The notes under the pieces: generated by a model | Database searches by the model: none | Seen by the model: only the letters and a program-made list of their open reading frames with translations | Told to the model about the DNA's origin: nothing | Assembly: GCA_964366905.1 (NCBI GenBank) | Contig: CAYIVQ010000001.1 | Span: 1-45,156 of the forward strand | Length of the DNA stretch: 45,156 nt | Direction of reading: 5' to 3' | DNA from: an uncultured Candidatus Saccharibacteria bacterium | GTDB lineage: Bacteria; Patescibacteriota; Minisyncoccia; GWC2-36-17; WO2-46-25 | In this document: in pieces, positions 1-45,156 of the stretch | Position numbering within the stretch: the stretch's first letter is position 1 | Layout: every line of letters begins with the position of its first letter | Program-made: the position numbers and the translations under genes

Positions 1-2
1 AT

Positions 3-602
3 GGCAAAATCGTCAAAGAAGAAATCAATCCGATGAAAGTGAAGCCGGAATTGATGACGGAAAAAGCGTCAAAAGATATGCGCGAAAAACATGTTCGCGA
101 ATTCGCTGACGCGCTTTCCGATTATTTCTTGAATGTGTCCGAGATTCACCTTAAAGACAAAATGGACGAATTAGTCATAAAAAATTTAACGGGAGAGATG
201 TCTCTTGAAGAATTAAAAAAGATGGCGGCGCTTCCGATGCGAGATGGAGGACTTGGATTTGGAGAGGGAAGGACAGACGAATTGGTTGCGCGCTTGGAAA
301 TGATTATTTTCGAAAGCGAAATTCTAAAACAGGTAGATGATGAGAAAGCCCGTTTCCTGCCTTTAAATAAAGAAGTCGGCGAACTAAGAAGATATGTGTT
401 GTCCGATTACGGAAAGCCGCTGACTTTTTTACGGATTAAACGATTGGAAGAAGCGATAGGAAGCTTGATTCGGGGCGCCATAGACGGCGAAGCGTTTTCA
501 AAAATAGTCGCTCTACCGGAAATTTCCGGCGGAGTCGGGTTTCCCGCTTCCGACGCGTTCCGATTTTTATTTAAATTGAAAATGGTGATGAAGCTGCGTT
601 AA
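3..602 (+). CDS. hypothetical protein, 5' end probably beyond the window edge
   Basis: Frame is open from nt 3 to the stop at 600-602. First in-window ATG is at 33. Two internal copies of an ALPxxxGG[LV]GF motif. No family recognised. Confidence 0.5.
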   Translation, partial: GKIVKEEINPMKVKPELMTEKASKDMREKHVREFADALSDYFLNVSEIHLKDKMDELVIKNLTGEMSLEELKKMAALPMRDGGLGFGEGRTDELVARLEMIIFESEILKQVDDEKARFLPLNKEVGELRRYVLSDYGKPLTFLRIKRLEEAIGSLIRGAIDGEAFSKIVALPEISGGVGFPASDAFRFLFKLKMVMKLR

Positions 603-636
603 CAACTTAACGGCTTACAACTAACAACTTATAACT

Positions 637-768
637 CTTTGAATTACGAAATAGCCATTTTTGTGTCTTTCTGAGGGAGTCAGCGACCGAAGAATCTCTG
701 AAAATCAAGTAAAATACTAGATTCTTCGCAAGCTCAGAATGACAAACTACGCATTTCGTAATTCAAAG
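637..768. mobile_element. 132-bp MITE-like element, copy A
   Basis: Perfect 16-bp terminal inverted repeats CTTTGAATTACGAAAT / ATTTCGTAATTCAAAG. Flanked by direct TATAACT (630-636 and 769-775). Internal 10-bp stem CGAAGAATCT/AGATTCTTCG. Identical to copy B at 5829-5960. Confidence 0.8.
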
Positions 769-814
769 TATAACTACAATAATGAAAAAGTTTAGATTTT
801 TAGATTAGTTATTT

Positions 815-2752
815 ATGTGGCAAACTGAATTAAAACAATATATTGCTAATGTTTCTAAAATGGGATTTCCTGAAGCAAAAATTCGGGATGTTTTGCGCGG
901 CGCGGGATGGAAAGACGACCAAATTAATGGCGGATTCAAAGCCATAAAATTGATGACAATAATAAACGCGCCTGCTATCGCGCTGGATTTGGAAAAAATC
1001 GCGAAAGTGCAAAGAACTTTTCATGACGATTTGAAAAAAGTAAAATCTCAAGAAAAAACCGTTATTTCGCGTCATTCTGAGGAAGTCGGTGACCGAAGAA
1101 TCTCTGAAAATCAAGCAAAATACCGGATTCTTCGCAAGCTCAGAATGACAAATAAGAAGCTTAGTAATCCAAAGTTAATAAAAGAAACATACGAGCATGA
1201 TTATTTTTTGCCGGAAGCCCATGATTATTATCTCGCGCCATCTTCCGCAAGACAACCCGCCGCATTGCTTGCCGGCGCTTCCGCGCCGGCGCCACTAATG
1301 CTTGCTTCGCCGTCATACCTGACGATATGGTGGCGAAAAATTCAATTTTGGACGGAATATTTTTTTACATCATTGGAAGGAGCTCTTGTCATCTTAGGGA
1401 AAACTGCTCTTTTGCCGATTGTGATTATTAGTTTTATTGTCACTGCCATTACTGTATCCATTAAGTCGGTCGCGGCAAAAAAACCTAAAATAAAACAAAC
1501 TCCTGCAATAGAATCTATTACCGAATTTGCATCCGTCTCTGAACAAAATTTTCCGGAACATATTTTAATCCGAGATGTTTTTAGGCTTGCGGGAAGAATG
1601 TTTCGGACCCGCCGCCTGCGGACATTTTTGACAATATTGGGTATCAGCGTCGGCATCGGCACTATTTTATTTTTAGTTTCGCTCGGTTATGGAATGCAAA
1701 ATGTTTTATTTGAAAAAATCACAACCGAAGAAGCATTATTGACTCTAGACGCGATGCCGCCATCCGATAATACTGTGGTTGCTATTAATAAACAATTGGT
1801 GGATAAAATTAAAGAAATCAACGGAGTAGCGGAAGTAAGCGCTATGACAACATTAAGCGGCTCGATTTTGTGGAAAGATTTTTCCGCCGCCGGACTTGTC
1901 AATGTAGTTGACCCGTCTTATTTAAGACTTGCAGGAGTCAAACCTATTGCCGGGATGATGCCCGGATTAAGCGAAAAAAACGTGATTGTTGTTTCTTCGG
2001 CTATTATGCAATTATTTAATTTAAATTCTCCGGAAGAAGCGCTTGGCAAAGAATTAACTTTTGTCGTGTCTTTGGAGAACGGAGAAGAGATGAAATCAGT
2101 AAATTTGGATAATAATTTCAAAGTAGTCGGGGTTGTTGATGACTCATTTTCGGTATTTGCGTATATCTCAAAAGAAGATATTCCGGATTTTGATATTTCC
2201 GAATATTCGCAATTAAAAGTTAAAGTCGCGGACTCTCAATTATTGGAGCCTGTCAGAGAACAATTATTGACTCACGGGCTTTTAGTGTCCGCTCTTTCGG
2301 AAACAGTCGATCAAGCGCGTAAAGTTTTCAATATTGTCCGATTGATACTCGGATTATTTGGCATCATCACTTTAGTGGTTTCCGCTATCGGCATGTTAAA
2401 CACTATGACCATCGCCTTGCTTGAAAGAACGCAGGAAGTAGGGATAATGAAAGCGATTGGCGCTTCTGATTTTGATATTTGGAAGCTGTTTTTAGCTGAA
2501 GCTATGATTATGGGATTTTTTGGAGGAATAGGAGGGATAGCGATGGGTTACTTGAGCGCTAATCTGTTTAATTTAGGCATCAACGCTTTGGCGAAAGCTT
2601 TTGGCGGTCAAAGCCTCAACTTCTTTCAAACCCCGTCATGGTTTGTGCTGACAATCGTAATATTCTCGGTGACTGTCGGCATGATCACCGGTCTTTGGCC
2701 AGCTCGTCGAGCGTCAAGATTGGACCCATTGGACGCGTTGAAATACAAATAA
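815..2752 (+). CDS. ABC transporter permease, MacB/FtsX-like, with ~250-aa N-terminal extension
   Basis: First TM RTFLTILGISVGIGTILF, a large extracytoplasmic loop, then a C-terminal FtsX-type region (IMKAIGASDFDIWKLFLAEAMIMGFFGG). The consensus-like N-terminus (IRDVFRLAGRMFRTRRLR) has no nearby ATG, which supports the long ORF. Confidence 0.8.
   Translation: MWQTELKQYIANVSKMGFPEAKIRDVLRGAGWKDDQINGGFKAIKLMTIINAPAIALDLEKIAKVQRTFHDDLKKVKSQEKTVISRHSEEVGDRRISENQAKYRILRKLRMTNKKLSNPKLIKETYEHDYFLPEAHDYYLAPSSARQPAALLAGASAPAPLMLASPSYLTIWWRKIQFWTEYFFTSLEGALVILGKTALLPIVIISFIVTAITVSIKSVAAKKPKIKQTPAIESITEFASVSEQNFPEHILIRDVFRLAGRMFRTRRLRTFLTILGISVGIGTILFLVSLGYGMQNVLFEKITTEEALLTLDAMPPSDNTVVAINKQLVDKIKEINGVAEVSAMTTLSGSILWKDFSAAGLVNVVDPSYLRLAGVKPIAGMMPGLSEKNVIVVSSAIMQLFNLNSPEEALGKELTFVVSLENGEEMKSVNLDNNFKVVGVVDDSFSVFAYISKEDIPDFDISEYSQLKVKVADSQLLEPVREQLLTHGLLVSALSETVDQARKVFNIVRLILGLFGIITLVVSAIGMLNTMTIALLERTQEVGIMKAIGASDFDIWKLFLAEAMIMGFFGGIGGIAMGYLSANLFNLGINALAKAFGGQSLNFFQTPSWFVLTIVIFSVTVGMITGLWPARRASRLDPLDALKYK
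1043..1174 (+). repeat. decayed 132-bp MITE copy C, translated inside the permease CDS
   Basis: Core 1071-1153 is about 90% identical by eye to copies A/B. The right end is collinear (28 nt from GACAAA to CAAAG, as in A). The left end is degenerate. Read in frame as SRHSEEVGDRRISENQAKYRILRKLRMTNKKLSNPK. Confidence 0.7.
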
Positions 2753-2771
2753 AACTAATTTCTAATAAACT

Positions 2772-2813
2772 AAATTACGCATATAATTACTATAGTAACT
2801 ATACACGTAATTT
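2772..2813. promoter_or_regulatory. 42-bp imperfect palindrome (18/21 pairs) upstream of the PaaX-like gene; candidate operator and/or terminator of the permease gene
   Basis: AAATTACGCATATAATTACTA|TAGTAACTATACACGTAATTT centred on CTATAG. Related to the perfect palindrome at 3410-3467. Ends 21 nt before the ATG at 2835. Confidence 0.5.
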
Positions 2814-2834
2814 GCGGTTAAGTGATTAGGTATT

Positions 2835-3419
2835 ATGAAAAAACAAAATAGATCAAAAAATTTACCAAGATTAAAAATTGGCCACACAGGTCAAAAGATT
2901 TTGCTTTTAATCAGCGCTGGGTTAACACTTAGTTTAACACACAGACCGGATCAATATTTTCGAATCATCGCAAACACTAGATATGAATGGCAGAAAATCA
3001 ACAACAGATGTTTGCATGAAGCGATTAAAAGATTATATCAATCAAAGTTAATAGATTATAAAGAAAACAACGATGGGACGATTGTTTTAGTTTTATCCGA
3101 ACAGGGGACACAAAAAATATTAAAATATAATTTAGACACAATAAAATTACAGAGACATGATGAATGGGACGGATTATGGCGATTAGTGATATTTGATATT
3201 CCCGAGCATTTTAAGAAAGGAAGAAGCGCGTTATCAAATAAATTAAAACAACTCGGTTTTTACCCTCTTCAAAAAAGTGTTTTTATTTATCCTTATGAGT
3301 GTAAAAATGAAACTGATTTTATTATTGAGTTTTTTGGAATGAAACCATATGTTAGATTCATTTTAGCCAAAGAAACTGATATTGATTTAGACTTGAAAAA
3401 TAAATTTAATCTAACCTAA
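2835..3419 (+). CDS. PaaX-like regulator (winged-helix N-terminus, PaaX/Cas2-like C-terminal domain)
   Basis: WDGLWRLVIFDIPEHFKKGRSALSNKLKQLGFYPLQKSVFIYP matches the PaaX-family C-terminal signature as I remember it. The central HEAIKRLYQSKLIDYKENNDGTIVLVLSEQG looks like a wHTH. Confidence 0.55.
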   Translation: MKKQNRSKNLPRLKIGHTGQKILLLISAGLTLSLTHRPDQYFRIIANTRYEWQKINNRCLHEAIKRLYQSKLIDYKENNDGTIVLVLSEQGTQKILKYNLDTIKLQRHDEWDGLWRLVIFDIPEHFKKGRSALSNKLKQLGFYPLQKSVFIYPYECKNETDFIIEFFGMKPYVRFILAKETDIDLDLKNKFNLT

Positions 3420-3467
3420 ATTACGTGTATAATTACTATAGTAATTATACACGTAATTTAGGTTAGA
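3410..3467. repeat. 58-bp perfect palindrome between convergent PaaX-like gene and recG
   Basis: Verified base by base: 3438-k pairs with 3439+k for k=0..28, with no loop and no mismatch. Overlaps the stop codon at 3417-3419. Core shared with 2772-2813. Confidence 0.9.
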
Positions 3468-3485
3468 GATGATTATTGTTTATGT

Positions 3486-5774
3486 TTATTCAAAATGAAT
3501 TTTTGCGTTAAATCGCGCAAGATAATTTTTCAGTTTCGGATGGCGGGTTAGTTCCGAGTCTTCTTTAAGCAATTGTATTGCTTCTTCGCGCGCTTCTTTT
3601 ATTAAAATTTTGTTAGTGAGCGACGCCATGGTTAAATCCGGCAGACCGGATTGGCGAGTGCCGAGAAAATCCCCCGGCCCTCTGATTTCCAAATCCTTTT
3701 CCGCGAGCTCAAACCCGTTCTGGCAATTTATTAATGCTTTCAGCCGTCTGCTATTTGCCAATGTCGTATTTTCCGCGAATAAAAGGCAGTATGATTGATA
3801 TTCTCCTCGGCCCACTCTGCCTCTGAATTGATGAAGTTGCGCCAAACCGAAATGCTCCGCCCCTTCAATAAGCATCAAAACGGCATTTGGCACATCAATG
3901 CCGACTTCTATGACTGAAGTTGAAACTAAAATATTGAAGCGATTGGCCTTGAATTCCTTCATGATCCGCTCTTTTTCTTGCGGCTTCATTTTGCCGTGCA
4001 ACATTTCTATTTTCAGATCGGGGAAAATTTCACTGGAAAGTTTTTGATATTCTTCTTTGACAGTTTTGACTTCTTTTTTAAGCAATTCTTGCTGATATGT
4101 TTTTTCGCTTTTGATTTTTGAATCTTCCTGCGCGTCTATTCTCGGACAAATCACAAATGCTTGCCTGCCTTTTCTAATCTCTTCGCGAACAAAATCATAA
4201 GCAGACGTTCGTTCTGAAGGAGTTATTATTTTTGTAACAATATTTTTACGATTTTTCGGCATCTCATTAAGCAAAGAAATATCCAAATCGCCGTATAACG
4301 TGAGAGTGAGAGTGCGCGGTATCGGAGTGGCAGTCATTGATAAAAGATGGGGCATCAGACCGCTTACCGTTTTATATCTTTGCAAAAGTTCAGCCCGCTG
4401 ATTAACACCAAAACGATGCTGTTCATCAAGCACGATAAGTCCTAAGGAAGGGAAAGAGACTTTTTCTGAAATTAGCGCGTGAGTTCCAGTAGTAATTAAA
4501 AGCTTTTTGGACGTTAGCTGATTTAAAAATTCCTGTTTTTTCAGCTTATATTCCGACTTAACTTCAGAATCAAATATTTCAGCGCTGTTGCCGGTAAGCA
4601 GACCGACATTAAAGCCAAATTCGGCAACCATACTGCTTAAAGTATGAAAATGCTGGCGGGCAAGCACTTCGGTTGGCGCCATTATGGCAATTTGGCGGCC
4701 TTTAGAAGCCGCGTTTAACGCGGCAATCGCCGCCACGACCGTTTTACCGGATCCAACATCGCCTTCAAGCAAGCGATTCATCGGGATATTTTTTGACATA
4801 TCCTGTAAAATTTCCCACGCGGCCTTGCGTTGAGAATCAGTCAGCGTGAAAGAAAGAGAAGCGACGAATTTTTTTGTTTTTTCTATGTCAAAAGGTATCG
4901 GTGGCGCGGCAGATTTTTTTATTTTTCGTCTTGCTTTCAGTATAATCAGTTGAATGAGAAGCAATTCTTCAAAAGCCAGCCGTCTTTTCGCTTCTTTCAC
5001 TTCATCAGTATTTTCAGGAAAATGAATTTTTAAAATAGCGGAGCTTATGGGAAGCAGATTATGCTTCTTTATGATTTCTTGCGGGAGAATCTCTTCCATT
5101 TGCGCGGCTTGCCCGTCATACGGCGAGTGCTCCCGTTTTGTCCAAGAGCTTTGCGATTGGCGCACAAAACGCAGTCCAGCGAGGCTTTTGCCGAGTCGTG
5201 GCTCCGCTTTCTCCGTTCGCGGGTTGCCGATCGCGTTTTTCACCAGGAATCTGATCCAACGAGAAGTAATGCCCGCGGTTTCACGATATATCGGCACCAA
5301 TCCTCCAGTATGCGTATGTTCGGAAGTCGAACTTTCAAATATTCTTTCATAAGCGGGATTTTGCAAATATAAAGAGTTGCCGTAAGAAACCGCCTTTCCG
5401 GCCAAATTCACTAAACTGCCGATTTTCAGATTTCGAATCAAAAACGGCTGGTTGAACCACACTGCTTTTATCATGCCGCTTTCATCTGAAACTTCCGCTT
5501 CAGTAACATACATATTTTTTTTCCATGTCCGTTTGTTCGTTATTTTATCTATTTTCGCGCGAATAGTCGCAGTTTCACCAGGAGTCAATTCGGCTATATT
5601 TACAATTTTTGAGAAATCATCATATCGAAATGGAATATGCCGCAAAAGATCATAAACAGTATGAATGCCCAAAACTTTAAGTGGTTTGACAATCTTATAG
5701 TTGACTCCTTTTAACTTTTCTATCGGGTCGGATAAACCGATATTTTTTATATGAGTTTTACCTATCATAAACAA
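3486..5774 (-). CDS. recG: ATP-dependent DNA helicase RecG
   Basis: 762 aa. N-terminal wedge region (HIPFRYDD), Walker A GDVGSGKT, DEQHRFG box, C-terminal helicase motifs (QLHQFRGRVGRG), TRG-like end. Confidence 0.93.
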   Translation of the reverse strand: MFMIGKTHIKNIGLSDPIEKLKGVNYKIVKPLKVLGIHTVYDLLRHIPFRYDDFSKIVNIAELTPGETATIRAKIDKITNKRTWKKNMYVTEAEVSDESGMIKAVWFNQPFLIRNLKIGSLVNLAGKAVSYGNSLYLQNPAYERIFESSTSEHTHTGGLVPIYRETAGITSRWIRFLVKNAIGNPRTEKAEPRLGKSLAGLRFVRQSQSSWTKREHSPYDGQAAQMEEILPQEIIKKHNLLPISSAILKIHFPENTDEVKEAKRRLAFEELLLIQLIILKARRKIKKSAAPPIPFDIEKTKKFVASLSFTLTDSQRKAAWEILQDMSKNIPMNRLLEGDVGSGKTVVAAIAALNAASKGRQIAIMAPTEVLARQHFHTLSSMVAEFGFNVGLLTGNSAEIFDSEVKSEYKLKKQEFLNQLTSKKLLITTGTHALISEKVSFPSLGLIVLDEQHRFGVNQRAELLQRYKTVSGLMPHLLSMTATPIPRTLTLTLYGDLDISLLNEMPKNRKNIVTKIITPSERTSAYDFVREEIRKGRQAFVICPRIDAQEDSKIKSEKTYQQELLKKEVKTVKEEYQKLSSEIFPDLKIEMLHGKMKPQEKERIMKEFKANRFNILVSTSVIEVGIDVPNAVLMLIEGAEHFGLAQLHQFRGRVGRGEYQSYCLLFAENTTLANSRRLKALINCQNGFELAEKDLEIRGPGDFLGTRQSGLPDLTMASLTNKILIKEAREEAIQLLKEDSELTRHPKLKNYLARFNAKIHFE
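5112..5228 (-). repeat. intragenic GC-rich repeat, 114-nt long form, in recG
   Basis: Read on the recG strand as (G)NPRTEKAEPRLGKSLAGLRFVRQSQSSWTKREHSPYDG. The 72-nt internal segment is identical to that at 24330-24401. Confidence 0.85.
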
Positions 5775-5828
5775 TATACTATCATGTTCTTTAGTATTTT
5801 TGAATTATATTATATAATAGCTATAATC

Positions 5829-5960
5829 CTTTGAATTACGAAATAGCCATTTTTGTGTCTTTCTGAGGGAGTCAGCGACCGAAGAATCTCTGAAAATCAA
5901 GTAAAATACTAGATTCTTCGCAAGCTCAGAATGACAAACTACGCATTTCGTAATTCAAAG
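5829..5960. mobile_element. 132-bp MITE-like element, copy B
   Basis: Identical to copy A. Flanked by direct TATAATC (5822-5828 and 5961-5967). Fills most of the recG / GGDEF divergent intergenic region. Confidence 0.8.
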
Positions 5961-5980
5961 TATAATCAGTAAAACACAAG

Positions 5981-6607
5981 ATGGACTTCGAAGATAACAT
6001 AAAAAAACTCAAAACAGAACTCAAAAAGAAAGAGCTGGAAATAACCAAATTAAAGACTTTGGTCAGCAGAGATGAGCTGACCGGAGTTTATAACAGGCGG
6101 GGATTCAAAGAAGAAATCAACAGAATTTTTAACGATATCGCTTTCGCCCGCGCCAATCCGGAGGCAAGAAAACATTTTTATATCGCTCATTTAAGCTTGT
6201 TGTTTTTTGACATAGATAATTTCAAGAAAATTAACGATACTTACGGCCATAAAACCGGGGATCATATTTTGCAATATGTTACCGGCGTTATATCAAAAAA
6301 AGTCCGCAGCATTGATATGGTGGGAAGATGGGGCGGGGAAGAGATAGCCGTGGCTCTAATAGGTTCAGACTCGGAAAACGCGTATAGAAAAGCGGAAGAA
6401 ATAAGAAAAGCAATCAAGCAAAGAGTCAGAATACCTTCAAAGGATATGGTGCCAATCACCGTAAGCATCGGGGTGGCGCAAATCATAAACGGAATGAATC
6501 TTGACGAGCTTGTAAAGGCCGCCGATTCCGCAATGTACAAAGCGAAAAAAACAGGCAAGAATAAAACTATCAGGTTTGATGAAAATGAAAAAACTATGTT
6601 AAAATAA
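5981..6607 (+). CDS. diguanylate cyclase (coiled-coil + GGDEF domain)
   Basis: LTGVYNRRGF, DIDNFKKINDTYGH, active-site variant GGEEI, RSID (RxxD I-site) five residues upstream, AMYKAKKTGKN. Confidence 0.85.
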   Translation: MDFEDNIKKLKTELKKKELEITKLKTLVSRDELTGVYNRRGFKEEINRIFNDIAFARANPEARKHFYIAHLSLLFFDIDNFKKINDTYGHKTGDHILQYVTGVISKKVRSIDMVGRWGGEEIAVALIGSDSENAYRKAEEIRKAIKQRVRIPSKDMVPITVSIGVAQIINGMNLDELVKAADSAMYKAKKTGKNKTIRFDENEKTMLK

Positions 6608-6634
6608 ACATGCGCCATAATTAACTCATATCGT

Positions 6635-7144
6635 ATGCAAATCAATCAAAAACAAACAAATATATTTTTAATAATCGGGGTAATCGCGGCAATAATAATA
6701 ATCGGCATGCTTTTTTATCTCGGCGCGCAAAAAACCGGAAAACAAGAAAAGTCAGCCGGCGAAAAAAAAGCGACATCCGTCGCGACCCAAAAATTAATAG
6801 AGACGGATGCAACCGATCCATCTCATATCAACAATATAAAATATACTCAAGGCGCGCTGGAACGATATTATAACGACAAAAGCCAATATCCAAAACAATT
6901 GGAAGACCTAGTGCCGTATTATTTAACTATCTTGCCAAAATACTCTTCCAGTCGTAATTATTTCTATGCTTATTATCCGGCGGAAAAGCCTCAAAAATAC
7001 CACATAGGCGCTTTGCTCGGAGGACGAAATGAAGCAAGCCCAGCGGCATTTCGTTCTGATTCCGACCTTGATTCGGCAAAAGCAGGATATATCAATGGCT
7101 TTAATGGTATGGACCCGGTGTATGATCTTGCCGGAGATAAATAA
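6635..7144 (+). CDS. hypothetical N-terminally anchored extracytoplasmic protein
   Basis: Single N-terminal hydrophobic helix IFLIIGVIAAIIIIGMLFYLGA. The rest is hydrophilic. No family recognised. Confidence 0.5.
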   Translation: MQINQKQTNIFLIIGVIAAIIIIGMLFYLGAQKTGKQEKSAGEKKATSVATQKLIETDATDPSHINNIKYTQGALERYYNDKSQYPKQLEDLVPYYLTILPKYSSSRNYFYAYYPAEKPQKYHIGALLGGRNEASPAAFRSDSDLDSAKAGYINGFNGMDPVYDLAGDK

Positions 7145-7160
7145 ATTCTAAACACAAAGT

Positions 7161-8525
7161 TCAATGTCCTTCTCTTTTTAACACTACAGGAATGGTTTTG
7201 AGTATCACATCCAGGTCTAATATCAAATCTCTGTTTTTAATATAGTAAAGATCGTATTGTAGTTTTTCCAGACTATCTTCCACAGACGCGCCTCCGTGAG
7301 GTTGATTGATTTGCGCCCAACCTGTCAATCCCGGCCTGACAAGATGCCTCATTTGATAATAGGGAATCGCTTTTTCCAAAGTGCCGACAAATTCCGGGCG
7401 TTCCGGTCGCGGACCGGCAAAACTCATATCGCCTTTAATGACATTCCATAATTGCGGCAATTCATCAATTCGCGATTTTCTTAAAAATCTTCCTACTCTG
7501 GTCACGCGCGCGTCGCTGGCGGAAGTCCATCGCGCTCCATGAGCTTCCGCGTTTTTCACCATAGTCCTGAATTTAAGCAAAGAAAAAACTTTGCCATTTT
7601 TGCCTATTCTGGTTTGAGTGTAAAAAGCTCCTCCCCGGCTGTCTATTATGATCGCCAGAGCTATCAAAGGCGCGAATGGAAGAAAGACGGTTGTCAATAA
7701 AATCGCCAACAAAATATCCAATGTCCGCTTACCTGTTTCATACGGCTTTTTCTCTGTTTCAATCAAGTTTTCCAAAAACCAAGTTTCACCGATAATTGAA
7801 ATGGGTATCTTTTTCGTAATTTCAGCATAGAATTTCGACAATTCAACAATACCGACCCCCAAAGGAATCAGATTGTAAAGCATCTTGGAAATTATCTGTT
7901 TTTCCGATTCCGATTGATGCTGATTAGAATGTACAATCGTATGAATATTAAACTCTCGCGCTACTTTTAAAATATCAATATTTAAAACCTCATTATAATC
8001 AAACACCCTGATAATTTTATATCCTAATTGAGGATGTTCTGATAGTATATTTATGATATCCCGCGCCTCTTTATTTACTCCTATGAATATAGTATTATTA
8101 AGAAAACGATTGGATCGAAAAAATAGATTGCACGCGTATCGCCACGCGAAAAAAAACACCGAATAAAATACCGCGGTTAAAACCAAATTTGTTTTCGGAG
8201 CAATCTGCGGGGTAAGCGATGAAGTAATGGCAAGATACAGGAATATTACAGTCAATACAACTGCCGTGAATATCGCTTTTGCCGAGTTAAGATAAAATCG
8301 ATGGCTGTTTTGGAATGACTTTCCTTCATATAAATTAAAAAGGTAAAAAATCAAAATCCAGACCGCGAATATCGGCAAAAATAGCCGCATATGCTCGCTC
8401 CACATATAACTGTCAAAATTGTCGCCATATCTTGCGGTTAATACCAAAAAAAGCGCGAGATAGAGCAATACAAAGTCACCGGCCGCTAAAATTAATTTTC
8501 TAAAAGAGGATATTATTTGAATCAT
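7161..8525 (-). CDS. polyprenyl-phosphate sugar phosphotransferase (bacterial sugar transferase, WbaP/EpsL-like)
   Basis: N-terminal TM bundle, then KRTLDILLAI...SLLKFRTM...DARVTRVGRFLRKSRIDELPQLWNVIKGDMSFAGPRPERPEF. Confidence 0.88.
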   Translation of the reverse strand: MIQIISSFRKLILAAGDFVLLYLALFLVLTARYGDNFDSYMWSEHMRLFLPIFAVWILIFYLFNLYEGKSFQNSHRFYLNSAKAIFTAVVLTVIFLYLAITSSLTPQIAPKTNLVLTAVFYSVFFFAWRYACNLFFRSNRFLNNTIFIGVNKEARDIINILSEHPQLGYKIIRVFDYNEVLNIDILKVAREFNIHTIVHSNQHQSESEKQIISKMLYNLIPLGVGIVELSKFYAEITKKIPISIIGETWFLENLIETEKKPYETGKRTLDILLAILLTTVFLPFAPLIALAIIIDSRGGAFYTQTRIGKNGKVFSLLKFRTMVKNAEAHGARWTSASDARVTRVGRFLRKSRIDELPQLWNVIKGDMSFAGPRPERPEFVGTLEKAIPYYQMRHLVRPGLTGWAQINQPHGGASVEDSLEKLQYDLYYIKNRDLILDLDVILKTIPVVLKREGH

Positions 8526-8568
8526 ATAGTTAAAAATACAATAATATTAACGATTTGGCAATATTTTC

Positions 8569-9282
8569 ATGTACACCGTTAAACTTGAAAAATTTGAGGG
8601 ACCTCTTGAGCTTCTGCTGGAGCTTATAGAAAAGGCTAAACTGGACATTTCCGAAATATCGCTGGCAGCGATTGCCGATCAATTTTTGTCCCATCTGAGC
8701 GAAATACAAGAAAAAGAGCCGGCATATCTTGCCGATTTTTTGGTGGTGGCGGCAAAACTTATACTTATAAAATCCAAAGCAATGCTCCCGTTTTTCAGTA
8801 TTACTCAAGAAGAAGAGGAAGAAATCAAAGAACTCAAAGACAGGCTTGCCGCCTATCAAAAAATACGAGAGAGAGCGAAATTAATTTCGGAATTGGATAA
8901 AAAACAGGCAATCGCTTATCATCGGACTTCGAATCTTAAAAATTTTCGAGTATTTGTCATGCCGGAAGGATTGACCGCGGAGATTTTACTTGAGCATTTT
9001 AAGAATGTCTTGGCTTTCGCGCACAAGCCGGAGATCATCATGGAAGAACGGAAAATTGAAACCATTATTTCTTTTGAAGAGAAAATCAAAGAAATCAGAG
9101 AGAGATTGCGCGCTCAATTGCAAACAAGCTTTAGGCAAATCACTTCAAGCGCTTCGCGCGCGCATACGATAATTTCTTTTCTGGCAATTCTTGAACTTGC
9201 CAGACAAAGGTTTTTAACCGCGGAGCAAGAAGAAATATTCGGAGAAATTGAACTGACCCACGTGCATATAACAAATGTCTGA
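8569..9282 (+). CDS. scpA: segregation and condensation protein A
   Basis: LEKFEGPLELLLELIEKAKLDISEISLAAIADQFL is the typical ScpA N-terminus. Followed by an overlapping scpB. Confidence 0.85.
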   Translation: MYTVKLEKFEGPLELLLELIEKAKLDISEISLAAIADQFLSHLSEIQEKEPAYLADFLVVAAKLILIKSKAMLPFFSITQEEEEEIKELKDRLAAYQKIRERAKLISELDKKQAIAYHRTSNLKNFRVFVMPEGLTAEILLEHFKNVLAFAHKPEIIMEERKIETIISFEEKIKEIRERLRAQLQTSFRQITSSASRAHTIISFLAILELARQRFLTAEQEEIFGEIELTHVHITNV

Positions 9283-9805
9283 TCTAAAATCTAAAATCGA
9301 ATCGATATTATTCATATCCGGCGACGCGTTAAGCGTAAAGCAGATTAAACACGCTTTGGGGGAAGAGATTGACAATGATAAAATAAAAAAAGCCGTCGAA
9401 GACTTGGGGAAAGAGTATCAAGACAAAGGATTAAGAATACTTTCCAAAGAAGAAAGAATCCAAATGGTAACCGCCCCGGAAAACGCGGCGATAATAGAAA
9501 AACTTGTTAAATCCCAACTGACGGAAGAATTAACGCCGGCGGCATTGGAAACTCTTGCTTGCGTCGCATACAAAGAGCCGATTTCAAAAATCGAGATTGA
9601 TGAATTAAGAGGGTTGAATTCTATTTTTTCATTGAGAAGCTTAATGATAAGGGGGCTAATTGAAAAGACCGCCTGCAAATCCGAGGTTGGAGAAAAAGCC
9701 GATTGCTTTAAAACAACATTGGATTTTTTGAAAAAATTAGGAATAGAAAAAGTAAGCGATTTGCCGAAGTTCAATGATTATGAAGAAATTACAAAGAATA
9801 ATTGA
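9275..9805 (+). CDS. scpB: segregation and condensation protein B
   Basis: IESILFISGDALSVKQI, LETLACVAYKEPISKIEIDELRG. 8-nt overlap with scpA. Confidence 0.85.
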   Translation: MSDLKSKIESILFISGDALSVKQIKHALGEEIDNDKIKKAVEDLGKEYQDKGLRILSKEERIQMVTAPENAAIIEKLVKSQLTEELTPAALETLACVAYKEPISKIEIDELRGLNSIFSLRSLMIRGLIEKTACKSEVGEKADCFKTTLDFLKKLGIEKVSDLPKFNDYEEITKNN

Positions 9806-10874
9806 TAACGCTGACAGCCAGACATTAAACAGCGCCAGATTTATATGCGTACTGGCTCTTGTTTTAATTTTCGGCGTGGTTTTATACCGACACGCTAAAT
9901 CTCCGCGGCTTGATGAACGGCTGGCTATCGCAAAAACCCAAACCGCAATGGCAGTTATGCAACCGCAATCACAACCGCAAAATAATCATGAAGAAGCCGG
10001 TGGCGACATTGGGATTGAAACGCCGATAATAAATTCAAATCAAAATAATAATAAAGAAAATAGTTTTTACGCCAATACGGCAAACCCGGTCGCTCCATTG
10101 ATGGTATTAAAAGACGATGTAAACGATGCCGCGTCATCTGAATCACTATCAGATTTTTCCGCAAGAGTGCTGATTGCCGTTGACGCCGCCGATGGAAGTA
10201 TTTTATTGAAAAAAGAAATGGATAAGAAATTGCCGATAGCAAGTGTTACGAAATTGATGACCGCGATAGCAGTGCTGGAAAATTTAAATTCTGAAGAAAA
10301 AATCAAAATAAGCCAAACCGCCATTGATACCGAGGGGTGGGTAGGCAAATTAATTGTCGGGGAAGAATTTTTAGCTATCGATTTGCTAAGAATAATGCTT
10401 GTCGCGTCTAGCAACGATGCAGCCGCCGCCTTTGCCGAGCACTTTGAGAAAAAAAATCTTAATTTAATTGATATAATGAACGAAAAAGCAAAAATGCTTG
10501 GCATGGTAAACACTTCTTTTAATAATCCGAGCGGATTGGACGCGCAAAACCATTATTCAACCGCCGCTGATTTGGCGCGGCTTGGAATTTACGTGGCAAA
10601 CAATCAGACAATTATCAAAATTATATCGCAAAAATCCGTTTCAATTTTTTCTGATAATACAAATATCTTGCACAACGCGCTTTCCACTAATCAACTTTTG
10701 CATCAGAACGTCACGGAAGTAATCGGCGGCAAAACAGGATATACTAAAGAAGCGCGGGGCTGTATTTTGAGTATTTTAAATATTAACGGAAGAAAAATAA
10801 TAAGCATAGTTTTGGGATCGGAAGATAGATTTGAGGAGACAAAGCAAATTATAAAAATCTTGAAAAATGGTTGA
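9774..10874 (+). CDS. D-alanyl-D-alanine carboxypeptidase (S11 PBP)
   Basis: SxxK (SVTK), SxN (SSN) and KTG (KTGYT) motifs in the right order. N-terminal membrane anchor. Exact start is uncertain (32-nt overlap with scpB). Confidence 0.82.
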   Translation: MIMKKLQRIIDNADSQTLNSARFICVLALVLIFGVVLYRHAKSPRLDERLAIAKTQTAMAVMQPQSQPQNNHEEAGGDIGIETPIINSNQNNNKENSFYANTANPVAPLMVLKDDVNDAASSESLSDFSARVLIAVDAADGSILLKKEMDKKLPIASVTKLMTAIAVLENLNSEEKIKISQTAIDTEGWVGKLIVGEEFLAIDLLRIMLVASSNDAAAAFAEHFEKKNLNLIDIMNEKAKMLGMVNTSFNNPSGLDAQNHYSTAADLARLGIYVANNQTIIKIISQKSVSIFSDNTNILHNALSTNQLLHQNVTEVIGGKTGYTKEARGCILSILNINGRKIISIVLGSEDRFEETKQIIKILKNG

Positions 10875-11916
10875 CCCGTTTCTTATCATAAAAATTTTGG
10901 GATTTTCCGCTCTTGCTTTCGCGGCGGCGGTTTTATTTACCCCGATTCTGACACATTTTTTATACAAATATAAACTTGGCAAACAAATCAGAACGGCCGA
11001 AAATGCTCCGGTTTACAACAGTTTGCATGCCAAAAAAACCGGCACTCCAACGATGGGAGGGATTATGATTTGGTTTGTCGTTCTTTCCATATCAATCATA
11101 TTTCTTATTCTCGCGATTGTGTTCCCAGATTCCCAATTTGAAAAACTGAATTTCCTCACCCGCGAACAGACTTATCTGCCGCTTGGCATATTGATTCTTG
11201 CCGCGATTGTCGGATTGATAGACGACTTGATGGGTGTGTGGAAAATAGGGCCGAATGGCGGCGGTCTGCGCATGAAACACAGGCTTCTGCTTTATTTGCT
11301 TGTGGCAGGCGTCGGCGCGTACTGGTTTTATTTCAAGCTCGGGTGGGATTTTATTTATGTTCCGTTTTTCGGCAATTTTGAAATCGGCTGGTGGTATATC
11401 CCGATTTTTATGTTCGTCATCACCGCGGCGGCGCATTCCGCCAATATTACCGATGGATTGGACGGCCTTGCCGGCGGCTCGATTGCAATCGCTTTTGCCG
11501 CATATATCTTCGTGGCGGCGACTCTTAATAAGCCTGAACTGGCGGTTTTTTGCGCGGTTGTTGTTGGAGCATTACTGGCATTTTTGTGGTTTAATATCAA
11601 TCCGGCGCGGTTTTTTATGGGCGATACCGGCTCCATGGCGCTCGGTGTTACGCTCGGCGTTATGGCAATGCTGACAAATACCGTTTTATTTTTGCCATTT
11701 TTCGGATTCATACTGGTTGTTGAAACGCTGTCGGTTATAATCCAAACCGCGTCAAAAAAATTGCGCGGGAAAAAGATTTTCTTATCAACACCGATTCATC
11801 ATCATTTCGAAGCAATCGGCTGGCCGGAAACAAAAATCACCATGCGATTCTGGATTATTTCAGCAGTTTTTTCCTTTATTGGTATAGCGTTGTTTGTTCT
11901 TGAACGTAATTTATAA
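10867..11916 (+). CDS. mraY: phospho-N-acetylmuramoyl-pentapeptide transferase
   Basis: Polytopic. KKTGTPTMGG, NITDGLDGLA, FMGDTGSMALG, PIHHHFE. Confidence 0.95.
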   Translation: MVDPFLIIKILGFSALAFAAAVLFTPILTHFLYKYKLGKQIRTAENAPVYNSLHAKKTGTPTMGGIMIWFVVLSISIIFLILAIVFPDSQFEKLNFLTREQTYLPLGILILAAIVGLIDDLMGVWKIGPNGGGLRMKHRLLLYLLVAGVGAYWFYFKLGWDFIYVPFFGNFEIGWWYIPIFMFVITAAAHSANITDGLDGLAGGSIAIAFAAYIFVAATLNKPELAVFCAVVVGALLAFLWFNINPARFFMGDTGSMALGVTLGVMAMLTNTVLFLPFFGFILVVETLSVIIQTASKKLRGKKIFLSTPIHHHFEAIGWPETKITMRFWIISAVFSFIGIALFVLERNL

Positions 11917-11918
11917 CT

Positions 11919-13523
11919 ATGTACGATTTAATAATCAAAAACGGCACTATTATAGATGGAACGGGAAGAGAGGCATACAAAGCCGATATTTGCGTGTTGG
12001 GTGATAAAATCGCCGGTATAGGAAGTTTCCAATATGAACTCGCAAAAACTGAAATTGACGCAACCGGCTTAATAATATCTCCCGGATTTATTGATGTTTT
12101 AAACCATTCAGACACTTATCTGACACTTTTCACCATGCCGAGTCAGGAAAGTTTGCTCACTCAAGGTGTGACGACAATTATCGGTGGCAACTGCGGTTAT
12201 TCGCTCGCGCCATTAGTTTCCGGTAATGCGCTGGAAACCGTTCAAAAATGGGCAAATCCGGATCAAATAAACATTGACTGGCTCAAAATGTCTGAATTTT
12301 TAGATTGTCTATCGGCGAAAAAAATGAGTCTTAATTTCGGAACATTGGTAGGATTTAATACATTAATAAAAGGAGTCTTGAAAAACGAACATAGATCGCC
12401 GACCGAAACTGAAAAAGAAATTATGGGTAATTTGTTTAGGCAAGCGCTTGAGGAAGGAGCCTTCGGATTATCGGTGGGAATGGCTTATTGGCATCTACGC
12501 GAAGACTCCGGCGATACTTTGGACTATTTTTTTAAAATAACGGCTGAAAAAGATGCGATTGTTTCCGTGCATTTAAAGGACGAGTGGGATAAATTCATGG
12601 ATTCTCTGATTGCTATTTTAGACAAAGCTAAAACAACAAACGCCAAAACGCATATTTCTCATCTGAAAGTAATCGGCAAAAAATTCTGGGGAAATTTCGA
12701 TAGGGCTGTGAAAGAATTGGAGAAAAACTATCAAGACGGCGCGAAGATAAGCTTTGATGTTTTCCCGTACGCGTCAAGCTCGCTCGCGCTTTATCTTTTA
12801 TTGCCGGCTTGGGCAAAGAACGGAGGAAATGATGCTATGCTGGATCGACTGAAAGATCCATTCGACCGCAAACAAATACTCAAAGATCTTAAAGCGCAGG
12901 AAATAGATTTCGACAAAATAACCATAGCGTCATTCTCCACCGGTCCGCTTGAAAATGCCAAACAAAATATGTTGTTTGTCGGGAAGACAATTTCCGAAAT
13001 CGCCAAAGACTGGCAAACAACAGGCGAAGAAGCGATTATAGATTTATTATCCGCCTCAAAATTAAACGCCATAGTGTTCGCGAATTTACTCGATGAATCG
13101 AATGTAAAAACCGCGATAGCTCATCCGCTATCAGTCATAGCTTCAGCAGGCGCCGGCTATGATTTGTCAAAAATAAATTCTGTCAGCGATTTGCCGCATC
13201 CGAAATCTTTCGGCGCTTTCCCGCGATTTTTGCGCAAATACGCGCGTGAAGGCGGATTATTCGCGCTTGAACAGGCAATAGAAAAAATAACTTCAAAACC
13301 GGCAAAATTATTCGGAATAAAAAACAGGGGAGTCATGCAAAAAGGCAATTTCGCGGATTTAGTTATTTTTGATCCGGAAAAAATCACCGATAAAGCGACA
13401 TTTAAAAATCCGTATCAATACAGTGTGGGCATAAAAGAGGTATTGGTCAACGGCCGGTTCGCGCTTCACGAAGGCAAATTCGTAAAAAGTTTTTCCGGAA
13501 AAGTCTTAAAACGCGAAGAATGA
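11919..13523 (+). CDS. D-aminoacylase-family amidohydrolase (N-acyl-D-amino-acid deacylase-like)
   Basis: YDLIIKNGTIIDGTG...DATGLIISPGFIDVLNHSD N-terminus and an overall length of 534 aa fit the family. The first His of the usual HxH is Leu here. Confidence 0.72.
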   Translation: MYDLIIKNGTIIDGTGREAYKADICVLGDKIAGIGSFQYELAKTEIDATGLIISPGFIDVLNHSDTYLTLFTMPSQESLLTQGVTTIIGGNCGYSLAPLVSGNALETVQKWANPDQINIDWLKMSEFLDCLSAKKMSLNFGTLVGFNTLIKGVLKNEHRSPTETEKEIMGNLFRQALEEGAFGLSVGMAYWHLREDSGDTLDYFFKITAEKDAIVSVHLKDEWDKFMDSLIAILDKAKTTNAKTHISHLKVIGKKFWGNFDRAVKELEKNYQDGAKISFDVFPYASSSLALYLLLPAWAKNGGNDAMLDRLKDPFDRKQILKDLKAQEIDFDKITIASFSTGPLENAKQNMLFVGKTISEIAKDWQTTGEEAIIDLLSASKLNAIVFANLLDESNVKTAIAHPLSVIASAGAGYDLSKINSVSDLPHPKSFGAFPRFLRKYAREGGLFALEQAIEKITSKPAKLFGIKNRGVMQKGNFADLVIFDPEKITDKATFKNPYQYSVGIKEVLVNGRFALHEGKFVKSFSGKVLKREE

Positions 13524-14623
13524 ATCTTCTGTCAAAGAACAACTTATTCCCGATTTCCGTTTTTTTGCTGGTTTTTTTTGGCCTCGCCATGCTTTCCACA
13601 GCTTCGGCTGTGCTCGGTTTTAATAAAACAGGGGATAGTTATTTCTTTCTTAAACGGCAAATCATCAACGGCCTGATTCCCGGCATTTTATTTTTCTTTA
13701 TCGCGAGCCGATTTCCGTATTACAAACTCAAAAAATTGGTATTGCCGATTATAATGCTGGCCATATTCTTTTTATTCTTGATTTTTATTCCTCAATTTGG
13801 GATAGAAACCAAAGGAGCGGCCAGATGGATTGATTTTTGGGGATTTTCTTTTCAGCCATCGGAAATTCTCAAGCTTTCTTTTGTTCTATACCTTGCCGCG
13901 CTGTTTGAAGCGAAAAAAGACAATGTCTCGAGTCTAAAAGAAGGCTTTGCTCCTTTTTTAGTTCTTATAACGATTATAACCGCGCTTCTAATATCTCAAC
14001 CGGACTTAGGAACGCTTAGCGTAATAATTTCTACCGCGCTTGCCGTTTATTTTATCGCTGGCGCCAAAAAAACTCATATATTGGCGGCAATTCTCATCGG
14101 TCTTTTTAGCGTAGCGGCATTTGTGTATTTCCACGGCTACGGGATGGAAAGAATACAGGTTTACTTAAATCCGGAAAGTGACAGACTCGGGGCAGGATAC
14201 CAGCTCAATACCGCGCTTGCCACTATAAGTTCCGGGGGATTTAAGGGTTTAGGTTACGGCCAATCACAGCAAAAATCAGGAATATATCTACCGGAGCCGA
14301 TGGGAGATTCAATATTTGCAATTGTGGCGGAAGAACTTGGATTCATAGGGATAAGCGCCACGATATTTCTTTTCGCGCTTTTCGGATGGCAAGGATTAAG
14401 AATCGCCAAACTGTGCCCTGATCTTTTTGGCAGTCTGGTCGCGGCTGGAATAACTTTCTGGGTGCTTATCCAGGCCTTTATAAATATAGGGGCGATGACC
14501 GCGATACTGCCGTTAACAGGATTGCCGCTTCCTTTTATGAGTTATGGAGGCACTTCAATGGCAATTTTATTGACCGCTTGCGGTATTTTATATAACATAC
14601 AAAGAACAACATCTGACATTTGA
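13520..14623 (+). CDS. ftsW: SEDS peptidoglycan polymerase FtsW/RodA
   Basis: 10-TM profile, QPSEILKL, SQPDLGT, GLPLPFMSYGGTSM. Sits between mraY and murG. Confidence 0.9.
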   Translation: MNLLSKNNLFPISVFLLVFFGLAMLSTASAVLGFNKTGDSYFFLKRQIINGLIPGILFFFIASRFPYYKLKKLVLPIIMLAIFFLFLIFIPQFGIETKGAARWIDFWGFSFQPSEILKLSFVLYLAALFEAKKDNVSSLKEGFAPFLVLITIITALLISQPDLGTLSVIISTALAVYFIAGAKKTHILAAILIGLFSVAAFVYFHGYGMERIQVYLNPESDRLGAGYQLNTALATISSGGFKGLGYGQSQQKSGIYLPEPMGDSIFAIVAEELGFIGISATIFLFALFGWQGLRIAKLCPDLFGSLVAAGITFWVLIQAFINIGAMTAILPLTGLPLPFMSYGGTSMAILLTACGILYNIQRTTSDI

Positions 14624-14634
14624 TTTTTTAACTT

Positions 14635-15771
14635 ATGAAAGTAATTCTAACCGGTGGCGGAAGCGGAGGGCATATAATCCCTCTAATCACCGTCGCGCAA
14701 AAAATTCAACAATTCGCCAAAGACAGAGGCATAGAAAACATCAGTTTTTTATATGTGGGGCCGAAGTTTTCAAACATTTCCGAAGATATGGAGGAGATGT
14801 TTAAGCGCGCCGGAATAGAAAGAAAATATATATTGTCCGGCAAAATAAGAAGATACGCGAGCGCGTTAAATGTTATCGATATTTTAAAATTTCCTTTTAT
14901 AATGCTCCACGCGCTTTGGATTGTTTTCTGGAATATGCCCGACGCTGTGTTTTCCAAAGGAGGGTTCGGCAGTTTTCCGGTTATGTTTTCCTGCTGGCTT
15001 TTTTTCGTACCGTCGCGAGTCATTCATGAATCAGACAGCGTGCCGGGACTCGCGAATAGAATGTCTGCGATATTCGCCAAACGCATCGGCGTGGCATTCA
15101 CAACTGCCGCTTTGAAATTCCCGATAGAAAAAACCGCCGCCGTAGGATTACCAGTGCGCGACGATCTTTGCCGCCAAGATCCGAAAAAAGCAAGGCTGTT
15201 TTTTGACATTCAAACCGACCGCAAAGTGATTTTTATTATAGGCGGTTCGCAAGGAGCCGACAGTATAAATCAAAATATTATCCAGATTTTGCCTCAATTA
15301 TTAATTAAATACGAGGTCATACATCTTTGCGGCCAAAGAAATTACGAAAGTTTCAAGTCCCAGCTGAAAGAAATGCACGGAGATAAACTTGGCGGCAGTT
15401 ATCATTTATATCCATTTCTAACCGAAGAAATAAAATTCGCTTTCACGCTTGCCAGCATCGTCGTGTCGCGCGCGTCAGCAACCAGCATATTTGAAATAGC
15501 CAATTGCGCCAAACCAAGCATACTGATCCCGCTCAAAAATTCCGCCCAGGATCATCAGCGCCAAAATGCTTATGAATATTCAAAAACCGGCGCGGCGATA
15601 GTAATGGAAGAAAACAACCTGACGCCGCATTTATTATTTTCAAATATCGAATCAATATTGGAGAATAAAGAAACTTCCGACAAAATATCTTCCAACGCCG
15701 CCGCTTTTATCACTAAAAATTCCGCGGAAATCATCGCGAAAGAAATATTGCAATTAAGAGGAATAGTATAA
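14635..15771 (+). CDS. murG: UDP-GlcNAc:lipid I N-acetylglucosaminyltransferase
   Basis: ILTGGGSGGHIIP N-terminus, GGSQGA, SRASATSIFE. Confidence 0.92.
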   Translation: MKVILTGGGSGGHIIPLITVAQKIQQFAKDRGIENISFLYVGPKFSNISEDMEEMFKRAGIERKYILSGKIRRYASALNVIDILKFPFIMLHALWIVFWNMPDAVFSKGGFGSFPVMFSCWLFFVPSRVIHESDSVPGLANRMSAIFAKRIGVAFTTAALKFPIEKTAAVGLPVRDDLCRQDPKKARLFFDIQTDRKVIFIIGGSQGADSINQNIIQILPQLLIKYEVIHLCGQRNYESFKSQLKEMHGDKLGGSYHLYPFLTEEIKFAFTLASIVVSRASATSIFEIANCAKPSILIPLKNSAQDHQRQNAYEYSKTGAAIVMEENNLTPHLLFSNIESILENKETSDKISSNAAAFITKNSAEIIAKEILQLRGIV

Positions 15772-16862
15772 TGGAAAACTTAGCGCTTTATAGAAAATAC
15801 CGTCCCCGTGATTTCAATGAAGTCATCGGGCAGGAACATATTGTCCAGACTGTTCAAAATGCCATCGCTCAAAACCGGCTGTCGCACGCTTATTTATTTA
15901 CCGGCCCGCGAGGCACAGGCAAAACCACTCTTGCGAGAATTCTCGCGAAAACCATCAATTGTGAAAAACTTTCCGGTGGACAGCCGTGCAATAAATGCGC
16001 AAGCTGTACGGAAATCGCCGCCGGCCGCGCGCTGGACATCATAGAAATAGACGCCGCTTCAAACCGCGGCATAGACGAAATCCGCGAATTGCGGGAAGGT
16101 ATCCGCTCCGTGCCAGTTCAGTTAAAATACAAAGTATACATTATTGATGAATCTCATCAGCTTACCAAAGAAGCGTTCAACGCTCTACTAAAAACTCTGG
16201 AAGAACCGCCTGCTCATGCCGTTTTTATTTTGGCAACAACCGAAGCGGATAAAATGCCGGCGACTATCCTTTCGAGGGTGCAAAGGTTTGATTTTAAACA
16301 ACTTTCAATTGACCAAATTGTCGCCAAACTGGAAAAAATATTGAAAGAAGAAAAAGTTAAATTCAGCCAAGATGCCCTGCGAATAATAGCTATTTACGCC
16401 AGCGGGGGATTGCGGGACGCGGAATCAATGCTCGCGCAGATACTTGCCCATTCTCCCGAAAAAGTCACCGATTTAGCCGTTGAAGAAGCGCTTGGAGTGC
16501 CCGCTTTGAGTAAAATATCGGCGTTCGCGGACTTGCTTCAAGCTAAAGATTTAAAAGAAGCTATCATCGGACTCAACAGCTTGCAGAAAGAAGGAGTGCG
16601 ACTGGACGAGTTTTTAAAATCGCTTCTCGGATATTTGCGAAAAATGATGCTTTTGCAGATAGACGAAAAACTGCGGCCTTTCGCCGCGCCGGAATTGACC
16701 GATAACCAATTTTTAACTATTATAGCCCAGTGCAAGAAATTTGAGAGAGCCGAACTGGAAAGGGCTTTAATCGTCTTGATGGAAGCCGAGATAAATCTCA
16801 AAAAAACCTCCATCACGGTCCTCCCGATTGAACTTGCGCTGATAAAAATAATACAACCATAA
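15771..16862 (+). CDS. dnaX: DNA polymerase III gamma/tau subunit (short form)
   Basis: YRKYRPRDFNEVIGQEH, GPRGTGKTT, zinc module CNKCASC, IIDESHQL, SRVQRF. 1-nt overlap with the murG stop. Confidence 0.9.
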   Translation: MENLALYRKYRPRDFNEVIGQEHIVQTVQNAIAQNRLSHAYLFTGPRGTGKTTLARILAKTINCEKLSGGQPCNKCASCTEIAAGRALDIIEIDAASNRGIDEIRELREGIRSVPVQLKYKVYIIDESHQLTKEAFNALLKTLEEPPAHAVFILATTEADKMPATILSRVQRFDFKQLSIDQIVAKLEKILKEEKVKFSQDALRIIAIYASGGLRDAESMLAQILAHSPEKVTDLAVEEALGVPALSKISAFADLLQAKDLKEAIIGLNSLQKEGVRLDEFLKSLLGYLRKMMLLQIDEKLRPFAAPELTDNQFLTIIAQCKKFERAELERALIVLMEAEINLKKTSITVLPIELALIKIIQP

Positions 16863-16871
16863 TTTTTTATT

Positions 16872-16940
16872 GCGGGATCGTCTAATGGTAGGACAGCGGC
16901 CTTTGAAGCCGTTTATCTTGGTTCGAATCCAGGTCCCGCA
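16872..16940 (+). tRNA. tRNA-Gln (anticodon UUG); CCA not encoded
   Basis: Acceptor GCGGGAU/GUCCCGC (one G-U). Anticodon stem GCGGC/GCCGU with loop CUUUGAA. T arm CUUGG-UUCGAAU-CCAGG. Hand-folded only. Confidence 0.85.
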
Positions 16941-17054
16941 GCACTTCGGCAAGCTCAGTGCGAGTTTATAAAATAAGAATACGAGTTAGATTCCAGAAAG
17001 AGGCATAAGCAAGACGTCCTTATCTTACTTGTCAAATTTATCAACACTCAATGC

Positions 17055-17082
17055 TTGACTTTTTTACATTTATAAATATACT
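17055..17082 (+). promoter_or_regulatory. candidate sigma70-type promoter of the antitoxin/toxin pair
   Basis: TTGACT (17055-17060), 16-nt spacer, TATACT (17077-17082). The ATG at 17089 implies a near-leaderless transcript. Confidence 0.4.
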
Positions 17083-17088
17083 AGAAGT

Positions 17089-17766
17089 ATGACTAATAAG
17101 CATGCAAAATTTATAAAAGCGCTTAGAACAGAGCGGGGTTTTTCGCAGTCTTTTGTAGCGGATAAATTAGATCTTTCACGCCCATCTTATGTGTCAATAG
17201 AAAATGGAAGCAGAGGTCTTACCCTGGCAGAAGCAGAAAAATTAAAAGATTTATTTGGAATCTCTATTGGGGAGTTTGCAAAAGCCACTTTACCAAAATA
17301 TGAAAAGTATAAGCAAATGATTCTTGCTTATTTACAATCACCACTTTCGTCAGATGGAAAAGTTCCAAAAACAAAACTTGCTAAGCTTTTATATTTGGCT
17401 GATTTTGCTTGGTATTACAATAAACTCGAAAGTATGAGTGGAATGCAATATCTCCGTAGAACATATGGGCCAGTTCCTGATCCGTATTTTAGAGCGCTGG
17501 CTGAACTTGAAGAAGAAGGAAAAATAACAGTTGACTATAAAGGCGACGCTGTTCTTGTTGGCGCAGGCGCCAAACATCAAAAACTCGACTTAATAAGTGA
17601 AGATGAGTTAAATTTAATGAAAAAAATATCCACTAAATGGAAAAATAAAAGAACACAGGAAATTGTGGACTTCACTCATGAGCAGTTGCCTTATAAACTT
17701 TGTTCTCCTGACGAAGCAATTCCGTACGAATTGATAATCCAGCAAGATCCGGACTATGTTTACTAA
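17089..17766 (+). CDS. HTH-XRE + Panacea (DUF4065/SocA-like) domain protein, putative PanA-type antitoxin
   Basis: N-terminal IKALRTERGFSQSFVADKLDLSRPSYVSIENG (XRE HTH). C-terminal KTKLAKLLYLADFAWYY...RRTYGPVPDPYF resembles the DUF4065 signature. Confidence 0.7.
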   Translation: MTNKHAKFIKALRTERGFSQSFVADKLDLSRPSYVSIENGSRGLTLAEAEKLKDLFGISIGEFAKATLPKYEKYKQMILAYLQSPLSSDGKVPKTKLAKLLYLADFAWYYNKLESMSGMQYLRRTYGPVPDPYFRALAELEEEGKITVDYKGDAVLVGAGAKHQKLDLISEDELNLMKKISTKWKNKRTQEIVDFTHEQLPYKLCSPDEAIPYELIIQQDPDYVY

Positions 17767-18151
17767 TTATGTTGTTGTTATAGAACAATATGCGGAAAGA
17801 CACTTTATCTCTACTTTTAAAAAGAAATATAAAGGCGCTTGGGATGTCACGTGGGTAGGTATGCATGAGGAATTTAAGCGCATTAATACATTAATTGGTC
17901 GAACAAATATCGCGGAAACCATTACTGAAGCCGGAGATATTAAAATATGTAAAACAGAATTTCGTGTTCATGGCAAACAAGAATCAAGGCATTCATCTGG
18001 AAATAGGTGTATTATCGCTATTCACAAAAATACATCAACAGTTCATGTCTTATTGGTGTATAGTAAAACTGATTTAGGCGGTGGGAATGAAACAGCGAAT
18101 TGGAAAAATAAAGTAAGAGAAAATTATAATCAGTATTCTAAAATAATCTAA
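17756..18151 (+). CDS. putative toxin partner (RelE/HigB-like fold suspected)
   Basis: 11-nt overlap with the upstream antitoxin-like gene. KTEFRVHGKQESRHSSGNRCIIAIHKNTSTVHVLLVYSKTD resembles the GKSGGYR-I...LL.IY.K core of RelE/HigB-type toxins. Assignment is from memory only. Confidence 0.45.
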   Translation: MFTNYVVVIEQYAERHFISTFKKKYKGAWDVTWVGMHEEFKRINTLIGRTNIAETITEAGDIKICKTEFRVHGKQESRHSSGNRCIIAIHKNTSTVHVLLVYSKTDLGGGNETANWKNKVRENYNQYSKII

Positions 18152-18178
18152 GGAGCCTCGCTCGCATTCTCTCGTCAT

Positions 18179-18493
18179 TTGTTTGAGATGGAGGGACTTA
18201 AGCCAGACGGCAAAGAGCCGTACGTGGTGGAGATAAACGAAGTACCGGATATTAACAACGACGGCGCGATAAGTTTGGAAGATGTCGAGGCACTACTTAG
18301 ACGTAATAAAAAATCATCTCGGAAATTACAGGGTAACGGCGATTTCCGAAGTGAAGAATGTATTGAATTACTCAAAGAAGCTGACGTTGTGGTCACGAAT
18401 CCTCCATTTTCACTCTTTCGTGAATATATTGCCCAGCTTGTCGAATACAATAAGAAGTTTCTGATTATCGGTAATGTAAATGCGATTACTTAG
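18179..18493 (+). pseudogene. internal fragment of an EcoRI-methylase-family N6-adenine DNA methyltransferase
   Basis: GDFRSEECIELLKEADVVVTNPPFSLFREYIAQLVEYNKKFLIIGNVNAIT then a stop. Family members normally have ~100 aa more upstream (DEFYT region) and continue after NAITYKE. Both ends are missing here. Confidence 0.65.
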
Positions 18494-18494
18494 A

Positions 18495-18683
18495 AAATGG
18501 GGTCAGGTACCTTTTTAAAAATGAGTCGCAAACAAACACAGAACCAGATGCTTTAAGATATTCAATAAACAAATGGAAACCTTACGAATCAGAAAACTGG
18601 GTAAATAAAATAATTGATAAGTTTGATTTAAAACCAACATTAAGAAGCCTATGGCGGCCTAAAAAAGGTACCTGACCCCATTT
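18495..18683. repeat. 189-bp unit bounded by 22-bp perfect inverted repeats
   Basis: AAATGGGGTCAGGTACCTTTTT (18495-18516) and its exact reverse complement (18662-18683), with a 145-bp AT-rich interior. Begins 1 nt after the truncated methylase ORF. Confidence 0.8.
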
Positions 18684-18733
18684 CTCCAATTTAAAAAAAA
18701 CAGTAAAGAAGATTAGCTATAGAAAAATAATTC

Positions 18734-19300
18734 ATGAAAAAGCAAATAGAGCTTAATGCTAAAAAAGTTGAATATACCCTGAAAGTGAGCAAGCGGGCGC
18801 GAATGATGCGGCTGACTGTTTATTGCGGAGGCGATTTTGTGGTGACGGCTCCGCAAAGCGTAGGAGAAAATGTTATTGAGCAGTTTATCATTAAAAAATC
18901 ACAGTGGGTTATTGATAAGATAAATTATTTAAAACAGTTTCCCGCCGGAACTTTTACAAAAAGTAATCGGGGAGATTTTTTAAAACACAAAGATGTCGCG
19001 TTGAAGCTGGCGGAGAGGCAGATAGAATATTTTAATGATTTTTATAAACTCAAGTTTAATAAGATAAATATAAGAAATCAAAAAACTCGCTGGGGCAGCT
19101 GTTCTAAAAAAGGTAATTTGAATTTTAATTACAAAATCGTACTACTACCGCAACAACTCGCCGACTATATTATTGTCCATGAATTATGCCATCTTGGTGA
19201 ATTTAATCACTCTAAAAGATTTTGGAATCTGGTCGCCAAAATGATCCCAAACTATCAAGAGATGAGAAATGAGTTGAGGAAAAACAGAATTAGTTTATGA
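18734..19300 (+). CDS. M48/YgjP-like (DUF45) metal-dependent hydrolase
   Basis: RWGSCSKKGNLNFNYKIVLLPQQLADYIIVHELCHLGEFNHSKRFW (HExxH). Confidence 0.8.
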   Translation: MKKQIELNAKKVEYTLKVSKRARMMRLTVYCGGDFVVTAPQSVGENVIEQFIIKKSQWVIDKINYLKQFPAGTFTKSNRGDFLKHKDVALKLAERQIEYFNDFYKLKFNKINIRNQKTRWGSCSKKGNLNFNYKIVLLPQQLADYIIVHELCHLGEFNHSKRFWNLVAKMIPNYQEMRNELRKNRISL

Positions 19301-19572
19301 ACTATTTCGTCTATATTCTCAAATGTGCTGATGATACTCTTTATGTCGGCTCTACTAATGATTTGGCAAAGAGGATTATTCAACATAATACGGCAAAGGC
19401 GGGGGCGCATTACACAAAAATCCGGCGGCCGGTGGAGCTGGTATATTCGGAAACTGTGGAAACTCTTTCAAGGGCGCTCAAGCGAGAAGCTGAAATTAAA
19501 CTCTGGCGCAGGGATAAGAAAATAAAACTCATTCAACCCGCGAACACAGAGAGCGGAGCAGTCGCCGTATGA
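19297..19572 (+). CDS. GIY-YIG nuclease-family protein (UPF0213-like)
   Basis: YFVYILKCADDTLYVGSTNDLAKRIIQH...REAEIK. The last 11 codons and the stop come from the intragenic repeat. Confidence 0.85.
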   Translation: MNYFVYILKCADDTLYVGSTNDLAKRIIQHNTAKAGAHYTKIRRPVELVYSETVETLSRALKREAEIKLWRRDKKIKLIQPANTESGAVAV

Positions 19573-19576
19573 CGGC
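19535..19576 (+). repeat. intragenic GC-rich repeat, 42-nt unit, supplying the GIY-YIG C-terminus and TGA
   Basis: AACCCGCGAACACAGAGAGCGGAGCAGTCGCCGTATGACGGC. Read in its third frame (ANTESGAVAV*), with TGA at 19570-19572. Confidence 0.85.
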
Positions 19577-19618
19577 AATCTACGCGGTAAGGGCATATTT
19601 TGTTATTTATTTTATCCT

Positions 19619-19660
19619 TTTCGTCTATCTGTTAAGCTATAGCTTAACAGATAGACGAAA
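19619..19660. repeat. 42-bp perfect palindrome
   Basis: TTTCGTCTATCTGTTAAGCTA|TAGCTTAACAGATAGACGAAA, checked base by base. Centre CTATAG, as in the 2772/3410 palindromes. Confidence 0.9.
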
Positions 19661-19716
19661 CTATAATAAGTTTAAATAGTTTTCGATAGGACTTCCTCTT
19701 TTTCTTAAGATGAGAT

Positions 19717-21195
19717 ATGCTAAGAACTCATCATAAAAGTATGTCTCAAGATAAAATTATCATTAGATTTGACGAAGTGTCCTTTGAATACGGGCACGCG
19801 AAACCCATTTTAGACGAGGTTAGTTTTTCGGTGCGGCAGGGGATGAAGTTTGCCCTGATGGGCCAAAACGGCGCCGGCAAAAGCACGCTTTTTACATTGA
19901 TAACCGGGGACGCAAAACCGGATTCCGGAAAAGTAAGCATAGATGCAAATCTTTCCATCGCGACGGCGCGGCAAGTTATTCCGCGCGATCAATTGGATTT
20001 GACGGTGCGGGAATTTTTTGAAAAGCGCTTCTCAAAAAAAGCGTATGATATAGACCCGAAAATAGACGCGGTCTTAGATATAGTGCATCTTTCAGCGCCG
20101 CGCGACAGAATAATCAAATCATTTTCCGGAGGACAGCAGGCGCGGCTTTTACTCGCTTCCGCGCTTATTCAAAACCCGGATATTTTGCTTCTGGACGAAC
20201 CGACTAATAATTTAGATAAAGAAGGCATCGCGCATCTCACCGATTTTCTCAAAAAATATCAAAAGACGGTCGTCGTTATTTCTCACGATGCCGAATTTTT
20301 AAATTCATTCACCGACGGAGTTTTATATCTTGATGTGTTTACCAGAAAAATTGAGCGGTATGTCGGGAATTATTTTGACGCGGTCAATGAGATTTCCGCC
20401 CGCATAGAAAAAGAAAATAGCAAGAATGCCCAACTCGCGAAAGAGATTCAGGAAAATAAGGACAAGGCGAATTTCTTCGCGCAAAAAGGCGGAGGAATGC
20501 GTATGGTTGCCAAACGCATGCGCGACAAAGCCGAAAAACTTGAAGAAGAAAAAGTTGATGTGAGAAGGGAAGATAAAACTATCCGCCATTTCACGATACC
20601 CGCGCAACAGGATTTAACTGGAGAAATTATCCGCATTACTTCATTTACCACGCTTAAAAATCATAAGCCAACGGCACACAAAACAAATATTTCTTTGAAG
20701 AAGAATAATCATCTTTTGCTTTCCGGTCCTAACGGCATCGGCAAAAGCACTTTGCTTGAGTTAATTACAGAGAATAATGCGCCGGGCATAAGCGTCGCCC
20801 CCAGAGTGAGAATCGGGTATTATCGCCAGGATTTTTCAACGCTCAATTTTGACGATACGGTATATGATTCTCTTTTTTCCATTATGAAAGAGCGGGACGA
20901 ACATGAAATGCGATCAACCGCCGCCGGTTTTCTCATTACGGCAGAGAGTATGCGTATAAAAATTGGGGATCTGTCCGAAGGACAAAAAGGCTTAGTCGCT
21001 TTCGCGCGGCTGGTACTTCAAAAGCCGGGGCTTCTTATTTTAGATGAGCCGACCAATCATATCAATTTCCGCCACATTCCGCTTATCGCCGAAGCGCTTA
21101 ATACCTATCAGGGAGCGATGATTTTAGTCAGCCATGTGCCTTCGTTCGTGAAAAAAATCCGCATTGACGAAGTTTTGGATTTGGAAAAATTATAG
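19717..21195 (+). CDS. ABC-F family ATPase (two ABC domains, no TM)
   Basis: GQNGAGKST / LSGGQQARLLLA / LLLDEPTN, charged linker, then GPNGIGKST / LSEGQKG / LILDEPTNH. Confidence 0.88.
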   Translation: MLRTHHKSMSQDKIIIRFDEVSFEYGHAKPILDEVSFSVRQGMKFALMGQNGAGKSTLFTLITGDAKPDSGKVSIDANLSIATARQVIPRDQLDLTVREFFEKRFSKKAYDIDPKIDAVLDIVHLSAPRDRIIKSFSGGQQARLLLASALIQNPDILLLDEPTNNLDKEGIAHLTDFLKKYQKTVVVISHDAEFLNSFTDGVLYLDVFTRKIERYVGNYFDAVNEISARIEKENSKNAQLAKEIQENKDKANFFAQKGGGMRMVAKRMRDKAEKLEEEKVDVRREDKTIRHFTIPAQQDLTGEIIRITSFTTLKNHKPTAHKTNISLKKNNHLLLSGPNGIGKSTLLELITENNAPGISVAPRVRIGYYRQDFSTLNFDDTVYDSLFSIMKERDEHEMRSTAAGFLITAESMRIKIGDLSEGQKGLVAFARLVLQKPGLLILDEPTNHINFRHIPLIAEALNTYQGAMILVSHVPSFVKKIRIDEVLDLEKL

Positions 21196-21200
21196 AAAGA

Positions 21201-21261
21201 TGCTATAATTTAAATACCGACATTTTTATGTATTTACAAGTTCTGTTTCTGATGCTATACT
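21201..21261 (+). promoter_or_regulatory. two extended -10-like boxes upstream of the SWIB gene
   Basis: TGCTATAAT (21201-21209) and TGCTATACT (21253-21261), each inside a repeated GATGCTATA motif. Confidence 0.4.
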
Positions 21262-21293
21262 AAATAAGGTCTTAATAATTAATAAAAAAATAT

Positions 21294-21548
21294 ATGCCAA
21301 AAGCAAATTCTGCGTTTATGAAGCCGCTGACAGTGAGTGCTGAATTAGCGGAAGTAGTGGGCAAAGGCCCGATGCCTAGATCTGAAGTAGTCAAAAAACT
21401 TTGGGTTTACATCAAAGGAAAGAATCTTCAAGATCCTAAAAATAAGCGCAACATCGTTGCTGATGAAAGCTTAAAGAAAGTATTTGGAGGCAAAGCGGTG
21501 GTCAATATGTTCGAAATGACAAAACTGGTTTCCAAACATCTTTCTTAA
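21294..21548 (+). CDS. SWIB/MDM2-domain protein
   Basis: 84 aa. LTVSAELAEVVGKGPMPRSEVVKKLWVYIKGKNLQDPKNKRNIVADESLKKVFG is a close match to the SWIB consensus. Confidence 0.8.
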   Translation: MPKANSAFMKPLTVSAELAEVVGKGPMPRSEVVKKLWVYIKGKNLQDPKNKRNIVADESLKKVFGGKAVVNMFEMTKLVSKHLS

Positions 21549-21581
21549 AGAGAGAATGAAATAATTTAGTATTTTATTTAG

Positions 21582-21609
21582 AAAAAACGGCGCTTAGCGC
21601 CGTTTTTTT
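21582..21609. terminator. bidirectional rho-independent terminator
   Basis: AAAAAA-CGGCGC-TTA-GCGCCG-TTTTTTT. Confidence 0.8.
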
Positions 21610-21898
21610 GTTGGTAATCTGCACTCGTTGTCTATCTAATCCATGACAGGAAGTGGAAGGAGCGGTATCATCACAACATGTTTGATGCGGTGGCGCTGGG
21701 GGTGGTGGAAATCCAGGGAAAATGATTGGGGCTTGCAAACGCTTATTTCCTATGCCCCATCGAATTCTCAAGGAATTGAATGACTTTTATCTGGTTATCC
21801 ACAGAGGCTCTGAGGAGGTAATAAGCAGGGAGATAGAGACGGAAGGTCAAAGCTCTTAACAATGCTATCAAAGCAATTTAAATTCAAAGTTTAGAAAA

Positions 21899-22429
21899 TT
21901 AGGGAGGGAATAATTCAATATGAAATACTCCTATCCTAATAATATCAAAATAATTAAGAATCATTGCTATAGTATAAATTAAGGGGGTTATGCCTGTAAA
22001 AGCCCCTAGAAATATTAAGGCCAATTTTAATTTCAATCCGTTAATAGTAGTTCCTTTTAATTGTAATTTTTTTATGACACGTATGGCGAAAAGAGTAGAT
22101 GGGATAGAGATAATAGTAGAAACAGGAAAATAATATGGAATAATCACTAAAGAAATAAGCAACGGTGTGAATAAAAAGTCAATACTTTTAAGAGTACCTT
22201 CATGAAGAATATGGAAAATATAATAACGAATAATAAGAATTAAAATGAAAAGTGAAATAAAAAAGATAACGGGTAATATACCAAATACACCCAAGCCAAA
22301 ACTAATCCACGCATCTCGGCGTATCTTTTGATCTAGAAGATTTTGTGATGGAGGAATATCCATAGAGTTACTGACTATAATGATATGATTAAAATTAGAT
22401 TCAATCAACAACATCTGTGGATAATGCAA
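21899..22429 (-). CDS. hypothetical polytopic membrane protein
   Basis: 4-5 hydrophobic helices. A more likely start is MDIPPSQ, internal to the track ORF. No family recognised. Confidence 0.45.
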   Translation of the reverse strand: MHYPQMLLIESNFNHIIIVSNSMDIPPSQNLLDQKIRRDAWISFGLGVFGILPVIFFISLFILILIIRYYIFHILHEGTLKSIDFLFTPLLISLVIIPYYFPVSTIISIPSTLFAIRVIKKLQLKGTTINGLKLKLALIFLGAFTGITPLIYTIAMILNYFDIIRIGVFHIELFPP

Positions 22430-22540
22430 ATACTAACAGGTATGCTGGAATGTGTTTATAGCTTTGTAATTCGAGCACAAAAATAGAAAATATTTTTTGT
22501 GAGTAAGCTGGTTGGCTCTGGCAGTATAAATTTGGATATA

Positions 22541-22806
22541 CTACTTCAACTGAATATACCTTGTTCTTATGGTTCCATCATCCAACTGCACCTGTAACTG
22601 CCAGAGACATTGAGATAATCCTTTTGTGTTTAGATTAAAAATATACTGTTCATTGTTAATGTCATATCTAAATATATTACCTGTATCTGCTCCACTCGTT
22701 GATTCAACAACAATAGGATCTCCTATGGGAGTATCGTTTGAATACTGTTGTAAAGTTAGTGTCGCCTTTGCTGTTGATATGTGTGCGCCATTGAAATCCT
22801 TAATTT
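22541..22806 (-). pseudogene. 3' remnant of a gene (C-terminal ~85 codons), 5' part replaced at a MITE-type terminal repeat
   Basis: The minus strand reads FKEIKDFNGAHISTAKATLTLQQYSNDTPIGDPIVVESTSGADTGNIFRYDINNEQYIFNLNTKGLSQCLWQLQVQLDDGTIRTRYIQLK*. No start codon. A TAA lies immediately upstream, inside the TIR sequence. Confidence 0.5.
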
Positions 22807-22821
22807 CTTTGAATTACGAAA
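22807..22821. repeat. solo MITE terminal repeat
   Basis: CTTTGAATTACGAAA equals the first 15 nt of the 132-bp element. The sequence beyond it is unrelated. Confidence 0.6.
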
Positions 22822-22950
22822 CTCCGCGGACGCTGTTTTTCACAGCCATTATCTAAAACACTCGCTCCTCAGCGATTTCTCTCTTTTTGATATTAATGAA
22901 GAATAAAGTTGTCCTAAAATATGAAGCGCTTCTACCTAAGTTGAGCCATC

Positions 22951-22981
22951 TTGACACATCTGATACACTTTTGATACACTT
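22951..22981 (+). promoter_or_regulatory. candidate promoter/operator of the RHH-RelE pair
   Basis: TTGACA (22951-22956), then direct repeats TGATACACTT at 22961-22970 and 22972-22981 (11-nt period) overlapping a weak -10 (TACACT). Confidence 0.4.
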
Positions 22982-22989
22982 AAATTGAT

Positions 22990-23211
22990 ATGCCAATCAC
23001 CAAAACAAGACTTAATATAAGTTTGCCGGATGATGTACGAAATGCATTAAGCAGGCTTGCCCGTCGCGACCAAGTTCCTCAAGCGACTAAAGCGGCGCGT
23101 CTGCTCGAAACAGCTCTTGAGTTAGAAGAAGACCAAGTCTGGGACGCTATTGCCAAACAGCGAGATATTAAAAATGCGCGTTATCTTTCCCATGATAAAG
23201 CATGGAAATAA
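22990..23211 (+). CDS. ribbon-helix-helix (CopG-like) antitoxin
   Basis: TRLNISLPDDVRNALSRLARRDQVPQATKAARLLE. 10-nt overlap with the downstream toxin. Confidence 0.75.
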   Translation: MPITKTRLNISLPDDVRNALSRLARRDQVPQATKAARLLETALELEEDQVWDAIAKQRDIKNARYLSHDKAWK

Positions 23212-23483
23212 TGTTTAATGTTGTCTATCATTATTTAGTGGTTTCTCATGACATTCCTAAGCTTTCCAGTGAATGGAAGAAAAAGATTAGACGAGCGATC
23301 GAAGAGCGTCTCTCTATATATCCTGATCTTTATGGCAGACCGCTAAGACGATCATTGAAAGGATACCGGAAGCTCCGCATAGGTAATTATCGAGTTATTT
23401 TTAGCATTGAGGAAAATACGGTAAAAATTCTCATTATTCAGCACCGTTCAGTGGTTTATGATGAAGTTTCAAAACGAATATAG
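23202..23483 (+). CDS. RelE/StbE-family toxin
   Basis: 93 aa. LKGYRKLRIGNYRVIFSIEENTVKILIIQHRS is the typical RelE/ParE core. Confidence 0.8.
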   Translation: MEIMFNVVYHYLVVSHDIPKLSSEWKKKIRRAIEERLSIYPDLYGRPLRRSLKGYRKLRIGNYRVIFSIEENTVKILIIQHRSVVYDEVSKRI

Positions 23484-23493
23484 ATTGCAGAAA

Positions 23494-24933
23494 CTATAAA
23501 ATATTTTTGCTTGCCGCGGTGCCGGCAACGAATCCGGTGGTCCAGCAGAGTTGGAGCGAATAGCCGCCGGATGGGCGGTCAATGTTGAGCATATCTCCGA
23601 TGATATAAAGATTGGGGAAAAGGCGCGAACGCATCGTCTTTGGATCAATTTCCTCAAGCGAAACTCCACCGCTAGTAATGACGGCTTTGTCCGCACCGAG
23701 AAGTTTGTCCGCGCGCATCGGCAGGTTTTTCAGGCAAGCGATTAATTTCATTCGCTCCTCGCGCGTGATGCTATTTACTACTGTTTCCGGATTGATTTTG
23801 CACTTCGCGATAATAATGGGAGCGAGAGCGGATGGAATAATGCTGTCCAATGAATTCCTGATTTTTTTATTGCTATGTTTTTTAAATAGATCTTTCAGCG
23901 CAATATCAAGCTGTTCGTTATTTAATGATGGGAGAATATCAAGCGACATAACCACTTCTCCGCTTTTTAAAAGTTCGCCGATTGCCTTGCTCATATGCAA
24001 TACCGCGGGTCCGCTGATACCGAAATGGGTAAAAAGAATTTTTCCTCTATTTGTATTATGAACGATTTCATTTTGAATAGCGTTGATTTTTACATCCGCA
24101 ATGCTGACGCCGGAAAGTTGTTTTGCCCATGAGTCTTTTATGGCAACCGGCACAAGCGAAGGAGTGGGTATAGCGATATTATGCCCGAGCTTTTTTAGCC
24201 ACGCAAAGCCATCTCCCGCAGATCCGGTTTCCGGGTGAGAGCCTCCGCCGGCGGCAACAATGATCGCGTTGGCATGGATTTCTTTACCGTCGCGCAATAT
24301 TACGCCAGTTGCCGTCATACGACGACTGCTCCCGTTTTGTCCAAGAGCTTTGCGATTGGCGCACAAAACGCAGTCCAGCGAGGCTTTTGCCGAGTCGTGG
24401 CTCCGCTCTCTGCGTTCGCGGGTTGCCATCATACGGTGACTGCTCCGCTCTCTGCGTTCGCGGGTTGCCTTTGGCATAGACGCGCGGGAAACAATGATAT
24501 CACTAACAGGAGAATCGGATATTACCGTTACTCCGCCTTCGCGCATATATTTCACTAACACATCCCATACCGATCTCGCGCTGTCGCTGGCGGGGAAAAC
24601 CCGCTGTTCATTTTCTATTTTAGTCGCCATCCCGCGAGTATTGAAAAAGTTGAGAGTATCTTGAACGCTCCATTGCGAAAAAGCAGAAAAAAGAAATTTG
24701 CCGTCGTCTTTAAATTTTTCCAAGAATTTTCGCGTATTAAATTCCGCGTTGGTGAGATTGCATCTGCCTCCGCCGGTGATCAAAAGCTTTTTGCCAAGCG
24801 TATCATTTTTTTCAATCAACGCCACGCGCGCTCCGCATTCAGCCGCCCGCCCGGCCGCCATCATCCCCGCAGACCCTCCGCCGATGACAATGACATCCCA
24901 TATGTTATCCGTTTTTGATTTCATATAATTCAT
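23494..24933 (-). CDS. HI0933/BaiN-like FAD-dependent oxidoreductase
   Basis: WDVIVIGGGSAGMMAA, LITGGGRCNLTN, C-terminal GGYSLQLCWTTG. Interrupted in frame by 156 nt of repeat. Confidence 0.85.
   Translation of the reverse strand: MNYMKSKTDNIWDVIVIGGGSAGMMAAGRAAECGARVALIEKNDTLGKKLLITGGGRCNLTNAEFNTRKFLEKFKDDGKFLFSAFSQWSVQDTLNFFNTRGMATKIENEQRVFPASDSARSVWDVLVKYMREGGVTVISDSPVSDIIVSRASMPKATRERRERSSHRMMATRERRERSHDSAKASLDCVLCANRKALGQNGSSRRMTATGVILRDGKEIHANAIIVAAGGGSHPETGSAGDGFAWLKKLGHNIAIPTPSLVPVAIKDSWAKQLSGVSIADVKINAIQNEIVHNTNRGKILFTHFGISGPAVLHMSKAIGELLKSGEVVMSLDILPSLNNEQLDIALKDLFKKHSNKKIRNSLDSIIPSALAPIIIAKCKINPETVVNSITREERMKLIACLKNLPMRADKLLGADKAVITSGGVSLEEIDPKTMRSRLFPNLYIIGDMLNIDRPSGGYSLQLCWTTGFVAGTAASKNIL
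24311..24469 (-). repeat. intragenic GC-rich repeat, tandem 114-nt + 42-nt units
   Basis: 24311-24424 (long) and 24425-24466 (short), plus GCC. Translated on the gene strand in the alternative frame as ATRERRERSSHRMM-ATRERRERSHDSAKASLDCVLCANRKALGQNGSSRRMT. Confidence 0.9.
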
Positions 24934-25012
24934 GATAAAAAACTATCAGAATAGTAACCCGCGGTCAAATTAATATTTGCATTTTTACCGCAATACTGTT
25001 TAATATACGCGT

Positions 25013-26041
25013 ATGACAAAAGGATTTTGGGAAAAAGATAAGTCGCTTTTCACGCTTGCGCCAATGGCGGACGTGACGGACGCGGCATTCCGGCAAATTA
25101 TTGCCAAATACAGCAGGCCTTATGGCCCCGACGCAATATGGACGGAATTTGTTTCCTGTGACGGCTTGTGTTCTGACGGCAAAGACGCACTGATGCATAA
25201 TCTCTGGTTCACGGAAGTCGAGCGCCCGATTGTGGCGCAATTTTTCGGATCCAAGCCGGATAATTTTTACCGGTGCGCTTTGCTTGCTCAAGAACTCGGT
25301 TTTGACGGCATTGATATCAATATGGGATGTCCGGATAAAAAAGTTGAAAAACAGAATGCCGGCGCGGCGCTGATGCGCAATCATGAATTGGCTCAAAAAA
25401 TAATCATTGAAACGAAGCGTGGAGCGGGAAATCTGCCTGTGTCTGTTAAAACCCGCATCGGGTACGATTCCGATATTTTAGACGAATGGCTGCCAAGATT
25501 GCTTGAAACGGAACCGGACGCCATCACAATTCACGCGCGCACGCGCAAAGAAATGTCTTTAGTGCCAGCTCGCTGGGAAGCGATAGCGCGAGCGGTAGAA
25601 ATCGCACGCCGATATGATTCTTCGCCGAATCGCGCGCTGATTATAGGAAACGGAGATATCGTGAGCATGATAGACGCGGAAGAAAAAGTGCGGCAATCAG
25701 GCGCGGACGGCGCGATGATAGGGCGGGGGATTTTCGGCAACCCATGGTTTTTTAATAGAGAAAAAGATATAAACACAATAAGCATTGAAGAAAAATTATT
25801 AGTGCTGATTGAACACGCTTTTTTGTTTGAAAAATTATTTGCCGGCAACCCGCGAACAGAGAGAGCGGAGCAGTCGTCGTATGACGGCATAAAAAGTTTT
25901 AGCGTAATGAAAAAGCATTTTAAAGCGTATGTGAGCGGATTTGACGGGGCCAAAGATTTGCGAATTAAACTAATGGCCGCGCGCGACGCCAACGACGTCG
26001 CGCAAATCGTAGAAAAATATCGTGCTTTTTTTGTAAAGTAA
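25013..26041 (+). CDS. tRNA-dihydrouridine synthase
   Basis: LAPMADVTDAAFR, DGIDINMGCP, ITIHARTR, GNGDI, IGRG. Confidence 0.9.
   Translation: MTKGFWEKDKSLFTLAPMADVTDAAFRQIIAKYSRPYGPDAIWTEFVSCDGLCSDGKDALMHNLWFTEVERPIVAQFFGSKPDNFYRCALLAQELGFDGIDINMGCPDKKVEKQNAGAALMRNHELAQKIIIETKRGAGNLPVSVKTRIGYDSDILDEWLPRLLETEPDAITIHARTRKEMSLVPARWEAIARAVEIARRYDSSPNRALIIGNGDIVSMIDAEEKVRQSGADGAMIGRGIFGNPWFFNREKDINTISIEEKLLVLIEHAFLFEKLFAGNPRTERAEQSSYDGIKSFSVMKKHFKAYVSGFDGAKDLRIKLMAARDANDVAQIVEKYRAFFVK
25847..25888 (+). repeat. intragenic GC-rich repeat, 42-nt unit, in dus
   Basis: AACCCGCGAACAGAGAGAGCGGAGCAGTCGTCGTATGACGGC read as NPRTERAEQSSYDG. Confidence 0.85.
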
Positions 26042-26056
26042 TGATAGAGTAATATT

Positions 26057-27994
26057 ATGGAACAAAAAAATATAAAATCAGTCACAAAAGGGATTGTCAG
26101 CATAACTTCGATGGGGACGGGCTATGTAACCGCCGCTGGGTTTAACGAGGATATTTTGATAGAACAACAATTTTTAAACACCGCGTTGCATGGCGACGAG
26201 GTAGAAGTTTCTTTATTTCCTAAAATAGATAAGGAAAGATTGGGCGGTGAAGTTATAAAGATATTGAATAGGGTAAAAATGGAATTTGTCGGAACAGTGG
26301 ACAAAAGAAAAGGAAGCTCTGTTGCTTTCATTATTCCCGATGACAAGAGAATGTATATGGATATTTTCTTGCCTCCGTCCGAGTCCGGCAAAATTAAAAA
26401 TAACTTAAAAGTTTTCGCGCAGATTAAAAAATGGGACGACCCTAAAAAAAATCCCGAAGGCAAGATTTTAAAAGTCATCGGCAAGAAAGGGGATAATAAC
26501 GCGGAAATGGAATCCATCGTGCTTGGGAAAGGATTTCAGATGGGATTTCCGCATAGCGTCGAAAAAGAGTCGGAGATATTGGGGAAAAAATCGAAACCGA
26601 TACCGCAAAAAGACATCGCCGAAAGAAGAGATTTCAGAAATATCACGACATTTACCATTGACCCTGAAGACGCGAAAGATTTCGATGACGCCATTTCATT
26701 TAAAAAAATCTCCGATAATTTATTTGAAATCGGCGTGCATATAGCCGATGTGTCGCATTATGTGAGAGAAGGCAGCCGGCTTAATGAGGAAGCGGCTCAT
26801 CGCGGCGTTTCCATTTATCTGGTGGATAGAACCATCCCGATGCTTCCGGAAATTTTATCCAATGACATCTGCAGTTTGAATCCCCGACAGGATAAGTTGA
26901 CATTTTCGGCAGTAATGACGATTTCCGCGGACGGGCATATTAAAAATGTTTGGCTCGGGAGGACGGTGATAAACTCAAATAAAAGATTCGTCTATGAAGA
27001 AGCTCAAAAGGTTCTGGACGAAAAAAGAGGCGAGTATTACGGCGAACTGGACTGCCTGAATAAATTGGCGAAAGTATTTAAAGGCAAAAGAATGGTAATG
27101 GGAGCGCTGGATTTTGACAAAGAAGAAGTGAAATTCAAACTGGATGAGAAAGGAAAGCCGGTGAGCATAGCTGAAAAACCGCGATTGGATGTTCATAAAC
27201 TTGTGGAAGAATTTATGATTTTAGCCAACAGGGAAGTGGCCTCATATCTTAGCCGAGAAATAAAGAAAATAAATAAAGGGGCTTCCATTTATCGCATTCA
27301 TGACGCGCCGAAAAAAGAAGCCGTGAATGAACTTTTGGTTTTTTTAAGGGCGCTGGGACATGAAATAGAATCCAAAGGAGAAAATATCTCGTCAAAAGAA
27401 TTAAACGATATTTTTGAAAAAATCAAAGGCAGACCGGAAGAGTCGCTTGTGAAAACAGTCGCCATGAGGTCTATGGCAAAAGCGATATATTCGGTCAGAA
27501 ACATCGGGCATTACGGGCTGGCACTGGAAAACTATACGCATTTTACCTCTCCGATCAGAAGATACGCCGATTTATTGGTTCACAGGATATTGGAAAAACA
27601 TTTAAAAGGCGGAGGCTTGAGCAGTCATGAGATTGCTTGGCATCATAATCTCGCGATATCGCTGTCTCAAAGAGAGGTTGACGCGGTTGATGCCGAAAGA
27701 TCTTCCATTTCTTACAAGCAGGTTGAATACATGATGGATAAAATCGGCAATGTTTACGACGGGGTGATTTCCGGCATCACCAATTGGGGAGTATATGTGG
27801 AAGAATCGCATACCAAAGCAAGCGGAATGGTAAAATTCAAAGATATGAAAGATGATTTTTATGTTTTTAACAAAGAGACATACTCTCTCGTCGGGACAAA
27901 CAGCAAGAAAAAATATTCCGTCGGCGACGAAGTGAAGATAAAAATCATCGCAGGCGATCTGGAAAGAAAAACTCTAGATTATGCATTTATTTGA
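26057..27994 (+). CDS. rnr: ribonuclease R / RNase II family exoribonuclease
   Basis: RNB catalytic region (TIDPEDAKDFDDAI, HIADVSHYV, SIYLVDRTIPMLP, HFTSPIRRYADLLVHR) and a C-terminal S1 domain. Confidence 0.92.
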   Translation: MEQKNIKSVTKGIVSITSMGTGYVTAAGFNEDILIEQQFLNTALHGDEVEVSLFPKIDKERLGGEVIKILNRVKMEFVGTVDKRKGSSVAFIIPDDKRMYMDIFLPPSESGKIKNNLKVFAQIKKWDDPKKNPEGKILKVIGKKGDNNAEMESIVLGKGFQMGFPHSVEKESEILGKKSKPIPQKDIAERRDFRNITTFTIDPEDAKDFDDAISFKKISDNLFEIGVHIADVSHYVREGSRLNEEAAHRGVSIYLVDRTIPMLPEILSNDICSLNPRQDKLTFSAVMTISADGHIKNVWLGRTVINSNKRFVYEEAQKVLDEKRGEYYGELDCLNKLAKVFKGKRMVMGALDFDKEEVKFKLDEKGKPVSIAEKPRLDVHKLVEEFMILANREVASYLSREIKKINKGASIYRIHDAPKKEAVNELLVFLRALGHEIESKGENISSKELNDIFEKIKGRPEESLVKTVAMRSMAKAIYSVRNIGHYGLALENYTHFTSPIRRYADLLVHRILEKHLKGGGLSSHEIAWHHNLAISLSQREVDAVDAERSSISYKQVEYMMDKIGNVYDGVISGITNWGVYVEESHTKASGMVKFKDMKDDFYVFNKETYSLVGTNSKKKYSVGDEVKIKIIAGDLERKTLDYAFI

Positions 27995-28000
27995 CAATAT

Positions 28001-28029
28001 TTGACAAAATACTGTTTTTCTGATAACTT
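28001..28029 (+). promoter_or_regulatory. candidate promoter of the cold-shock gene
   Basis: TTGACA (28001-28006; a second TTGACA at 27991), 17-nt spacer, TG-n-TAACTT (28021-28029). Leaves a ~55-nt leader. Confidence 0.4.
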
Positions 28030-28089
28030 TGAAATACAATTAGAGACATAGTCGAGTTTCTAGACGAAAAAATAATCAAAAAATTAATT

Positions 28090-28308
28090 ATGACCGGAAA
28101 AATAAAAACGAAAACAGACAGAGGATTTGGATTTATTACCCCAGACGGGGAAACAAAAGATATTTTCTTCCACTCCACAAAATTGAGCGGCGTCACATTT
28201 GATGAGCTCAGTGATGGCAAGGATGGTAGAGAAGCTACCGCTGTCACCTTTGATGTCGTTCAAGGCGACAAAGGTCCTGCAGCGGAGAACGTATCTCGCG
28301 CTGAATAA
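28090..28308 (+). CDS. cold-shock domain protein
   Basis: GKIKTKTDRGFGFITPDG...DIFFH (RNP1/RNP2-like). Confidence 0.9.
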   Translation: MTGKIKTKTDRGFGFITPDGETKDIFFHSTKLSGVTFDELSDGKDGREATAVTFDVVQGDKGPAAENVSRAE

Positions 28309-28322
28309 GAGCCGACGTTTTT

Positions 28323-28359
28323 AAAAACCACTCTCCTGTCTACGAGAGTGGTTTTTATT
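28323..28359 (+). terminator. rho-independent terminator of csp
   Basis: AAAAACCACTCTC-CTGTCTAC-GAGAGTGGTTTTT followed by ATT. Confidence 0.8.
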
Positions 28360-28362
28360 ATT

Positions 28363-28541
28363 AATAGGACTTACGCGCTTGAGCAGATAGGTAATTAATT
28401 CAAGAGGTATTATCTTCTCAAGCCACAAGGGTTTGCCCAATTTCTTCGTTAAAATCTGCGTTTGAGACTCGCCGTACCAATGTACGCCTCGTCTCAAGCC
28501 TCGATTTTGCCTCGAACTTAGGCAAACGCGCAAGTCCTATT
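28363..28541 (+). other. 179-nt highly self-complementary intergenic element (candidate structured RNA leader or MITE)
   Basis: Closing helix AATAGGACTTACGCG / CGCGCAAGTCCTATT (15 bp, 1 mismatch). Internal helices CTTGAGcAGATA/TATCTtCTCAAG, TTGAGAC/GTCTCAA enclosing CGTAC-CAAT-GTACG, and GTTTGCC/GGCAAAC. Confidence 0.5.
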
Positions 28542-28565
28542 CCAAACAACATTCAAAGTTATTTT

Positions 28566-30416
28566 ATGAAAAAAACCGGTCCGACAATCAGAATATTGGA
28601 ATTGTTCAAAAGCCGAAAGAAAGCGGTTCTGATAATGGCGGTTTTTATCACGGCCTCGACAGGACTTGATTTGTCCGTGCCTCTTATTTCTCAAAAACTG
28701 ATTGACAGGCTTATTGAATTTTTCAAAACAGGCGGAGCGCCGCCATTTGGTTTTCTTTTTATATCTGCAATCGGTATTTTAGCTGCTACCATCTTGAGTC
28801 GCGTCTTCAGTTCGCTTTATAATTACAATCTTTTTAAAACCGTGACTCAAGTGGAAGATGAGGCAAGACATGCGGCTTTTGAAAAATATTTGCGTTTGCA
28901 CGCTCTATTTCATCACAAATCATCAAGCGGCCAAATTATCGGCAGGATTGAGCGGGGCGGCGGGGCAATTTACGCAATCGCGCATGATATTTTCGGCCAC
29001 AATCTCATACCGCCGCTAATAGTGTTTATCAGCACATTGGGAGTGCTTTTATTTAAAAATCCATTTATCGCTTTGGTAGTATTCGTGCCATTTCCTCTTT
29101 ACCTTTTAACCATACGGCGGCTTACCGATAAAATATATAATATTGAGAAAGTGGTTAACGAGCAATTTGAAGATGTATCTAAAGAAGCGTATGACGTGGC
29201 CGGCAATGTGCTGACCGTCAAAAAATTCGCTGAAGAGAACGCGGAAGCTGCTAAGCAAAAAAGATTGATGGATAAAGCGAGGCTGACGCAATACGGAGCT
29301 GAACAGCTTTGGAATGTATTAGAAAATATCCAAACATTATTCGCGACCTTAGGTAGAATAGCGGTTATTATTTTGGGAGGCTTTCTAGTCTTGAAAGGTA
29401 TGAGCACTATCGGCGAATTTGTATTGTTCGTTTCCCTTCAAAATATGGTGTATTCTCCTTTAGTGAAATTATCAATCGTATTTCCTCGCTTGCGACGCAA
29501 CACAGCCCGCGCGGAGCGTTTATTTGATATAATAGATGAACCTATCAGCGTTACCGACAAGCTGGACGCGAAAACGCTGCCTCCGCTGGAAAATTCAATT
29601 ATATTCCACGATGTTTCATTCCGCTATGGCAACCCGCAAACGCAGAGAGCAGAGCAGTCATCGTATGATGGCCAAGCTCATCAATGGGCTGTACAAAATA
29701 TCAATATTGAAATTCCGGCGCGCGCGACAGTGGCGCTGGTGGGAAGAAGCGGTAGCGGCAAAACCACTTTTATCAATTTATTGCTTCGCTCATACGACCC
29801 GACAGAAGGAGATATATTGATTGATGGGCAGAATCTGAAGGATGTTAAACGCGAAAGTTTGCTTAAGCAAGTAGCTGTAGTTCCGCAAGAGGTAGATCTC
29901 TTTTCCCGCTCTATTTTAGGCAATATCGCGTACGGGAAGCCGGAAGTAAGTCGTGAAGAAGTCATTCAGGCGGCAAAGACCGCTCTCGCGCATGACTTTA
30001 TTATGAAAACAGAGAATAGATATGATACTATAGTAGGGGAACGAGGCATGAAGCTTTCCGGAGGCGAACGCCAGCGGATCGGAATCGCGCGGGCTGTATT
30101 GCGCGACCCGAAAATCCTGATTTTAGACGAAGCTACCAGCCATTTAGATACCGAAAGCGAACAACTAATCTCTCAAGCAACAGACGATTTAGTAAAAAAC
30201 AGGACAACTATTATCATCGCGCATCGCCTCTCCACAGTTTTAAACGCTGATATGATTTTAGTGTTCAATGATGGAAAAATTGAAGCAAGCGGAAAACACA
30301 ATGAATTATTGAAAACAAGCGCCACATATCAAAAACTTTATTCTTTGCAGTTCCGCGATAACGACAACCCGCGAACACAGAGAGCGGAGCAGTCGCCGTA
30401 TGACGACAAATCTTAA
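28566..30416 (+). CDS. ABC exporter, fused permease/ATPase (MsbA-like)
   Basis: Six-TM N-terminal half. NBD with GRSGSGKTT, LSGGERQRIGIARA, ILILDEATSHLD. Confidence 0.92.
   Translation: MKKTGPTIRILELFKSRKKAVLIMAVFITASTGLDLSVPLISQKLIDRLIEFFKTGGAPPFGFLFISAIGILAATILSRVFSSLYNYNLFKTVTQVEDEARHAAFEKYLRLHALFHHKSSSGQIIGRIERGGGAIYAIAHDIFGHNLIPPLIVFISTLGVLLFKNPFIALVVFVPFPLYLLTIRRLTDKIYNIEKVVNEQFEDVSKEAYDVAGNVLTVKKFAEENAEAAKQKRLMDKARLTQYGAEQLWNVLENIQTLFATLGRIAVIILGGFLVLKGMSTIGEFVLFVSLQNMVYSPLVKLSIVFPRLRRNTARAERLFDIIDEPISVTDKLDAKTLPPLENSIIFHDVSFRYGNPQTQRAEQSSYDGQAHQWAVQNINIEIPARATVALVGRSGSGKTTFINLLLRSYDPTEGDILIDGQNLKDVKRESLLKQVAVVPQEVDLFSRSILGNIAYGKPEVSREEVIQAAKTALAHDFIMKTENRYDTIVGERGMKLSGGERQRIGIARAVLRDPKILILDEATSHLDTESEQLISQATDDLVKNRTTIIIAHRLSTVLNADMILVFNDGKIEASGKHNELLKTSATYQKLYSLQFRDNDNPRTQRAEQSPYDDKS
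29631..29672 (+). repeat. intragenic GC-rich repeat, 42-nt unit, in the ABC exporter NBD
   Basis: AACCCGCAAACGCAGAGAGCAGAGCAGTCATCGTATGATGGC read as NPQTQRAEQSSYDG, between FRYG and the Walker A strand. Confidence 0.85.
30366..30407 (+). repeat. intragenic GC-rich repeat, 42-nt unit, forming the ABC exporter C-terminal tail
   Basis: AACCCGCGAACACAGAGAGCGGAGCAGTCGCCGTATGACGAC read as NPRTQRAEQSPYDD, 3 codons before the stop. Confidence 0.85.
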
Positions 30417-30428
30417 AAAAATAAATTT

Positions 30429-31391
30429 ATGCTTATAGACGATATCACAATCAAAATAAAGGCGGGAAACGGCGGGAGAGGGGCGGTCGCGTTCAATAAG
30501 AACATGATGTCTCTCGGTCCGGTCGGAGGAGACGGCGGAAACGGCGGGAGTGTTTACTTTGAAGGCGTTTCTGATTTAAGCGCGTTATCGCAATTCAGAA
30601 ATCAAAAAGAATTTGAGACTGAAAACGGAGAAAACGGCAGGGGACAATCCATGGACGGCGCCGACGGGAAAGATCTAACGCTAAAAATCCCCGTGGGGAC
30701 TGTTATATATAATCTTGAAACAGGGAATACCCAAGAAATAATAAAAACTCATGAAAGAATTTTAGCGGCGCAAGGCGGACGCGGAGGGAAAGGAAATTTT
30801 AAATTTAGATCGGCTACAAATAGAAGCCCGCAACAATTCCAGGAAGGCAAGGAAGGGGAAGTGTTTGCCATTCGGCTCGAACTGAAGCTTATTGCCGATG
30901 TGGGGCTTATCGGCTTGCCTAACGCGGGGAAATCCAGCTTGATCAACGAACTTACAAACGCGAAAAGCAAAGTGGCGAATTATCCTTTCACAACGCTTGA
31001 ACCAAGTCTGGGAGTATATTATGAATTGATACTGGCCGATATCCCGGGCCTTATCGAAGGCGCGTCAACAGGAAAAGGACTCGGGATAAAATTCCTCCAG
31101 CACATCGAACGGACAAAAATTCTTTTTCATCTGATTTCCGCCGAATCGGAAAATCTTGCCGGTGATTATAGAGTTATCAGAAAAGAACTGGAAAGCTACA
31201 GCAAAGAGCTTGCGGAAAAACCGGAGTATCTGTTTTTAACCAAAAGCGATATGACAACTCCAGCGGAAATAAAGAAAAAAATAATCGCTTTAAAAAAATT
31301 GAATAAAAATATCGTCGCCATCTCCATCCATGATGAAGACGCTCTGGAAAAAGTCAAAGTAATCCTGAACAAAATAAAGGAGGAGAAATAG
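30429..31391 (+). CDS. obg: GTPase Obg
   Basis: Glycine-rich Obg fold (GNGGRGAVAF, GGDGGNGGSV), GLPNAGKSS, DIPGLIEGA, TKSD. Confidence 0.95.
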   Translation: MLIDDITIKIKAGNGGRGAVAFNKNMMSLGPVGGDGGNGGSVYFEGVSDLSALSQFRNQKEFETENGENGRGQSMDGADGKDLTLKIPVGTVIYNLETGNTQEIIKTHERILAAQGGRGGKGNFKFRSATNRSPQQFQEGKEGEVFAIRLELKLIADVGLIGLPNAGKSSLINELTNAKSKVANYPFTTLEPSLGVYYELILADIPGLIEGASTGKGLGIKFLQHIERTKILFHLISAESENLAGDYRVIRKELESYSKELAEKPEYLFLTKSDMTTPAEIKKKIIALKKLNKNIVAISIHDEDALEKVKVILNKIKEEK

Positions 31392-31470
31392 CTTCACTTA
31401 GTATCATTATCATATTGCTTTCTTGTGCGTCTCTATTATTTATAGCCTTTTCTTCAGATAAAAACAGGGT

Positions 31471-32121
31471 ATGTATAAACGATATATCGGTATTTTCTTA
31501 ATCATCGCTGTTTCGGCGCTAATTTTCTGGTATTCGTTATCTTTACAGCAATATTTTCTCGTGATTATTTTATGGCTGGAAAATTATATCAGAGAACGTC
31601 AATTTTTAGGCGTATTGATTTTCATCGGCTTGGCGGCAATCTCATCAATGCTTTCGCCGTTCAGCAGCGTCCCTTTGGTGCCGGCAGCGGCAATGCTTTG
31701 GGGTAATATTTTTGCTTCGTTGCTGTTAATTGCCGGGTGGCTCGTTGGGCATACGCTAACATACGCGATAGGCCGGTATACCGGCTACCCGATCGCGAAA
31801 CGCTTGATTCCTTTCGCGAAAATAGAAGAATACCGCAAGCATTTCTCTTCGCGCTCAGAATTCATTCTTGTCTTGTTATTCAGATTATCCATGCCGGCGG
31901 AAATCCCCGGATATGTTCTCGGAATTATCCGTTACAATTTCGGCAAATATTTTCTGGCAACTCTGATATCGGAATTGCCTTTCGGGTTTCTCGTAGTCTA
32001 CGGCAGCGAAGCATTAATAATGAAGAAAACGATAATATTTTTTGTTTTAACGGCAAGCGGAATCGCGACAATGAGCGCGATGTTTTACTTATTCACTAAA
32101 AAAATAAAATCCCGCCGTTGA
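31471..32121 (+). CDS. TVP38/TMEM64 (DedA-related) membrane protein
   Basis: Polytopic, with the pattern GxxxG...RLSMPAEIPGYVLGI typical of the VTT/SNARE-associated family. Confidence 0.7.
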   Translation: MYKRYIGIFLIIAVSALIFWYSLSLQQYFLVIILWLENYIRERQFLGVLIFIGLAAISSMLSPFSSVPLVPAAAMLWGNIFASLLLIAGWLVGHTLTYAIGRYTGYPIAKRLIPFAKIEEYRKHFSSRSEFILVLLFRLSMPAEIPGYVLGIIRYNFGKYFLATLISELPFGFLVVYGSEALIMKKTIIFFVLTASGIATMSAMFYLFTKKIKSRR

Positions 32122-32130
32122 AATTTCTAT

Positions 32131-32159
32131 TTGACTAATTACATTATTTGCATTATCAT
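32131..32159 (+). promoter_or_regulatory. candidate promoter
   Basis: TTGACT, 17 nt, TATCAT. A strong SD (AAGGGGGGTGA) lies just before the ATG at 32217. Confidence 0.4.
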
Positions 32160-32216
32160 AAGCCGAAATTACGGGCTGTTTAAAAACTTAATAATAAAAC
32201 AAAGGGGGGTGATCTT

Positions 32217-33341
32217 ATGGATGAGAACGTGAAAGAAATAGTTTTAACCGGCGGACCATGCGGAGGAAAAACCACGGCATTAAGCTATGTATCAGAAAAA
32301 CTTATGGATCAGGGATTCAGAGTTTTTATCATTCCTGAAGTCGCCACCAAGTTCATCGGCGGAGGCATCCATGATATAGGCAAAATAGCTAAAAAAGAGC
32401 CTAAAAAATATTTTGAAATAGAAAGGCAGATATTGCTGGAACAGATGTCTCAGCACGAAAGATTCCGCGAGCTCGCCGGAATATTCCCGAAAGAGAAGCG
32501 AGTGATAATATCAGACCGGGGCCCTATGGATGTAAAACCATATATGCATCCGGAAGAATTTGGCATTATAAGGCGGCAGCATAAATTCAGAATGCATGAT
32601 TTGCGCGATGTCTTTGATTCAATCATTCATCTTGTCACGGCGGCAAAAGGAGCTGAAAAATTTTATACGACAAAAAACAATAAAGCTCGCCGGGAAAGCA
32701 TCGGAGAAGCCCGCATCGCGGACAGCAAAACTATGAACGCGTGGACAGGGCATTCGCATTTGAAAATAATAGATAACCCGGAAGGATATGGCTTTGAACA
32801 TAAAATGAAAAGGACTATGCAAGCCATATGCAGGACCATGGGCATTCCCGTGCCGTTGGAAATAGAGCGTAAATTTCTGTTGGCCGAAATGCCTAATTTC
32901 AACACTATCCTCTTCAAATACGCCCAGCGGATATTCATAGAACAGATGTATCTGAACCAAAGATGCGACAAGGAAGAATCTCGCATCCGAAAACGCGCTC
33001 AAAAAAGATCAGTGACTTATTATCAAACTCGCAAGCTTAAACTGGCGCCCGGAATAAGACGGGAAACGGAGAGAATAATAAAACCGGAAGAGTATTCCAT
33101 TTTATCACAGCTAAGAAATCCATCTGCGCGGATCATAAGAAAGTATCGTTATTGCTTCATCTATAAATTCCAATACTTTGAATTGGATGTCATCTTCCAG
33201 CCAGTTCCTTTGTGCTTGTTGGAAATTGAATTAACTGAAGAAAACGATCATGTTGAGCTACCTCCTTTCCTGAAAATAGCGAAAGAAGTGACGGAAGATT
33301 CTCGATATGAAAACTTTTCCATCGCATACGGAGACCATTAA
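32217..33341 (+). CDS. P-loop ATPase (AAA_28-like) fused to a CYTH (triphosphate tunnel) domain
   Basis: N-terminal IVLTGGPCGGKTT. C-terminal half starts with the CYTH signature EIERKFLL and has the alternating charged beta-strand pattern (RIRKR, RRETERII, LLEIELTEE). Confidence 0.6.
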   Translation: MDENVKEIVLTGGPCGGKTTALSYVSEKLMDQGFRVFIIPEVATKFIGGGIHDIGKIAKKEPKKYFEIERQILLEQMSQHERFRELAGIFPKEKRVIISDRGPMDVKPYMHPEEFGIIRRQHKFRMHDLRDVFDSIIHLVTAAKGAEKFYTTKNNKARRESIGEARIADSKTMNAWTGHSHLKIIDNPEGYGFEHKMKRTMQAICRTMGIPVPLEIERKFLLAEMPNFNTILFKYAQRIFIEQMYLNQRCDKEESRIRKRAQKRSVTYYQTRKLKLAPGIRRETERIIKPEEYSILSQLRNPSARIIRKYRYCFIYKFQYFELDVIFQPVPLCLLEIELTEENDHVELPPFLKIAKEVTEDSRYENFSIAYGDH

Positions 33342-33358
33342 GGTCTCCGTATTTTTTT
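33326..33358 (+). terminator. rho-independent terminator overlapping the stop codon
   Basis: ATACGGAGACC-ATTAA-GGTCTCCGTAT followed by TTTTTT. Confidence 0.85.
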
Positions 33359-33461
33359 GCAATATTTTTTTTAATTATGCAATACACAATACAAGTTGAC
33401 TCAAGTATAAAATTTTTGTATCATTATTGGTTATCTTAACGACAAAGTAGAATATTAAAAT

Positions 33462-35597
33462 ATGGAAAACCACGAGTCATTTTTTTATGTCATTATTCTG
33501 ACGGTCAGCTTTCTATTATTTATCTCTTCGCTGGCTGCCGTTTTTATTAAACGATTATACCTGCCGTACACGGTGGTTTTAGTCATAGTCGGAATAATTT
33601 TAAGCGTATTTTCCAGATTTGAATTGTTTGATTTTCTAAATGTTCTACAACTCTCTCCTGATCTTGTATTTTACCTGTTCCTGCCAATGCTTGTGTTTGA
33701 AGGAGCGTATAATATACGCTTTTTAGAGCTCAAATCATCATTAAAAACGGTTTCCGTCATGTCGATAGTAAGTTTGTTGATATCGGCATTCTTCATAGGC
33801 GCCGTATTATTTTATCTTTTTTCATATTTTGGGATCGCTGTTCCATTTATTACACTTTTGCTTTTCGGATCGTTGATTTCCGCGACTGACCCTATAGCCG
33901 CTCTTGCCATATTTCGCGAAATCGGCGTAGCGAAGCGCCTGCGCCTTCTGCTTGACGGAGAGAGTTTGTTTAACGACGGTACCGCTTTGGTTTTATTTCA
34001 AGTTGTTATGAGCGTAGCGCTTGCCGGCACGTTTTCAACAGGGATATTGGGCACTGCTTTCGTTAAGTTTTGGATTTTAGTCATAGGCGGGGCGGCGCTT
34101 GGCGCGATAATGGGCTGGATTTTTTCAAAAATCATTGAGCGGGTTCACAATCTTGCCACTGTTGAAATCACGCTGACTCTTATTCTGGCCCACACAGCTT
34201 TTATCTTCGCTGAAAAATTCTTCGGAGTTTCCGGCGTAATCGCCGCTCTGTCCGCCGGACTTATGGTGGGTAATTTCGGACGTTATAAAATTTCTCCGTC
34301 AGTTCGCGATTTTATGGAGCATTTTTGGTCATACGCCGCTTTTCTTGCTAATTCGCTTATATTCCTTCTGATAGGCCTTTCTCTGCGCGGGGTATCGCTG
34401 TTTGAATACTGGCTACCTGTATTAATCACCCTTATCGTGGTAATGATTGCCAGATTTGTTTCAGTTTTCGGCGTTGTTCCGTTTACCAATAAATTATTCA
34501 AAAGAGAAGGAAAAATCCCGGCTTCCTGGCAATTCCTGCTCTCATGGGGAGGATTGCGCGGGGCATTGCCTCTTGCCATAGTATTATTGCTGCCAGCTGA
34601 TTTTGAACACAAAAATCTGCTTTTAGTACTCACTTTAAGTACGGTATTTTTCACTTTGCTTATCCAGGCCACTACCATTAAAAAATTTATCAAGCATTTC
34701 AAGCTGGATATCTTTTCATCCGAAGAAGAGCTCGCGCGCGAAGAAGTGTTTCTTATGATGGACAAAAGAATCAAACGCCAGCTTGAAAATATGGCAGGAG
34801 ACAACCGCATTCCGAAAGAAGTTTATGAAAAGCTGGACAAAATGTACTCCGACCTTTACGCAGAATCTAAAAACCGGCTGGACAAACTCGTCAAGAAAAA
34901 AGGCGAATTTTCAAATTACGAAGAAATGCTCGTTTTATTGCGCAAACAAGCGCTGAATCTTGAAAGACGCGCTTATTTAAAACTTTTTGACCAGCATGAA
35001 TTAAGCGAACGCATATTCGCTTCGCTTGACGCGAAAATAGAACGGCAAATAGACCGCATTGATCGCAAAATGCCCCAAATTTTAGAGAAGAAAATTTCTT
35101 TTTCGCACATCAAAAAAATCAAAGATTATAGTTATTGGCTTCTGCAATCAATACAGCATCCATTGGCAAAAAAATTAAGCAATCGTTTGAAACTTTCCGA
35201 AACCATACATGATTATATTCTATACAGGACAAGAAAATTCGGTTCGGAAGAAGTATTGAGAGAATTGGCCGAGCTTCACGAAGACGCCAATGATACGGAA
35301 CATCAAAAAGCGCTTCAAATTATTATGGCGCAATACAAAAAATGGCGGCAGGAAAATACTGAACGACTGGGAAATATCAGGCAAGCCGACCCTAAATTAG
35401 TCGCCGCGCTAGAATACACTCTCGCGAACTTAAGTTCGCTTAACACAGAAATAGAAATTTTGGAGGATATGCATAAAAAAGGCATAGTCCCGGAAAACAT
35501 ATTTTCTGATGTTTATGAATACTACCAGCGCCTCTACGCGCAAAAACAAAATTTACTTCTCCAGTCTAAATACAGAATGAAAAAAGACAGCATCTAA
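33462..35597 (+). CDS. CPA1-family Na+(K+)/H+ antiporter with long cytoplasmic C-terminal domain
   Basis: About 12 TM. SATDPIA, ESLFNDGTALVLF, GGLRGALPLA. ~300-aa charged helical tail. Confidence 0.85.
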   Translation: MENHESFFYVIILTVSFLLFISSLAAVFIKRLYLPYTVVLVIVGIILSVFSRFELFDFLNVLQLSPDLVFYLFLPMLVFEGAYNIRFLELKSSLKTVSVMSIVSLLISAFFIGAVLFYLFSYFGIAVPFITLLLFGSLISATDPIAALAIFREIGVAKRLRLLLDGESLFNDGTALVLFQVVMSVALAGTFSTGILGTAFVKFWILVIGGAALGAIMGWIFSKIIERVHNLATVEITLTLILAHTAFIFAEKFFGVSGVIAALSAGLMVGNFGRYKISPSVRDFMEHFWSYAAFLANSLIFLLIGLSLRGVSLFEYWLPVLITLIVVMIARFVSVFGVVPFTNKLFKREGKIPASWQFLLSWGGLRGALPLAIVLLLPADFEHKNLLLVLTLSTVFFTLLIQATTIKKFIKHFKLDIFSSEEELAREEVFLMMDKRIKRQLENMAGDNRIPKEVYEKLDKMYSDLYAESKNRLDKLVKKKGEFSNYEEMLVLLRKQALNLERRAYLKLFDQHELSERIFASLDAKIERQIDRIDRKMPQILEKKISFSHIKKIKDYSYWLLQSIQHPLAKKLSNRLKLSETIHDYILYRTRKFGSEEVLRELAELHEDANDTEHQKALQIIMAQYKKWRQENTERLGNIRQADPKLVAALEYTLANLSSLNTEIEILEDMHKKGIVPENIFSDVYEYYQRLYAQKQNLLLQSKYRMKKDSI

Positions 35598-36601
35598 GCT
35601 TTGATTATAAATTTACTACCGAGGTAAAAATCATATCCGCTCATCGGTTTCTTACCTTCCGGCTGGACTGTTTCCAAAATCAGGCAATCTTTAGCAGTAT
35701 TTAGCGCTAATTTTTTGTCGCTGGTCAAGAAAAAACTCATAGGCGGCAATTTATTTCCACACTCTGAAATTCTTGCTTTTAATATTTTTAATATTTTCTT
35801 TTTTGATTTGTGATTCTTGATTTGTGATTCATAATTCATGTATGCCCCAGGCCATGGATTAAACGCTCTTATCATCCGTTCTATATATTCCGCATCCATA
35901 TCCGGCTTGATTTCACCGTCTTCTTTCTGAAATATTTTAGTCAATGTGGCTTTTGAATCGTTCTGCTCTTTTGGTTGGATTTTGCCGGCAAACCAAAGCG
36001 ACAAAACCTCAAGAAGCAAATCGGCGCCAACTTCAGCCATTTTCCGCATCAGAGTAATCGCGGTTTCGTCCAAAGCAATTGGAAACGCTTTTTGCGCCAA
36101 TATCGGTCCATGGTCCAATTCCTCGTCCACAACCATAATCGTCGGACCGGTTTCTTTATGGCCTTCCAAAATCGCAGTCTGAACAGGGGATGCGCCGCGC
36201 AAAAGCGGCAAAAGAGAGCCATGAACATTTAATATGCCGAATGGCGGAATATCTAATATCTCTTGCGGAATAATTTTCCCATAAGCGGCCACGATAATTA
36301 TATCGGGTTTTTCTTCCTTGATTTTAGCTATGACGCCAGCATCTTTTAATTTATCGGGTTGAAAAATTTTGATACCGCCCTTGATTCGTGATTCGTGATT
36401 CATGATTCTTTGTTTAACCGGCGGGGAAGTGAGAATTTGTTTCCTGCCTGTCGGCTTGTCTGGTTGTGTTATAACTAAATCAGGTTTGTATATTTCTGAT
36501 TGAATAAGTCTATCCAGAATATCAGCCGCAAGTTCGGTAGTGCCCATAAATATTATACGATGTTTATTTATCATATTCTTAATTCTTGATTCATAATTCA
36601 T
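35594..36601 (-). CDS. fmt: methionyl-tRNA formyltransferase
   Basis: IIFMGT, VAAYGKIIP, NVHGSLLPLLRGASPVQ, PWPGAY. The true start may be the downstream MINKH. Confidence 0.9.
   Translation of the reverse strand: MNYESRIKNMINKHRIIFMGTTELAADILDRLIQSEIYKPDLVITQPDKPTGRKQILTSPPVKQRIMNHESRIKGGIKIFQPDKLKDAGVIAKIKEEKPDIIIVAAYGKIIPQEILDIPPFGILNVHGSLLPLLRGASPVQTAILEGHKETGPTIMVVDEELDHGPILAQKAFPIALDETAITLMRKMAEVGADLLLEVLSLWFAGKIQPKEQNDSKATLTKIFQKEDGEIKPDMDAEYIERMIRAFNPWPGAYMNYESQIKNHKSKKKILKILKARISECGNKLPPMSFFLTSDKKLALNTAKDCLILETVQPEGKKPMSGYDFYLGSKFIIKA
35804..35838 (-). repeat. period-7 repeat motif H1 inside fmt
   Basis: TGATTTG TGATTCT TGATTTG TGATTCA TAATTCA on the + strand. Translated as MNYESQIKNHKS. 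Confidence 0.8.
36382..36409 (-). repeat. period-7 repeat motif H2 inside fmt
   Basis: TGATTCG TGATTCG TGATTCA TGATTCT on the + strand. Translated as RIMNHESRI. Confidence 0.85.
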
Positions 36602-36608
36602 GATTCGT
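36574..36608 (-). repeat. period-7 repeat motif H3 spanning the def stop / fmt start
   Basis: TATTCTT AATTCTT GATTCAT AATTCAT GATTCGT on the + strand. Encodes the fmt MNYESRIKN and the def ...ITNHEL*. Confidence 0.8.
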
Positions 36609-37073
36609 TATGCTTTCCGCCTTATCTTTAAATAAAATCCCATTCAAATGGTCTATTTCGTGCTGGAATAGTTGCGCGACAAGACCATCCGCTTTCATTT
36701 TGAATTTTCTGCCGTTTTGATTGTATGCTTCAATCTTTAATGATTCCGCGCGCTTGATTTTGCCATACAAGCCCAGCACTGAAAGACATCCTTCGTCCAT
36801 CAGTTTAGCTTTCTCTGAAATTTTTGTTATTACCGGATTGATAAAAACAACTTGATTTAATCCCAAAGCGGAAGACACGACAAATATCCTTAAATTCCTG
36901 CCGACTTGAGGCGCCGCTATGCCAATCCCGTTTTTCGCGATTGCCAGCGTATCTTGCATATCCTCGATAAGATTTTGGATCTCCGTATTTAAAATATCGG
37001 CTACCTCTTCAGATCTTGCCCTTAAAATGGGGTTTTTCACTTCTGATTCGATTACTATGGTAAGTATTGACAT
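36591..37073 (-). CDS. def: peptide deformylase
   Basis: GIGIAAPQVG, EGCLS, HEIDHLNG. Confidence 0.93.
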   Translation of the reverse strand: MSILTIVIESEVKNPILRARSEEVADILNTEIQNLIEDMQDTLAIAKNGIGIAAPQVGRNLRIFVVSSALGLNQVVFINPVITKISEKAKLMDEGCLSVLGLYGKIKRAESLKIEAYNQNGRKFKMKADGLVAQLFQHEIDHLNGILFKDKAESITNHEL

Positions 37074-37155
37074 ATTTATAGGTTATGATATAATATAGCG
37101 TATTAATTGTCAATTTTTTAGCTTTTCAGTAATTTAACAATCAAAGGAGGTTTAA

Positions 37156-37452
37156 ATGGAAAATGAAACAAAAAGGGAAATTTTGTTATTATTGTCGCTT
37201 ATGGTTTTTGCTATAGAAGCGATAATATTCATCTACAATGTAGCACTTTATAATATAGTGCTACATTGGGAGCCATTTTGGCTTCAATTGAAGCTCTACT
37301 GGGTGCATTTGGCAATCACAACATTTATGGGATTTCTGCTCTTGTGGGCAAGAAAAGAAATTCCGAAAAAAACCAACCTCCCCGGCCAAATCACCGTCGG
37401 GAAACTTTATGCCGGTCAAGAACTTAACCGACAACGCAAGTTTAGACGCTAA
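37156..37452 (+). CDS. hypothetical small membrane protein
   Basis: Two or three hydrophobic helices. SD-like AAAGGAGG 6 nt upstream. Terminator follows. Confidence 0.45.
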   Translation: MENETKREILLLLSLMVFAIEAIIFIYNVALYNIVLHWEPFWLQLKLYWVHLAITTFMGFLLLWARKEIPKKTNLPGQITVGKLYAGQELNRQRKFRR

Positions 37453-37457
37453 CATTG

Positions 37458-37496
37458 GGCTCTCTAGAAAAAACTCTAGGGGGCCTTTATTTTTAT
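37458..37496 (+). terminator. rho-independent terminator
   Basis: GGCTCTCTAG-AAAAAACT-CTAGGGGGCC (two G-U pairs) followed by TTTATTTTTAT. Confidence 0.7.
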
Positions 37497-37497
37497 G

Positions 37498-37578
37498 TAC
37501 AAAATACTTATATTATCAGGGGATTCTTCGCAAAGCTCAGAATGACAACCATGATTTACTGAGTTTCATAACCCAAAG
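37498..37578. repeat. partial (right-half) copy D of the 132-bp MITE
   Basis: AAAATACT...GGATTCTTCGCAAAGCTCAGAATGACAAC...CCCAAAG matches the loop, right stem and right end of copies A/B with indels. Confidence 0.6.
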
Positions 37579-37587
37579 TAATTGGCA

Positions 37588-39504
37588 TTACAATATACTC
37601 TCCGGGTCTGCATCCACAGTCGCGTGTTCTGCCACGCGTTTTAATATCTGCGTCCGCGATTGCGCGTCCATATTTATTATTTTTAACACTACCTGATAAA
37701 TATATTGGTTTTTCACTTTCGGAATATACGCTGGCGACGGGCCGAGCGCTTCAATATTCGCCCCGATTTTTTGCGCCGTTTTTTCCAGATAATCGGCAAT
37801 TTTTTGCGCTTTCGCTTTGGCCGAGCGCTCGTTTATGTCTTTTACAATAATTTTCACTATATCTGAAAACGGCGGATAATCAAAATCTTCTCTTGAACTG
37901 ATTTCTTTTTGATAAAAATCATCATAGTCTTGCCGCAAAATATTTCGCAATGCTTCATTTTCCGGCGTGTAAGTTTGAAATAATAATCGGGTATTCGGAT
38001 TGGCATACGCCCATATTCCGTGAATCAACCGATAAATTCTTTCCCCGATTTTATAATCCGGAATATAGAGCAGATTATCAAGCGACACGACCGCGAGCAT
38101 GTCCGCTTTCGGCATTTCCGGTTTGCCAAGTAGCGCTTGCGTGCCGATTAAAATCCGGTTTTTTTCTTCTTTGAATTGAGCAATGATTTTTTGCCGGTCT
38201 TTGTGTGCCGGCGCGGTATCATAATCCAAAACAAGAGTATTTTTATAACCCCACAATTTCTCAATTTCTTCCAATGCTTTTTGCGTGCCTCCGCCGAAAG
38301 TTCTGATGTGTCGGCTTTGGCATTTGCCGCACAATGACGGCGGCTCTTTCTGCCAGCCGCATTGATGGCAAATCAAATTTCTTTTCGGAACCGTATGAAA
38401 AATAAGATGCGCTTCGCATTTGTCGCATTTTTCCATATACTTGCAATCCGGACAAAAAATAAACGATTGATTGCCGCGACGGGAAACAAATAAAATCGCT
38501 TTTTTTGATTTACTTTCCAAAATTTCCGCCAACGCATTTTGAAGTTGGTGTGAAAAAACGGAATAATTTTTTCCAAAGATTTCGTTTCGCATATCTATTA
38601 TATCTGTCGGATGCTTTCCTGCTTCCGCTGTTTTCTCTCCCGCTTCAAGCTCATAATCGCCATGCTTTGCAAAATAATAACTTTCAACTGATGGAATTTC
38701 ACTGCCCAGCGCTGCTTGCGCCCCGCAAAGCTCGGCAAGTTTTAAAGCAGTCGTTTTCGCATGATAATAAGGCATCATGTCCCAAGATTTGTAATGCGGG
38801 CTGTGCTCCTCGTCTATAATGAGCAATCCGAGATTTATCAAATTGGCAAAAATGGCGACGCGAGTGCCGATTATCAATCGCGTTTTTCCGTTCCTGATTT
38901 TTTGCCATTCTTCAAAATAATTTTTCGGCGTCAACTCGCTGGTAAGCAGAGCGGGGGAATAATCTTTCAATATTTTTTGCCATTCTTGCGCTTGCGCAAG
39001 TTCCGGAGAAAGCAAAAGGATTTGCTTGCCGGCTTTGAGTTGAGCGTCAATGAGTTTTTTATAAATTTCAACTCTGTTTTTTTGTTTTATCAATATCGGT
39101 TTTACCGATTGACGCTCTGCCGTGTTTTCCGGCGCGGAAATATGCTCAAGCGCCACGGATTGTTTCTTTTTCAATAAATATTCCGGCAAAAAAGTTTTCA
39201 AAAAAAGTGTCAGCGGAACGGCATAATAATCGGAGAGATACTTCAATAAAGCTACTTGATAAACATTCAGCGCCGGCTCTTCGGAGATAACTTTGGATAT
39301 GCTTTTCATCTGAAAAGCCGAGGACTTAACGCTCATTTTCTGTTTTGACAGCGAATGAGAGCCGGCAACCAAACCGTTTATTTTTTGCCTGCCAACGCTT
39401 ATCTGCGCCAAAGCGCCAGATGGCAAATCGCGCTGGCTAAAATAGCTCAAAATCTGCATTTCCATCTTTGGGATTTTAGAAGGAATTATGTCTAAAATAA
39501 ACAT
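37588..39504 (-). CDS. priA: primosomal protein N' (replication restart helicase PriA)
   Basis: DEEHSPHYKS (DExH), Cys-rich zinc module CPDCKYMEKCDKCEAHL...CHQCG...CGKC, C-terminal helicase lobe. Confidence 0.9.
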   Translation of the reverse strand: MFILDIIPSKIPKMEMQILSYFSQRDLPSGALAQISVGRQKINGLVAGSHSLSKQKMSVKSSAFQMKSISKVISEEPALNVYQVALLKYLSDYYAVPLTLFLKTFLPEYLLKKKQSVALEHISAPENTAERQSVKPILIKQKNRVEIYKKLIDAQLKAGKQILLLSPELAQAQEWQKILKDYSPALLTSELTPKNYFEEWQKIRNGKTRLIIGTRVAIFANLINLGLLIIDEEHSPHYKSWDMMPYYHAKTTALKLAELCGAQAALGSEIPSVESYYFAKHGDYELEAGEKTAEAGKHPTDIIDMRNEIFGKNYSVFSHQLQNALAEILESKSKKAILFVSRRGNQSFIFCPDCKYMEKCDKCEAHLIFHTVPKRNLICHQCGWQKEPPSLCGKCQSRHIRTFGGGTQKALEEIEKLWGYKNTLVLDYDTAPAHKDRQKIIAQFKEEKNRILIGTQALLGKPEMPKADMLAVVSLDNLLYIPDYKIGERIYRLIHGIWAYANPNTRLLFQTYTPENEALRNILRQDYDDFYQKEISSREDFDYPPFSDIVKIIVKDINERSAKAKAQKIADYLEKTAQKIGANIEALGPSPAYIPKVKNQYIYQVVLKIINMDAQSRTQILKRVAEHATVDADPESIL

Positions 39505-39523
39505 ATTACTATTGAGTCATAAT

Positions 39524-39630
39524 CTATCATCAGAAACTCTTTCTGTAATCTTAACGGAAGCGCAGCCCTTCTTGATTATTATTTTAATAAATGGGCGTGA
39601 GCGGATGAAAGAAAGAGTTTCTGATGATAG
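39524..39630. repeat. 20-bp perfect inverted repeats with a 67-nt spacer in the priA / glycosyltransferase divergent region
   Basis: CTATCATCAGAAACTCTTTC (39524-39543) and GAAAGAGTTTCTGATGATAG (39611-39630). AATCTATCAT/ATGATAGATT is repeated once more just outside. Confidence 0.8.
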
Positions 39631-39679
39631 ATATGATAGATTAGCATTATAGCTCTATTTTTGCTAAAATTGAACTGCT

Positions 39680-40426
39680 ATGAACAGATATAAAATATTT
39701 GATATTCCGATTGATAATGTCAGTATGGTCGAAGCGCTGGAAACTGCGAAAAATATATTAGCAAAAGGGGAGCAGCGCAAAATTTTCACTATAAATCCGG
39801 AGATTTTGCTTTTAGGAAGGAAAGACCAAAATTATAGAAAAATTCTACAATCGGTTGATTTGGCTTTGCCTGACGGGATCGGTCTTGTGTGGTTGGGACG
39901 AATTTTTGGTATACCGTTTAAAGAGCGTGTTACTGGAACAGATTTTATGGAAAAATTGGCGGGAATGGCGGAGCAAGAAGATAAATCAATTTTTCTTTTA
40001 GGCGGAGAAAACGGCGCGTCAGAGAAAACGACAAAAACTTTAAAAAAAAAGTTTCCGAACTTAAAAATCGCCGGTTTTTTGGAATACCAAAATCAATGGC
40101 AAAACTATGAGCAAATTTTCCGAGCCGATATTTTATTTGTCGCGCTTGGCGCGCCAAAACAAGAAATATGGATATACGATAATCTGCCAAAACTGCCAAA
40201 CATAAAAATCGCCGTTGGGATAGGGGGGGCTTTTGACTTTATTTCCGGCAAAATTCCGCGCGCCCCTAAACTTTTGCGTGAAATTGGGTTAGAATGGATG
40301 TGGAGATTAATAATGGAACCGAAGAAGAGATGGAAGAGAGCGTTAAACGCGGTGATTATATTTCCGATTCATTTTATATCCTACGCTAAACACGCTAAAT
40401 TCGAAGCACGAAATCCGAAATCCTAA
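39680..40426 (+). CDS. WecB/TagA/CpsF-family glycosyltransferase
   Basis: NPEILLLG, LALPDGIGLVW, FLLGG, VALGAPKQEIW, GVGGAFDF-like GIGGAFDF, GLEWMWRL. Confidence 0.85.
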   Translation: MNRYKIFDIPIDNVSMVEALETAKNILAKGEQRKIFTINPEILLLGRKDQNYRKILQSVDLALPDGIGLVWLGRIFGIPFKERVTGTDFMEKLAGMAEQEDKSIFLLGGENGASEKTTKTLKKKFPNLKIAGFLEYQNQWQNYEQIFRADILFVALGAPKQEIWIYDNLPKLPNIKIAVGIGGAFDFISGKIPRAPKLLREIGLEWMWRLIMEPKKRWKRALNAVIIFPIHFISYAKHAKFEARNPKS

Positions 40427-40503
40427 ACAGATCACAATAACCAAAATTAAAAATTCTAAACGTTTTGAATGTTGAGTGTTAGGATTTAGAATTTCGAATT
40501 TTT
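40409..40503. repeat. inverted period-7 motifs bracketing the intergenic region
   Basis: CGAAATC CGAAATC CTAAAC at the 3' end of the CDS (encoding ARNPKS*) and GGATTTA GAATTTC GAATTTT just before the next ATG. Confidence 0.55.
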
Positions 40504-43170
40504 ATGAAACAAACTTTACTACCATTAATACTAATTGCGGTTTTATTTCCATTATTTACGCAAGCAGGAACATACTCTGATTCCGATGTTCCTCTGATTT
40601 TGCCGCGGTCAGTTTGGGAAAATACCGCCGATATGGTTAAACTGCTTGACTGGCTCCCGGAAGATAAAAATGGGACTTCAACTGCCGATGACAATCCGAA
40701 CAGCAATGACGCCATTCCGGATTACGCACCGATTGAAAGAATTGTAATCCACGACACCGGCTGTTCGCCAAAAAATAGCACCTGTAATAATGATAATGTC
40801 GATGAAAAGGCGATCATACAGAGCATCTACCGCAATCATGCGAAAACTCGCGGATGGGGCGATATCGGCTATCATTACATAATCGACCGCAAAGGAAATA
40901 TTTATGAGGCGCGGTTCGGCGGCAATGGCGTTCGCGGAGCGCATATTTACGACAGCAAAAACTGCCGCAATTTCAATGTAGGCACAATCGGCATCACAGT
41001 GCTTGGAAACTACGACTATTCACAGGCGCCGGAGCCCGCTTTTGTCGCGCTCGCTCAATTAACCGGTTGGCTTTCTGCCGCCAATGGAATTGATGCCGGA
41101 GCGACCGCGAAAACTTCTGTCGTTTGGGGGAATCCAAAAGTTAACGGCAATGGGAAATGCGACCTGAACTACGGCAGTTTTTCCTCGTCATTTACCGGAC
41201 CGGTTGTCTTAGGGCACAACGAAATTGAGCTGGCAAATTCCGATCCCGGCAAAAATTTTGACATGAACCGTCTGCGTGCGGAAGCAAAAAAATGGCAAGA
41301 TAAATATCAGTCTTATCTTTATCAAGAAAAAGGCAATAGCGCGGTAATGGAAATTAAAGGCGGGACAATGAAAAAAATTGCCGAATCGCCATCCGCGCTC
41401 GAAGCAGGTATTCAGCCAAAAATTATAAGCATCAACAGTTCTCAACTGTTTTTATTCCCTGAAGAAAATACCGTTAAACTTCCTGAAGGCAGTTTGGTAA
41501 AATCACGAAATAGACCGGAAATTTTCTTGATTGAAAACGGCAAAAGACGGCATATCGTCTCCGCGGCTCTATTCAATAAATTCGGCTTTATGCTTTCACA
41601 AGTCAAGGTATTATCCGACCGCGAATTGATGGGATATTCCGCCGGCGAATCATTGACTTATCCGGACGACACTCTGCTTGGCGTTAAATCAAACGGGAAA
41701 ACTTATTTGATCAAGAACGGAGGAAAACGGCATATCATATCGCAAAAAGCATTTAGACAAAACGGATTCAAAGAGAAAAACATTACTTGGGTCCAGCAAG
41801 AAGAAATTGATTCTTTGCAGGACAACGGAATCGTCGGTTTGCCGGAAGGAACTCTGGTGTCTTTAAGTAACAGCGCCAAAGCTCCAAATTACATAATAAT
41901 GGATGGTGGCAGGAAGTTAATCCCTTCATGGGAAATGTTCAATCTCTGGAAACTCAAGCGCAATAAAATATCGCTGATAGCCAAAAAAGATTTTGAAATG
42001 TATCCGGATAAAGGCGTTCTTTCATATCCCAACGGCACATTAATAACACAATCCGGCAAACCGGAAATGTATCTTGTGCATGCCGGAATAAAATATTGGG
42101 TATCAAACTATGAGACATTTAAAAAGCTGGGGTTGAACGCGGCAAAAACGGTTAAATTAAGCGCGGGAGAATTGAATAATTATCCGCGCGGGAAAGAAAT
42201 CACCACGGGGGATGATTGGCAAAAAATATTAAACCCCGCGGCTTTCGCAAAAACGCAATACGTTTTAGCAGTTGCTCCTGATAACAAAACTGCCGTAGCG
42301 CAAACGCAATCAACCTCAACTACCGATTTAATTATTAGAGTAGGACTATTTGAAGTCGGCGAAAAAGAAAATGTTTCCATAACCGCGGATAAAGACTTCA
42401 CTGTTTCCTCCGCGAAAATCGCAACTAAAAATCATAAAGCCGGAGAAACGGCGGAAATCAATTGGAATGAATCCGGCGATGCTAAACTTATATCAGATGC
42501 CGCGATTTTTACCATAAAAAGCCATGAGGCATGGAATTGGAATAAATCGGTGAATTTTAACAGTTATCGCGGATCGCTGGAGCTTGCGCGTTCGCCAAAA
42601 ACAGGCAAAATTTGGCTAATCAATCAGCTCCCACTTGAACAATATTTGCGAGGAATAGGAGAGGCGCTTAACTCCGACCCAGCAGAATATCAAAAAGCGT
42701 TTGTCATCGCCTCAAGAAGCTACGCGATGTTCCATCTGCAAAATGGCGGAAAATACGGTAAGGAAGAGATATTTCATCTGAATAATTCTTCTTCCGACCA
42801 AGTATATAAAGGCTACGCGTGGGAAAATTACGCGCCGCTTCTACCAAAAGCGGTTGAAGCAACAACCGGGGAAGTAATGAAATACAATAACAAAATCGCT
42901 AGGTCTGTTTACTCTTCAGATTCAGGCGGAATAACGAAAAACGCTTGTTCTTATTTCGGCAAAGAATTCTGCACTCCGGACTACGGATATTTAGCCGGAG
43001 GAGTCAAAGATCCTGAAGGAACAATCCGCCGAGACGCGGCGTCAATTAAGGCAAGCCACGGCGTTGGCATGAGCGCCACCGGCGCCCGTCGTCTTGCTCA
43101 ACTTGGGAAAAATTATCAGGAAGTATTGAAATACTATTATAAAGATATAACGATAGAAAAGATTTATTGA
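40504..43170 (+). CDS. secreted multidomain peptidoglycan hydrolase (Amidase_2/PGRP + four ~60-aa repeats + SpoIID/LytB domain)
   Basis: Signal peptide. IVIHDTG...GWGDIGYHYIIDRKGNIYEARFGG...TIGITVLGNY. Repeats P[ED]G[ST]L[VI]x7-10[YF]LIxNGxxRHI. C-terminal LEQYLRGIGEA...SSSDQVYKGY...SVYSSDSGG. Confidence 0.8.
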   Translation: MKQTLLPLILIAVLFPLFTQAGTYSDSDVPLILPRSVWENTADMVKLLDWLPEDKNGTSTADDNPNSNDAIPDYAPIERIVIHDTGCSPKNSTCNNDNVDEKAIIQSIYRNHAKTRGWGDIGYHYIIDRKGNIYEARFGGNGVRGAHIYDSKNCRNFNVGTIGITVLGNYDYSQAPEPAFVALAQLTGWLSAANGIDAGATAKTSVVWGNPKVNGNGKCDLNYGSFSSSFTGPVVLGHNEIELANSDPGKNFDMNRLRAEAKKWQDKYQSYLYQEKGNSAVMEIKGGTMKKIAESPSALEAGIQPKIISINSSQLFLFPEENTVKLPEGSLVKSRNRPEIFLIENGKRRHIVSAALFNKFGFMLSQVKVLSDRELMGYSAGESLTYPDDTLLGVKSNGKTYLIKNGGKRHIISQKAFRQNGFKEKNITWVQQEEIDSLQDNGIVGLPEGTLVSLSNSAKAPNYIIMDGGRKLIPSWEMFNLWKLKRNKISLIAKKDFEMYPDKGVLSYPNGTLITQSGKPEMYLVHAGIKYWVSNYETFKKLGLNAAKTVKLSAGELNNYPRGKEITTGDDWQKILNPAAFAKTQYVLAVAPDNKTAVAQTQSTSTTDLIIRVGLFEVGEKENVSITADKDFTVSSAKIATKNHKAGETAEINWNESGDAKLISDAAIFTIKSHEAWNWNKSVNFNSYRGSLELARSPKTGKIWLINQLPLEQYLRGIGEALNSDPAEYQKAFVIASRSYAMFHLQNGGKYGKEEIFHLNNSSSDQVYKGYAWENYAPLLPKAVEATTGEVMKYNNKIARSVYSSDSGGITKNACSYFGKEFCTPDYGYLAGGVKDPEGTIRRDAASIKASHGVGMSATGARRLAQLGKNYQEVLKYYYKDITIEKIY

Positions 43171-43174
43171 AACA

Positions 43175-44101
43175 ATGAATAATTTCCCAAAAGTCAGTAT
43201 TATAATCGTCAATTACAACGGCATTGATGACACGCTTGAATGTCTGAATTCACTCAAAAGCTTAGGTTATCCTAATTGCGAGGTGATTGTAATTGATAAC
43301 GCTTCACGAGACGCGAGCTCCGCGTTAAATAAAATCTATAATGATTTCCCGAATGTAAAAATAATTTCTTTGGGACAAAATCTCGGTTTTGCCGGAGGCA
43401 ATAATGTTGGAATAGATTACGCGCTCAAACAACAAAAAGCGGAATATGTATTATTACTTAATAATGATACGATAGTCGCGCCGGACTTTTTAAAAAAAAT
43501 GGTGGGAGCAGGGGAGTCAGATAAAAAAATCGGCATCGTGGGAGCAAAAATTTATTATCATAGCGATCCGACGCGAATTTGGTATAATGGCGGATATTTT
43601 AGCTGGACTGACGGAGGCAAACATAAAGAATGCGGCCAAATTGACGCGAATCCTAACGACGCAAAAATCAAACCGACAAATTTCATTACCGGATGCGCTA
43701 TGCTCGTTAAAGCGGAAACAATATTGAATATCGGCTTAATGGACGAGAGTTTTTTTATGTATTACGAAGACATAGACTGGAGCCTGCGAGCGAAAGAAGC
43801 TGGTTATAAAATAGTAGTGGCAACAGGCGCTCATATTTGGCATAAAGTTTCCCGCTCTGCCATAAAAATGGGCGGGCCGAAAAGACATTATTATCACATC
43901 AGAAACGCTTTGTTTTTTGCCAAAAAACACGCTTCGCCGATGACTTTAAAAATATTGATATTGTGGAGCCGATATTATTATTTTAAACAAATAATCAAAT
44001 CGGTTTTACTACCATCAAAAAAAGAAATTTCTCAAATGATTATGCTTGGCATTAAAGATTTTAACCGAAAAAGATTCGGCGAGCTAAAAAATGATTTATG
44101 A
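43175..44101 (+). CDS. family 2 glycosyltransferase
   Basis: VSIIIVNYNG, VIVIDNAS, GFAGGNN, LLNNDT, FFMYYEDIDW. Confidence 0.87.
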   Translation: MNNFPKVSIIIVNYNGIDDTLECLNSLKSLGYPNCEVIVIDNASRDASSALNKIYNDFPNVKIISLGQNLGFAGGNNVGIDYALKQQKAEYVLLLNNDTIVAPDFLKKMVGAGESDKKIGIVGAKIYYHSDPTRIWYNGGYFSWTDGGKHKECGQIDANPNDAKIKPTNFITGCAMLVKAETILNIGLMDESFFMYYEDIDWSLRAKEAGYKIVVATGAHIWHKVSRSAIKMGGPKRHYYHIRNALFFAKKHASPMTLKILILWSRYYYFKQIIKSVLLPSKKEISQMIMLGIKDFNRKRFGELKNDL

Positions 44102-45156
44102 TAAGAGTCGGTTTTGAATGCGAACAATTGGAGGGAAATAGGTTTGGAGTGGGGCATACTCTCGCCCAGCTTTTGGAAGTGTTCGCGCAAATTCCGGAGA
44201 TAGAAAAACAATTCCGGTTTGTTTTACATTTCAAAAAAGAAATCCCGAAAGATAATTTTTTATCGCATCCGGTTTTTGAAAAAAGAATTTTAACAGGAGG
44301 GATAATCCCGCCCAGTTTTAATGTTTTCTATCATATCCTTATTCCGATTGCGTATTGGCGCGATAAACTAGACTTATACTTTTTCCCTTCATACATGCTA
44401 CCGGCGTTTTTTGTCGGCAAATCTATCGTTGTGCTGACCAATGATGTTTATTGGGAAGCGCATCATAGCAATCTTCCATTCAAATACCGCTTAGCTTACA
44501 GATTATTTTGCTGGTGGGCGGCAAAACGAGCCGATAAGATTTTGACTATTTCGGAATTTTCCGCCAGTGAATTGCGAAAGTTTTATAATATTTCCCGCGA
44601 AAAAATCTTTGTGAACTCATGGGGATTGGAAAAAATATTTCAAGAACTACCTAAAGACGAAAAATATCTCTCGGAAATTCAAAAAATTAAAATCCAATTT
44701 GGCATTGAGAATAAATTCTTCCTTTCCATTGGTCAAGCGTTCCCGCGCAGACATATTAAAGAAGCAATGCTCGCGTTCGCTTCAATCGCGAATCAATATT
44801 CGGACACGCAATATCTTGTCACCGCTACTGACAAATATGAACCGCCTATATTGGAGAATTTAGTCAAAGAAATCAACCAAAAAGCCGGCAGACGAGCGAT
44901 TATTTACGTCAAATATCTTGATCGAAAAATATTGCCGCATTTGATGAACGAAACGCTCGCGCTGATTTACGTTTCCGATAAAGAAGCGCTCGGCCTGCCG
45001 CCGCTTGAAGCGCTCGCTTGCGGCCGTCCGGCGATCGTGAAAGACAACGAGATCTCGCGCGAACTTTTCGGCGAGCAAGGATATTTCGTTGCAGATACAA
45101 ACAACCCGCGAACGCAGAGAGCGGAGCAGTCACCGTATGATGGCAACCCGCGAACG
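44098..45156 (+). CDS. GT4 (GT-B fold) glycosyltransferase, 3' end beyond the window
   Basis: Not in the ORF track because no stop is reached. ATG at 44098 overlaps the upstream TGA. My own translation gives MIRVGFECEQLEGNRFGVGH...SDKEALGLPPLEALACGRPAIV (E-x7-E type motif), then runs into the 42-nt repeats. Confidence 0.78.
   Translation, partial: MIRVGFECEQLEGNRFGVGHTLAQLLEVFAQIPEIEKQFRFVLHFKKEIPKDNFLSHPVFEKRILTGGIIPPSFNVFYHILIPIAYWRDKLDLYFFPSYMLPAFFVGKSIVVLTNDVYWEAHHSNLPFKYRLAYRLFCWWAAKRADKILTISEFSASELRKFYNISREKIFVNSWGLEKIFQELPKDEKYLSEIQKIKIQFGIENKFFLSIGQAFPRRHIKEAMLAFASIANQYSDTQYLVTATDKYEPPILENLVKEINQKAGRRAIIYVKYLDRKILPHLMNETLALIYVSDKEALGLPPLEALACGRPAIVKDNEISRELFGEQGYFVADTNNPRTQRAEQSPYDGNPRT
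45103..45156 (+). repeat. intragenic GC-rich repeat, tandem units (second truncated by the window edge)
   Basis: 45103-45144 is AACCCGCGAACGCAGAGAGCGGAGCAGTCACCGTATGATGGC. It restarts at 45145. Read as NPRTQRAEQSPYDG-NPRT. Confidence 0.85.

What the first reader, a model, noticed from the sequence alone, without database searches (positions are those of the whole stretch)
24311..24469. GC-rich, nearly stop-free 42-nt / 114-nt repeat family found only inside protein-coding genes (reference locus: tandem 114+42 nt in a flavoprotein gene)
The consensus unit is AACCCGCGAACGCAGAGAGCGGAGCAGTCACCGTATGATGGC. It is 42 nt with 26/42 G+C, in a visibly AT-rich window. I count ten units at eight loci:

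- 5112-5228 (recG)
- 19535-19576 (GIY-YIG)
- 24311-24424 plus 24425-24466 (this gene)
- 25847-25888 (dus)
- 29631-29672 and 30366-30407 (ABC exporter)
- 45103-45144 plus 45145 onward (GT4)

Seen directly in the sequence:

1. Every copy lies in a CDS and none is intergenic.
2. Both size classes are multiples of three, so the host reading frame is restored.
3. The copies are translated in different frames: NPRTQRAEQSPYDG in recG, dus, the ABC exporter and GT4, but ATRERRERSSHRMM here. The peptide is therefore not the conserved entity.
4. The third sense frame contains a single TGA, and that TGA terminates the GIY-YIG ORF.
5. The antisense frames are also almost stop-free. This generates the spurious track ORFs with ...TAPLSAFAGC.
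6. All eight loci carry the element in the same orientation relative to the host coding strand (five loci in plus-strand genes, two minus-strand genes).

This behaviour parallels the Rickettsia palindromic elements, which are selfish DNA inserted in frame in genes, although the sequence looks unrelated. The strict co-orientation suggests an RNA-level or transcription-coupled property. This is the strongest candidate in the window for an undescribed system.
Basis: partly seen in the sequence, partly recalled or inferred. Interest (0 to 1): 0.9.

Follow-up and report, generated by a model that had tools for sequence, protein, structure and literature searches.

The report
In-frame 42-nt repeat of CPR bacteria
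A GC-rich 42-base repeat, with longer modular forms, has been copied into many genes of groundwater Patescibacteria and is apparently read through as a harmless 14-residue loop; this is a miniature, seemingly undescribed cousin of the Rickettsia palindromic elements, and its gene, strand and frame bias comes from its target motif plus selection, not from an RNA-level mechanism.

Summary
The repeat family is real. The window holds nine units (one cut by the window end) at seven loci in six genes, all on the coding strand and all frame-preserving.

Collection scans added 152 loci, giving 127 unique insertion sites, all in Patescibacteria assemblies apart from one 1.5-kb contig labelled Gammaproteobacteria.

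Close orthologues have precise empty sites, so these are insertions. There are no terminal inverted repeats and no target duplication. Targets resemble the unit-to-unit junction (AT)GACGGC|AACCC. Tandem arrays and nested hairpin "cores" (27-350 nt) are common.

- Intergenic copies exist, and only these have lengths that are not multiples of three.
- Antisense copies sit inside genes with clear Pfam domains (PheT, Fpg, a GT4).

The remaining bias (73 sense against 12 antisense in ORFs) has two causes. The target motif is mostly in frame as Asp-Gly-Asn/Lys. One antisense frame, AVIRRLLRSLRSRV, is completely absent. Copies outside ORFs show no orientation bias (9 against 8).

Best reading: a non-autonomous, RPE-like selfish insertion. 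It probably spreads by homology-guided copy-in and is filtered by peptide tolerance. The mechanism is inferred, not shown.

The 42-mer also sits inside a conserved, uncharacterised small-RNA-like element. New variant of a known kind.

The parts
5112..5225 (-). 114-nt long-form copy in recG (gene 3486-5774, minus strand), phase 0. It encodes NPRTEKAEPRLGKSLAGLRFVRQSQSSWTKREHSPYDG.
   Evidence: The JACQDT01 recG orthologue lacks it and carries two other arrays elsewhere in the gene.
19535..19576 (+). 42-nt copy at the 3' end of the GIY-YIG gene (19297-19572), phase 1. The element's TGA at 19570-19572 is the host stop, giving the C-terminus ...QPANTESGAVAV*.
24425..24466 (-). 42-nt copy and first unit of the tandem pair in the HI0933-like flavoprotein gene (23494-24933, minus strand), phase 2.
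   Evidence: Absent from orthologue P0002 and its DNA L153.
24311..24424 (-). 114-nt long-form copy and second unit of the tandem pair. Left half 24424-24400, 72-nt hairpin core 24399-24328, right half 24327-24311.
   Evidence: The sense RNA folds at -48.8 kcal/mol with z = -3.6, which is an outlier within the family. The two units together lie in a low-confidence excursion (residues 153-203, pLDDT < 50) between two beta strands.
25847..25888 (+). 42-nt copy in dus (25013-26041), phase 0. It encodes NPRTERAEQSSYDG.
29631..29672 (+). 42-nt copy in the ABC exporter gene (28566-30416), phase 0, between the membrane domain and the ATPase domain.
30366..30407 (+). 42-nt copy in the same ABC exporter gene, phase 0, ending 9 nt before the end of the ORF (two codons before the stop).
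45103..45144 (+). 42-nt copy in the GT4 glycosyltransferase gene (runs off the window end), phase 0. It is identical to the copy at 24425-24466.
45145..45156 (+). First 12 nt of a second, tandem unit, cut by the end of the window.
41143..41151 (+). Unoccupied target site AACGGC|AAT in the amidase/SpoIID gene (40504-43170). The insertion point lies between 41148 and 41149, in phase 0. The 91%-identical relative L145 carries a 42-nt copy exactly here.

Best explanation
This is a non-autonomous, selfish or neutral short interspersed DNA element of Patescibacteria (CPR bacteria).

Structure:
- The basic unit is 42 nt: a 25-nt left part and a 17-nt right part that forms a small hairpin.
- Longer forms carry nested hairpin 'cores' between the two parts.
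- It has no terminal inverted repeats, makes no target duplication and encodes nothing.

Shown:
- Copies are true insertions, polymorphic between close relatives.
- They occur singly or as head-to-tail arrays.
- They land at sites that resemble the junction between two units, (AT)GACGG C|AA CCC. The similarity decays with distance from the junction on both sides.
- Subfamily variants are shared among copies within one genome.

Inferred mechanism: new copies are made from existing copies by a homology-guided copy-in. Two routes are possible. Either a nascent DNA strand switches template at the short junction homology, or a single-stranded fragment spanning a unit junction anneals at a junction-like site at the replication fork and is sealed in. 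The second route resembles short-patch double illegitimate recombination. No dedicated transposase is required.

Inferred: insertion is blind to transcription. The strong excess of coding-strand, phase-0 copies in ORFs then has two sources. The first is that the target motif occurs mostly as the codons GAC-GGC-AAx (Asp-Gly-Asn/Lys), typical of turns. The second is purifying selection on the translated product. The two very hydrophilic sense frames (NPRTQRAEQSSYDG and TRERRERSSRRMT) survive as surface loops. The stop-containing frame survives only at C-termini. The Arg/Leu-rich antisense frame AVIRRLLRSLRSRV never survives.

In-ORF copies are therefore inferred to stay in the mRNA and to be translated.
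For: Insertion status and empty sites:
- Reference locus: orthologue P0002 (88% identical) lacks exactly the 52 residues. Its DNA (L153) shows the empty site.
- L145 is filled and window 41148|41149 is empty at 91% nucleotide identity. L042 (84 nt) is filled and L132 is empty at 94%.
- recG orthologues carry inserts at three different places.
- The same site holds different forms in different genomes: 96 against 114 nt, 72 against 42, and 84 against 42.

No TIR and no TSD.

Junction-like targets:
- Flank frequencies are -1 C 98%, -2 G 82%, -3 G 74%, -4 to -6 about 50% (C, A, G), +1 and +2 A 62-66%.
- The empty sites read AACGGC|AA, AATGAC|AACCC and AAG|GCAACT.

Arrays and modular cores.

Genome-specific subfamilies: the window's GTCA(C/T)CG..GATGGC and JACQDT01's AACCCAGAG.

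Translation filter:
- 80 of 81 in-ORF arrays are multiples of 3, and the single exception spans a masked run of N.
- All reliable non-multiples lie outside ORFs.

Frame and strand:
- Observed counts are S0 60, S1 2, S2 11 and antisense 12.
- The target 7-mer in ORFs gives S0 59, S1 5, S2 13, A0 33, A1 17, A2 2.
- The A0 frame is never used (p about 1e-11).
- GRAVY is -2.2 and -2.7 for the favoured frames and +0.14 with charge +4.8 for A0.
- Non-ORF copies run 9 sense against 8 antisense.

Loop location:
- The insert is a stretch with pLDDT < 50 between two strands.
- It sits at a position where other homologues carry unrelated insertions.

Mechanistic analogue: the abstract of preprint 10.1101/2023.11.22.568220.
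Against: - No step of the copy-in mechanism is observed directly.
- Some sites have almost no junction homology apart from the C at -1 (the 'TTC|' class, e.g. window 19535, L004, L112). The near-invariant C at -1 could mean recognition by an enzyme.
- The 3' hairpin keeps pairing through compensatory changes at three pairs. This suggests a recognised structure, which a passive mechanism does not need.
- Near-identical units in different Patescibacteria lineages need either horizontal transfer or a conserved source.
- The search pattern fixed 22 of the 25 left-half positions, so the apparent conservation is partly due to ascertainment.
- Gene calls rest on ORF length plus a home-made codon classifier that is 94.6% accurate on 240 nt.
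- Translation is inferred. There are no transcript or peptide data.
Confidence: 0.6

Rival explanations
1. Enzyme-mediated single-strand transposition. A trans-acting HUH/Y1 nuclease, of the IS200/IS605 TnpA or RAYT type, recognises the 3' hairpin on one strand and inserts the unit 3' of a short target ending in ...GGC. The element would then be a minimal PATE- or REP-like derivative.
For: - No TIR and no TSD, asymmetric ends, and a fixed orientation of the two ends.
- C at -1 is present in 98% of sites even where the rest of the flank is unrelated.
- The 3' hairpin (27-32 pairing with 37-42) has 3 pairs with compensatory changes; 6 cells against 1.2 expected, matched by 0 of 500 shuffles.
- It carries a U:G pair that would be an A:C mismatch on the other strand.
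- Tandem insertion next to its own end is expected when the right-end cleavage site equals the target.
Against: - No such gene was seen next to any copy, and no left and right ends were found bracketing a gene. No systematic search for such a gene was possible.
- At 42 nt the unit is far smaller than known left-end/right-end architectures. That statement rests on my own knowledge of IS608.
- Flank similarity decays gradually on both sides, including downstream (AA, AACCC). This is not a feature of IS200/IS605 targets.
- There is no orientation link to a local replication direction: plus- and minus-strand copies lie 1.4 kb apart in the window.
Confidence: 0.2
2. One reading: an RNA-level or transcription-coupled element. 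Either the unit is inserted via the transcript, or it is kept because its sense-strand RNA structure does something in mRNAs.
For: - Sense excess in ORFs of 73 against 12. This is still above the 60:40 expected from the target motif (p = 2e-7).
- The reference 114-nt copy folds well as sense RNA (z = -3.6) and not as antisense (z = -0.4).
- The long-form core has a double compensatory change, CGTTTTGT/ACAAAACG to CTGTTTGT/ACAAACAG.
- The 42-mer sits in sense orientation inside a promoter- and terminator-bearing small-RNA-like element.
Against: - Copies outside ORFs show no orientation bias (9 against 8).
- Antisense copies sit inside genes with clear Pfam domains.
- The antisense deficit is frame-specific, which points to the peptide and not the RNA.
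- Family-wide fold z-scores are weak: mean -1.3 sense and -0.65 antisense. The 42-mer alone gives z of about -1.
- No Rfam family matches.
- Hairpin covariation is equally compatible with single-stranded DNA.
Confidence: 0.08
3. A functional or ancestral peptide module, such as a conserved linker or tag, and not an insertion.
For: The phase-0 peptide NPRTQRAEQSSYDG recurs in many proteins.
Against: - Precise presence/absence between orthologues 88-94% identical.
- Five reading frames are used.
- Nucleotide identity includes synonymous sites.
- Copies also occur in non-coding DNA.
- Hosts are unrelated housekeeping enzymes, and the copies sit at variable positions.
Confidence: 0.02
4. An assembly or chimera artefact of metagenome assemblies.
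For: Several arrays sit at contig ends, e.g. L005, L044, L073, L077 and L121. This shows that assemblers break at the repeat.
Against: - The same element is found in contigs from many independent assemblies: RIFCSP, NC_groundwater, Hainich H41/H43/H51, TPA MAGs, several JGI sets and a Logan run.
- It is nearly always frame-preserving inside long ORFs.
- Orthologous filled and empty pairs are collinear.
Confidence: 0.01

Closest known systems
Rickettsia palindromic elements (RPE)
   Same: - Short repeated DNA inserted in frame into unrelated housekeeping genes.
- Read through as extra peptide segments compatible with the fold.
- Also found outside ORFs.
- No transposase of its own.
The RPE features are taken from review PMC10969869, which cites Ogata et al. 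2000.
   Different: - RPEs are about 100-150 bp whole-element palindromes, reported there as encoding a conserved peptide per family.
- This unit is 42 nt, is not a whole-element palindrome, and is used in five frames and both orientations.
- It forms head-to-tail arrays.
- It targets sites resembling its own unit junction.
- It has modular nested cores.
- It occurs across several Patescibacteria lineages, not in one alphaproteobacterial genus.
Sequence relatedness to RPEs was not tested.
[quoted passage not shown]
   Same: Small, non-coding, multi-copy and insertion-polymorphic. Shorter forms look like internal deletions of longer ones: the 42-mer equals the 114-mer minus the core between the GGAGC repeats.
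   Different: - No terminal inverted repeats, no target-site duplication and no related autonomous IS were found.
- It is GC-rich, not AT-rich.
- The window does hold a classic TIR-bearing MITE (630-773 and its copies), and that one is intergenic.
IS200/IS605-derived PATEs and REP/REPIN-RAYT elements
   Same: Asymmetric ends without TIR or TSD, a small conserved hairpin on one strand, and insertion next to a short conserved sequence.
   Different: - Those elements are essentially extragenic and depend on a Y1/HUH enzyme. None was identified here.
- The unit is much smaller.
- The target is similar to the element on both sides of the insertion point.
[quoted passage not shown]
   Same: Ectopic single strands anneal at microhomologies and are integrated during replication (abstract of 10.1101/2023.11.22.568220). 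This matches the two-sided, decaying junction homology and the lack of any element-encoded machinery.
   Different: SPDIR events are rare, with variable sequences. Here one defined unit has been propagated to many sites per genome, with a conserved hairpin.
GC clusters and 'byp' elements of yeast mitochondria
   Same: Short GC-rich mobile insertions inside protein-coding genes of an AT-richer genome. This comparison rests on my own knowledge (Lang et al. 2014).
   Different: Byps break the frame and are bypassed by the ribosome. Here the in-ORF copies are multiples of three and stop-free, so read-through translation is the simpler reading.

Membership tests
Rickettsia palindromic elements | In-frame insertion into ORFs of unrelated genes, compatible with read-through | tested here: met
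   80 of 81 in-ORF arrays are multiples of 3 and open in the host frame. Hosts have normal Pfam domains. Translation itself is inferred.
Rickettsia palindromic elements | Whole-element palindrome of about 100-150 bp folding into one long hairpin | tested here: not met
   The 42-mer has two small separate hairpins and z of about -1. Long forms of 111-114 nt reach the size range, but only the window copies fold markedly.
Rickettsia palindromic elements | Sequence similarity to RPE families and occurrence in Rickettsia | not tested
   No RPE sequences were at hand. All hits are in Patescibacteria MAGs or contigs, apart from one 1.5-kb contig labelled Gammaproteobacteria.
MITE | Terminal inverted repeats | tested here: not met
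   The ends AACCCGCG... and ...TATGACGGC are not complementary. The repeat finder reports no TIR.
MITE | Target-site duplication of fixed length | tested here: not met
   Filled/empty comparisons show exact 42-, 84- or 156-nt gains, with only pre-existing microhomology at the junctions.
MITE | A cognate autonomous IS sharing the ends | tested here: inconclusive
   No left and right ends bracket a gene in 978 kb of loci. Complete genomes were not available.
IS200/IS605-type (PATE) or REP/RAYT | Conserved subterminal hairpin on one strand | tested here: met
   The helix 27-32 pairing with 37-42 is kept in 92% of cells. Three of its pairs show compensatory changes, and it has a strand-specific U:G pair.
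IS200/IS605-type (PATE) or REP/RAYT | Y1/HUH transposase (TnpA or RAYT) present in the genome | not tested
IS200/IS605-type (PATE) or REP/RAYT | Predominantly extragenic location | tested here: not met
   At least 85 of 127 unique sites are inside ORFs.
tmRNA (considered for the GTGCAG small-RNA-like element that contains the 42-mer; its frame-1 reading ANAESGAVVV* looks like a tag) | tRNA-like domain with acceptor stem, T-arm and CCA end | tested here: not met
   ARAGORN finds no tmRNA in these loci or in any of the 153 sequences. There is no Rfam tmRNA hit even at E <= 10. No T-arm motif lies nearby.
Diversity-generating retroelement (variable repeat / template repeat) | Differences between copies confined to template adenines | tested here: not met
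   Variable positions are mainly G12, C13, G30, T31, T34 and C39.

The most novel reading that the evidence does not exclude
The element could be a transposase-free mobile DNA of a new type. Its only 'machinery' would be a unit-junction homology plus a 3' hairpin. It would be seeded from, or exchanged with, a conserved small-RNA-like element of Parcubacteria (the 'GTGCAG' element, which carries one copy in sense orientation). It would spread between Patescibacteria lineages through their natural DNA uptake, and then copy itself into genes by single-strand annealing or template switching.
Probability: 0.2. Interest if true: 0.8.

Novelty: new variant of a known kind. Interest (0 to 1): 0.55.

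Why it matters
- It extends 'selfish DNA inside protein-coding genes', so far best known from Rickettsia, to the candidate phyla radiation. It does so with a much smaller, modular unit.
- It gives a clean natural data set: six possible frames, only some surviving. This shows how target-motif codon context and peptide tolerance together create an apparent strand and frame specificity.
- These repeats inflate CPR proteins with 14-52-residue loops, create spurious antisense ORFs and break assemblies at arrays. Annotators of Patescibacteria MAGs should mask them.
- If the copy-in mechanism proves to need no transposase, it would be a simple model for how short sequences proliferate in streamlined genomes.
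- Filled and empty sites between close relatives could serve as strain markers.

Tried and rejected
- **tmRNA idea.** In the conserved 'GTGCAG' element, the frame-1 reading of the 42-mer (GCG AAC GCA ... GTA TGA = ANAESGAVVV*) looks like a tmRNA tag with the stop in a hairpin. I rejected it because there is no tRNA-like domain, no ARAGORN or Rfam hit, and paralogues of that element lack the 42-mer altogether.
- **Small ORF in that element.** Frame 0 stays open through three indels that are multiples of 3, but two of nine copies carry an in-frame TGA or a +1 shift upstream. This is not a conserved ORF.
- **The 'GTGCAG' element as master gene (SINE-like).** This is not supported. Copies without the 42-mer show the empty junction AAAATTCGG|AAAG, so the RNA element is itself a target. 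Genome-specific subfamilies also point to copy-to-copy spread.
- **Conserved neighbour genes of that element.** None found.
- **DGR-type adenine mutagenesis.** The variable positions are not adenines.
- **Intron-like removal.** L039 (42+139 nt, not a multiple of 3) first looked like a frame-restoring excision. It turned out to lie in intergenic DNA upstream of a DsbA-like gene.
- **Autonomous version.** Left and right ends are separated by up to 350 nt only. The one 5.9-kb pair is two unrelated partial copies.
- **Phage vector.** No hit in IMG/VR.
- **RNA-structure significance.** The strong z-score of the reference copy does not generalise.
- **Literature.** Searches by sequence, peptide and key words found nothing specific.
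Full report
**1. Observation in the window**

The consensus 42-mer matches four places within 3 mismatches. None of 100 dinucleotide-preserving shuffles gives any match. Relaxed and half-site scans bring the total to nine units at seven loci:
- 5112-5225 (minus strand, 114 nt)
- 19535-19576 (plus strand)
- 24425-24466 and 24311-24424 (minus strand, tandem 42 + 114)
- 25847-25888, 29631-29672 and 30366-30407 (plus strand)
- 45103-45144, plus the first 12 nt of a further tandem unit cut by the window end

The 114-nt form is the 42-mer split after position 25 by a 72-nt core. That core is bracketed by a GGAGC direct repeat.

All copies lie on the coding strand of genes with clear Pfam domains: RecG, GIY-YIG, an HI0933-like flavoprotein, Dus, an ABC exporter and GT4. 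Phase 0 is used five times. Phase 2 is used in the flavoprotein. Phase 1 is used in GIY-YIG, where the element's TGA is the stop. The window has about 40% G+C and the unit 62%.

The description is therefore right, apart from the count ('ten at eight loci') and a 3-nt overrun at recG.

**2. Distribution**

A degenerate left-half pattern found 32 stretches in the one-genome-per-species collection. All are in Patescibacteria MAGs, apart from one 1.5-kb contig labelled Gammaproteobacteria. About 20 are in one Azambacteria MAG, JACQDT01. The others are labelled Giovannoni-, Zambryski-, Lipton- and Saccharibacteria.

IMG/VR gave none.

The window is not JACQDT01: orthologous genes are 65-77% identical in nucleotides. 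Its flavoprotein's named relatives are Azambacteria and Paceibacteria.

In 978 kb I found 188 arrays, which collapse to 127 unique sites.

One caveat applies throughout. The search pattern fixed 22 of the 25 left-half positions, so the apparent sequence conservation is partly due to ascertainment.

**3. Anatomy**

The left and right parts are adjacent in 188 units. Otherwise they are separated by cores of 27, 30, 54, 69 or 72 nt (multiples of 3), or of 28, 50, 55, 97, 140 or 350 nt.

Cores are hairpin modules, sometimes nested. The 140-nt core is a core within a core, and the 350-nt one holds a long palindrome.

Head-to-tail arrays of 2 to 4 units are frequent. There are no terminal inverted repeats.

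The right-hand hairpin (27-32 pairing with 37-42) is kept in 92% of cells. Three of its pairs show compensatory changes, more than in any of 500 shuffles. The long-form core shows a double compensatory change.

Thermodynamic z-scores are unimpressive family-wide: mean -1.3 for sense and -0.65 for antisense. The reference copy (z about -3.6 to -3.9) is an outlier.

**4. These are insertions**

At the reference locus, the closest orthologue (P0002, 88% identical, 427 aa) lacks exactly the 52 inserted residues. Its DNA shows ...CCG AAA|GTA GCT GGC..., against the window's ...CCA AAG[156 nt]GCA ACT GGC....

Other filled/empty pairs:
- L145 against window 41148|41149 (91% identity). Empty: AAAAGTTAACGGC|AATGGG.
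- L042 against L132 (94%). Empty: AATGAC|AACCCATG.
- L012 and L146 against window at about 15980.
- The JACQDT01 recG arrays against the window's recG, and the reverse.

Orthologous sites can hold different forms: 96 against 114 nt, 72 against 42, and 84 against 42. This implies either hot spots or in-place conversion between copies.

No target duplication is created. The gain is exactly 42, 84 or 156 nt.

**5. Target**

Over 116 unique sites the upstream flank reads C at -1 (98%), G at -2 (82%), G at -3 (74%), then C, A and G at about 50%. The downstream flank starts with AA (62-66%).

The target therefore resembles the junction between two units...ATGACGGC|AACCC..., and the similarity decays on both sides. 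The empty sites confirm that this similarity pre-exists the insertion.

A minority of sites (the 'TTC|' class) has almost none.

**6. Genic, strand and frame statistics**

I trained a six-frame codon classifier on ORFs of at least 400 codons (94.6% correct on 240-nt pieces) and combined it with ORF length.
- In-ORF sense: 73 sites (phase 0: 60; phase 2: 11; phase 1: 2).
- In-ORF antisense: 12 sites.
- Small-RNA-element loci: 4 by the automatic rule.
- Uncertain or intergenic: 38. Of these, 5 are probably genic sense and 2 probably genic antisense.

Antisense copies lie inside a GT4 glycosyltransferase gene, pheT and fpg. PheT and Fpg carry a sense and an antisense copy in the same protein.

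So 'only in genes' and 'strictly co-oriented' are properties of this window only.

In ORFs, 80 of 81 arrays are multiples of three, and the single exception contains a masked run of N. Every reliable non-multiple (97, 139, 182 nt) lies outside ORFs. This argues that in-ORF copies are translated and not removed.

**7. Why the bias**

I counted the junction-like 7-mer ACGGC|AA in ORFs of at least 300 codons from the same loci. The counts are S0 59, S1 5, S2 13, A0 33, A1 17, A2 2.

The sense frames match the observed 60:2:11 closely, so the phase-0 excess follows from the motif being read mostly as GAC-GGC-AAx.

Orientation is more skewed than the motif predicts (73:12 against 60:40, p = 2e-7). 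The deficit is frame-specific. The most available antisense frame would translate as AVIRRLLRSLRSRV (GRAVY +0.14, charge +4.8), and it is never used (0 of 85, p about 1e-11). The antisense frames PSYDDCSALCVRG and RHTTTAPLSAFAG are used (8 and 4 times, against an expected 17 and 2 on the same scale).

The two favoured sense frames are the most hydrophilic (GRAVY -2.2 and -2.7).

Copies outside ORFs show no orientation preference relative to flanking genes (9 against 8; Fisher p = 0.006 against the in-ORF copies).

These results point to a filter at the peptide level after insertion, and not to transcription-coupled insertion. The samples are small and the gene calls approximate.

**8. Location in proteins**

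In the flavoprotein, the insert falls in a loop where other homologues carry unrelated insertions. An AlphaFold2 model was built on a shallow alignment (mean pLDDT 69.7). In it, residues 153-203 have pLDDT below 50, between strands 143-150 and 206-213.

Relative positions of copies along host ORFs are spread from 0 to 0.98. Phase-1 copies occur at C-termini.

**9. Mechanism (inferred)**

The relevant features are:
- two-sided, decaying junction homology
- exact unit-length gains
- tandem arrays
- register-shifted internal duplications
- conversion between forms at one site
- genome-specific subfamilies
- no element-encoded or adjacent enzyme

Together these fit copy-to-copy propagation. The route could be template switching, or annealing of a junction-spanning single strand at junction-like sites. 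This is akin to short-patch double illegitimate recombination (abstract of 10.1101/2023.11.22.568220).

Against a purely passive process stand the conserved hairpin, the invariant C at -1, and the sites without homology. I therefore keep a hairpin-recognising HUH-type enzyme as the main rival.

How near-identical units came to be in different Patescibacteria lineages is unresolved. It could be horizontal transfer or a conserved source.

**10. The small-RNA-like element**

Sixteen loci (nine unique, from different genomes) carry the 42-mer at a fixed place in a conserved block of 155-294 nt. The block starts GTGCAGTATTCTTGAATTAGTCCGAAC and ends in a terminator-like ...GACAATTTCAAGTTTTTCTTTGG. 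It has variable hairpins at four sites and no conserved neighbour genes.

In five species-representative genomes this is the only pattern match. It matches no Rfam family and is not a tmRNA.

Paralogues without the 42-mer (L064, L099, L131) show the empty junction AAAATTCGG|AAAG. They run into a conserved leader...ATCGGCTCGAACCAT...TTTTAATCAT-ATG. In L099 and L131 a copy with the 42-mer and a copy without it lie in inverted orientation, and in L099 they flank a small membrane-protein gene.

This element is thus another target, or a reservoir, of the 42-mer. It is not demonstrably its source.

**11. Comparison and verdict**

The behaviour is that of the Rickettsia palindromic elements (features from PMC10969869). 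The element is not a member of that family by structure, and it fails the defining MITE tests of TIR and TSD.

I found no description of it, within the limits of the held library.

It is best filed as a new variant of a known kind: coding-compatible selfish repeats. Interest is moderate, and higher if propagation proves to need no transposase.

Noticed in passing
L023:6126-6279 (-), L029:4742-4900 (+), L068, L082, L084, L131:9277-9449 (+), L007, L013, L014: A conserved small-RNA-like element of 155-294 nt. It reads GTGCAGTATTCTTGAATTAGTCCGAAC ... CCCCCCGCGAAAATTCGGC[42-mer]AAGGCGGCGG..CCGCACCGCTGACAATTTCAAGTTTTTCTTTGGCGGC. It has variable hairpins at four sites, a terminator-like 3' end, no conserved neighbour genes and no Rfam match.
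   Followed up: partly
L099:10126-10444 (+) and 11401-11156 (-); L131:9277 (+) and 10016 (-); L064:187: Paralogues of that element lack the 42-mer (empty junction AAAATTCGG|AAAG). In L099 and L131 a copy with the 42-mer and a copy without it lie in inverted orientation, and in L099 they flank a small membrane-protein gene with a pilin-like N-terminus. A TTGACT-17-TATTCT promoter-like site overlaps the GTGCAG start. The arrangement looks like a cassette with long inverted repeats.
   Followed up: partly
L013, L029/L061, L064, L082/L102, L084, L099, L131 (positions): A strongly conserved leader, CAAAACCGCAAAAGAACCC..AAAAACATCGGCTCGAACCATATTTTAATTTTGGGGGAAGAAAATTTTTTAATCAT, lies directly upstream of ATG starts in different genomes. 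It is preceded either by the GTGCAG element or by a tRNA 3' end. Its function is unknown.
   Followed up: no
window 630-773, 1036-1179 (69%), 5822-5965 (99%): A classic intergenic MITE of about 144 nt with 16-nt terminal inverted repeats (CTTTGAATTACGAAAT...ATTTCGTAATTCAAAG). It contrasts with the TIR-less genic 42-mer.
   Followed up: partly
window 2751-2813 and 3397-3467: A 63-nt direct repeat and perfect 29+29-nt palindromes (TCTAACCTAAATTACGTGTATAATTACTA|TAGTAATTATACACGTAATTTAGGTTAGA) flank the ORF at 2835-3419.
   Followed up: no
window 35777-35837, 36362-36408, 36560-36606: Clusters of short TGATT(C/T)(G/T/A)TGATTC-type repeats lie around the minus-strand ORFs 35594-36601 and 36591-37073.
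   Followed up: no
L087:2376-2445 and L109 (pheT); L133:1914-2028 (+ strand) and the minus-strand copy (strand-oriented offsets 1528-1570) (fpg): Single genes carry both a sense and an antisense copy. The pheT orthologues L087 and L109 (76-84% identical) each have a 69-nt antisense copy. The two copies lie about 140 nt apart, and each orthologue lacks the other's copy.
   Followed up: yes
P0033, P0018, P0040, P0055 at alignment A4 columns 196-240: The flavoprotein loop that received the element is hypervariable. Other Patescibacteria homologues carry unrelated insertions of 5-40 residues at the same place.
   Followed up: no
L005, L044, L050, L067, L073, L077, L114, L121 (contig ends): Many contigs end inside an array of the element. 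The repeat therefore fragments Patescibacteria assemblies, and copies at contig ends cannot be placed in their genes.
   Followed up: no
window 19297-19576 and L019:2921-3534: The GIY-YIG gene neighbourhood carries a copy in both the window genome and JACQDT01. The positions differ: the gene's 3' end in the window, and the 5' end of the next gene in JACQDT01. A link between this small nuclease and the element is pure speculation.
   Followed up: no

What the first reader, a model, noticed from the sequence alone, without database searches (positions are those of the whole stretch)
29631..30407. One ABC exporter gene carries two separate copies of the repeat, one in a nucleotide-binding-domain loop and one as a C-terminal tail
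Copy 29631-29672 sits between the first beta-strand of the NBD (IIFHDVSFRYG) and the strand leading to Walker A (WAVQNINIEIPARATVALVGRSGSGKTT). This is a position where ABC NBDs normally have only a few residues. Copy 30366-30407 extends the C-terminus (…LQFRDND-NPRTQRAEQSPYDD-KS*). Two independent hits in one 1.85-kb gene, both in the NPRT frame and both co-oriented, argue for a high insertion density or for some preference among host genes.
Basis: partly seen in the sequence, partly recalled or inferred. Interest (0 to 1): 0.6.

Follow-up and report, generated by a model that had tools for sequence, protein, structure and literature searches.

The report
Mobile 42-base repeat inside transporter gene
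One working ABC exporter gene of an ultra-small groundwater bacterium (Patescibacteria) has been hit twice by a 42-base hairpin-bearing repeat that is scattered through the genome; both copies keep the reading frame and probably add floppy 14-residue stretches, so this is a clean example of "selfish DNA inside genes", apparently not described for this group.

Summary
ORF 28566-30416 is an intact ABC exporter. It carries two 42-nt repeat copies, at 29631-29672 and 30366-30407.

- **Real insertions.** Three syntenic orthologues (84-92% identical) lack exactly these 14 codons at both sites.
- **Position.** Copy 1 sits in the beta1-beta2 turn just after the invariant A-loop tyrosine. That turn is 6 residues long in 93 of 109 homologues. 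Copy 2 sits two codons before the stop.
- **Structure.** AlphaFold2 gives both inserts pLDDT below 50, with the domain unchanged relative to an insert-free orthologue.
- **Selection.** The gene is under strong purifying selection (dN/dS 0.07).
- **Independence.** The copies differ at 7 of 42 positions, and each is closer to copies elsewhere in the genome.

The repeat occupies about 47 sites in this 864-kb genome, in unrelated housekeeping genes. It uses several frames and both orientations, so the NPRT frame is not universal. It inserts at GGC^AA without target duplication and has two hairpins supported by compensatory changes.

At this density about 1.4 double-hit genes are expected, so the double hit itself is ordinary. 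There is no gene-class preference, only mild over-dispersion.

The closest analogues are Rickettsia RPEs and intragenic REPs. The mobilising enzyme is unknown.

The parts
28566..30416 (+). Host gene: a half-size ABC exporter (transmembrane domain plus nucleotide-binding domain), 616 aa, intact.
   Evidence: Pfam PF00664 (E 6e-24) and PF00005 (E 5e-33). All catalytic motifs are invariant in a 109-sequence alignment. The AlphaFold2 model matches ABCB10, Atm1, TM287/288 and MsbA at TM 0.77-0.85. dN/dS against orthologues is 0.07.
29625..29630 (+). TAT GGC, encoding the A-loop tyrosine Y354 and G355. This is the left flank and target of insertion 1.
   Evidence: Y354 is invariant in 109 homologues. 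The empty site in the orthologues reads TAT GGT|CAA (L001) and TAC GGT|CAA (L003).
29631..29672 (+). Repeat copy 1 (NPQTQRAEQSSYDG), in the beta1-beta2 turn of the nucleotide-binding domain. It is a somewhat decayed copy.
   Evidence: It is absent, as exactly 14 codons, from orthologues P0001-P0004 / L001, L003. pLDDT is below 50 over residues 356-371, between strands E344-353 and E374-384. It differs at 2 positions from the nearest copy elsewhere. G8A and G21A break hairpin 1.
29742..29765 (+). Walker A motif (GRSGSGKT, residues 393-400). It now lies 39 residues after Y354 instead of 25.
   Evidence: Alignment; coordinates from the translation.
30366..30407 (+). Repeat copy 2 (NPRTQRAEQSPYDD), inserted two codons before the stop. 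It lengthens the C-terminal tail and ends 22 nt upstream of the obg start codon.
   Evidence: The orthologues end ...LQFRDNDKS*. The empty site is AAC GAC|AAA TCT TAA in L001 and L002. pLDDT is below 50 over residues 598-616. It differs at 1 position from the copy at 19535.
30429..31391 (+). Downstream gene obg (a GTPase). The same gene order is seen at the orthologous loci.
   Evidence: ORF list. The order RNase R - ABC - Obg recurs in L001 and L002.
25847..25888 (+). Another copy of the repeat, in the dus-like gene upstream. This one is shared with the related strain.
   Evidence: Contig L001 begins inside a copy at the orthologous position. That strain therefore has the family but has empty ABC sites.
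19535..19576 (+). Another copy, in the stop-containing frame at the 3' end of a small ORF. Its TGA ends that ORF.
   Evidence: ORF 19297-19572 ends at the element's TGA.
24311..24466 (-). Tandem array of a 42-nt copy and a 114-nt long form, in a minus-strand gene and read in the +1 (TRERRER) frame.
5113..5226 (-).
45103..45156 (+). Tandem copies at the end of the contig. The assembly breaks inside the repeat.

Best explanation
The two segments are separate insertions of a 42-nt non-autonomous element into a functional ABC exporter gene. The element is GC-rich, carries two hairpins, and is spreading, or spread recently, in this Patescibacteria lineage.

**Shown**
- Both copies are precise 42-nt gains relative to syntenic orthologues.
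- They come from different sequence variants of a family with about 47 sites in this genome.
- The family inserts between GGC and AA without duplicating the target.
- Its two hairpins are kept by compensatory changes.
- The host gene remains under strong purifying selection.

**Inferred**
- The element is transcribed and translated with the gene. It then adds a polar, disordered 14-residue loop straight after the A-loop tyrosine and a 14-residue extension of the C-terminal tail.
- Both places tolerate extra residues, so the insertions are near-neutral and survive.
- Insertions in the stop frame or the hydrophobic reverse frame are purged.
- Spread depends on an enzyme supplied in trans that recognises the hairpins and a target resembling the element's own head-to-tail junction (GGC^AAC). 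That would also explain the head-to-tail tandem arrays. The enzyme is not identified.
For: **Insertion**
- Orthologues at 84-92% identity, in the same RNase R - ABC - Obg order, lack exactly 14 codons at both sites.
- One of those strains has the family elsewhere.

**Independence**
- The two copies differ at 7 of 42 positions. Their nearest copies elsewhere differ at 2 and 1 positions.

**Family**
- 47 full copies in 864 kb.
- 27 copies in one related Azambacteria MAG, and none in 39 other relatives.
- Also present in Yanofskybacteria and other Patescibacteria MAGs.
- Hosts are unrelated housekeeping genes.

**Target**
- The flank logo is GGC^AA, with no duplication of the target.
- The right flank extends to AACC more often than expected (P = 5e-4).
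- Tandem neighbours differ by up to 9 of 42 positions, so they are adjacent insertions rather than slippage.

**Hairpins**
- Pair 30-39 is G-C in 37 distinct copies and A-U in 14. Both changes are synonymous in the NPRT frame.
- Pair 5-21 has one double change. No shuffle out of 500 reached the observed covariation.

**Translation and selection**
- All forms are multiples of 3 in length (42, 114, and the nested 72).
- The stop frame holds 0 copies against 3.8 expected, and the hydrophobic reverse frame holds 2 against 10.
- The only stop-frame copy ends an ORF (19535).
- The only copy with a 1-nt indel lies outside long ORFs.

**Tolerance in the exporter**
- Both inserts have pLDDT below 50, with flanking strands intact.
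- The secondary structure is the same as in insert-free orthologue P0005.
- 9 of 109 homologues have unrelated 14-20-residue expansions in the same turn.
- dN/dS is 0.07.
Against: - There is no RNA or protein evidence that the inserts are expressed as peptide.
- Hairpin energies are no better than those of shuffled sequence, so the structure rests on covariation at essentially one strongly varying pair.
- No mobilising enzyme is linked to the element. Y1 (HUH) transposase and reverse-transcriptase genes are present, but they also occur in element-free relatives, and none is flanked by the element.
- Gene calls are crude longest-ORF calls, so frame counts carry some error.
- Insertion next to the A-loop could impair ATP binding, and the dN/dS value averages over the whole lineage rather than only the period since insertion.
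- This is a draft MAG of 79 contigs that break at repeats, so copy counts are lower bounds.
Confidence: 0.72

Rival explanations
1. The element is not translated. The ribosome hops from the codon before it to the identical codon at its end (GGC...GGC at site 1, GAC...GAC at site 2), as in phage T4 gene 60 or the yeast mitochondrial byp elements. Alternatively, the 42 nt are removed from the mRNA. Either way the native exporter is made.
For: - At both ABC sites the codon before the element equals its last codon.
- The element is a GC-rich hairpin-bearing insert in an AT-rich genome (GC 41%).
- Compensatory changes show selection on nucleic-acid structure rather than on peptide sequence.
Against: - Matching end codons occur in only 24 of 47 copies. 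Most of those are just the GGC consensus, and only 1 of about 20 non-GGC flanks matches.
- All forms are multiples of 3 in length. Stop-frame and hydrophobic-frame insertions are depleted. That pattern is expected only if the insert is translated.
- No stop or rare codon follows the take-off position.
- There is no Rfam match.
Confidence: 0.05
2. The 14-residue peptide is a functional module that the cell adds to many proteins, for example a docking, modification or degradation tag. The exporter would then carry two such tags for a regulatory purpose.
For: - Half of all copies are in the NPRT frame, more than target availability predicts (23 against 14 expected, P = 0.005).
- AGA-to-CGA changes in variant copies keep the arginine.
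- The insert places a second S-Y-D-G next to the native R-Y-G. phmmer aligns that second tyrosine with the A-loop tyrosine of human ABCB1.
Against: - 9 copies are read in the +1 frame and 8 in the reverse orientation, inside conserved housekeeping genes, giving unrelated peptides.
- Close orthologues work without the insert.
- The distribution among relatives is patchy, 2 of 41 genomes.
- The peptide is predicted to be disordered.
- The conserved feature is base pairing maintained through synonymous changes.
Confidence: 0.07
3. The exporter gene is decaying. The insertion beside the A-loop has disabled ATP binding, and the gene is a young pseudogene that merely still looks intact.
For: - Insert 1 moves the invariant tyrosine from 25 to 39 residues before Walker A.
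- Copy 1 has itself begun to decay.
- The orthologous gene in L001 is called as two ORFs.
Against: - The 616-codon frame is open, and all invariant motifs are intact.
- dN/dS is 0.07 over dS of 0.6-1.3.
- 9 homologues carry natural 14-20-residue expansions in the same turn.
- AlphaFold2 keeps the fold.
- The same element sits in clearly essential genes such as ArgRS, SerRS, TopA, YidC and ATP synthase.
Confidence: 0.08
4. The two segments are assembly artefacts: repeat-induced chimeras in a metagenome-assembled genome.
For: - Contigs of this MAG and of L001 break inside copies of the repeat.
- Reads could not be inspected.
Against: - Both flanks of each copy are colinear with the orthologous gene, base for base, and in frame.
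- A chimera would join unrelated flanks.
- The two copies have private substitutions.
Confidence: 0.02

Closest known systems
Rickettsia palindromic elements (RPEs; Ogata et al. 2000, as summarised in PMC10969869)
   Same: Both are non-coding repeats inserted many times, in frame, into unrelated housekeeping genes of a reduced genome. In both cases they add peptide segments at positions compatible with the fold, and the transposase is unknown.
   Different: - RPE-1 is about 100-150 bp and palindromic over its whole length. This element is 42 nt with two short hairpins.
- It forms head-to-tail arrays.
- It has modular long forms (114 nt).
- It lives in Patescibacteria.
- Sequence similarity to RPEs was not tested.
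Intragenic REPs of the GTAG and CGTC super-families (Di Nocera et al. 2013, PMC3733652)
   Same: - Both are short (20-40 bp) stem-loop repeats.
- Some REPs lie inside ORFs, and some ORFs are hit twice.
- Many hosts are DNA repair genes.
- CGTC REPs likewise lack a dedicated transposase.
   Different: - This element has no unpaired GTAG or CGTC tag.
- Its stems are 4 and 6 bp, against 8-9 bp for CGTC REPs.
- REPs are mostly extragenic and form head-to-head dimers. This element is mostly genic, in an 86% coding genome, and forms only head-to-tail arrays.
- No RAYT gene is flanked by it.
[quoted passage not shown]
   Same: Both are small non-autonomous elements that can make in-frame fusions when they land in genes.
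   Different: This element has no terminal inverted repeats, no target-site duplication and no parent IS. It is also several-fold shorter than typical MITEs.
[quoted passage not shown]
   Same: Both are repeats that stay open in several frames, are spread by horizontal transfer, and are translated as part of host proteins.
   Different: PARCELs are 25-residue units in long tandem tracts. They occur in proteins of unknown function, often surface proteins. They are not single 14-residue inserts in conserved enzymes.
Translational bypass elements (T4 gene 60 gap; byp elements of Magnusiomyces mitochondria; from my own knowledge)
   Same: Both are short GC-rich inserts in AT-rich coding sequence. 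At the two ABC sites the insert is flanked by identical codons.
   Different: Bypass elements are not constrained to multiples of 3 and need not be open. Here length and frame use point to ordinary translation.

Membership tests
ABC exporter, type IV fold (host gene) | Transmembrane domain PF00664 fused to nucleotide-binding domain PF00005, with A-loop, Walker A, Q-loop, signature, Walker B and H-loop motifs. | tested here: met
   (both Pfam domains). Y354, GRSGSGKT, VPQE, LSGGERQR, ILILDEATS and AHRLST are invariant or nearly so. TM 0.77-0.85 to ABCB10, Atm1, TM287/288 and MsbA.
Rickettsia palindromic elements | Repeat inserted in frame into many unrelated protein-coding genes. | tested here: met
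Rickettsia palindromic elements | Length of about 100-150 bp with long-range palindromic structure. | tested here: not met
   The unit is 42 nt, with a 4-bp and a 6-bp hairpin. The long form is 114 nt but is a nested composite.
Rickettsia palindromic elements | Sequence homology to the RPE-1 to RPE-10 families. | not tested
   No RPE sequences were compared. Rfam gave no match.
REP (GTAG / CGTC super-families) | Unpaired GTAG or CGTC tag at one end of a single stem-loop. | tested here: not met
   By inspection of the consensus there is no GTAG. CGTC occurs only inside stem 2 of the T31 variants.
REP (GTAG / CGTC super-families) | Predominantly extragenic, arranged as head-to-head dimers. | tested here: not met
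   38 of 47 sites lie inside crude gene calls. All arrays are head-to-tail with a period of 42.
REP (GTAG / CGTC super-families) | RAYT (Y1 transposase) gene flanked by the repeat (a REPtron). | tested here: not met
   PF01797 matches lie on contigs C8 and C12. nhmmer finds no repeat copy on either contig. Similar genes are present in element-free relatives.
MITE | Terminal inverted repeats. | tested here: not met
   The 5' end AACCCGCGAA and the reverse complement of the 3' end, GCCGTCATAC, are unrelated (consensus).
MITE | Target-site duplication of fixed length. | tested here: not met
   Empty and filled sites were compared. Among about 20 copies whose left flank is not GGC, only one matches the element's last 3 nt. 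The logo shows a GGC^AA preference rather than a duplication.
Translational bypass element | Matching take-off and landing codons, with decoding blocked after take-off. | tested here: inconclusive
   Codons match at both ABC sites (GGC/GGC, GAC/GAC) but in only 24 of 47 copies genome-wide. No stop codon follows the take-off position.
Translational bypass element | The protein product lacks the inserted residues. | not testable with these tools
   This needs proteomics.
Diversity-generating retroelement target (variable repeat) | Variation confined to adenines of the template. | tested here: not met
   Variable positions include C11, C13, G15 and G17, whereas A9, A18 and A23 are invariant.

The most novel reading that the evidence does not exclude
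The 42-nt unit would be a new class of ultra-short mobile element. Under this reading it inserts without target duplication into sites that resemble its own head-to-tail junction (GGC^AAC), via a circular or tandem intermediate, using a hairpin-recognising enzyme not yet linked to any repeat family.

In the exporter it would also have duplicated the A-loop motif (R-Y-G ... S-Y-D-G), so either tyrosine could stack on ATP. That would be a ready-made natural experiment on how catalytic domains absorb selfish DNA.
Probability: 0.2. Interest if true: 0.7.

Novelty: new variant of a known kind. Interest (0 to 1): 0.5.

Why it matters
Selfish repeats that live inside genes by staying translatable are known mainly from Rickettsia and a few REP-rich bacteria. 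This finding shows the same strategy in the ultra-small, gene-dense genomes of Patescibacteria, with a much shorter unit.

The exporter is a particularly clean case for four reasons:
- Empty sites are seen in close relatives.
- One insert lies one residue from a catalytic tyrosine and the other at a terminus.
- The fold is predicted to be unchanged.
- The gene is under strong purifying selection.

It gives a concrete system for two questions. The first is how much insertion a conserved ATPase domain tolerates. The second is what enzyme moves a 42-nt hairpin element.

There is also a practical point. These repeats break assemblies and lengthen proteins by 14-residue multiples, which can mislead annotation and alignment of genomes from this group.

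Tried and rejected
1. **Known RNA family.** An Rfam scan at permissive E-values on the long-form locus found nothing.
2. **Fixed 3-nt or 5-nt target-site duplication.** This was suggested by GGC/GGC and GAC/GAC at the two ABC sites. It was rejected genome-wide. Left-flank similarity beyond GGC is not above background (P = 0.35).
3. **DGR-like adenine mutagenesis of the variable stretch.** Rejected, because non-adenine positions vary while several adenines are invariant.
4. **Y1/HUH transposase or reverse transcriptase as the mobiliser.** Both gene types exist in the genome. They also occur in element-free relatives and are not flanked by the repeat.
5. **Phage or viral vector.** There was no match in IMG/VR contigs or GenBank phages.
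6. **Other filled alleles of site 1 in JGI metagenomes.** The single pattern hit (L051) is a chance match in an unrelated GC-rich contig.
7. **Orthologues in family-level reference genomes.** These have only about 50% identical paralogues, so they are uninformative. The informative orthologues came from the protein search.
8. **A wasted search.** My first pattern search of relatives had a one-base length error and returned nothing. It was repeated correctly.
9. **Hairpin energies.** They are not better than shuffles.
11. **Literature.** No paper contains the element or peptide sequence.
Full report
**1. The observation**

ORF 28566-30416 (+, 616 aa) is the only long ORF over the finding. It is a half-size ABC exporter with PF00664 (transmembrane region) and PF00005 (ATPase).

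- Copy 1 at 29631-29672 reads AACCCGCAAACGCAGAGAGCAGAGCAGTCATCGTATGATGGC and encodes NPQTQRAEQSSYDG.
- Copy 2 at 30366-30407 reads AACCCGCGAACACAGAGAGCGGAGCAGTCGCCGTATGACGAC and encodes NPRTQRAEQSPYDD.

A pattern search gives 0 matches in 100 shuffles. The window holds further copies at 5113-5226 (-), 19535 (+), 24311-24466 (-), 25847 (+) and 45103 (+).

**2. Both copies are insertions**

A protein search returned orthologues at 82-89% identity over the searched region and mostly 560-590 aa long. The query is 616 aa, that is 588 + 28.

- In the alignment, the closest four read VSFRY------GQ(V/A/T)(H/N/S)QWA... and end ...LQFR(D/E)NDKS. They lack exactly the two 14-residue segments.
- Their contigs have the same RNase R - ABC - Obg order as the window.
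- At DNA level, empty site 1 is TAT GGT|CAA in L001 (TAC GGT|CAA in L003). The window has TAT GGC[42 nt]CAA.
- Empty site 2 is AAC GAC|AAA TCT TAA. The window has AAC GAC[42 nt]AAA TCT TAA.
- Contig L001 starts inside a copy orthologous to the window's copy at 25847. That strain therefore has the family but has empty ABC sites.
- A junction-specific scan of JGI metagenome contigs found no other filled allele. The one hit was a chance match.

**3. The two copies are independent**

They differ at 7 of 42 positions. Copy 1 is 2 changes from a copy on contig C6, and copy 2 is 1 change from the copy at 19535. The host gene has diverged from its orthologues by dS 0.6-1.3. That is far more than the elements differ from their nearest relatives, so both insertions postdate the split from those strains.

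**4. Where the copies sit in the protein**

- Y354 is invariant in 109 homologues. It is the aromatic A-loop residue that stacks on the adenine of ATP. This is established knowledge of ABC ATPases, not something tested here.
- Between Y354 and the next conserved strand there are 6 residues in 93 of 109 homologues.
- Nine homologues have unrelated polar expansions to 14-20 residues in this turn, and none has an NPRTQ-like sequence.
- C-terminal tails after LQF are 2-4 residues in 78 of 109 homologues, against 20 here.
- AlphaFold2 on the native protein (mean pLDDT 82) gives strands 344-353 and 374-384 at high confidence. pLDDT is below 50 only for residues 356-371 and 598-616, plus two short loops seen in all models.
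- The model matches ABCB10, Atm1, TM287/288 and MsbA at TM 0.77-0.85.
- The insert-free orthologue P0005 gives the same elements, with strands 344-353 and 360-370 joined by a 6-residue turn and no low-confidence stretch there.
- dN/dS against three orthologues is 0.07.

One detail deserves mention. The element ends in S-Y-D-G and was inserted after R-Y-G, so the motif is duplicated. phmmer aligns the element's tyrosine (Y367) with the A-loop Y401 of human ABCB1. Which tyrosine is used is open.

**5. The repeat family**

*Copy number and hosts*
- The genome (864 kb, 79 contigs, GC 41%) has 47 full copies and 56 nhmmer hits. These include 114-nt long forms in which 72 nt are nested between GGAGC repeats.
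- Hosts, as named from Pfam domain matches, include topoisomerase I, ArgRS, SerRS, an ATP synthase subunit, ThiI, TsaE, YidC, PilM, CCA-adding enzyme, Mfd, a methylpurine glycosylase, aldolase and a glycosyltransferase.
- There is no functional class preference, although DNA repair genes are the multi-hit ones.

*Frame and orientation*
- Using crude gene calls, 23 copies are co-oriented in the NPRT frame, 9 are co-oriented in the +1 frame (TRERRERSSRRMT), 8 are in the opposite orientation, 7 lie outside genes, and none is in the stop-containing frame.

*Target*
- Flanks show GGC before the element (C in 39 of 41 copies) and AA after it (A in 32 of 40).
- This is the same sequence as the element's own end|start junction (GGC|AAC).
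- There is no real target duplication.
- The right flank matches AACC or longer in 5 of 24 cases, against 2.8% of background sites (P = 5e-4). Left-flank similarity beyond GGC is not significant.
- GGCAA sites fall in the NPRT-equivalent frame 30% of the time, because GGC is a common in-frame glycine codon.

*Selection*
- NPRT frame: 23 copies against 14 expected (P = 0.005).
- Stop frame: 0 against 3.8 (P = 0.02).
- Hydrophobic reverse frame AVIRRLLRSLCSRV: 2 against 10 (P = 0.001).
- Co-orientation: 32 of 40 against 56% expected (P = 0.001).
- The single stop-frame copy (19535) supplies the stop codon of a small ORF. The single copy with a 1-nt indel (C2:42033) lies outside long ORFs.

With all lengths being multiples of 3, this argues that the inserts are translated and filtered by selection on the peptide.

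**6. Nucleic-acid structure**

- Across 54 distinct copies from this and other genomes, pair 30-39 is G-C in 37 copies and A-U in 14, with 3 exceptions. The adjacent position 31 varies freely.
- Both changes (TCG/TCA and GAC/GAT) are synonymous in the NPRT frame.
- Pair 5-21 shows one double change, and G41A turns a U-G pair into U-A.
- No shuffle out of 500 reached the observed covariation.

The element therefore has two hairpins. H1 pairs positions 4-7 with 19-22 and has a variable loop. H2 pairs 27-32 with 37-42 and has a GTAT loop. Predicted energies are weak and no better than shuffles. Copy 1 in the exporter has lost H1 through G8A and G21A and is probably no longer mobile. Copy 2 keeps both hairpins, and its terminal GAC improves pair 28-41.

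**7. Density and the double hit**

- There are 47 sites, or 1 per ~19 kb. 38 lie in 689 crude genes, which is 0.051 per kb of coding sequence.
- Random placement gives 1.4 genes with two or more sites, and P(at least one such gene) = 0.78.
- Four are observed: the exporter, the glycosylase with 3 sites, Mfd with 4 sites, and one more (P = 0.04). P(any gene reaching 4 sites) = 0.002.
- Adjacent sites within 1 kb number 7 against 2.1 expected (P = 0.004).
- Both ABC copies being in the NPRT frame has a probability of about 0.33, given the genic frequencies.

The exporter's double hit is what this density predicts. The genome as a whole shows mild clustering.

**8. Distribution and mobility**

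- Of 41 relatives, only the window's genome and one same-family genome carry the element (27 copies). That genome's coordinates match the Azambacteria MAG JACQDT01. Another species of that genus has none.
- Exact matches also occur in Yanofskybacteria and other Patescibacteria MAGs.
- None occurs in viral contigs or phage records.
- Tandem neighbours differ by up to 9 of 42 positions. Some arrays therefore arose by insertion next to an existing copy, as expected if the element's own junction is a good target.
- Y1 transposase and reverse-transcriptase genes are present, but they also occur in element-free relatives and are not flanked by the repeat. The mobiliser is unknown.

**9. Comparison with known elements**

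- RPEs are the classic in-frame selfish repeats (PMC10969869).
- Di Nocera et al. (PMC3733652) describe intragenic REPs. Their examples include ORFs hit twice and a bias toward repair genes. Their CGTC REPs have no dedicated transposase.
- This element shares the life-style but fails the defining features of RPE-1 (length, palindrome), tagged REPs (tag, stem length, head-to-head dimers, RAYT linkage) and MITEs (inverted repeats, target duplication).
- No paper in the library contains its sequence.

I file it as a new variant of a known kind.

**10. Limits**

- Gene calls are longest-ORF approximations.
- The genome is a draft MAG whose contigs break at the repeat.

Noticed in passing
G000 C39:3-2228 (Mfd), C24:297-1076 (methylpurine DNA glycosylase), window 3486-5774 (762-aa ORF): The genes hit most often by the repeat are DNA repair genes. 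Mfd has 4 sites and the glycosylase has 3 sites with 4 copies. The same bias was reported for intragenic REPs in other phyla (PMC3733652).
   Followed up: partly
window 19535-19576: This copy is in the stop-containing frame, and its TGA terminates ORF 19297-19572. It is the only stop-frame insertion found, and it sits at a gene's 3' end.
   Followed up: partly
G000 C2:42033-42075: A 43-nt copy with a 1-nt insertion (GAGCCGGAGC) lies outside any long ORF. This is consistent with selection against frameshifting copies inside genes.
   Followed up: no
L001:3610-5376: In the related strain, the orthologous exporter is called as two ORFs (222 aa and 354 aa). This could be a frameshift, a pseudogene or an assembly error.
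   Followed up: no
L001:160-1059 versus window 26019-26021: The related strain has about 900 bp more, including a 209-aa DHO_dh-family gene, between the dus-like gene and RNase R. The window lacks this stretch.
   Followed up: no
G000 C8:11850-12750: Two adjacent ORFs both match the Y1 (IS200/RAYT-type) transposase family. One covers the full length of the profile (E 4e-16). No repeat copy lies on that contig.
   Followed up: partly
window 45103-45156 and L001:1-29: Contigs of this genome and of a related metagenome assembly end inside copies of the repeat. The element breaks short-read assemblies, and copy numbers are underestimates.
   Followed up: no
homologues P0018, P0029, P0032, P0052, P0053, P0059, P0103 (alignment A3): Several Patescibacteria exporters have unrelated polar 14-20-residue expansions in the same beta1-beta2 turn after the A-loop tyrosine. 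This turn is a recurrent site of length variation.
   Followed up: partly
window 24311-24466 and 5113-5226; G000 C39:1815-1928: The nested 72-nt insert of the long form has its own stem (CGTTTTGT / ACAAAACG). The C39 copy shows two compensatory double changes in it (CTGTTTGT / ACAAACAG).
   Followed up: partly

What the first reader, a model, noticed from the sequence alone, without database searches (positions are those of the whole stretch)
35804..36608. Three copies of a period-7 repeat motif are embedded in frame in fmt, one of them forming the def stop / fmt start overlap
On the coding strand the motifs are as follows:

- H3: CATGAATTATGAATCAAGAATTAAGAAT (36574-36608)
- H2: CATGAATCACGAATCACGAATCAAG (36382-36409)
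- H1: CATGAATTATGAATCACAAATCAAGAATCACAAATCA (35804-35838)

Each consists of 4-5 tandem heptamers (GAATCAN). Three heptamers make 21 nt, so they translate as the recurring peptides MNYESRIKN, MNHESRIK and MNYESQIKNHKS. Compared with typical Fmt sequences, these sit at the N-terminus, in the loop after PVK, and just after PWPGAY, so they look like insertions.

Heptamer tracts are classic substrates for slipped-strand mispairing, and a change of one unit would frameshift an essential gene. The motif also resembles the MITE terminus (GAATTACGAAAT) and the CGAAATC repeats at 40409-40429. This hints at one shared recognition sequence.
Basis: partly seen in the sequence, partly recalled or inferred. 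Interest (0 to 1): 0.6.

Follow-up and report, generated by a model that had tools for sequence, protein, structure and literature searches.

The report
Heptamer repeat arrays translated inside fmt
The three 7-base repeat tracts in this ultra-small groundwater bacterium's essential fmt gene are stray single copies of a repeat family scattered across its genome; they are read through as harmless loops, and related genomes carry their own 7-base repeats at the same spots in the same essential genes.

Summary

They are not specific to fmt. The 864-kb genome (Patescibacteria, Azambacteria-like) holds 68 such arrays.
- Forty of them form 20 convergent inverted pairs that fill intergenic spacers.
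- The other 28 are single arrays; at least nine lie in frame inside eight housekeeping genes (fmt, IleRS, LeuRS, ValRS, LigA, MnmA, TatD, a glycosyltransferase).

Two of the genome's three Avd-like four-helix-bundle genes (PF05635) sit between GAATYAN arms. Relatives' PF05635 genes have other heptamer arms, and protein similarity follows the arm sequence.

Orthologue comparisons:
- H2 and H3 are lineage-specific.
- H1 is shared by a subclade, with 2-5 units.
- Other genera carry different heptamers at the same fmt, LigA and MnmA sites.
- The LigA array sits in a patch with its own phylogeny.

Seven strain-level variants have identical unit numbers, so I found no sign of phase variation, though read-level data were not available.

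Best reading: these are translated solo arms of a dispersed, horizontally spreading heptamer-array element (like rRNA intervening sequences, IVS, or the Xanthomonas arrays), kept only in tolerant loops. How they insert is unknown. I rate it a new variant of a known kind.

The parts
35803..35837 (-). H1: five units of GAATYAN in frame in fmt (MNYESQIKNHKS), at the start of the C-terminal domain after PWPGAY
   Evidence: It is 9 aa longer than E. coli Fmt at this site. Related Fmt genes have 2-5 units here. G003 and G008 have GAAACRY arrays and G005 has AAAATCA.
36381..36408 (-). H2: four units of GAATCAN in frame in fmt (RIMNHESRIK), after PPVK
   Evidence: It is 6 aa longer than all 19 relatives and PDB 4iqf/1fmt. 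The P0008 clade has two units here. The closest clade, P0002-P0007, has none.
36572..36606 (-). H3: four good units plus one degenerate unit across the def/fmt junction. It contains the def TGA (36591-36593), the upstream fmt ATG (36599-36601) and the second ATG (36572-36574).
   Evidence: It is 21 nt longer than the homologous junction of P0002. In G005, def and fmt are fused in frame without an array.
35594..36601 (-). fmt (methionyl-tRNA formyltransferase), 335 aa from the upstream ATG or 326 aa from ATG 36574
   Evidence: PF00551+PF02911; PDB 4iqf 1e-52, 1fmt 7e-50
36591..37073 (-). def (peptide deformylase). Its last residues (ITNHEL) and its stop codon are encoded by H3.
   Evidence: (PF01327 immediately upstream of fmt in relatives)
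40403..40502 (.). Convergent pair of GAAATCC-type heptamer arrays (same class, different unit). It ends 1 nt before the ATG at 40504-40506.
602..636 (+). Solo (CAACTNA)n heptamer array abutting a 124-bp MITE (641-764) whose inverted ends read TTTGAATTACGAAAT
   Evidence: CAACTNA-type arms flank PF05635 genes in G008 and G010.

Best explanation
H1, H2 and H3 are solo arms of a dispersed heptamer-array repeat family with unit GAATYAN. Positions 1-4 and 6 are fixed, positions 5 and 7 are free, and four units is the usual length.

The full form of the element is a convergent pair of arrays, (GAATYAN)n - spacer - (NTRATTC)n.
- In two copies in this genome the pair encloses a small Avd-like four-helix-bundle gene (PF05635, the '23S rRNA intervening-sequence protein' family).
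- In 18 copies it encloses only a short spacer. At least two of these still carry the end of the gene cassette, so they look like deletion derivatives.

The family spreads horizontally and is patchy among related genomes.

Inside genes, almost only single arrays in the sense orientation survive. The antisense strand of intact units gives a TRA stop codon in every frame within three units. Survivors must also keep the frame, avoid stop codons at the free positions, and fall in a tolerant surface loop. There they are translated as hydrophilic E-(S/L)-x-I-x-N-x stretches that partly replace the original loop.

Once present, the arrays change by whole units, and the changes that survive are mostly multiples of 21 nt. 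They can also pass between genomes on short recombination patches.

Shown: the family, its anatomy, its link to PF05635, its patchiness, its insertion status, the sense-strand rule, the site recurrence and the LigA mosaic.

Inferred: that the PF05635 protein recognises the arrays, one unit per subunit; that solo arms come from the same process as the pairs; and that they are neutral passengers. The step that puts an array into an essential gene in a single move is unknown.
For: Family and anatomy
- There are 68 strict arrays, of which 44 have exactly 4 units. They form 20 convergent pairs and no divergent pairs. The conservation pattern is G A A T y A n.
- Period 7 dominates all tandem repeats in the genome.
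- The pairs fold into long imperfect hairpins, dG -18 to -22 kcal/mol, z -2.9 to -6.1.
- In 14 of 20 pairs the outer end of an arm lies 3-10 nt from a start codon.

Link to PF05635
- C29:1566-1877 and C12:1416-1730 lie between GAATYAN arms that encode their termini. The third copy, on C60, lies between TTTTCAA arrays.
- In G019 the only two GAATYAN matches in the genome bracket a PF05635 gene.
- The four GAATYAN-armed proteins are 64-72% identical to each other. They are 20-47% identical to copies with other heptamer arms, apart from G025_C21 (53-67%), whose arms I could not type. Their host genomes belong to different families.
- Many other PF05635 genes have their own heptamer arms.
- Spacers at C20:2984-3025 and on C9 retain the cassette end GGATTTTGATTTYTTGATTAAACC.

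Patchiness
- GAATYAN 20-mer counts are 66 (G000), 54 (G005), 20 (G011) and 11 (G009). Sister genomes of the same genera have 0.

Insertions in genes
- fmt H2 is 6 aa longer and H1 9 aa longer than solved structures. The other arrays add 5 aa in MnmA (50), 11 in TatD (51), 5 in LeuRS (77) and 4 in ValRS (78).
- Every array inside a conserved enzyme is in the sense orientation. The one antisense case, in a hypothetical protein on C18, has a mutated unit that removes the obligatory stop.
- Period-7 arrays are about 26-fold depleted in coding DNA.

Dynamics
- The H1, H2 and H3 sites carry 0-5 units across relatives, with three 21-nt differences.
- Other genera carry other heptamers at the same sites in fmt, LigA and MnmA. 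In G003 and G008 the fmt array matches those genomes' own GAAACRN family, which is absent from G000.
- LigA is a mosaic. Array-bearing genomes group together in the 55 flanking columns (support 82/90), but group with their congeners in the other 601 columns (support 90-100).
Against: - The two arms of a pair do not covary at the free positions (observed 0.47, null 0.51). Perfect pairing is therefore not maintained, and the arms are not copied from one another.
- No target-site duplication is visible, and no act of movement was observed.
- PF05635 genes are also present in relatives without GAATYAN arrays. The link is to a sub-lineage of the protein family, shown by four proteins only.
- A full hairpin insertion would be lethal in an essential gene, so solo arms need a one-step origin that this model does not supply.
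- Net length gains (4-11 aa) are smaller than the arrays (9-12 aa). The events are replacements rather than clean insertions.
- Three GAATYAN arrays in one 1-kb gene is far more than a random scatter of about 14 in-gene arrays would give, and I cannot explain the clustering.
- Co-conversion of flanks was seen only in LigA, not in MnmA or Fmt.
- Translation of the tracts is inferred from frame and stop avoidance. It has not been observed.
Confidence: 0.6

Rival explanations
1. Home-grown simple-sequence repeats. Each array arose on the spot by polymerase slippage of a chance GAAT-like seed, and heptamers are favoured by the replication machinery. On this view there is no mobile element or trans-acting factor.
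For: - Heptamer repeats are known to be over-represented in bacteria, with a proposed link to polymerase slippage (PMC4692102).
- Arrays differ between lineages by whole units.
- At one site, changes in the unit sequence affect all units together (LigA: GAATCAC, AAATCAA, AAGTCAA).
- The native H2 site in P0002 contains GAAGCGAAT, a possible seed.
Against: - About 68 loci share one unit with the same fixed and free positions. Sister genomes of the same genera have none.
- The same unit forms the arms of PF05635 cassettes in three genomes from different families.
- Only the convergent arrangement of pairs occurs.
- Remnants of the cassette end lie inside gene-less pairs.
Confidence: 0.15
2. A contingency (phase-variation) switch. 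Changes in unit number turn fmt and def on or off, or switch between two Fmt N-termini.
For: - Tandem heptamers can slip, and a one-unit change shifts the frame.
- H3 holds both the def stop codon and an fmt start codon.
Against: - Seven strain-level variants from independent assemblies have identical unit numbers.
- The units are imperfect.
- The hosts are single-copy housekeeping genes (aminoacyl-tRNA synthetases, LigA, MnmA, TatD), not surface genes.
- Three of the four measurable differences between lineages are multiples of 21 nt.
Confidence: 0.04
3. Ancestral or functional Fmt sequence. The peptides are conserved parts of this clade's Fmt, for example for tRNA or ribosome contacts, and their repeat nature is incidental.
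For: H1 is present, as a clean heptamer array, in Fmt proteins only 61-71% identical to this one.
Against: - H2 and H3 are absent from the closest clade, P0002-P0007.
- Different genomes encode unrelated peptides at the same site: NYESQIKNH, LETRNMKHE, IKIKNQSAK.
- Unit number varies from 2 to 5.
- The same DNA unit is found in non-coding spacers and in unrelated genes.
Confidence: 0.05
4. Homing-like spread. A genome-encoded factor (PF05635 or another protein) cuts or marks empty sites or arrays. Repair from an array-bearing allele taken up from neighbouring cells then copies the array, with some flanking sequence, into the gene.
For: - The LigA array sits in a patch of about 60-80 aa. The phylogeny of that patch groups the four array-bearing genomes against their congeners.
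- The same sites are occupied in several genera.
- H2 in G000 and in the P0008 clade shares the left junction CAAAGAATYAYGAAT, although the clade between them lacks the array.
Against: - Only one mosaic was found, from 55 columns with moderate support (82/90).
- MnmA arrays have unrelated units with unchanged flanks, which fits independent gains in a tolerant loop better.
- No nuclease domain is known in PF05635.
- Ordinary recombination between co-existing populations could give the same pattern.
Confidence: 0.16

Closest known systems
Heptameric repeat arrays of Xanthomonas, (GGGAATC)n / (GGGANTN)n, and of Nostoc (Rehm et al. 2015, PMC4692102); cyanobacterial STRR (short tandemly repeated repetitive) heptamers
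   Same: - Period 7, with positions 1-4 and 6 conserved and 5 and 7 free.
[quoted passage not shown]
- 70-75 convergent pairs in Xanthomonas.
- Intergenic bias, with 7-11% (Xanthomonas) or about a third (Nostoc) of arrays inside genes.
- Length varies between related species.
- A shared GAATC core.
   Different: - This family is AT-rich, has no G runs and cannot form G-quadruplexes. The four-unit preference therefore cannot be explained by quadruplex formation.
- It is tied here to PF05635 cassettes.
- In-frame copies sit in many essential genes, and the same sites recur across genera.
Intervening sequences (IVS) of 23S rRNA that carry an S23p / four-helix-bundle ORF (PF05635)
   Same: A small PF05635 gene lies between inverted arms that can form a long stem. 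Gene-less hairpin versions are much more numerous.
   Different: The copies here lie between or inside protein-coding genes, not in rRNA. The arms are tandem heptamers with periodic mismatches. Removal at the RNA level, as RNase III does for an IVS, cannot rescue an mRNA, so the copies inside genes must be translated.
Rickettsia palindromic elements (RPE)
   Same: Repeated DNA inserted in frame in unrelated housekeeping genes and apparently read through as an extra surface segment.
   Different: RPEs are palindromic units of about 100-150 bp with a fixed sequence. The tracts here are 21-35-nt tandem arrays, and they are single arms, not palindromes.
REP / REPIN elements and their RAYT transposases
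   Same: Many short inverted-repeat doublets in intergenic DNA, plus a few copies that flank a single small gene thought to act on them.
   Different: The enclosed gene is a four-helix bundle, not a Y1 transposase. The arms are degenerate tandem heptamers. No movement has been shown.
Geobacter metallireducens four-heptanucleotide elements (PMC2700814)
   Same: [quoted passage not shown]
   Different: The unit is GC-rich (GGGACCG / GGACCGG). The elements were annotated as putative regulatory RNA. No link to a cassette gene and no frame analysis was reported.

Membership tests
Heptameric repeat arrays in convergent pairs (Xanthomonas/Nostoc type, PMC4692102) | Tandem units of 7 nt, with some positions conserved and others free | tested here: met
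   G271/284, A281, A276, T274, then T161/C97, A280, then any base; period 7 dominates.
Heptameric repeat arrays in convergent pairs (Xanthomonas/Nostoc type, PMC4692102) | Preference for four units | tested here: met
   44 of 68 arrays have 4 units
Heptameric repeat arrays in convergent pairs (Xanthomonas/Nostoc type, PMC4692102) | Frequent convergent plus/minus pairs; mostly intergenic | tested here: met
   20 convergent pairs and 0 divergent. About 26-fold depletion of period-7 arrays in coding DNA.
Heptameric repeat arrays in convergent pairs (Xanthomonas/Nostoc type, PMC4692102) | G-rich unit able to form a G-quadruplex | tested here: not met
   The unit GAATYAN has a single G
Contingency locus (phase-variable simple repeat) | Unit number varies among closely related strains | tested here: not met
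   7 variants at 97-100% identity have identical tract lengths. A read-level test was not possible.
Contingency locus (phase-variable simple repeat) | Perfect repeats in surface or host-interaction genes | tested here: not met
   The units are heterogeneous. The hosts are fmt, aminoacyl-tRNA synthetases, LigA, MnmA and TatD.
IVS-type PF05635 cassette | PF05635 gene enclosed by inverted arms | tested here: met
   C29 and C12 in G000, G019:C25 and G005:C7 have GAATYAN arms. Other copies have other heptamer arms.
IVS-type PF05635 cassette | Located in 23S rRNA and excised from the transcript | not tested
   The rRNA operon of G000 was not examined. The fmt tracts are single arms in an mRNA.
Rickettsia palindromic elements | In-frame insertion in unrelated conserved genes | tested here: met
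Rickettsia palindromic elements | Palindromic unit of about 100-150 bp with a conserved sequence | tested here: not met
   Single arrays of 21-35 nt, with no second arm inside the genes
MITE | Terminal inverted repeats with a conserved interior and a target-site duplication | tested here: not met
   Spacers of 14-356 nt are mostly unrelated to one another. No duplication is seen at the outer ends.
REP/RAYT (REPIN) | Y1 (HUH) transposase gene flanked by the repeats | not tested
   The enclosed gene is PF05635. I ran no search for a Y1 transposase. PF13366, the other family linked to such arms by earlier notes, is absent from G000.

The most novel reading that the evidence does not exclude
Heptamer arrays are the cis sites of a family of small selfish elements whose Avd-like four-helix-bundle proteins (PF05635) each recognise their own heptamer. 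These elements copy arrays into tolerant loops of essential genes by a homing-like gene conversion between co-existing genomes. Once there, an array cannot be deleted imprecisely without killing the host. This would give the uncharacterised PF05635/IVS protein family a function. It would also explain why unrelated heptamer families occupy the same loops of fmt, LigA and MnmA in different genera.
Probability: 0.18. Interest if true: 0.85.

Novelty: new variant of a known kind. Interest (0 to 1): 0.6.

Why it matters
- It turns an odd feature of one gene into a genome-wide rule. In this reduced genome, period-7 arrays are the main repeat class, and 26 of 111 are carried in frame inside long ORFs, including fmt, three aminoacyl-tRNA synthetases, DNA ligase and MnmA.
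- It shows that the four-unit preference and the fixed/free pattern reported for the G-rich Xanthomonas arrays also hold for an AT-rich unit that cannot form quadruplexes. That argues for a protein- or replication-based cause rather than a G4-based one.
- It gives testable handles on two unknowns: what the widespread PF05635 '23S rRNA intervening-sequence protein' does, and how short repeats enter essential genes without a lethal intermediate.
- It is a practical warning for annotation. These tracts create false starts, stops and overlaps (def/fmt) and inflate apparent protein divergence in Patescibacteria.

Tried and rejected
- **Read-level polymorphism.** I used seven strain-level protein variants instead.
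- **Arm covariation at free positions.** Negative, so the arms are neither foldback copies nor selected for perfect pairing.
- **GxxExxY nuclease (PF13366)**, linked to such arms by earlier notes. It is absent from G000.
- **Target-site duplications.** None seen.
- **AlphaFold model of Fmt from 13 sequences.** Mean pLDDT 59, too poor to place the loops. H1 falls in a segment with pLDDT below 50. I used alignments to solved structures instead.
- **Co-conversion around arrays in Fmt and MnmA.** Not detectable. The Fmt C-terminal region is variable everywhere and the MnmA flanks are invariant.
- **DGR (diversity-generating retroelement) link.** G000 has one DGR-type reverse transcriptase with its own Avd-like ORF. 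The arrays' variable positions are not the adenines, and nothing connects the two.
- **Translational bypass or frameshift site.** Rejected, because the arrays are always in frame and stop-free, which would be unnecessary if the ribosome skipped them. GAATCAN is not a slippery X XXY YYZ heptamer.
- **GANTC methylation-site array.** Rejected, because the commoner GAATTAN units lack the site.
- **The GC-rich insert nested in the H1 array of P0016.** It does not match this window's 42-nt repeat family.
- **Literature.** Two full-text searches found no description of heptamer arms around PF05635 genes, nor of in-frame heptamer arrays in Patescibacteria.
Full report
**1. What is in the sequence**

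fmt occupies window 35594-36601 on the minus strand, and def occupies 36591-37073. On the coding strand there are three tandem arrays of a 7-nt unit:
- H1, 35803-35837, five units.
- H2, 36381-36408, four units.
- H3, 36579-36606, four units plus a degenerate fifth.

H3 contains the def stop codon (36591-36593) and the upstream fmt ATG (36599-36601). A second ATG at 36572-36574 gives MINKHRIIFMGT, which is where most orthologues begin.

All ten window matches to GAATCANGAATCA (up to 1 mismatch) are in fmt, against 0.5 expected. The recurrence of one peptide pattern follows from reading a 7-nt repeat in triplets.

**2. It is a genome-wide family**

The genome is 864 kb in 79 contigs with 41% GC. 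Names on related Fmt proteins point to an Azambacteria-like member of the Patescibacteria.

Period-7 arrays are by far its commonest tandem repeat: 111 arrays, against 18, 3, 3 and 0 for periods 6, 8, 9 and 10. The main unit is GAATYAN.

A strict scan finds 68 GAATYAN arrays.
- Positions 1-4 and 6 are nearly invariant and positions 5 and 7 are free.
- 44 of the 68 have exactly four units.
- 40 form 20 convergent pairs, plus-strand array first, with spacers of 14-356 nt. No divergent pair exists.

The pairs fold into long imperfect hairpins. In 14 of 20 pairs, one arm ends 3-10 nt from the start codon of a neighbouring ORF, and I saw no target-site duplication. The two arms of a pair do not match each other at the free positions more than arms of different pairs do.

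This anatomy matches what Rehm et al. described for (GGGANTN)n in Xanthomonas: the period, the fixed and free positions, the four-unit preference and the convergent pairs (PMC4692102). Here, however, the unit is AT-rich and cannot form G-quadruplexes.

**3. Arrays inside genes**

Single GAATYAN arrays lie in frame inside IleRS, LeuRS, ValRS, LigA, MnmA, TatD and a glycosyltransferase. Others sit at the start of two pilin genes.

Counting every heptamer family, 26 of 111 arrays are internal to ORFs of at least 200 aa. LeuRS carries three arrays of three different units, and MnmA and IleRS carry two each. Several arrays in one gene is therefore not unique to fmt. Three arrays of the same unit in 1 kb is still far more than a random scatter would give.

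ORFs of at least 120 aa cover 89% of the genome, so period-7 arrays are about 26-fold depleted per base in coding DNA.

Inside conserved enzymes the array is always on the sense strand. The reason is mechanical: the complement NTRATTC puts TAA or TGA in every frame within three units. The one antisense case, in a hypothetical protein on C18, has a mutated unit that removes the stop.

Against solved structures, each array coincides with a short length gain in a loop:
- Fmt H2, 6 aa longer; Fmt H1, 9 aa longer.
- MnmA, 5 aa longer.
- TatD, 11 aa longer.
- LeuRS, 5 aa longer.
- ValRS, 4 aa longer.

The gain is smaller than the array, so part of the native loop has been replaced.

**4. Link to a small gene**

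G000 has three PF05635 genes (four-helix bundle, '23S rRNA intervening-sequence protein', with a weak bAvd match).
- Two of them, C29:1566-1877 and C12:1416-1730, lie between GAATYAN arms that also encode their N- and C-termini.
- The third, on C60, lies between TTTTCAA/TTGAAAA arrays.

In relatives, many PF05635 genes are also bracketed by inverted heptamer arrays, and each has its own unit. In G019, the only two GAATYAN matches in the genome bracket such a gene.

The four GAATYAN-armed proteins, from three genomes in different families, are 64-72% identical to each other. They are 20-47% identical to copies with other heptamer arms. The exception is G025_C21 (53-67%), whose arms I could not type.

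Two gene-less pairs keep the cassette's inner end, GGATTTTGATTTYTTGATTAAACC, in their spacer. They look like deletion derivatives.

I noticed the C29 and C12 genes before reading the earlier scan notes, which report the same packaging elsewhere. PF13366, the other gene family those notes mention, is absent here.

**5. Distribution and history**

Exact GAATYAN 20-mers number 66 in G000, 54 in G005, 20 in G011 and 11 in G009, but 0 in sister genomes of the same genera. The reversed control pattern gives 0-3.

For Fmt:
- H2 is absent from all 19 genome relatives and from the closest protein clade, P0002-P0007 (69-71% identity). That clade keeps the outgroup-like VLAEANG. The more distant P0008 clade has a two-unit version with the same left junction.
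- H3 is a 21-nt expansion relative to P0002. In G005, def and fmt are fused in frame with no array.
- H1 is present with 5, 5, 4, 5 and about 2 units in G000, P0002, P0005, P0008 and P0010. In P0016 the array carries a nested GC-rich insert.

Three of the length differences are exactly 21 nt.

In other genera the same H1 site holds (GAAACAY)4 in G003, (GAAACGY)4 in G008 and (AAAATCA)n in G005. Their congeners have nothing there. G003 and G008 have a dispersed GAAACRN family (15 and 9 matches) that G000 lacks.

The same pattern holds in other genes.
- LigA site: (GAATCAC)4 in G000, (AAATCAA)4 in G005, (AAGTCAA)4 in G003 and G008.
- MnmA site: GAATCAN, GAATTTC+AAAATTC, GCAAAGY and AAAGTTA arrays in G000, G003, G005 and G011. 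AAAGTTA is also the arm unit of a PF05635 cassette in G011.

In LigA, the 55 alignment columns flanking the array group the four array-bearing genomes together (support 82/90). The other 601 columns recover the genera with support 90-100. G008 and G004 are 89% identical overall but 31% identical in the window over the array. That indicates a patch with its own history. MnmA and Fmt show no such signal.

**6. Slippage and phase variation**

Seven protein variants at 97-100% identity, from independent assemblies, have identical tract lengths. The only change is one G/A substitution inside H1.

With heterogeneous units and essential host genes, a switch function is unlikely. Unit gain and loss clearly happens over longer times, and it is filtered to keep the frame.

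**7. Interpretation**

The fmt tracts are translated solo arms of a dispersed, horizontally spreading heptamer-array element. The complete form of that element is an IVS-like hairpin cassette around an Avd-like gene.

Selection explains the strand, the frame, the lack of stops and the loop positions. It probably also explains much of the recurrence at the same sites.

Not explained:
- How a single array enters an essential gene in one step.
- Why the arrays partly overwrite the loop.
- Why fmt has three arrays of one family.
- Whether the PF05635 protein acts on the arrays at all.

The MITE terminus shares only one unit.

**8. Novelty**

Heptamer arrays in convergent pairs, some of them inside genes, are in print for Xanthomonas, Nostoc and Geobacter. 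In-frame repeat insertions are known from Rickettsia.

I found the following undescribed in two full-text searches:
- The AT-rich family in Patescibacteria.
- Its load on essential genes.
- Occupation of the same loops by different heptamer families across genera.
- The LigA mosaic.
- The tie to PF05635 lineages.

I rate it a new variant of a known kind.

Noticed in passing
G000 contig C6:28356-29688 (outside the window): A 332-aa reverse transcriptase with the DGR (diversity-generating retroelement) hallmark IGNLTSQ and YGDD motifs. A divergently oriented 149-aa Avd-like ORF lies beside it, next to two large ORFs of 927 and 776 aa. This is probably a diversity-generating retroelement. I found no link to the heptamer arrays.
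   Followed up: partly
L005 (G005 def-fmt locus); protein P0020: In G005, and in an NCBI protein of 483 aa, def and fmt are fused into one reading frame (...LFKDKAEKSRKIIFMGT). In G000 the H3 array supplies the stop and start codons that separate them.
   Followed up: partly
L046 (P0016 fmt), H1 site: A GC-rich insert of about 33 nt (CCCGAAGGAGAGCAAGCTCCCTACGGGGCAGGT) is nested in frame inside the heptamer array. It does not match this window's 42-nt repeat family.
   Followed up: partly
G000 C5:27357-27397, C5:29022-29044, C3:3480-3517, C43:1391-1421: Other heptamer families also lie in frame in the same enzymes: (GAAAGTC)4 and (TTTTCAA)3 in LeuRS, (AAATCTC)4 in IleRS, and (ACTCGCT)4 in MnmA and two other ORFs.
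   Followed up: partly
Proteins P0125 and P0126 (strain variants of this fmt): Two assemblies encode an Fmt that departs from the others after ...ARISEC and ends 6 residues later (EINCRL). This suggests a rearrangement or insertion in the C-terminal domain in some strains.
   Followed up: no
G000, 20 convergent pairs (for example C9:12176-12238, C14:4646-4741): In 14 of 20 pairs, a start codon lies 3-10 nt beyond an arm, with no Shine-Dalgarno-like sequence between. The arm occupies the place where a ribosome-binding site would be expected.
   Followed up: partly
window 641-764 and 5833-5956: Two identical copies of a 124-bp MITE with the ends TTTGAATTACGAAAT / ATTTCGTAATTCAAA. The first copy directly follows a solo (CAACTNA)n heptamer array at 602-636.
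   Followed up: partly
G000 in-gene GAATYAN arrays: Five of the eight housekeeping genes that carry GAATYAN arrays act on tRNA (Fmt, IleRS, LeuRS, ValRS, MnmA). This may only reflect the gene content and gene lengths of a reduced genome.
   Followed up: no
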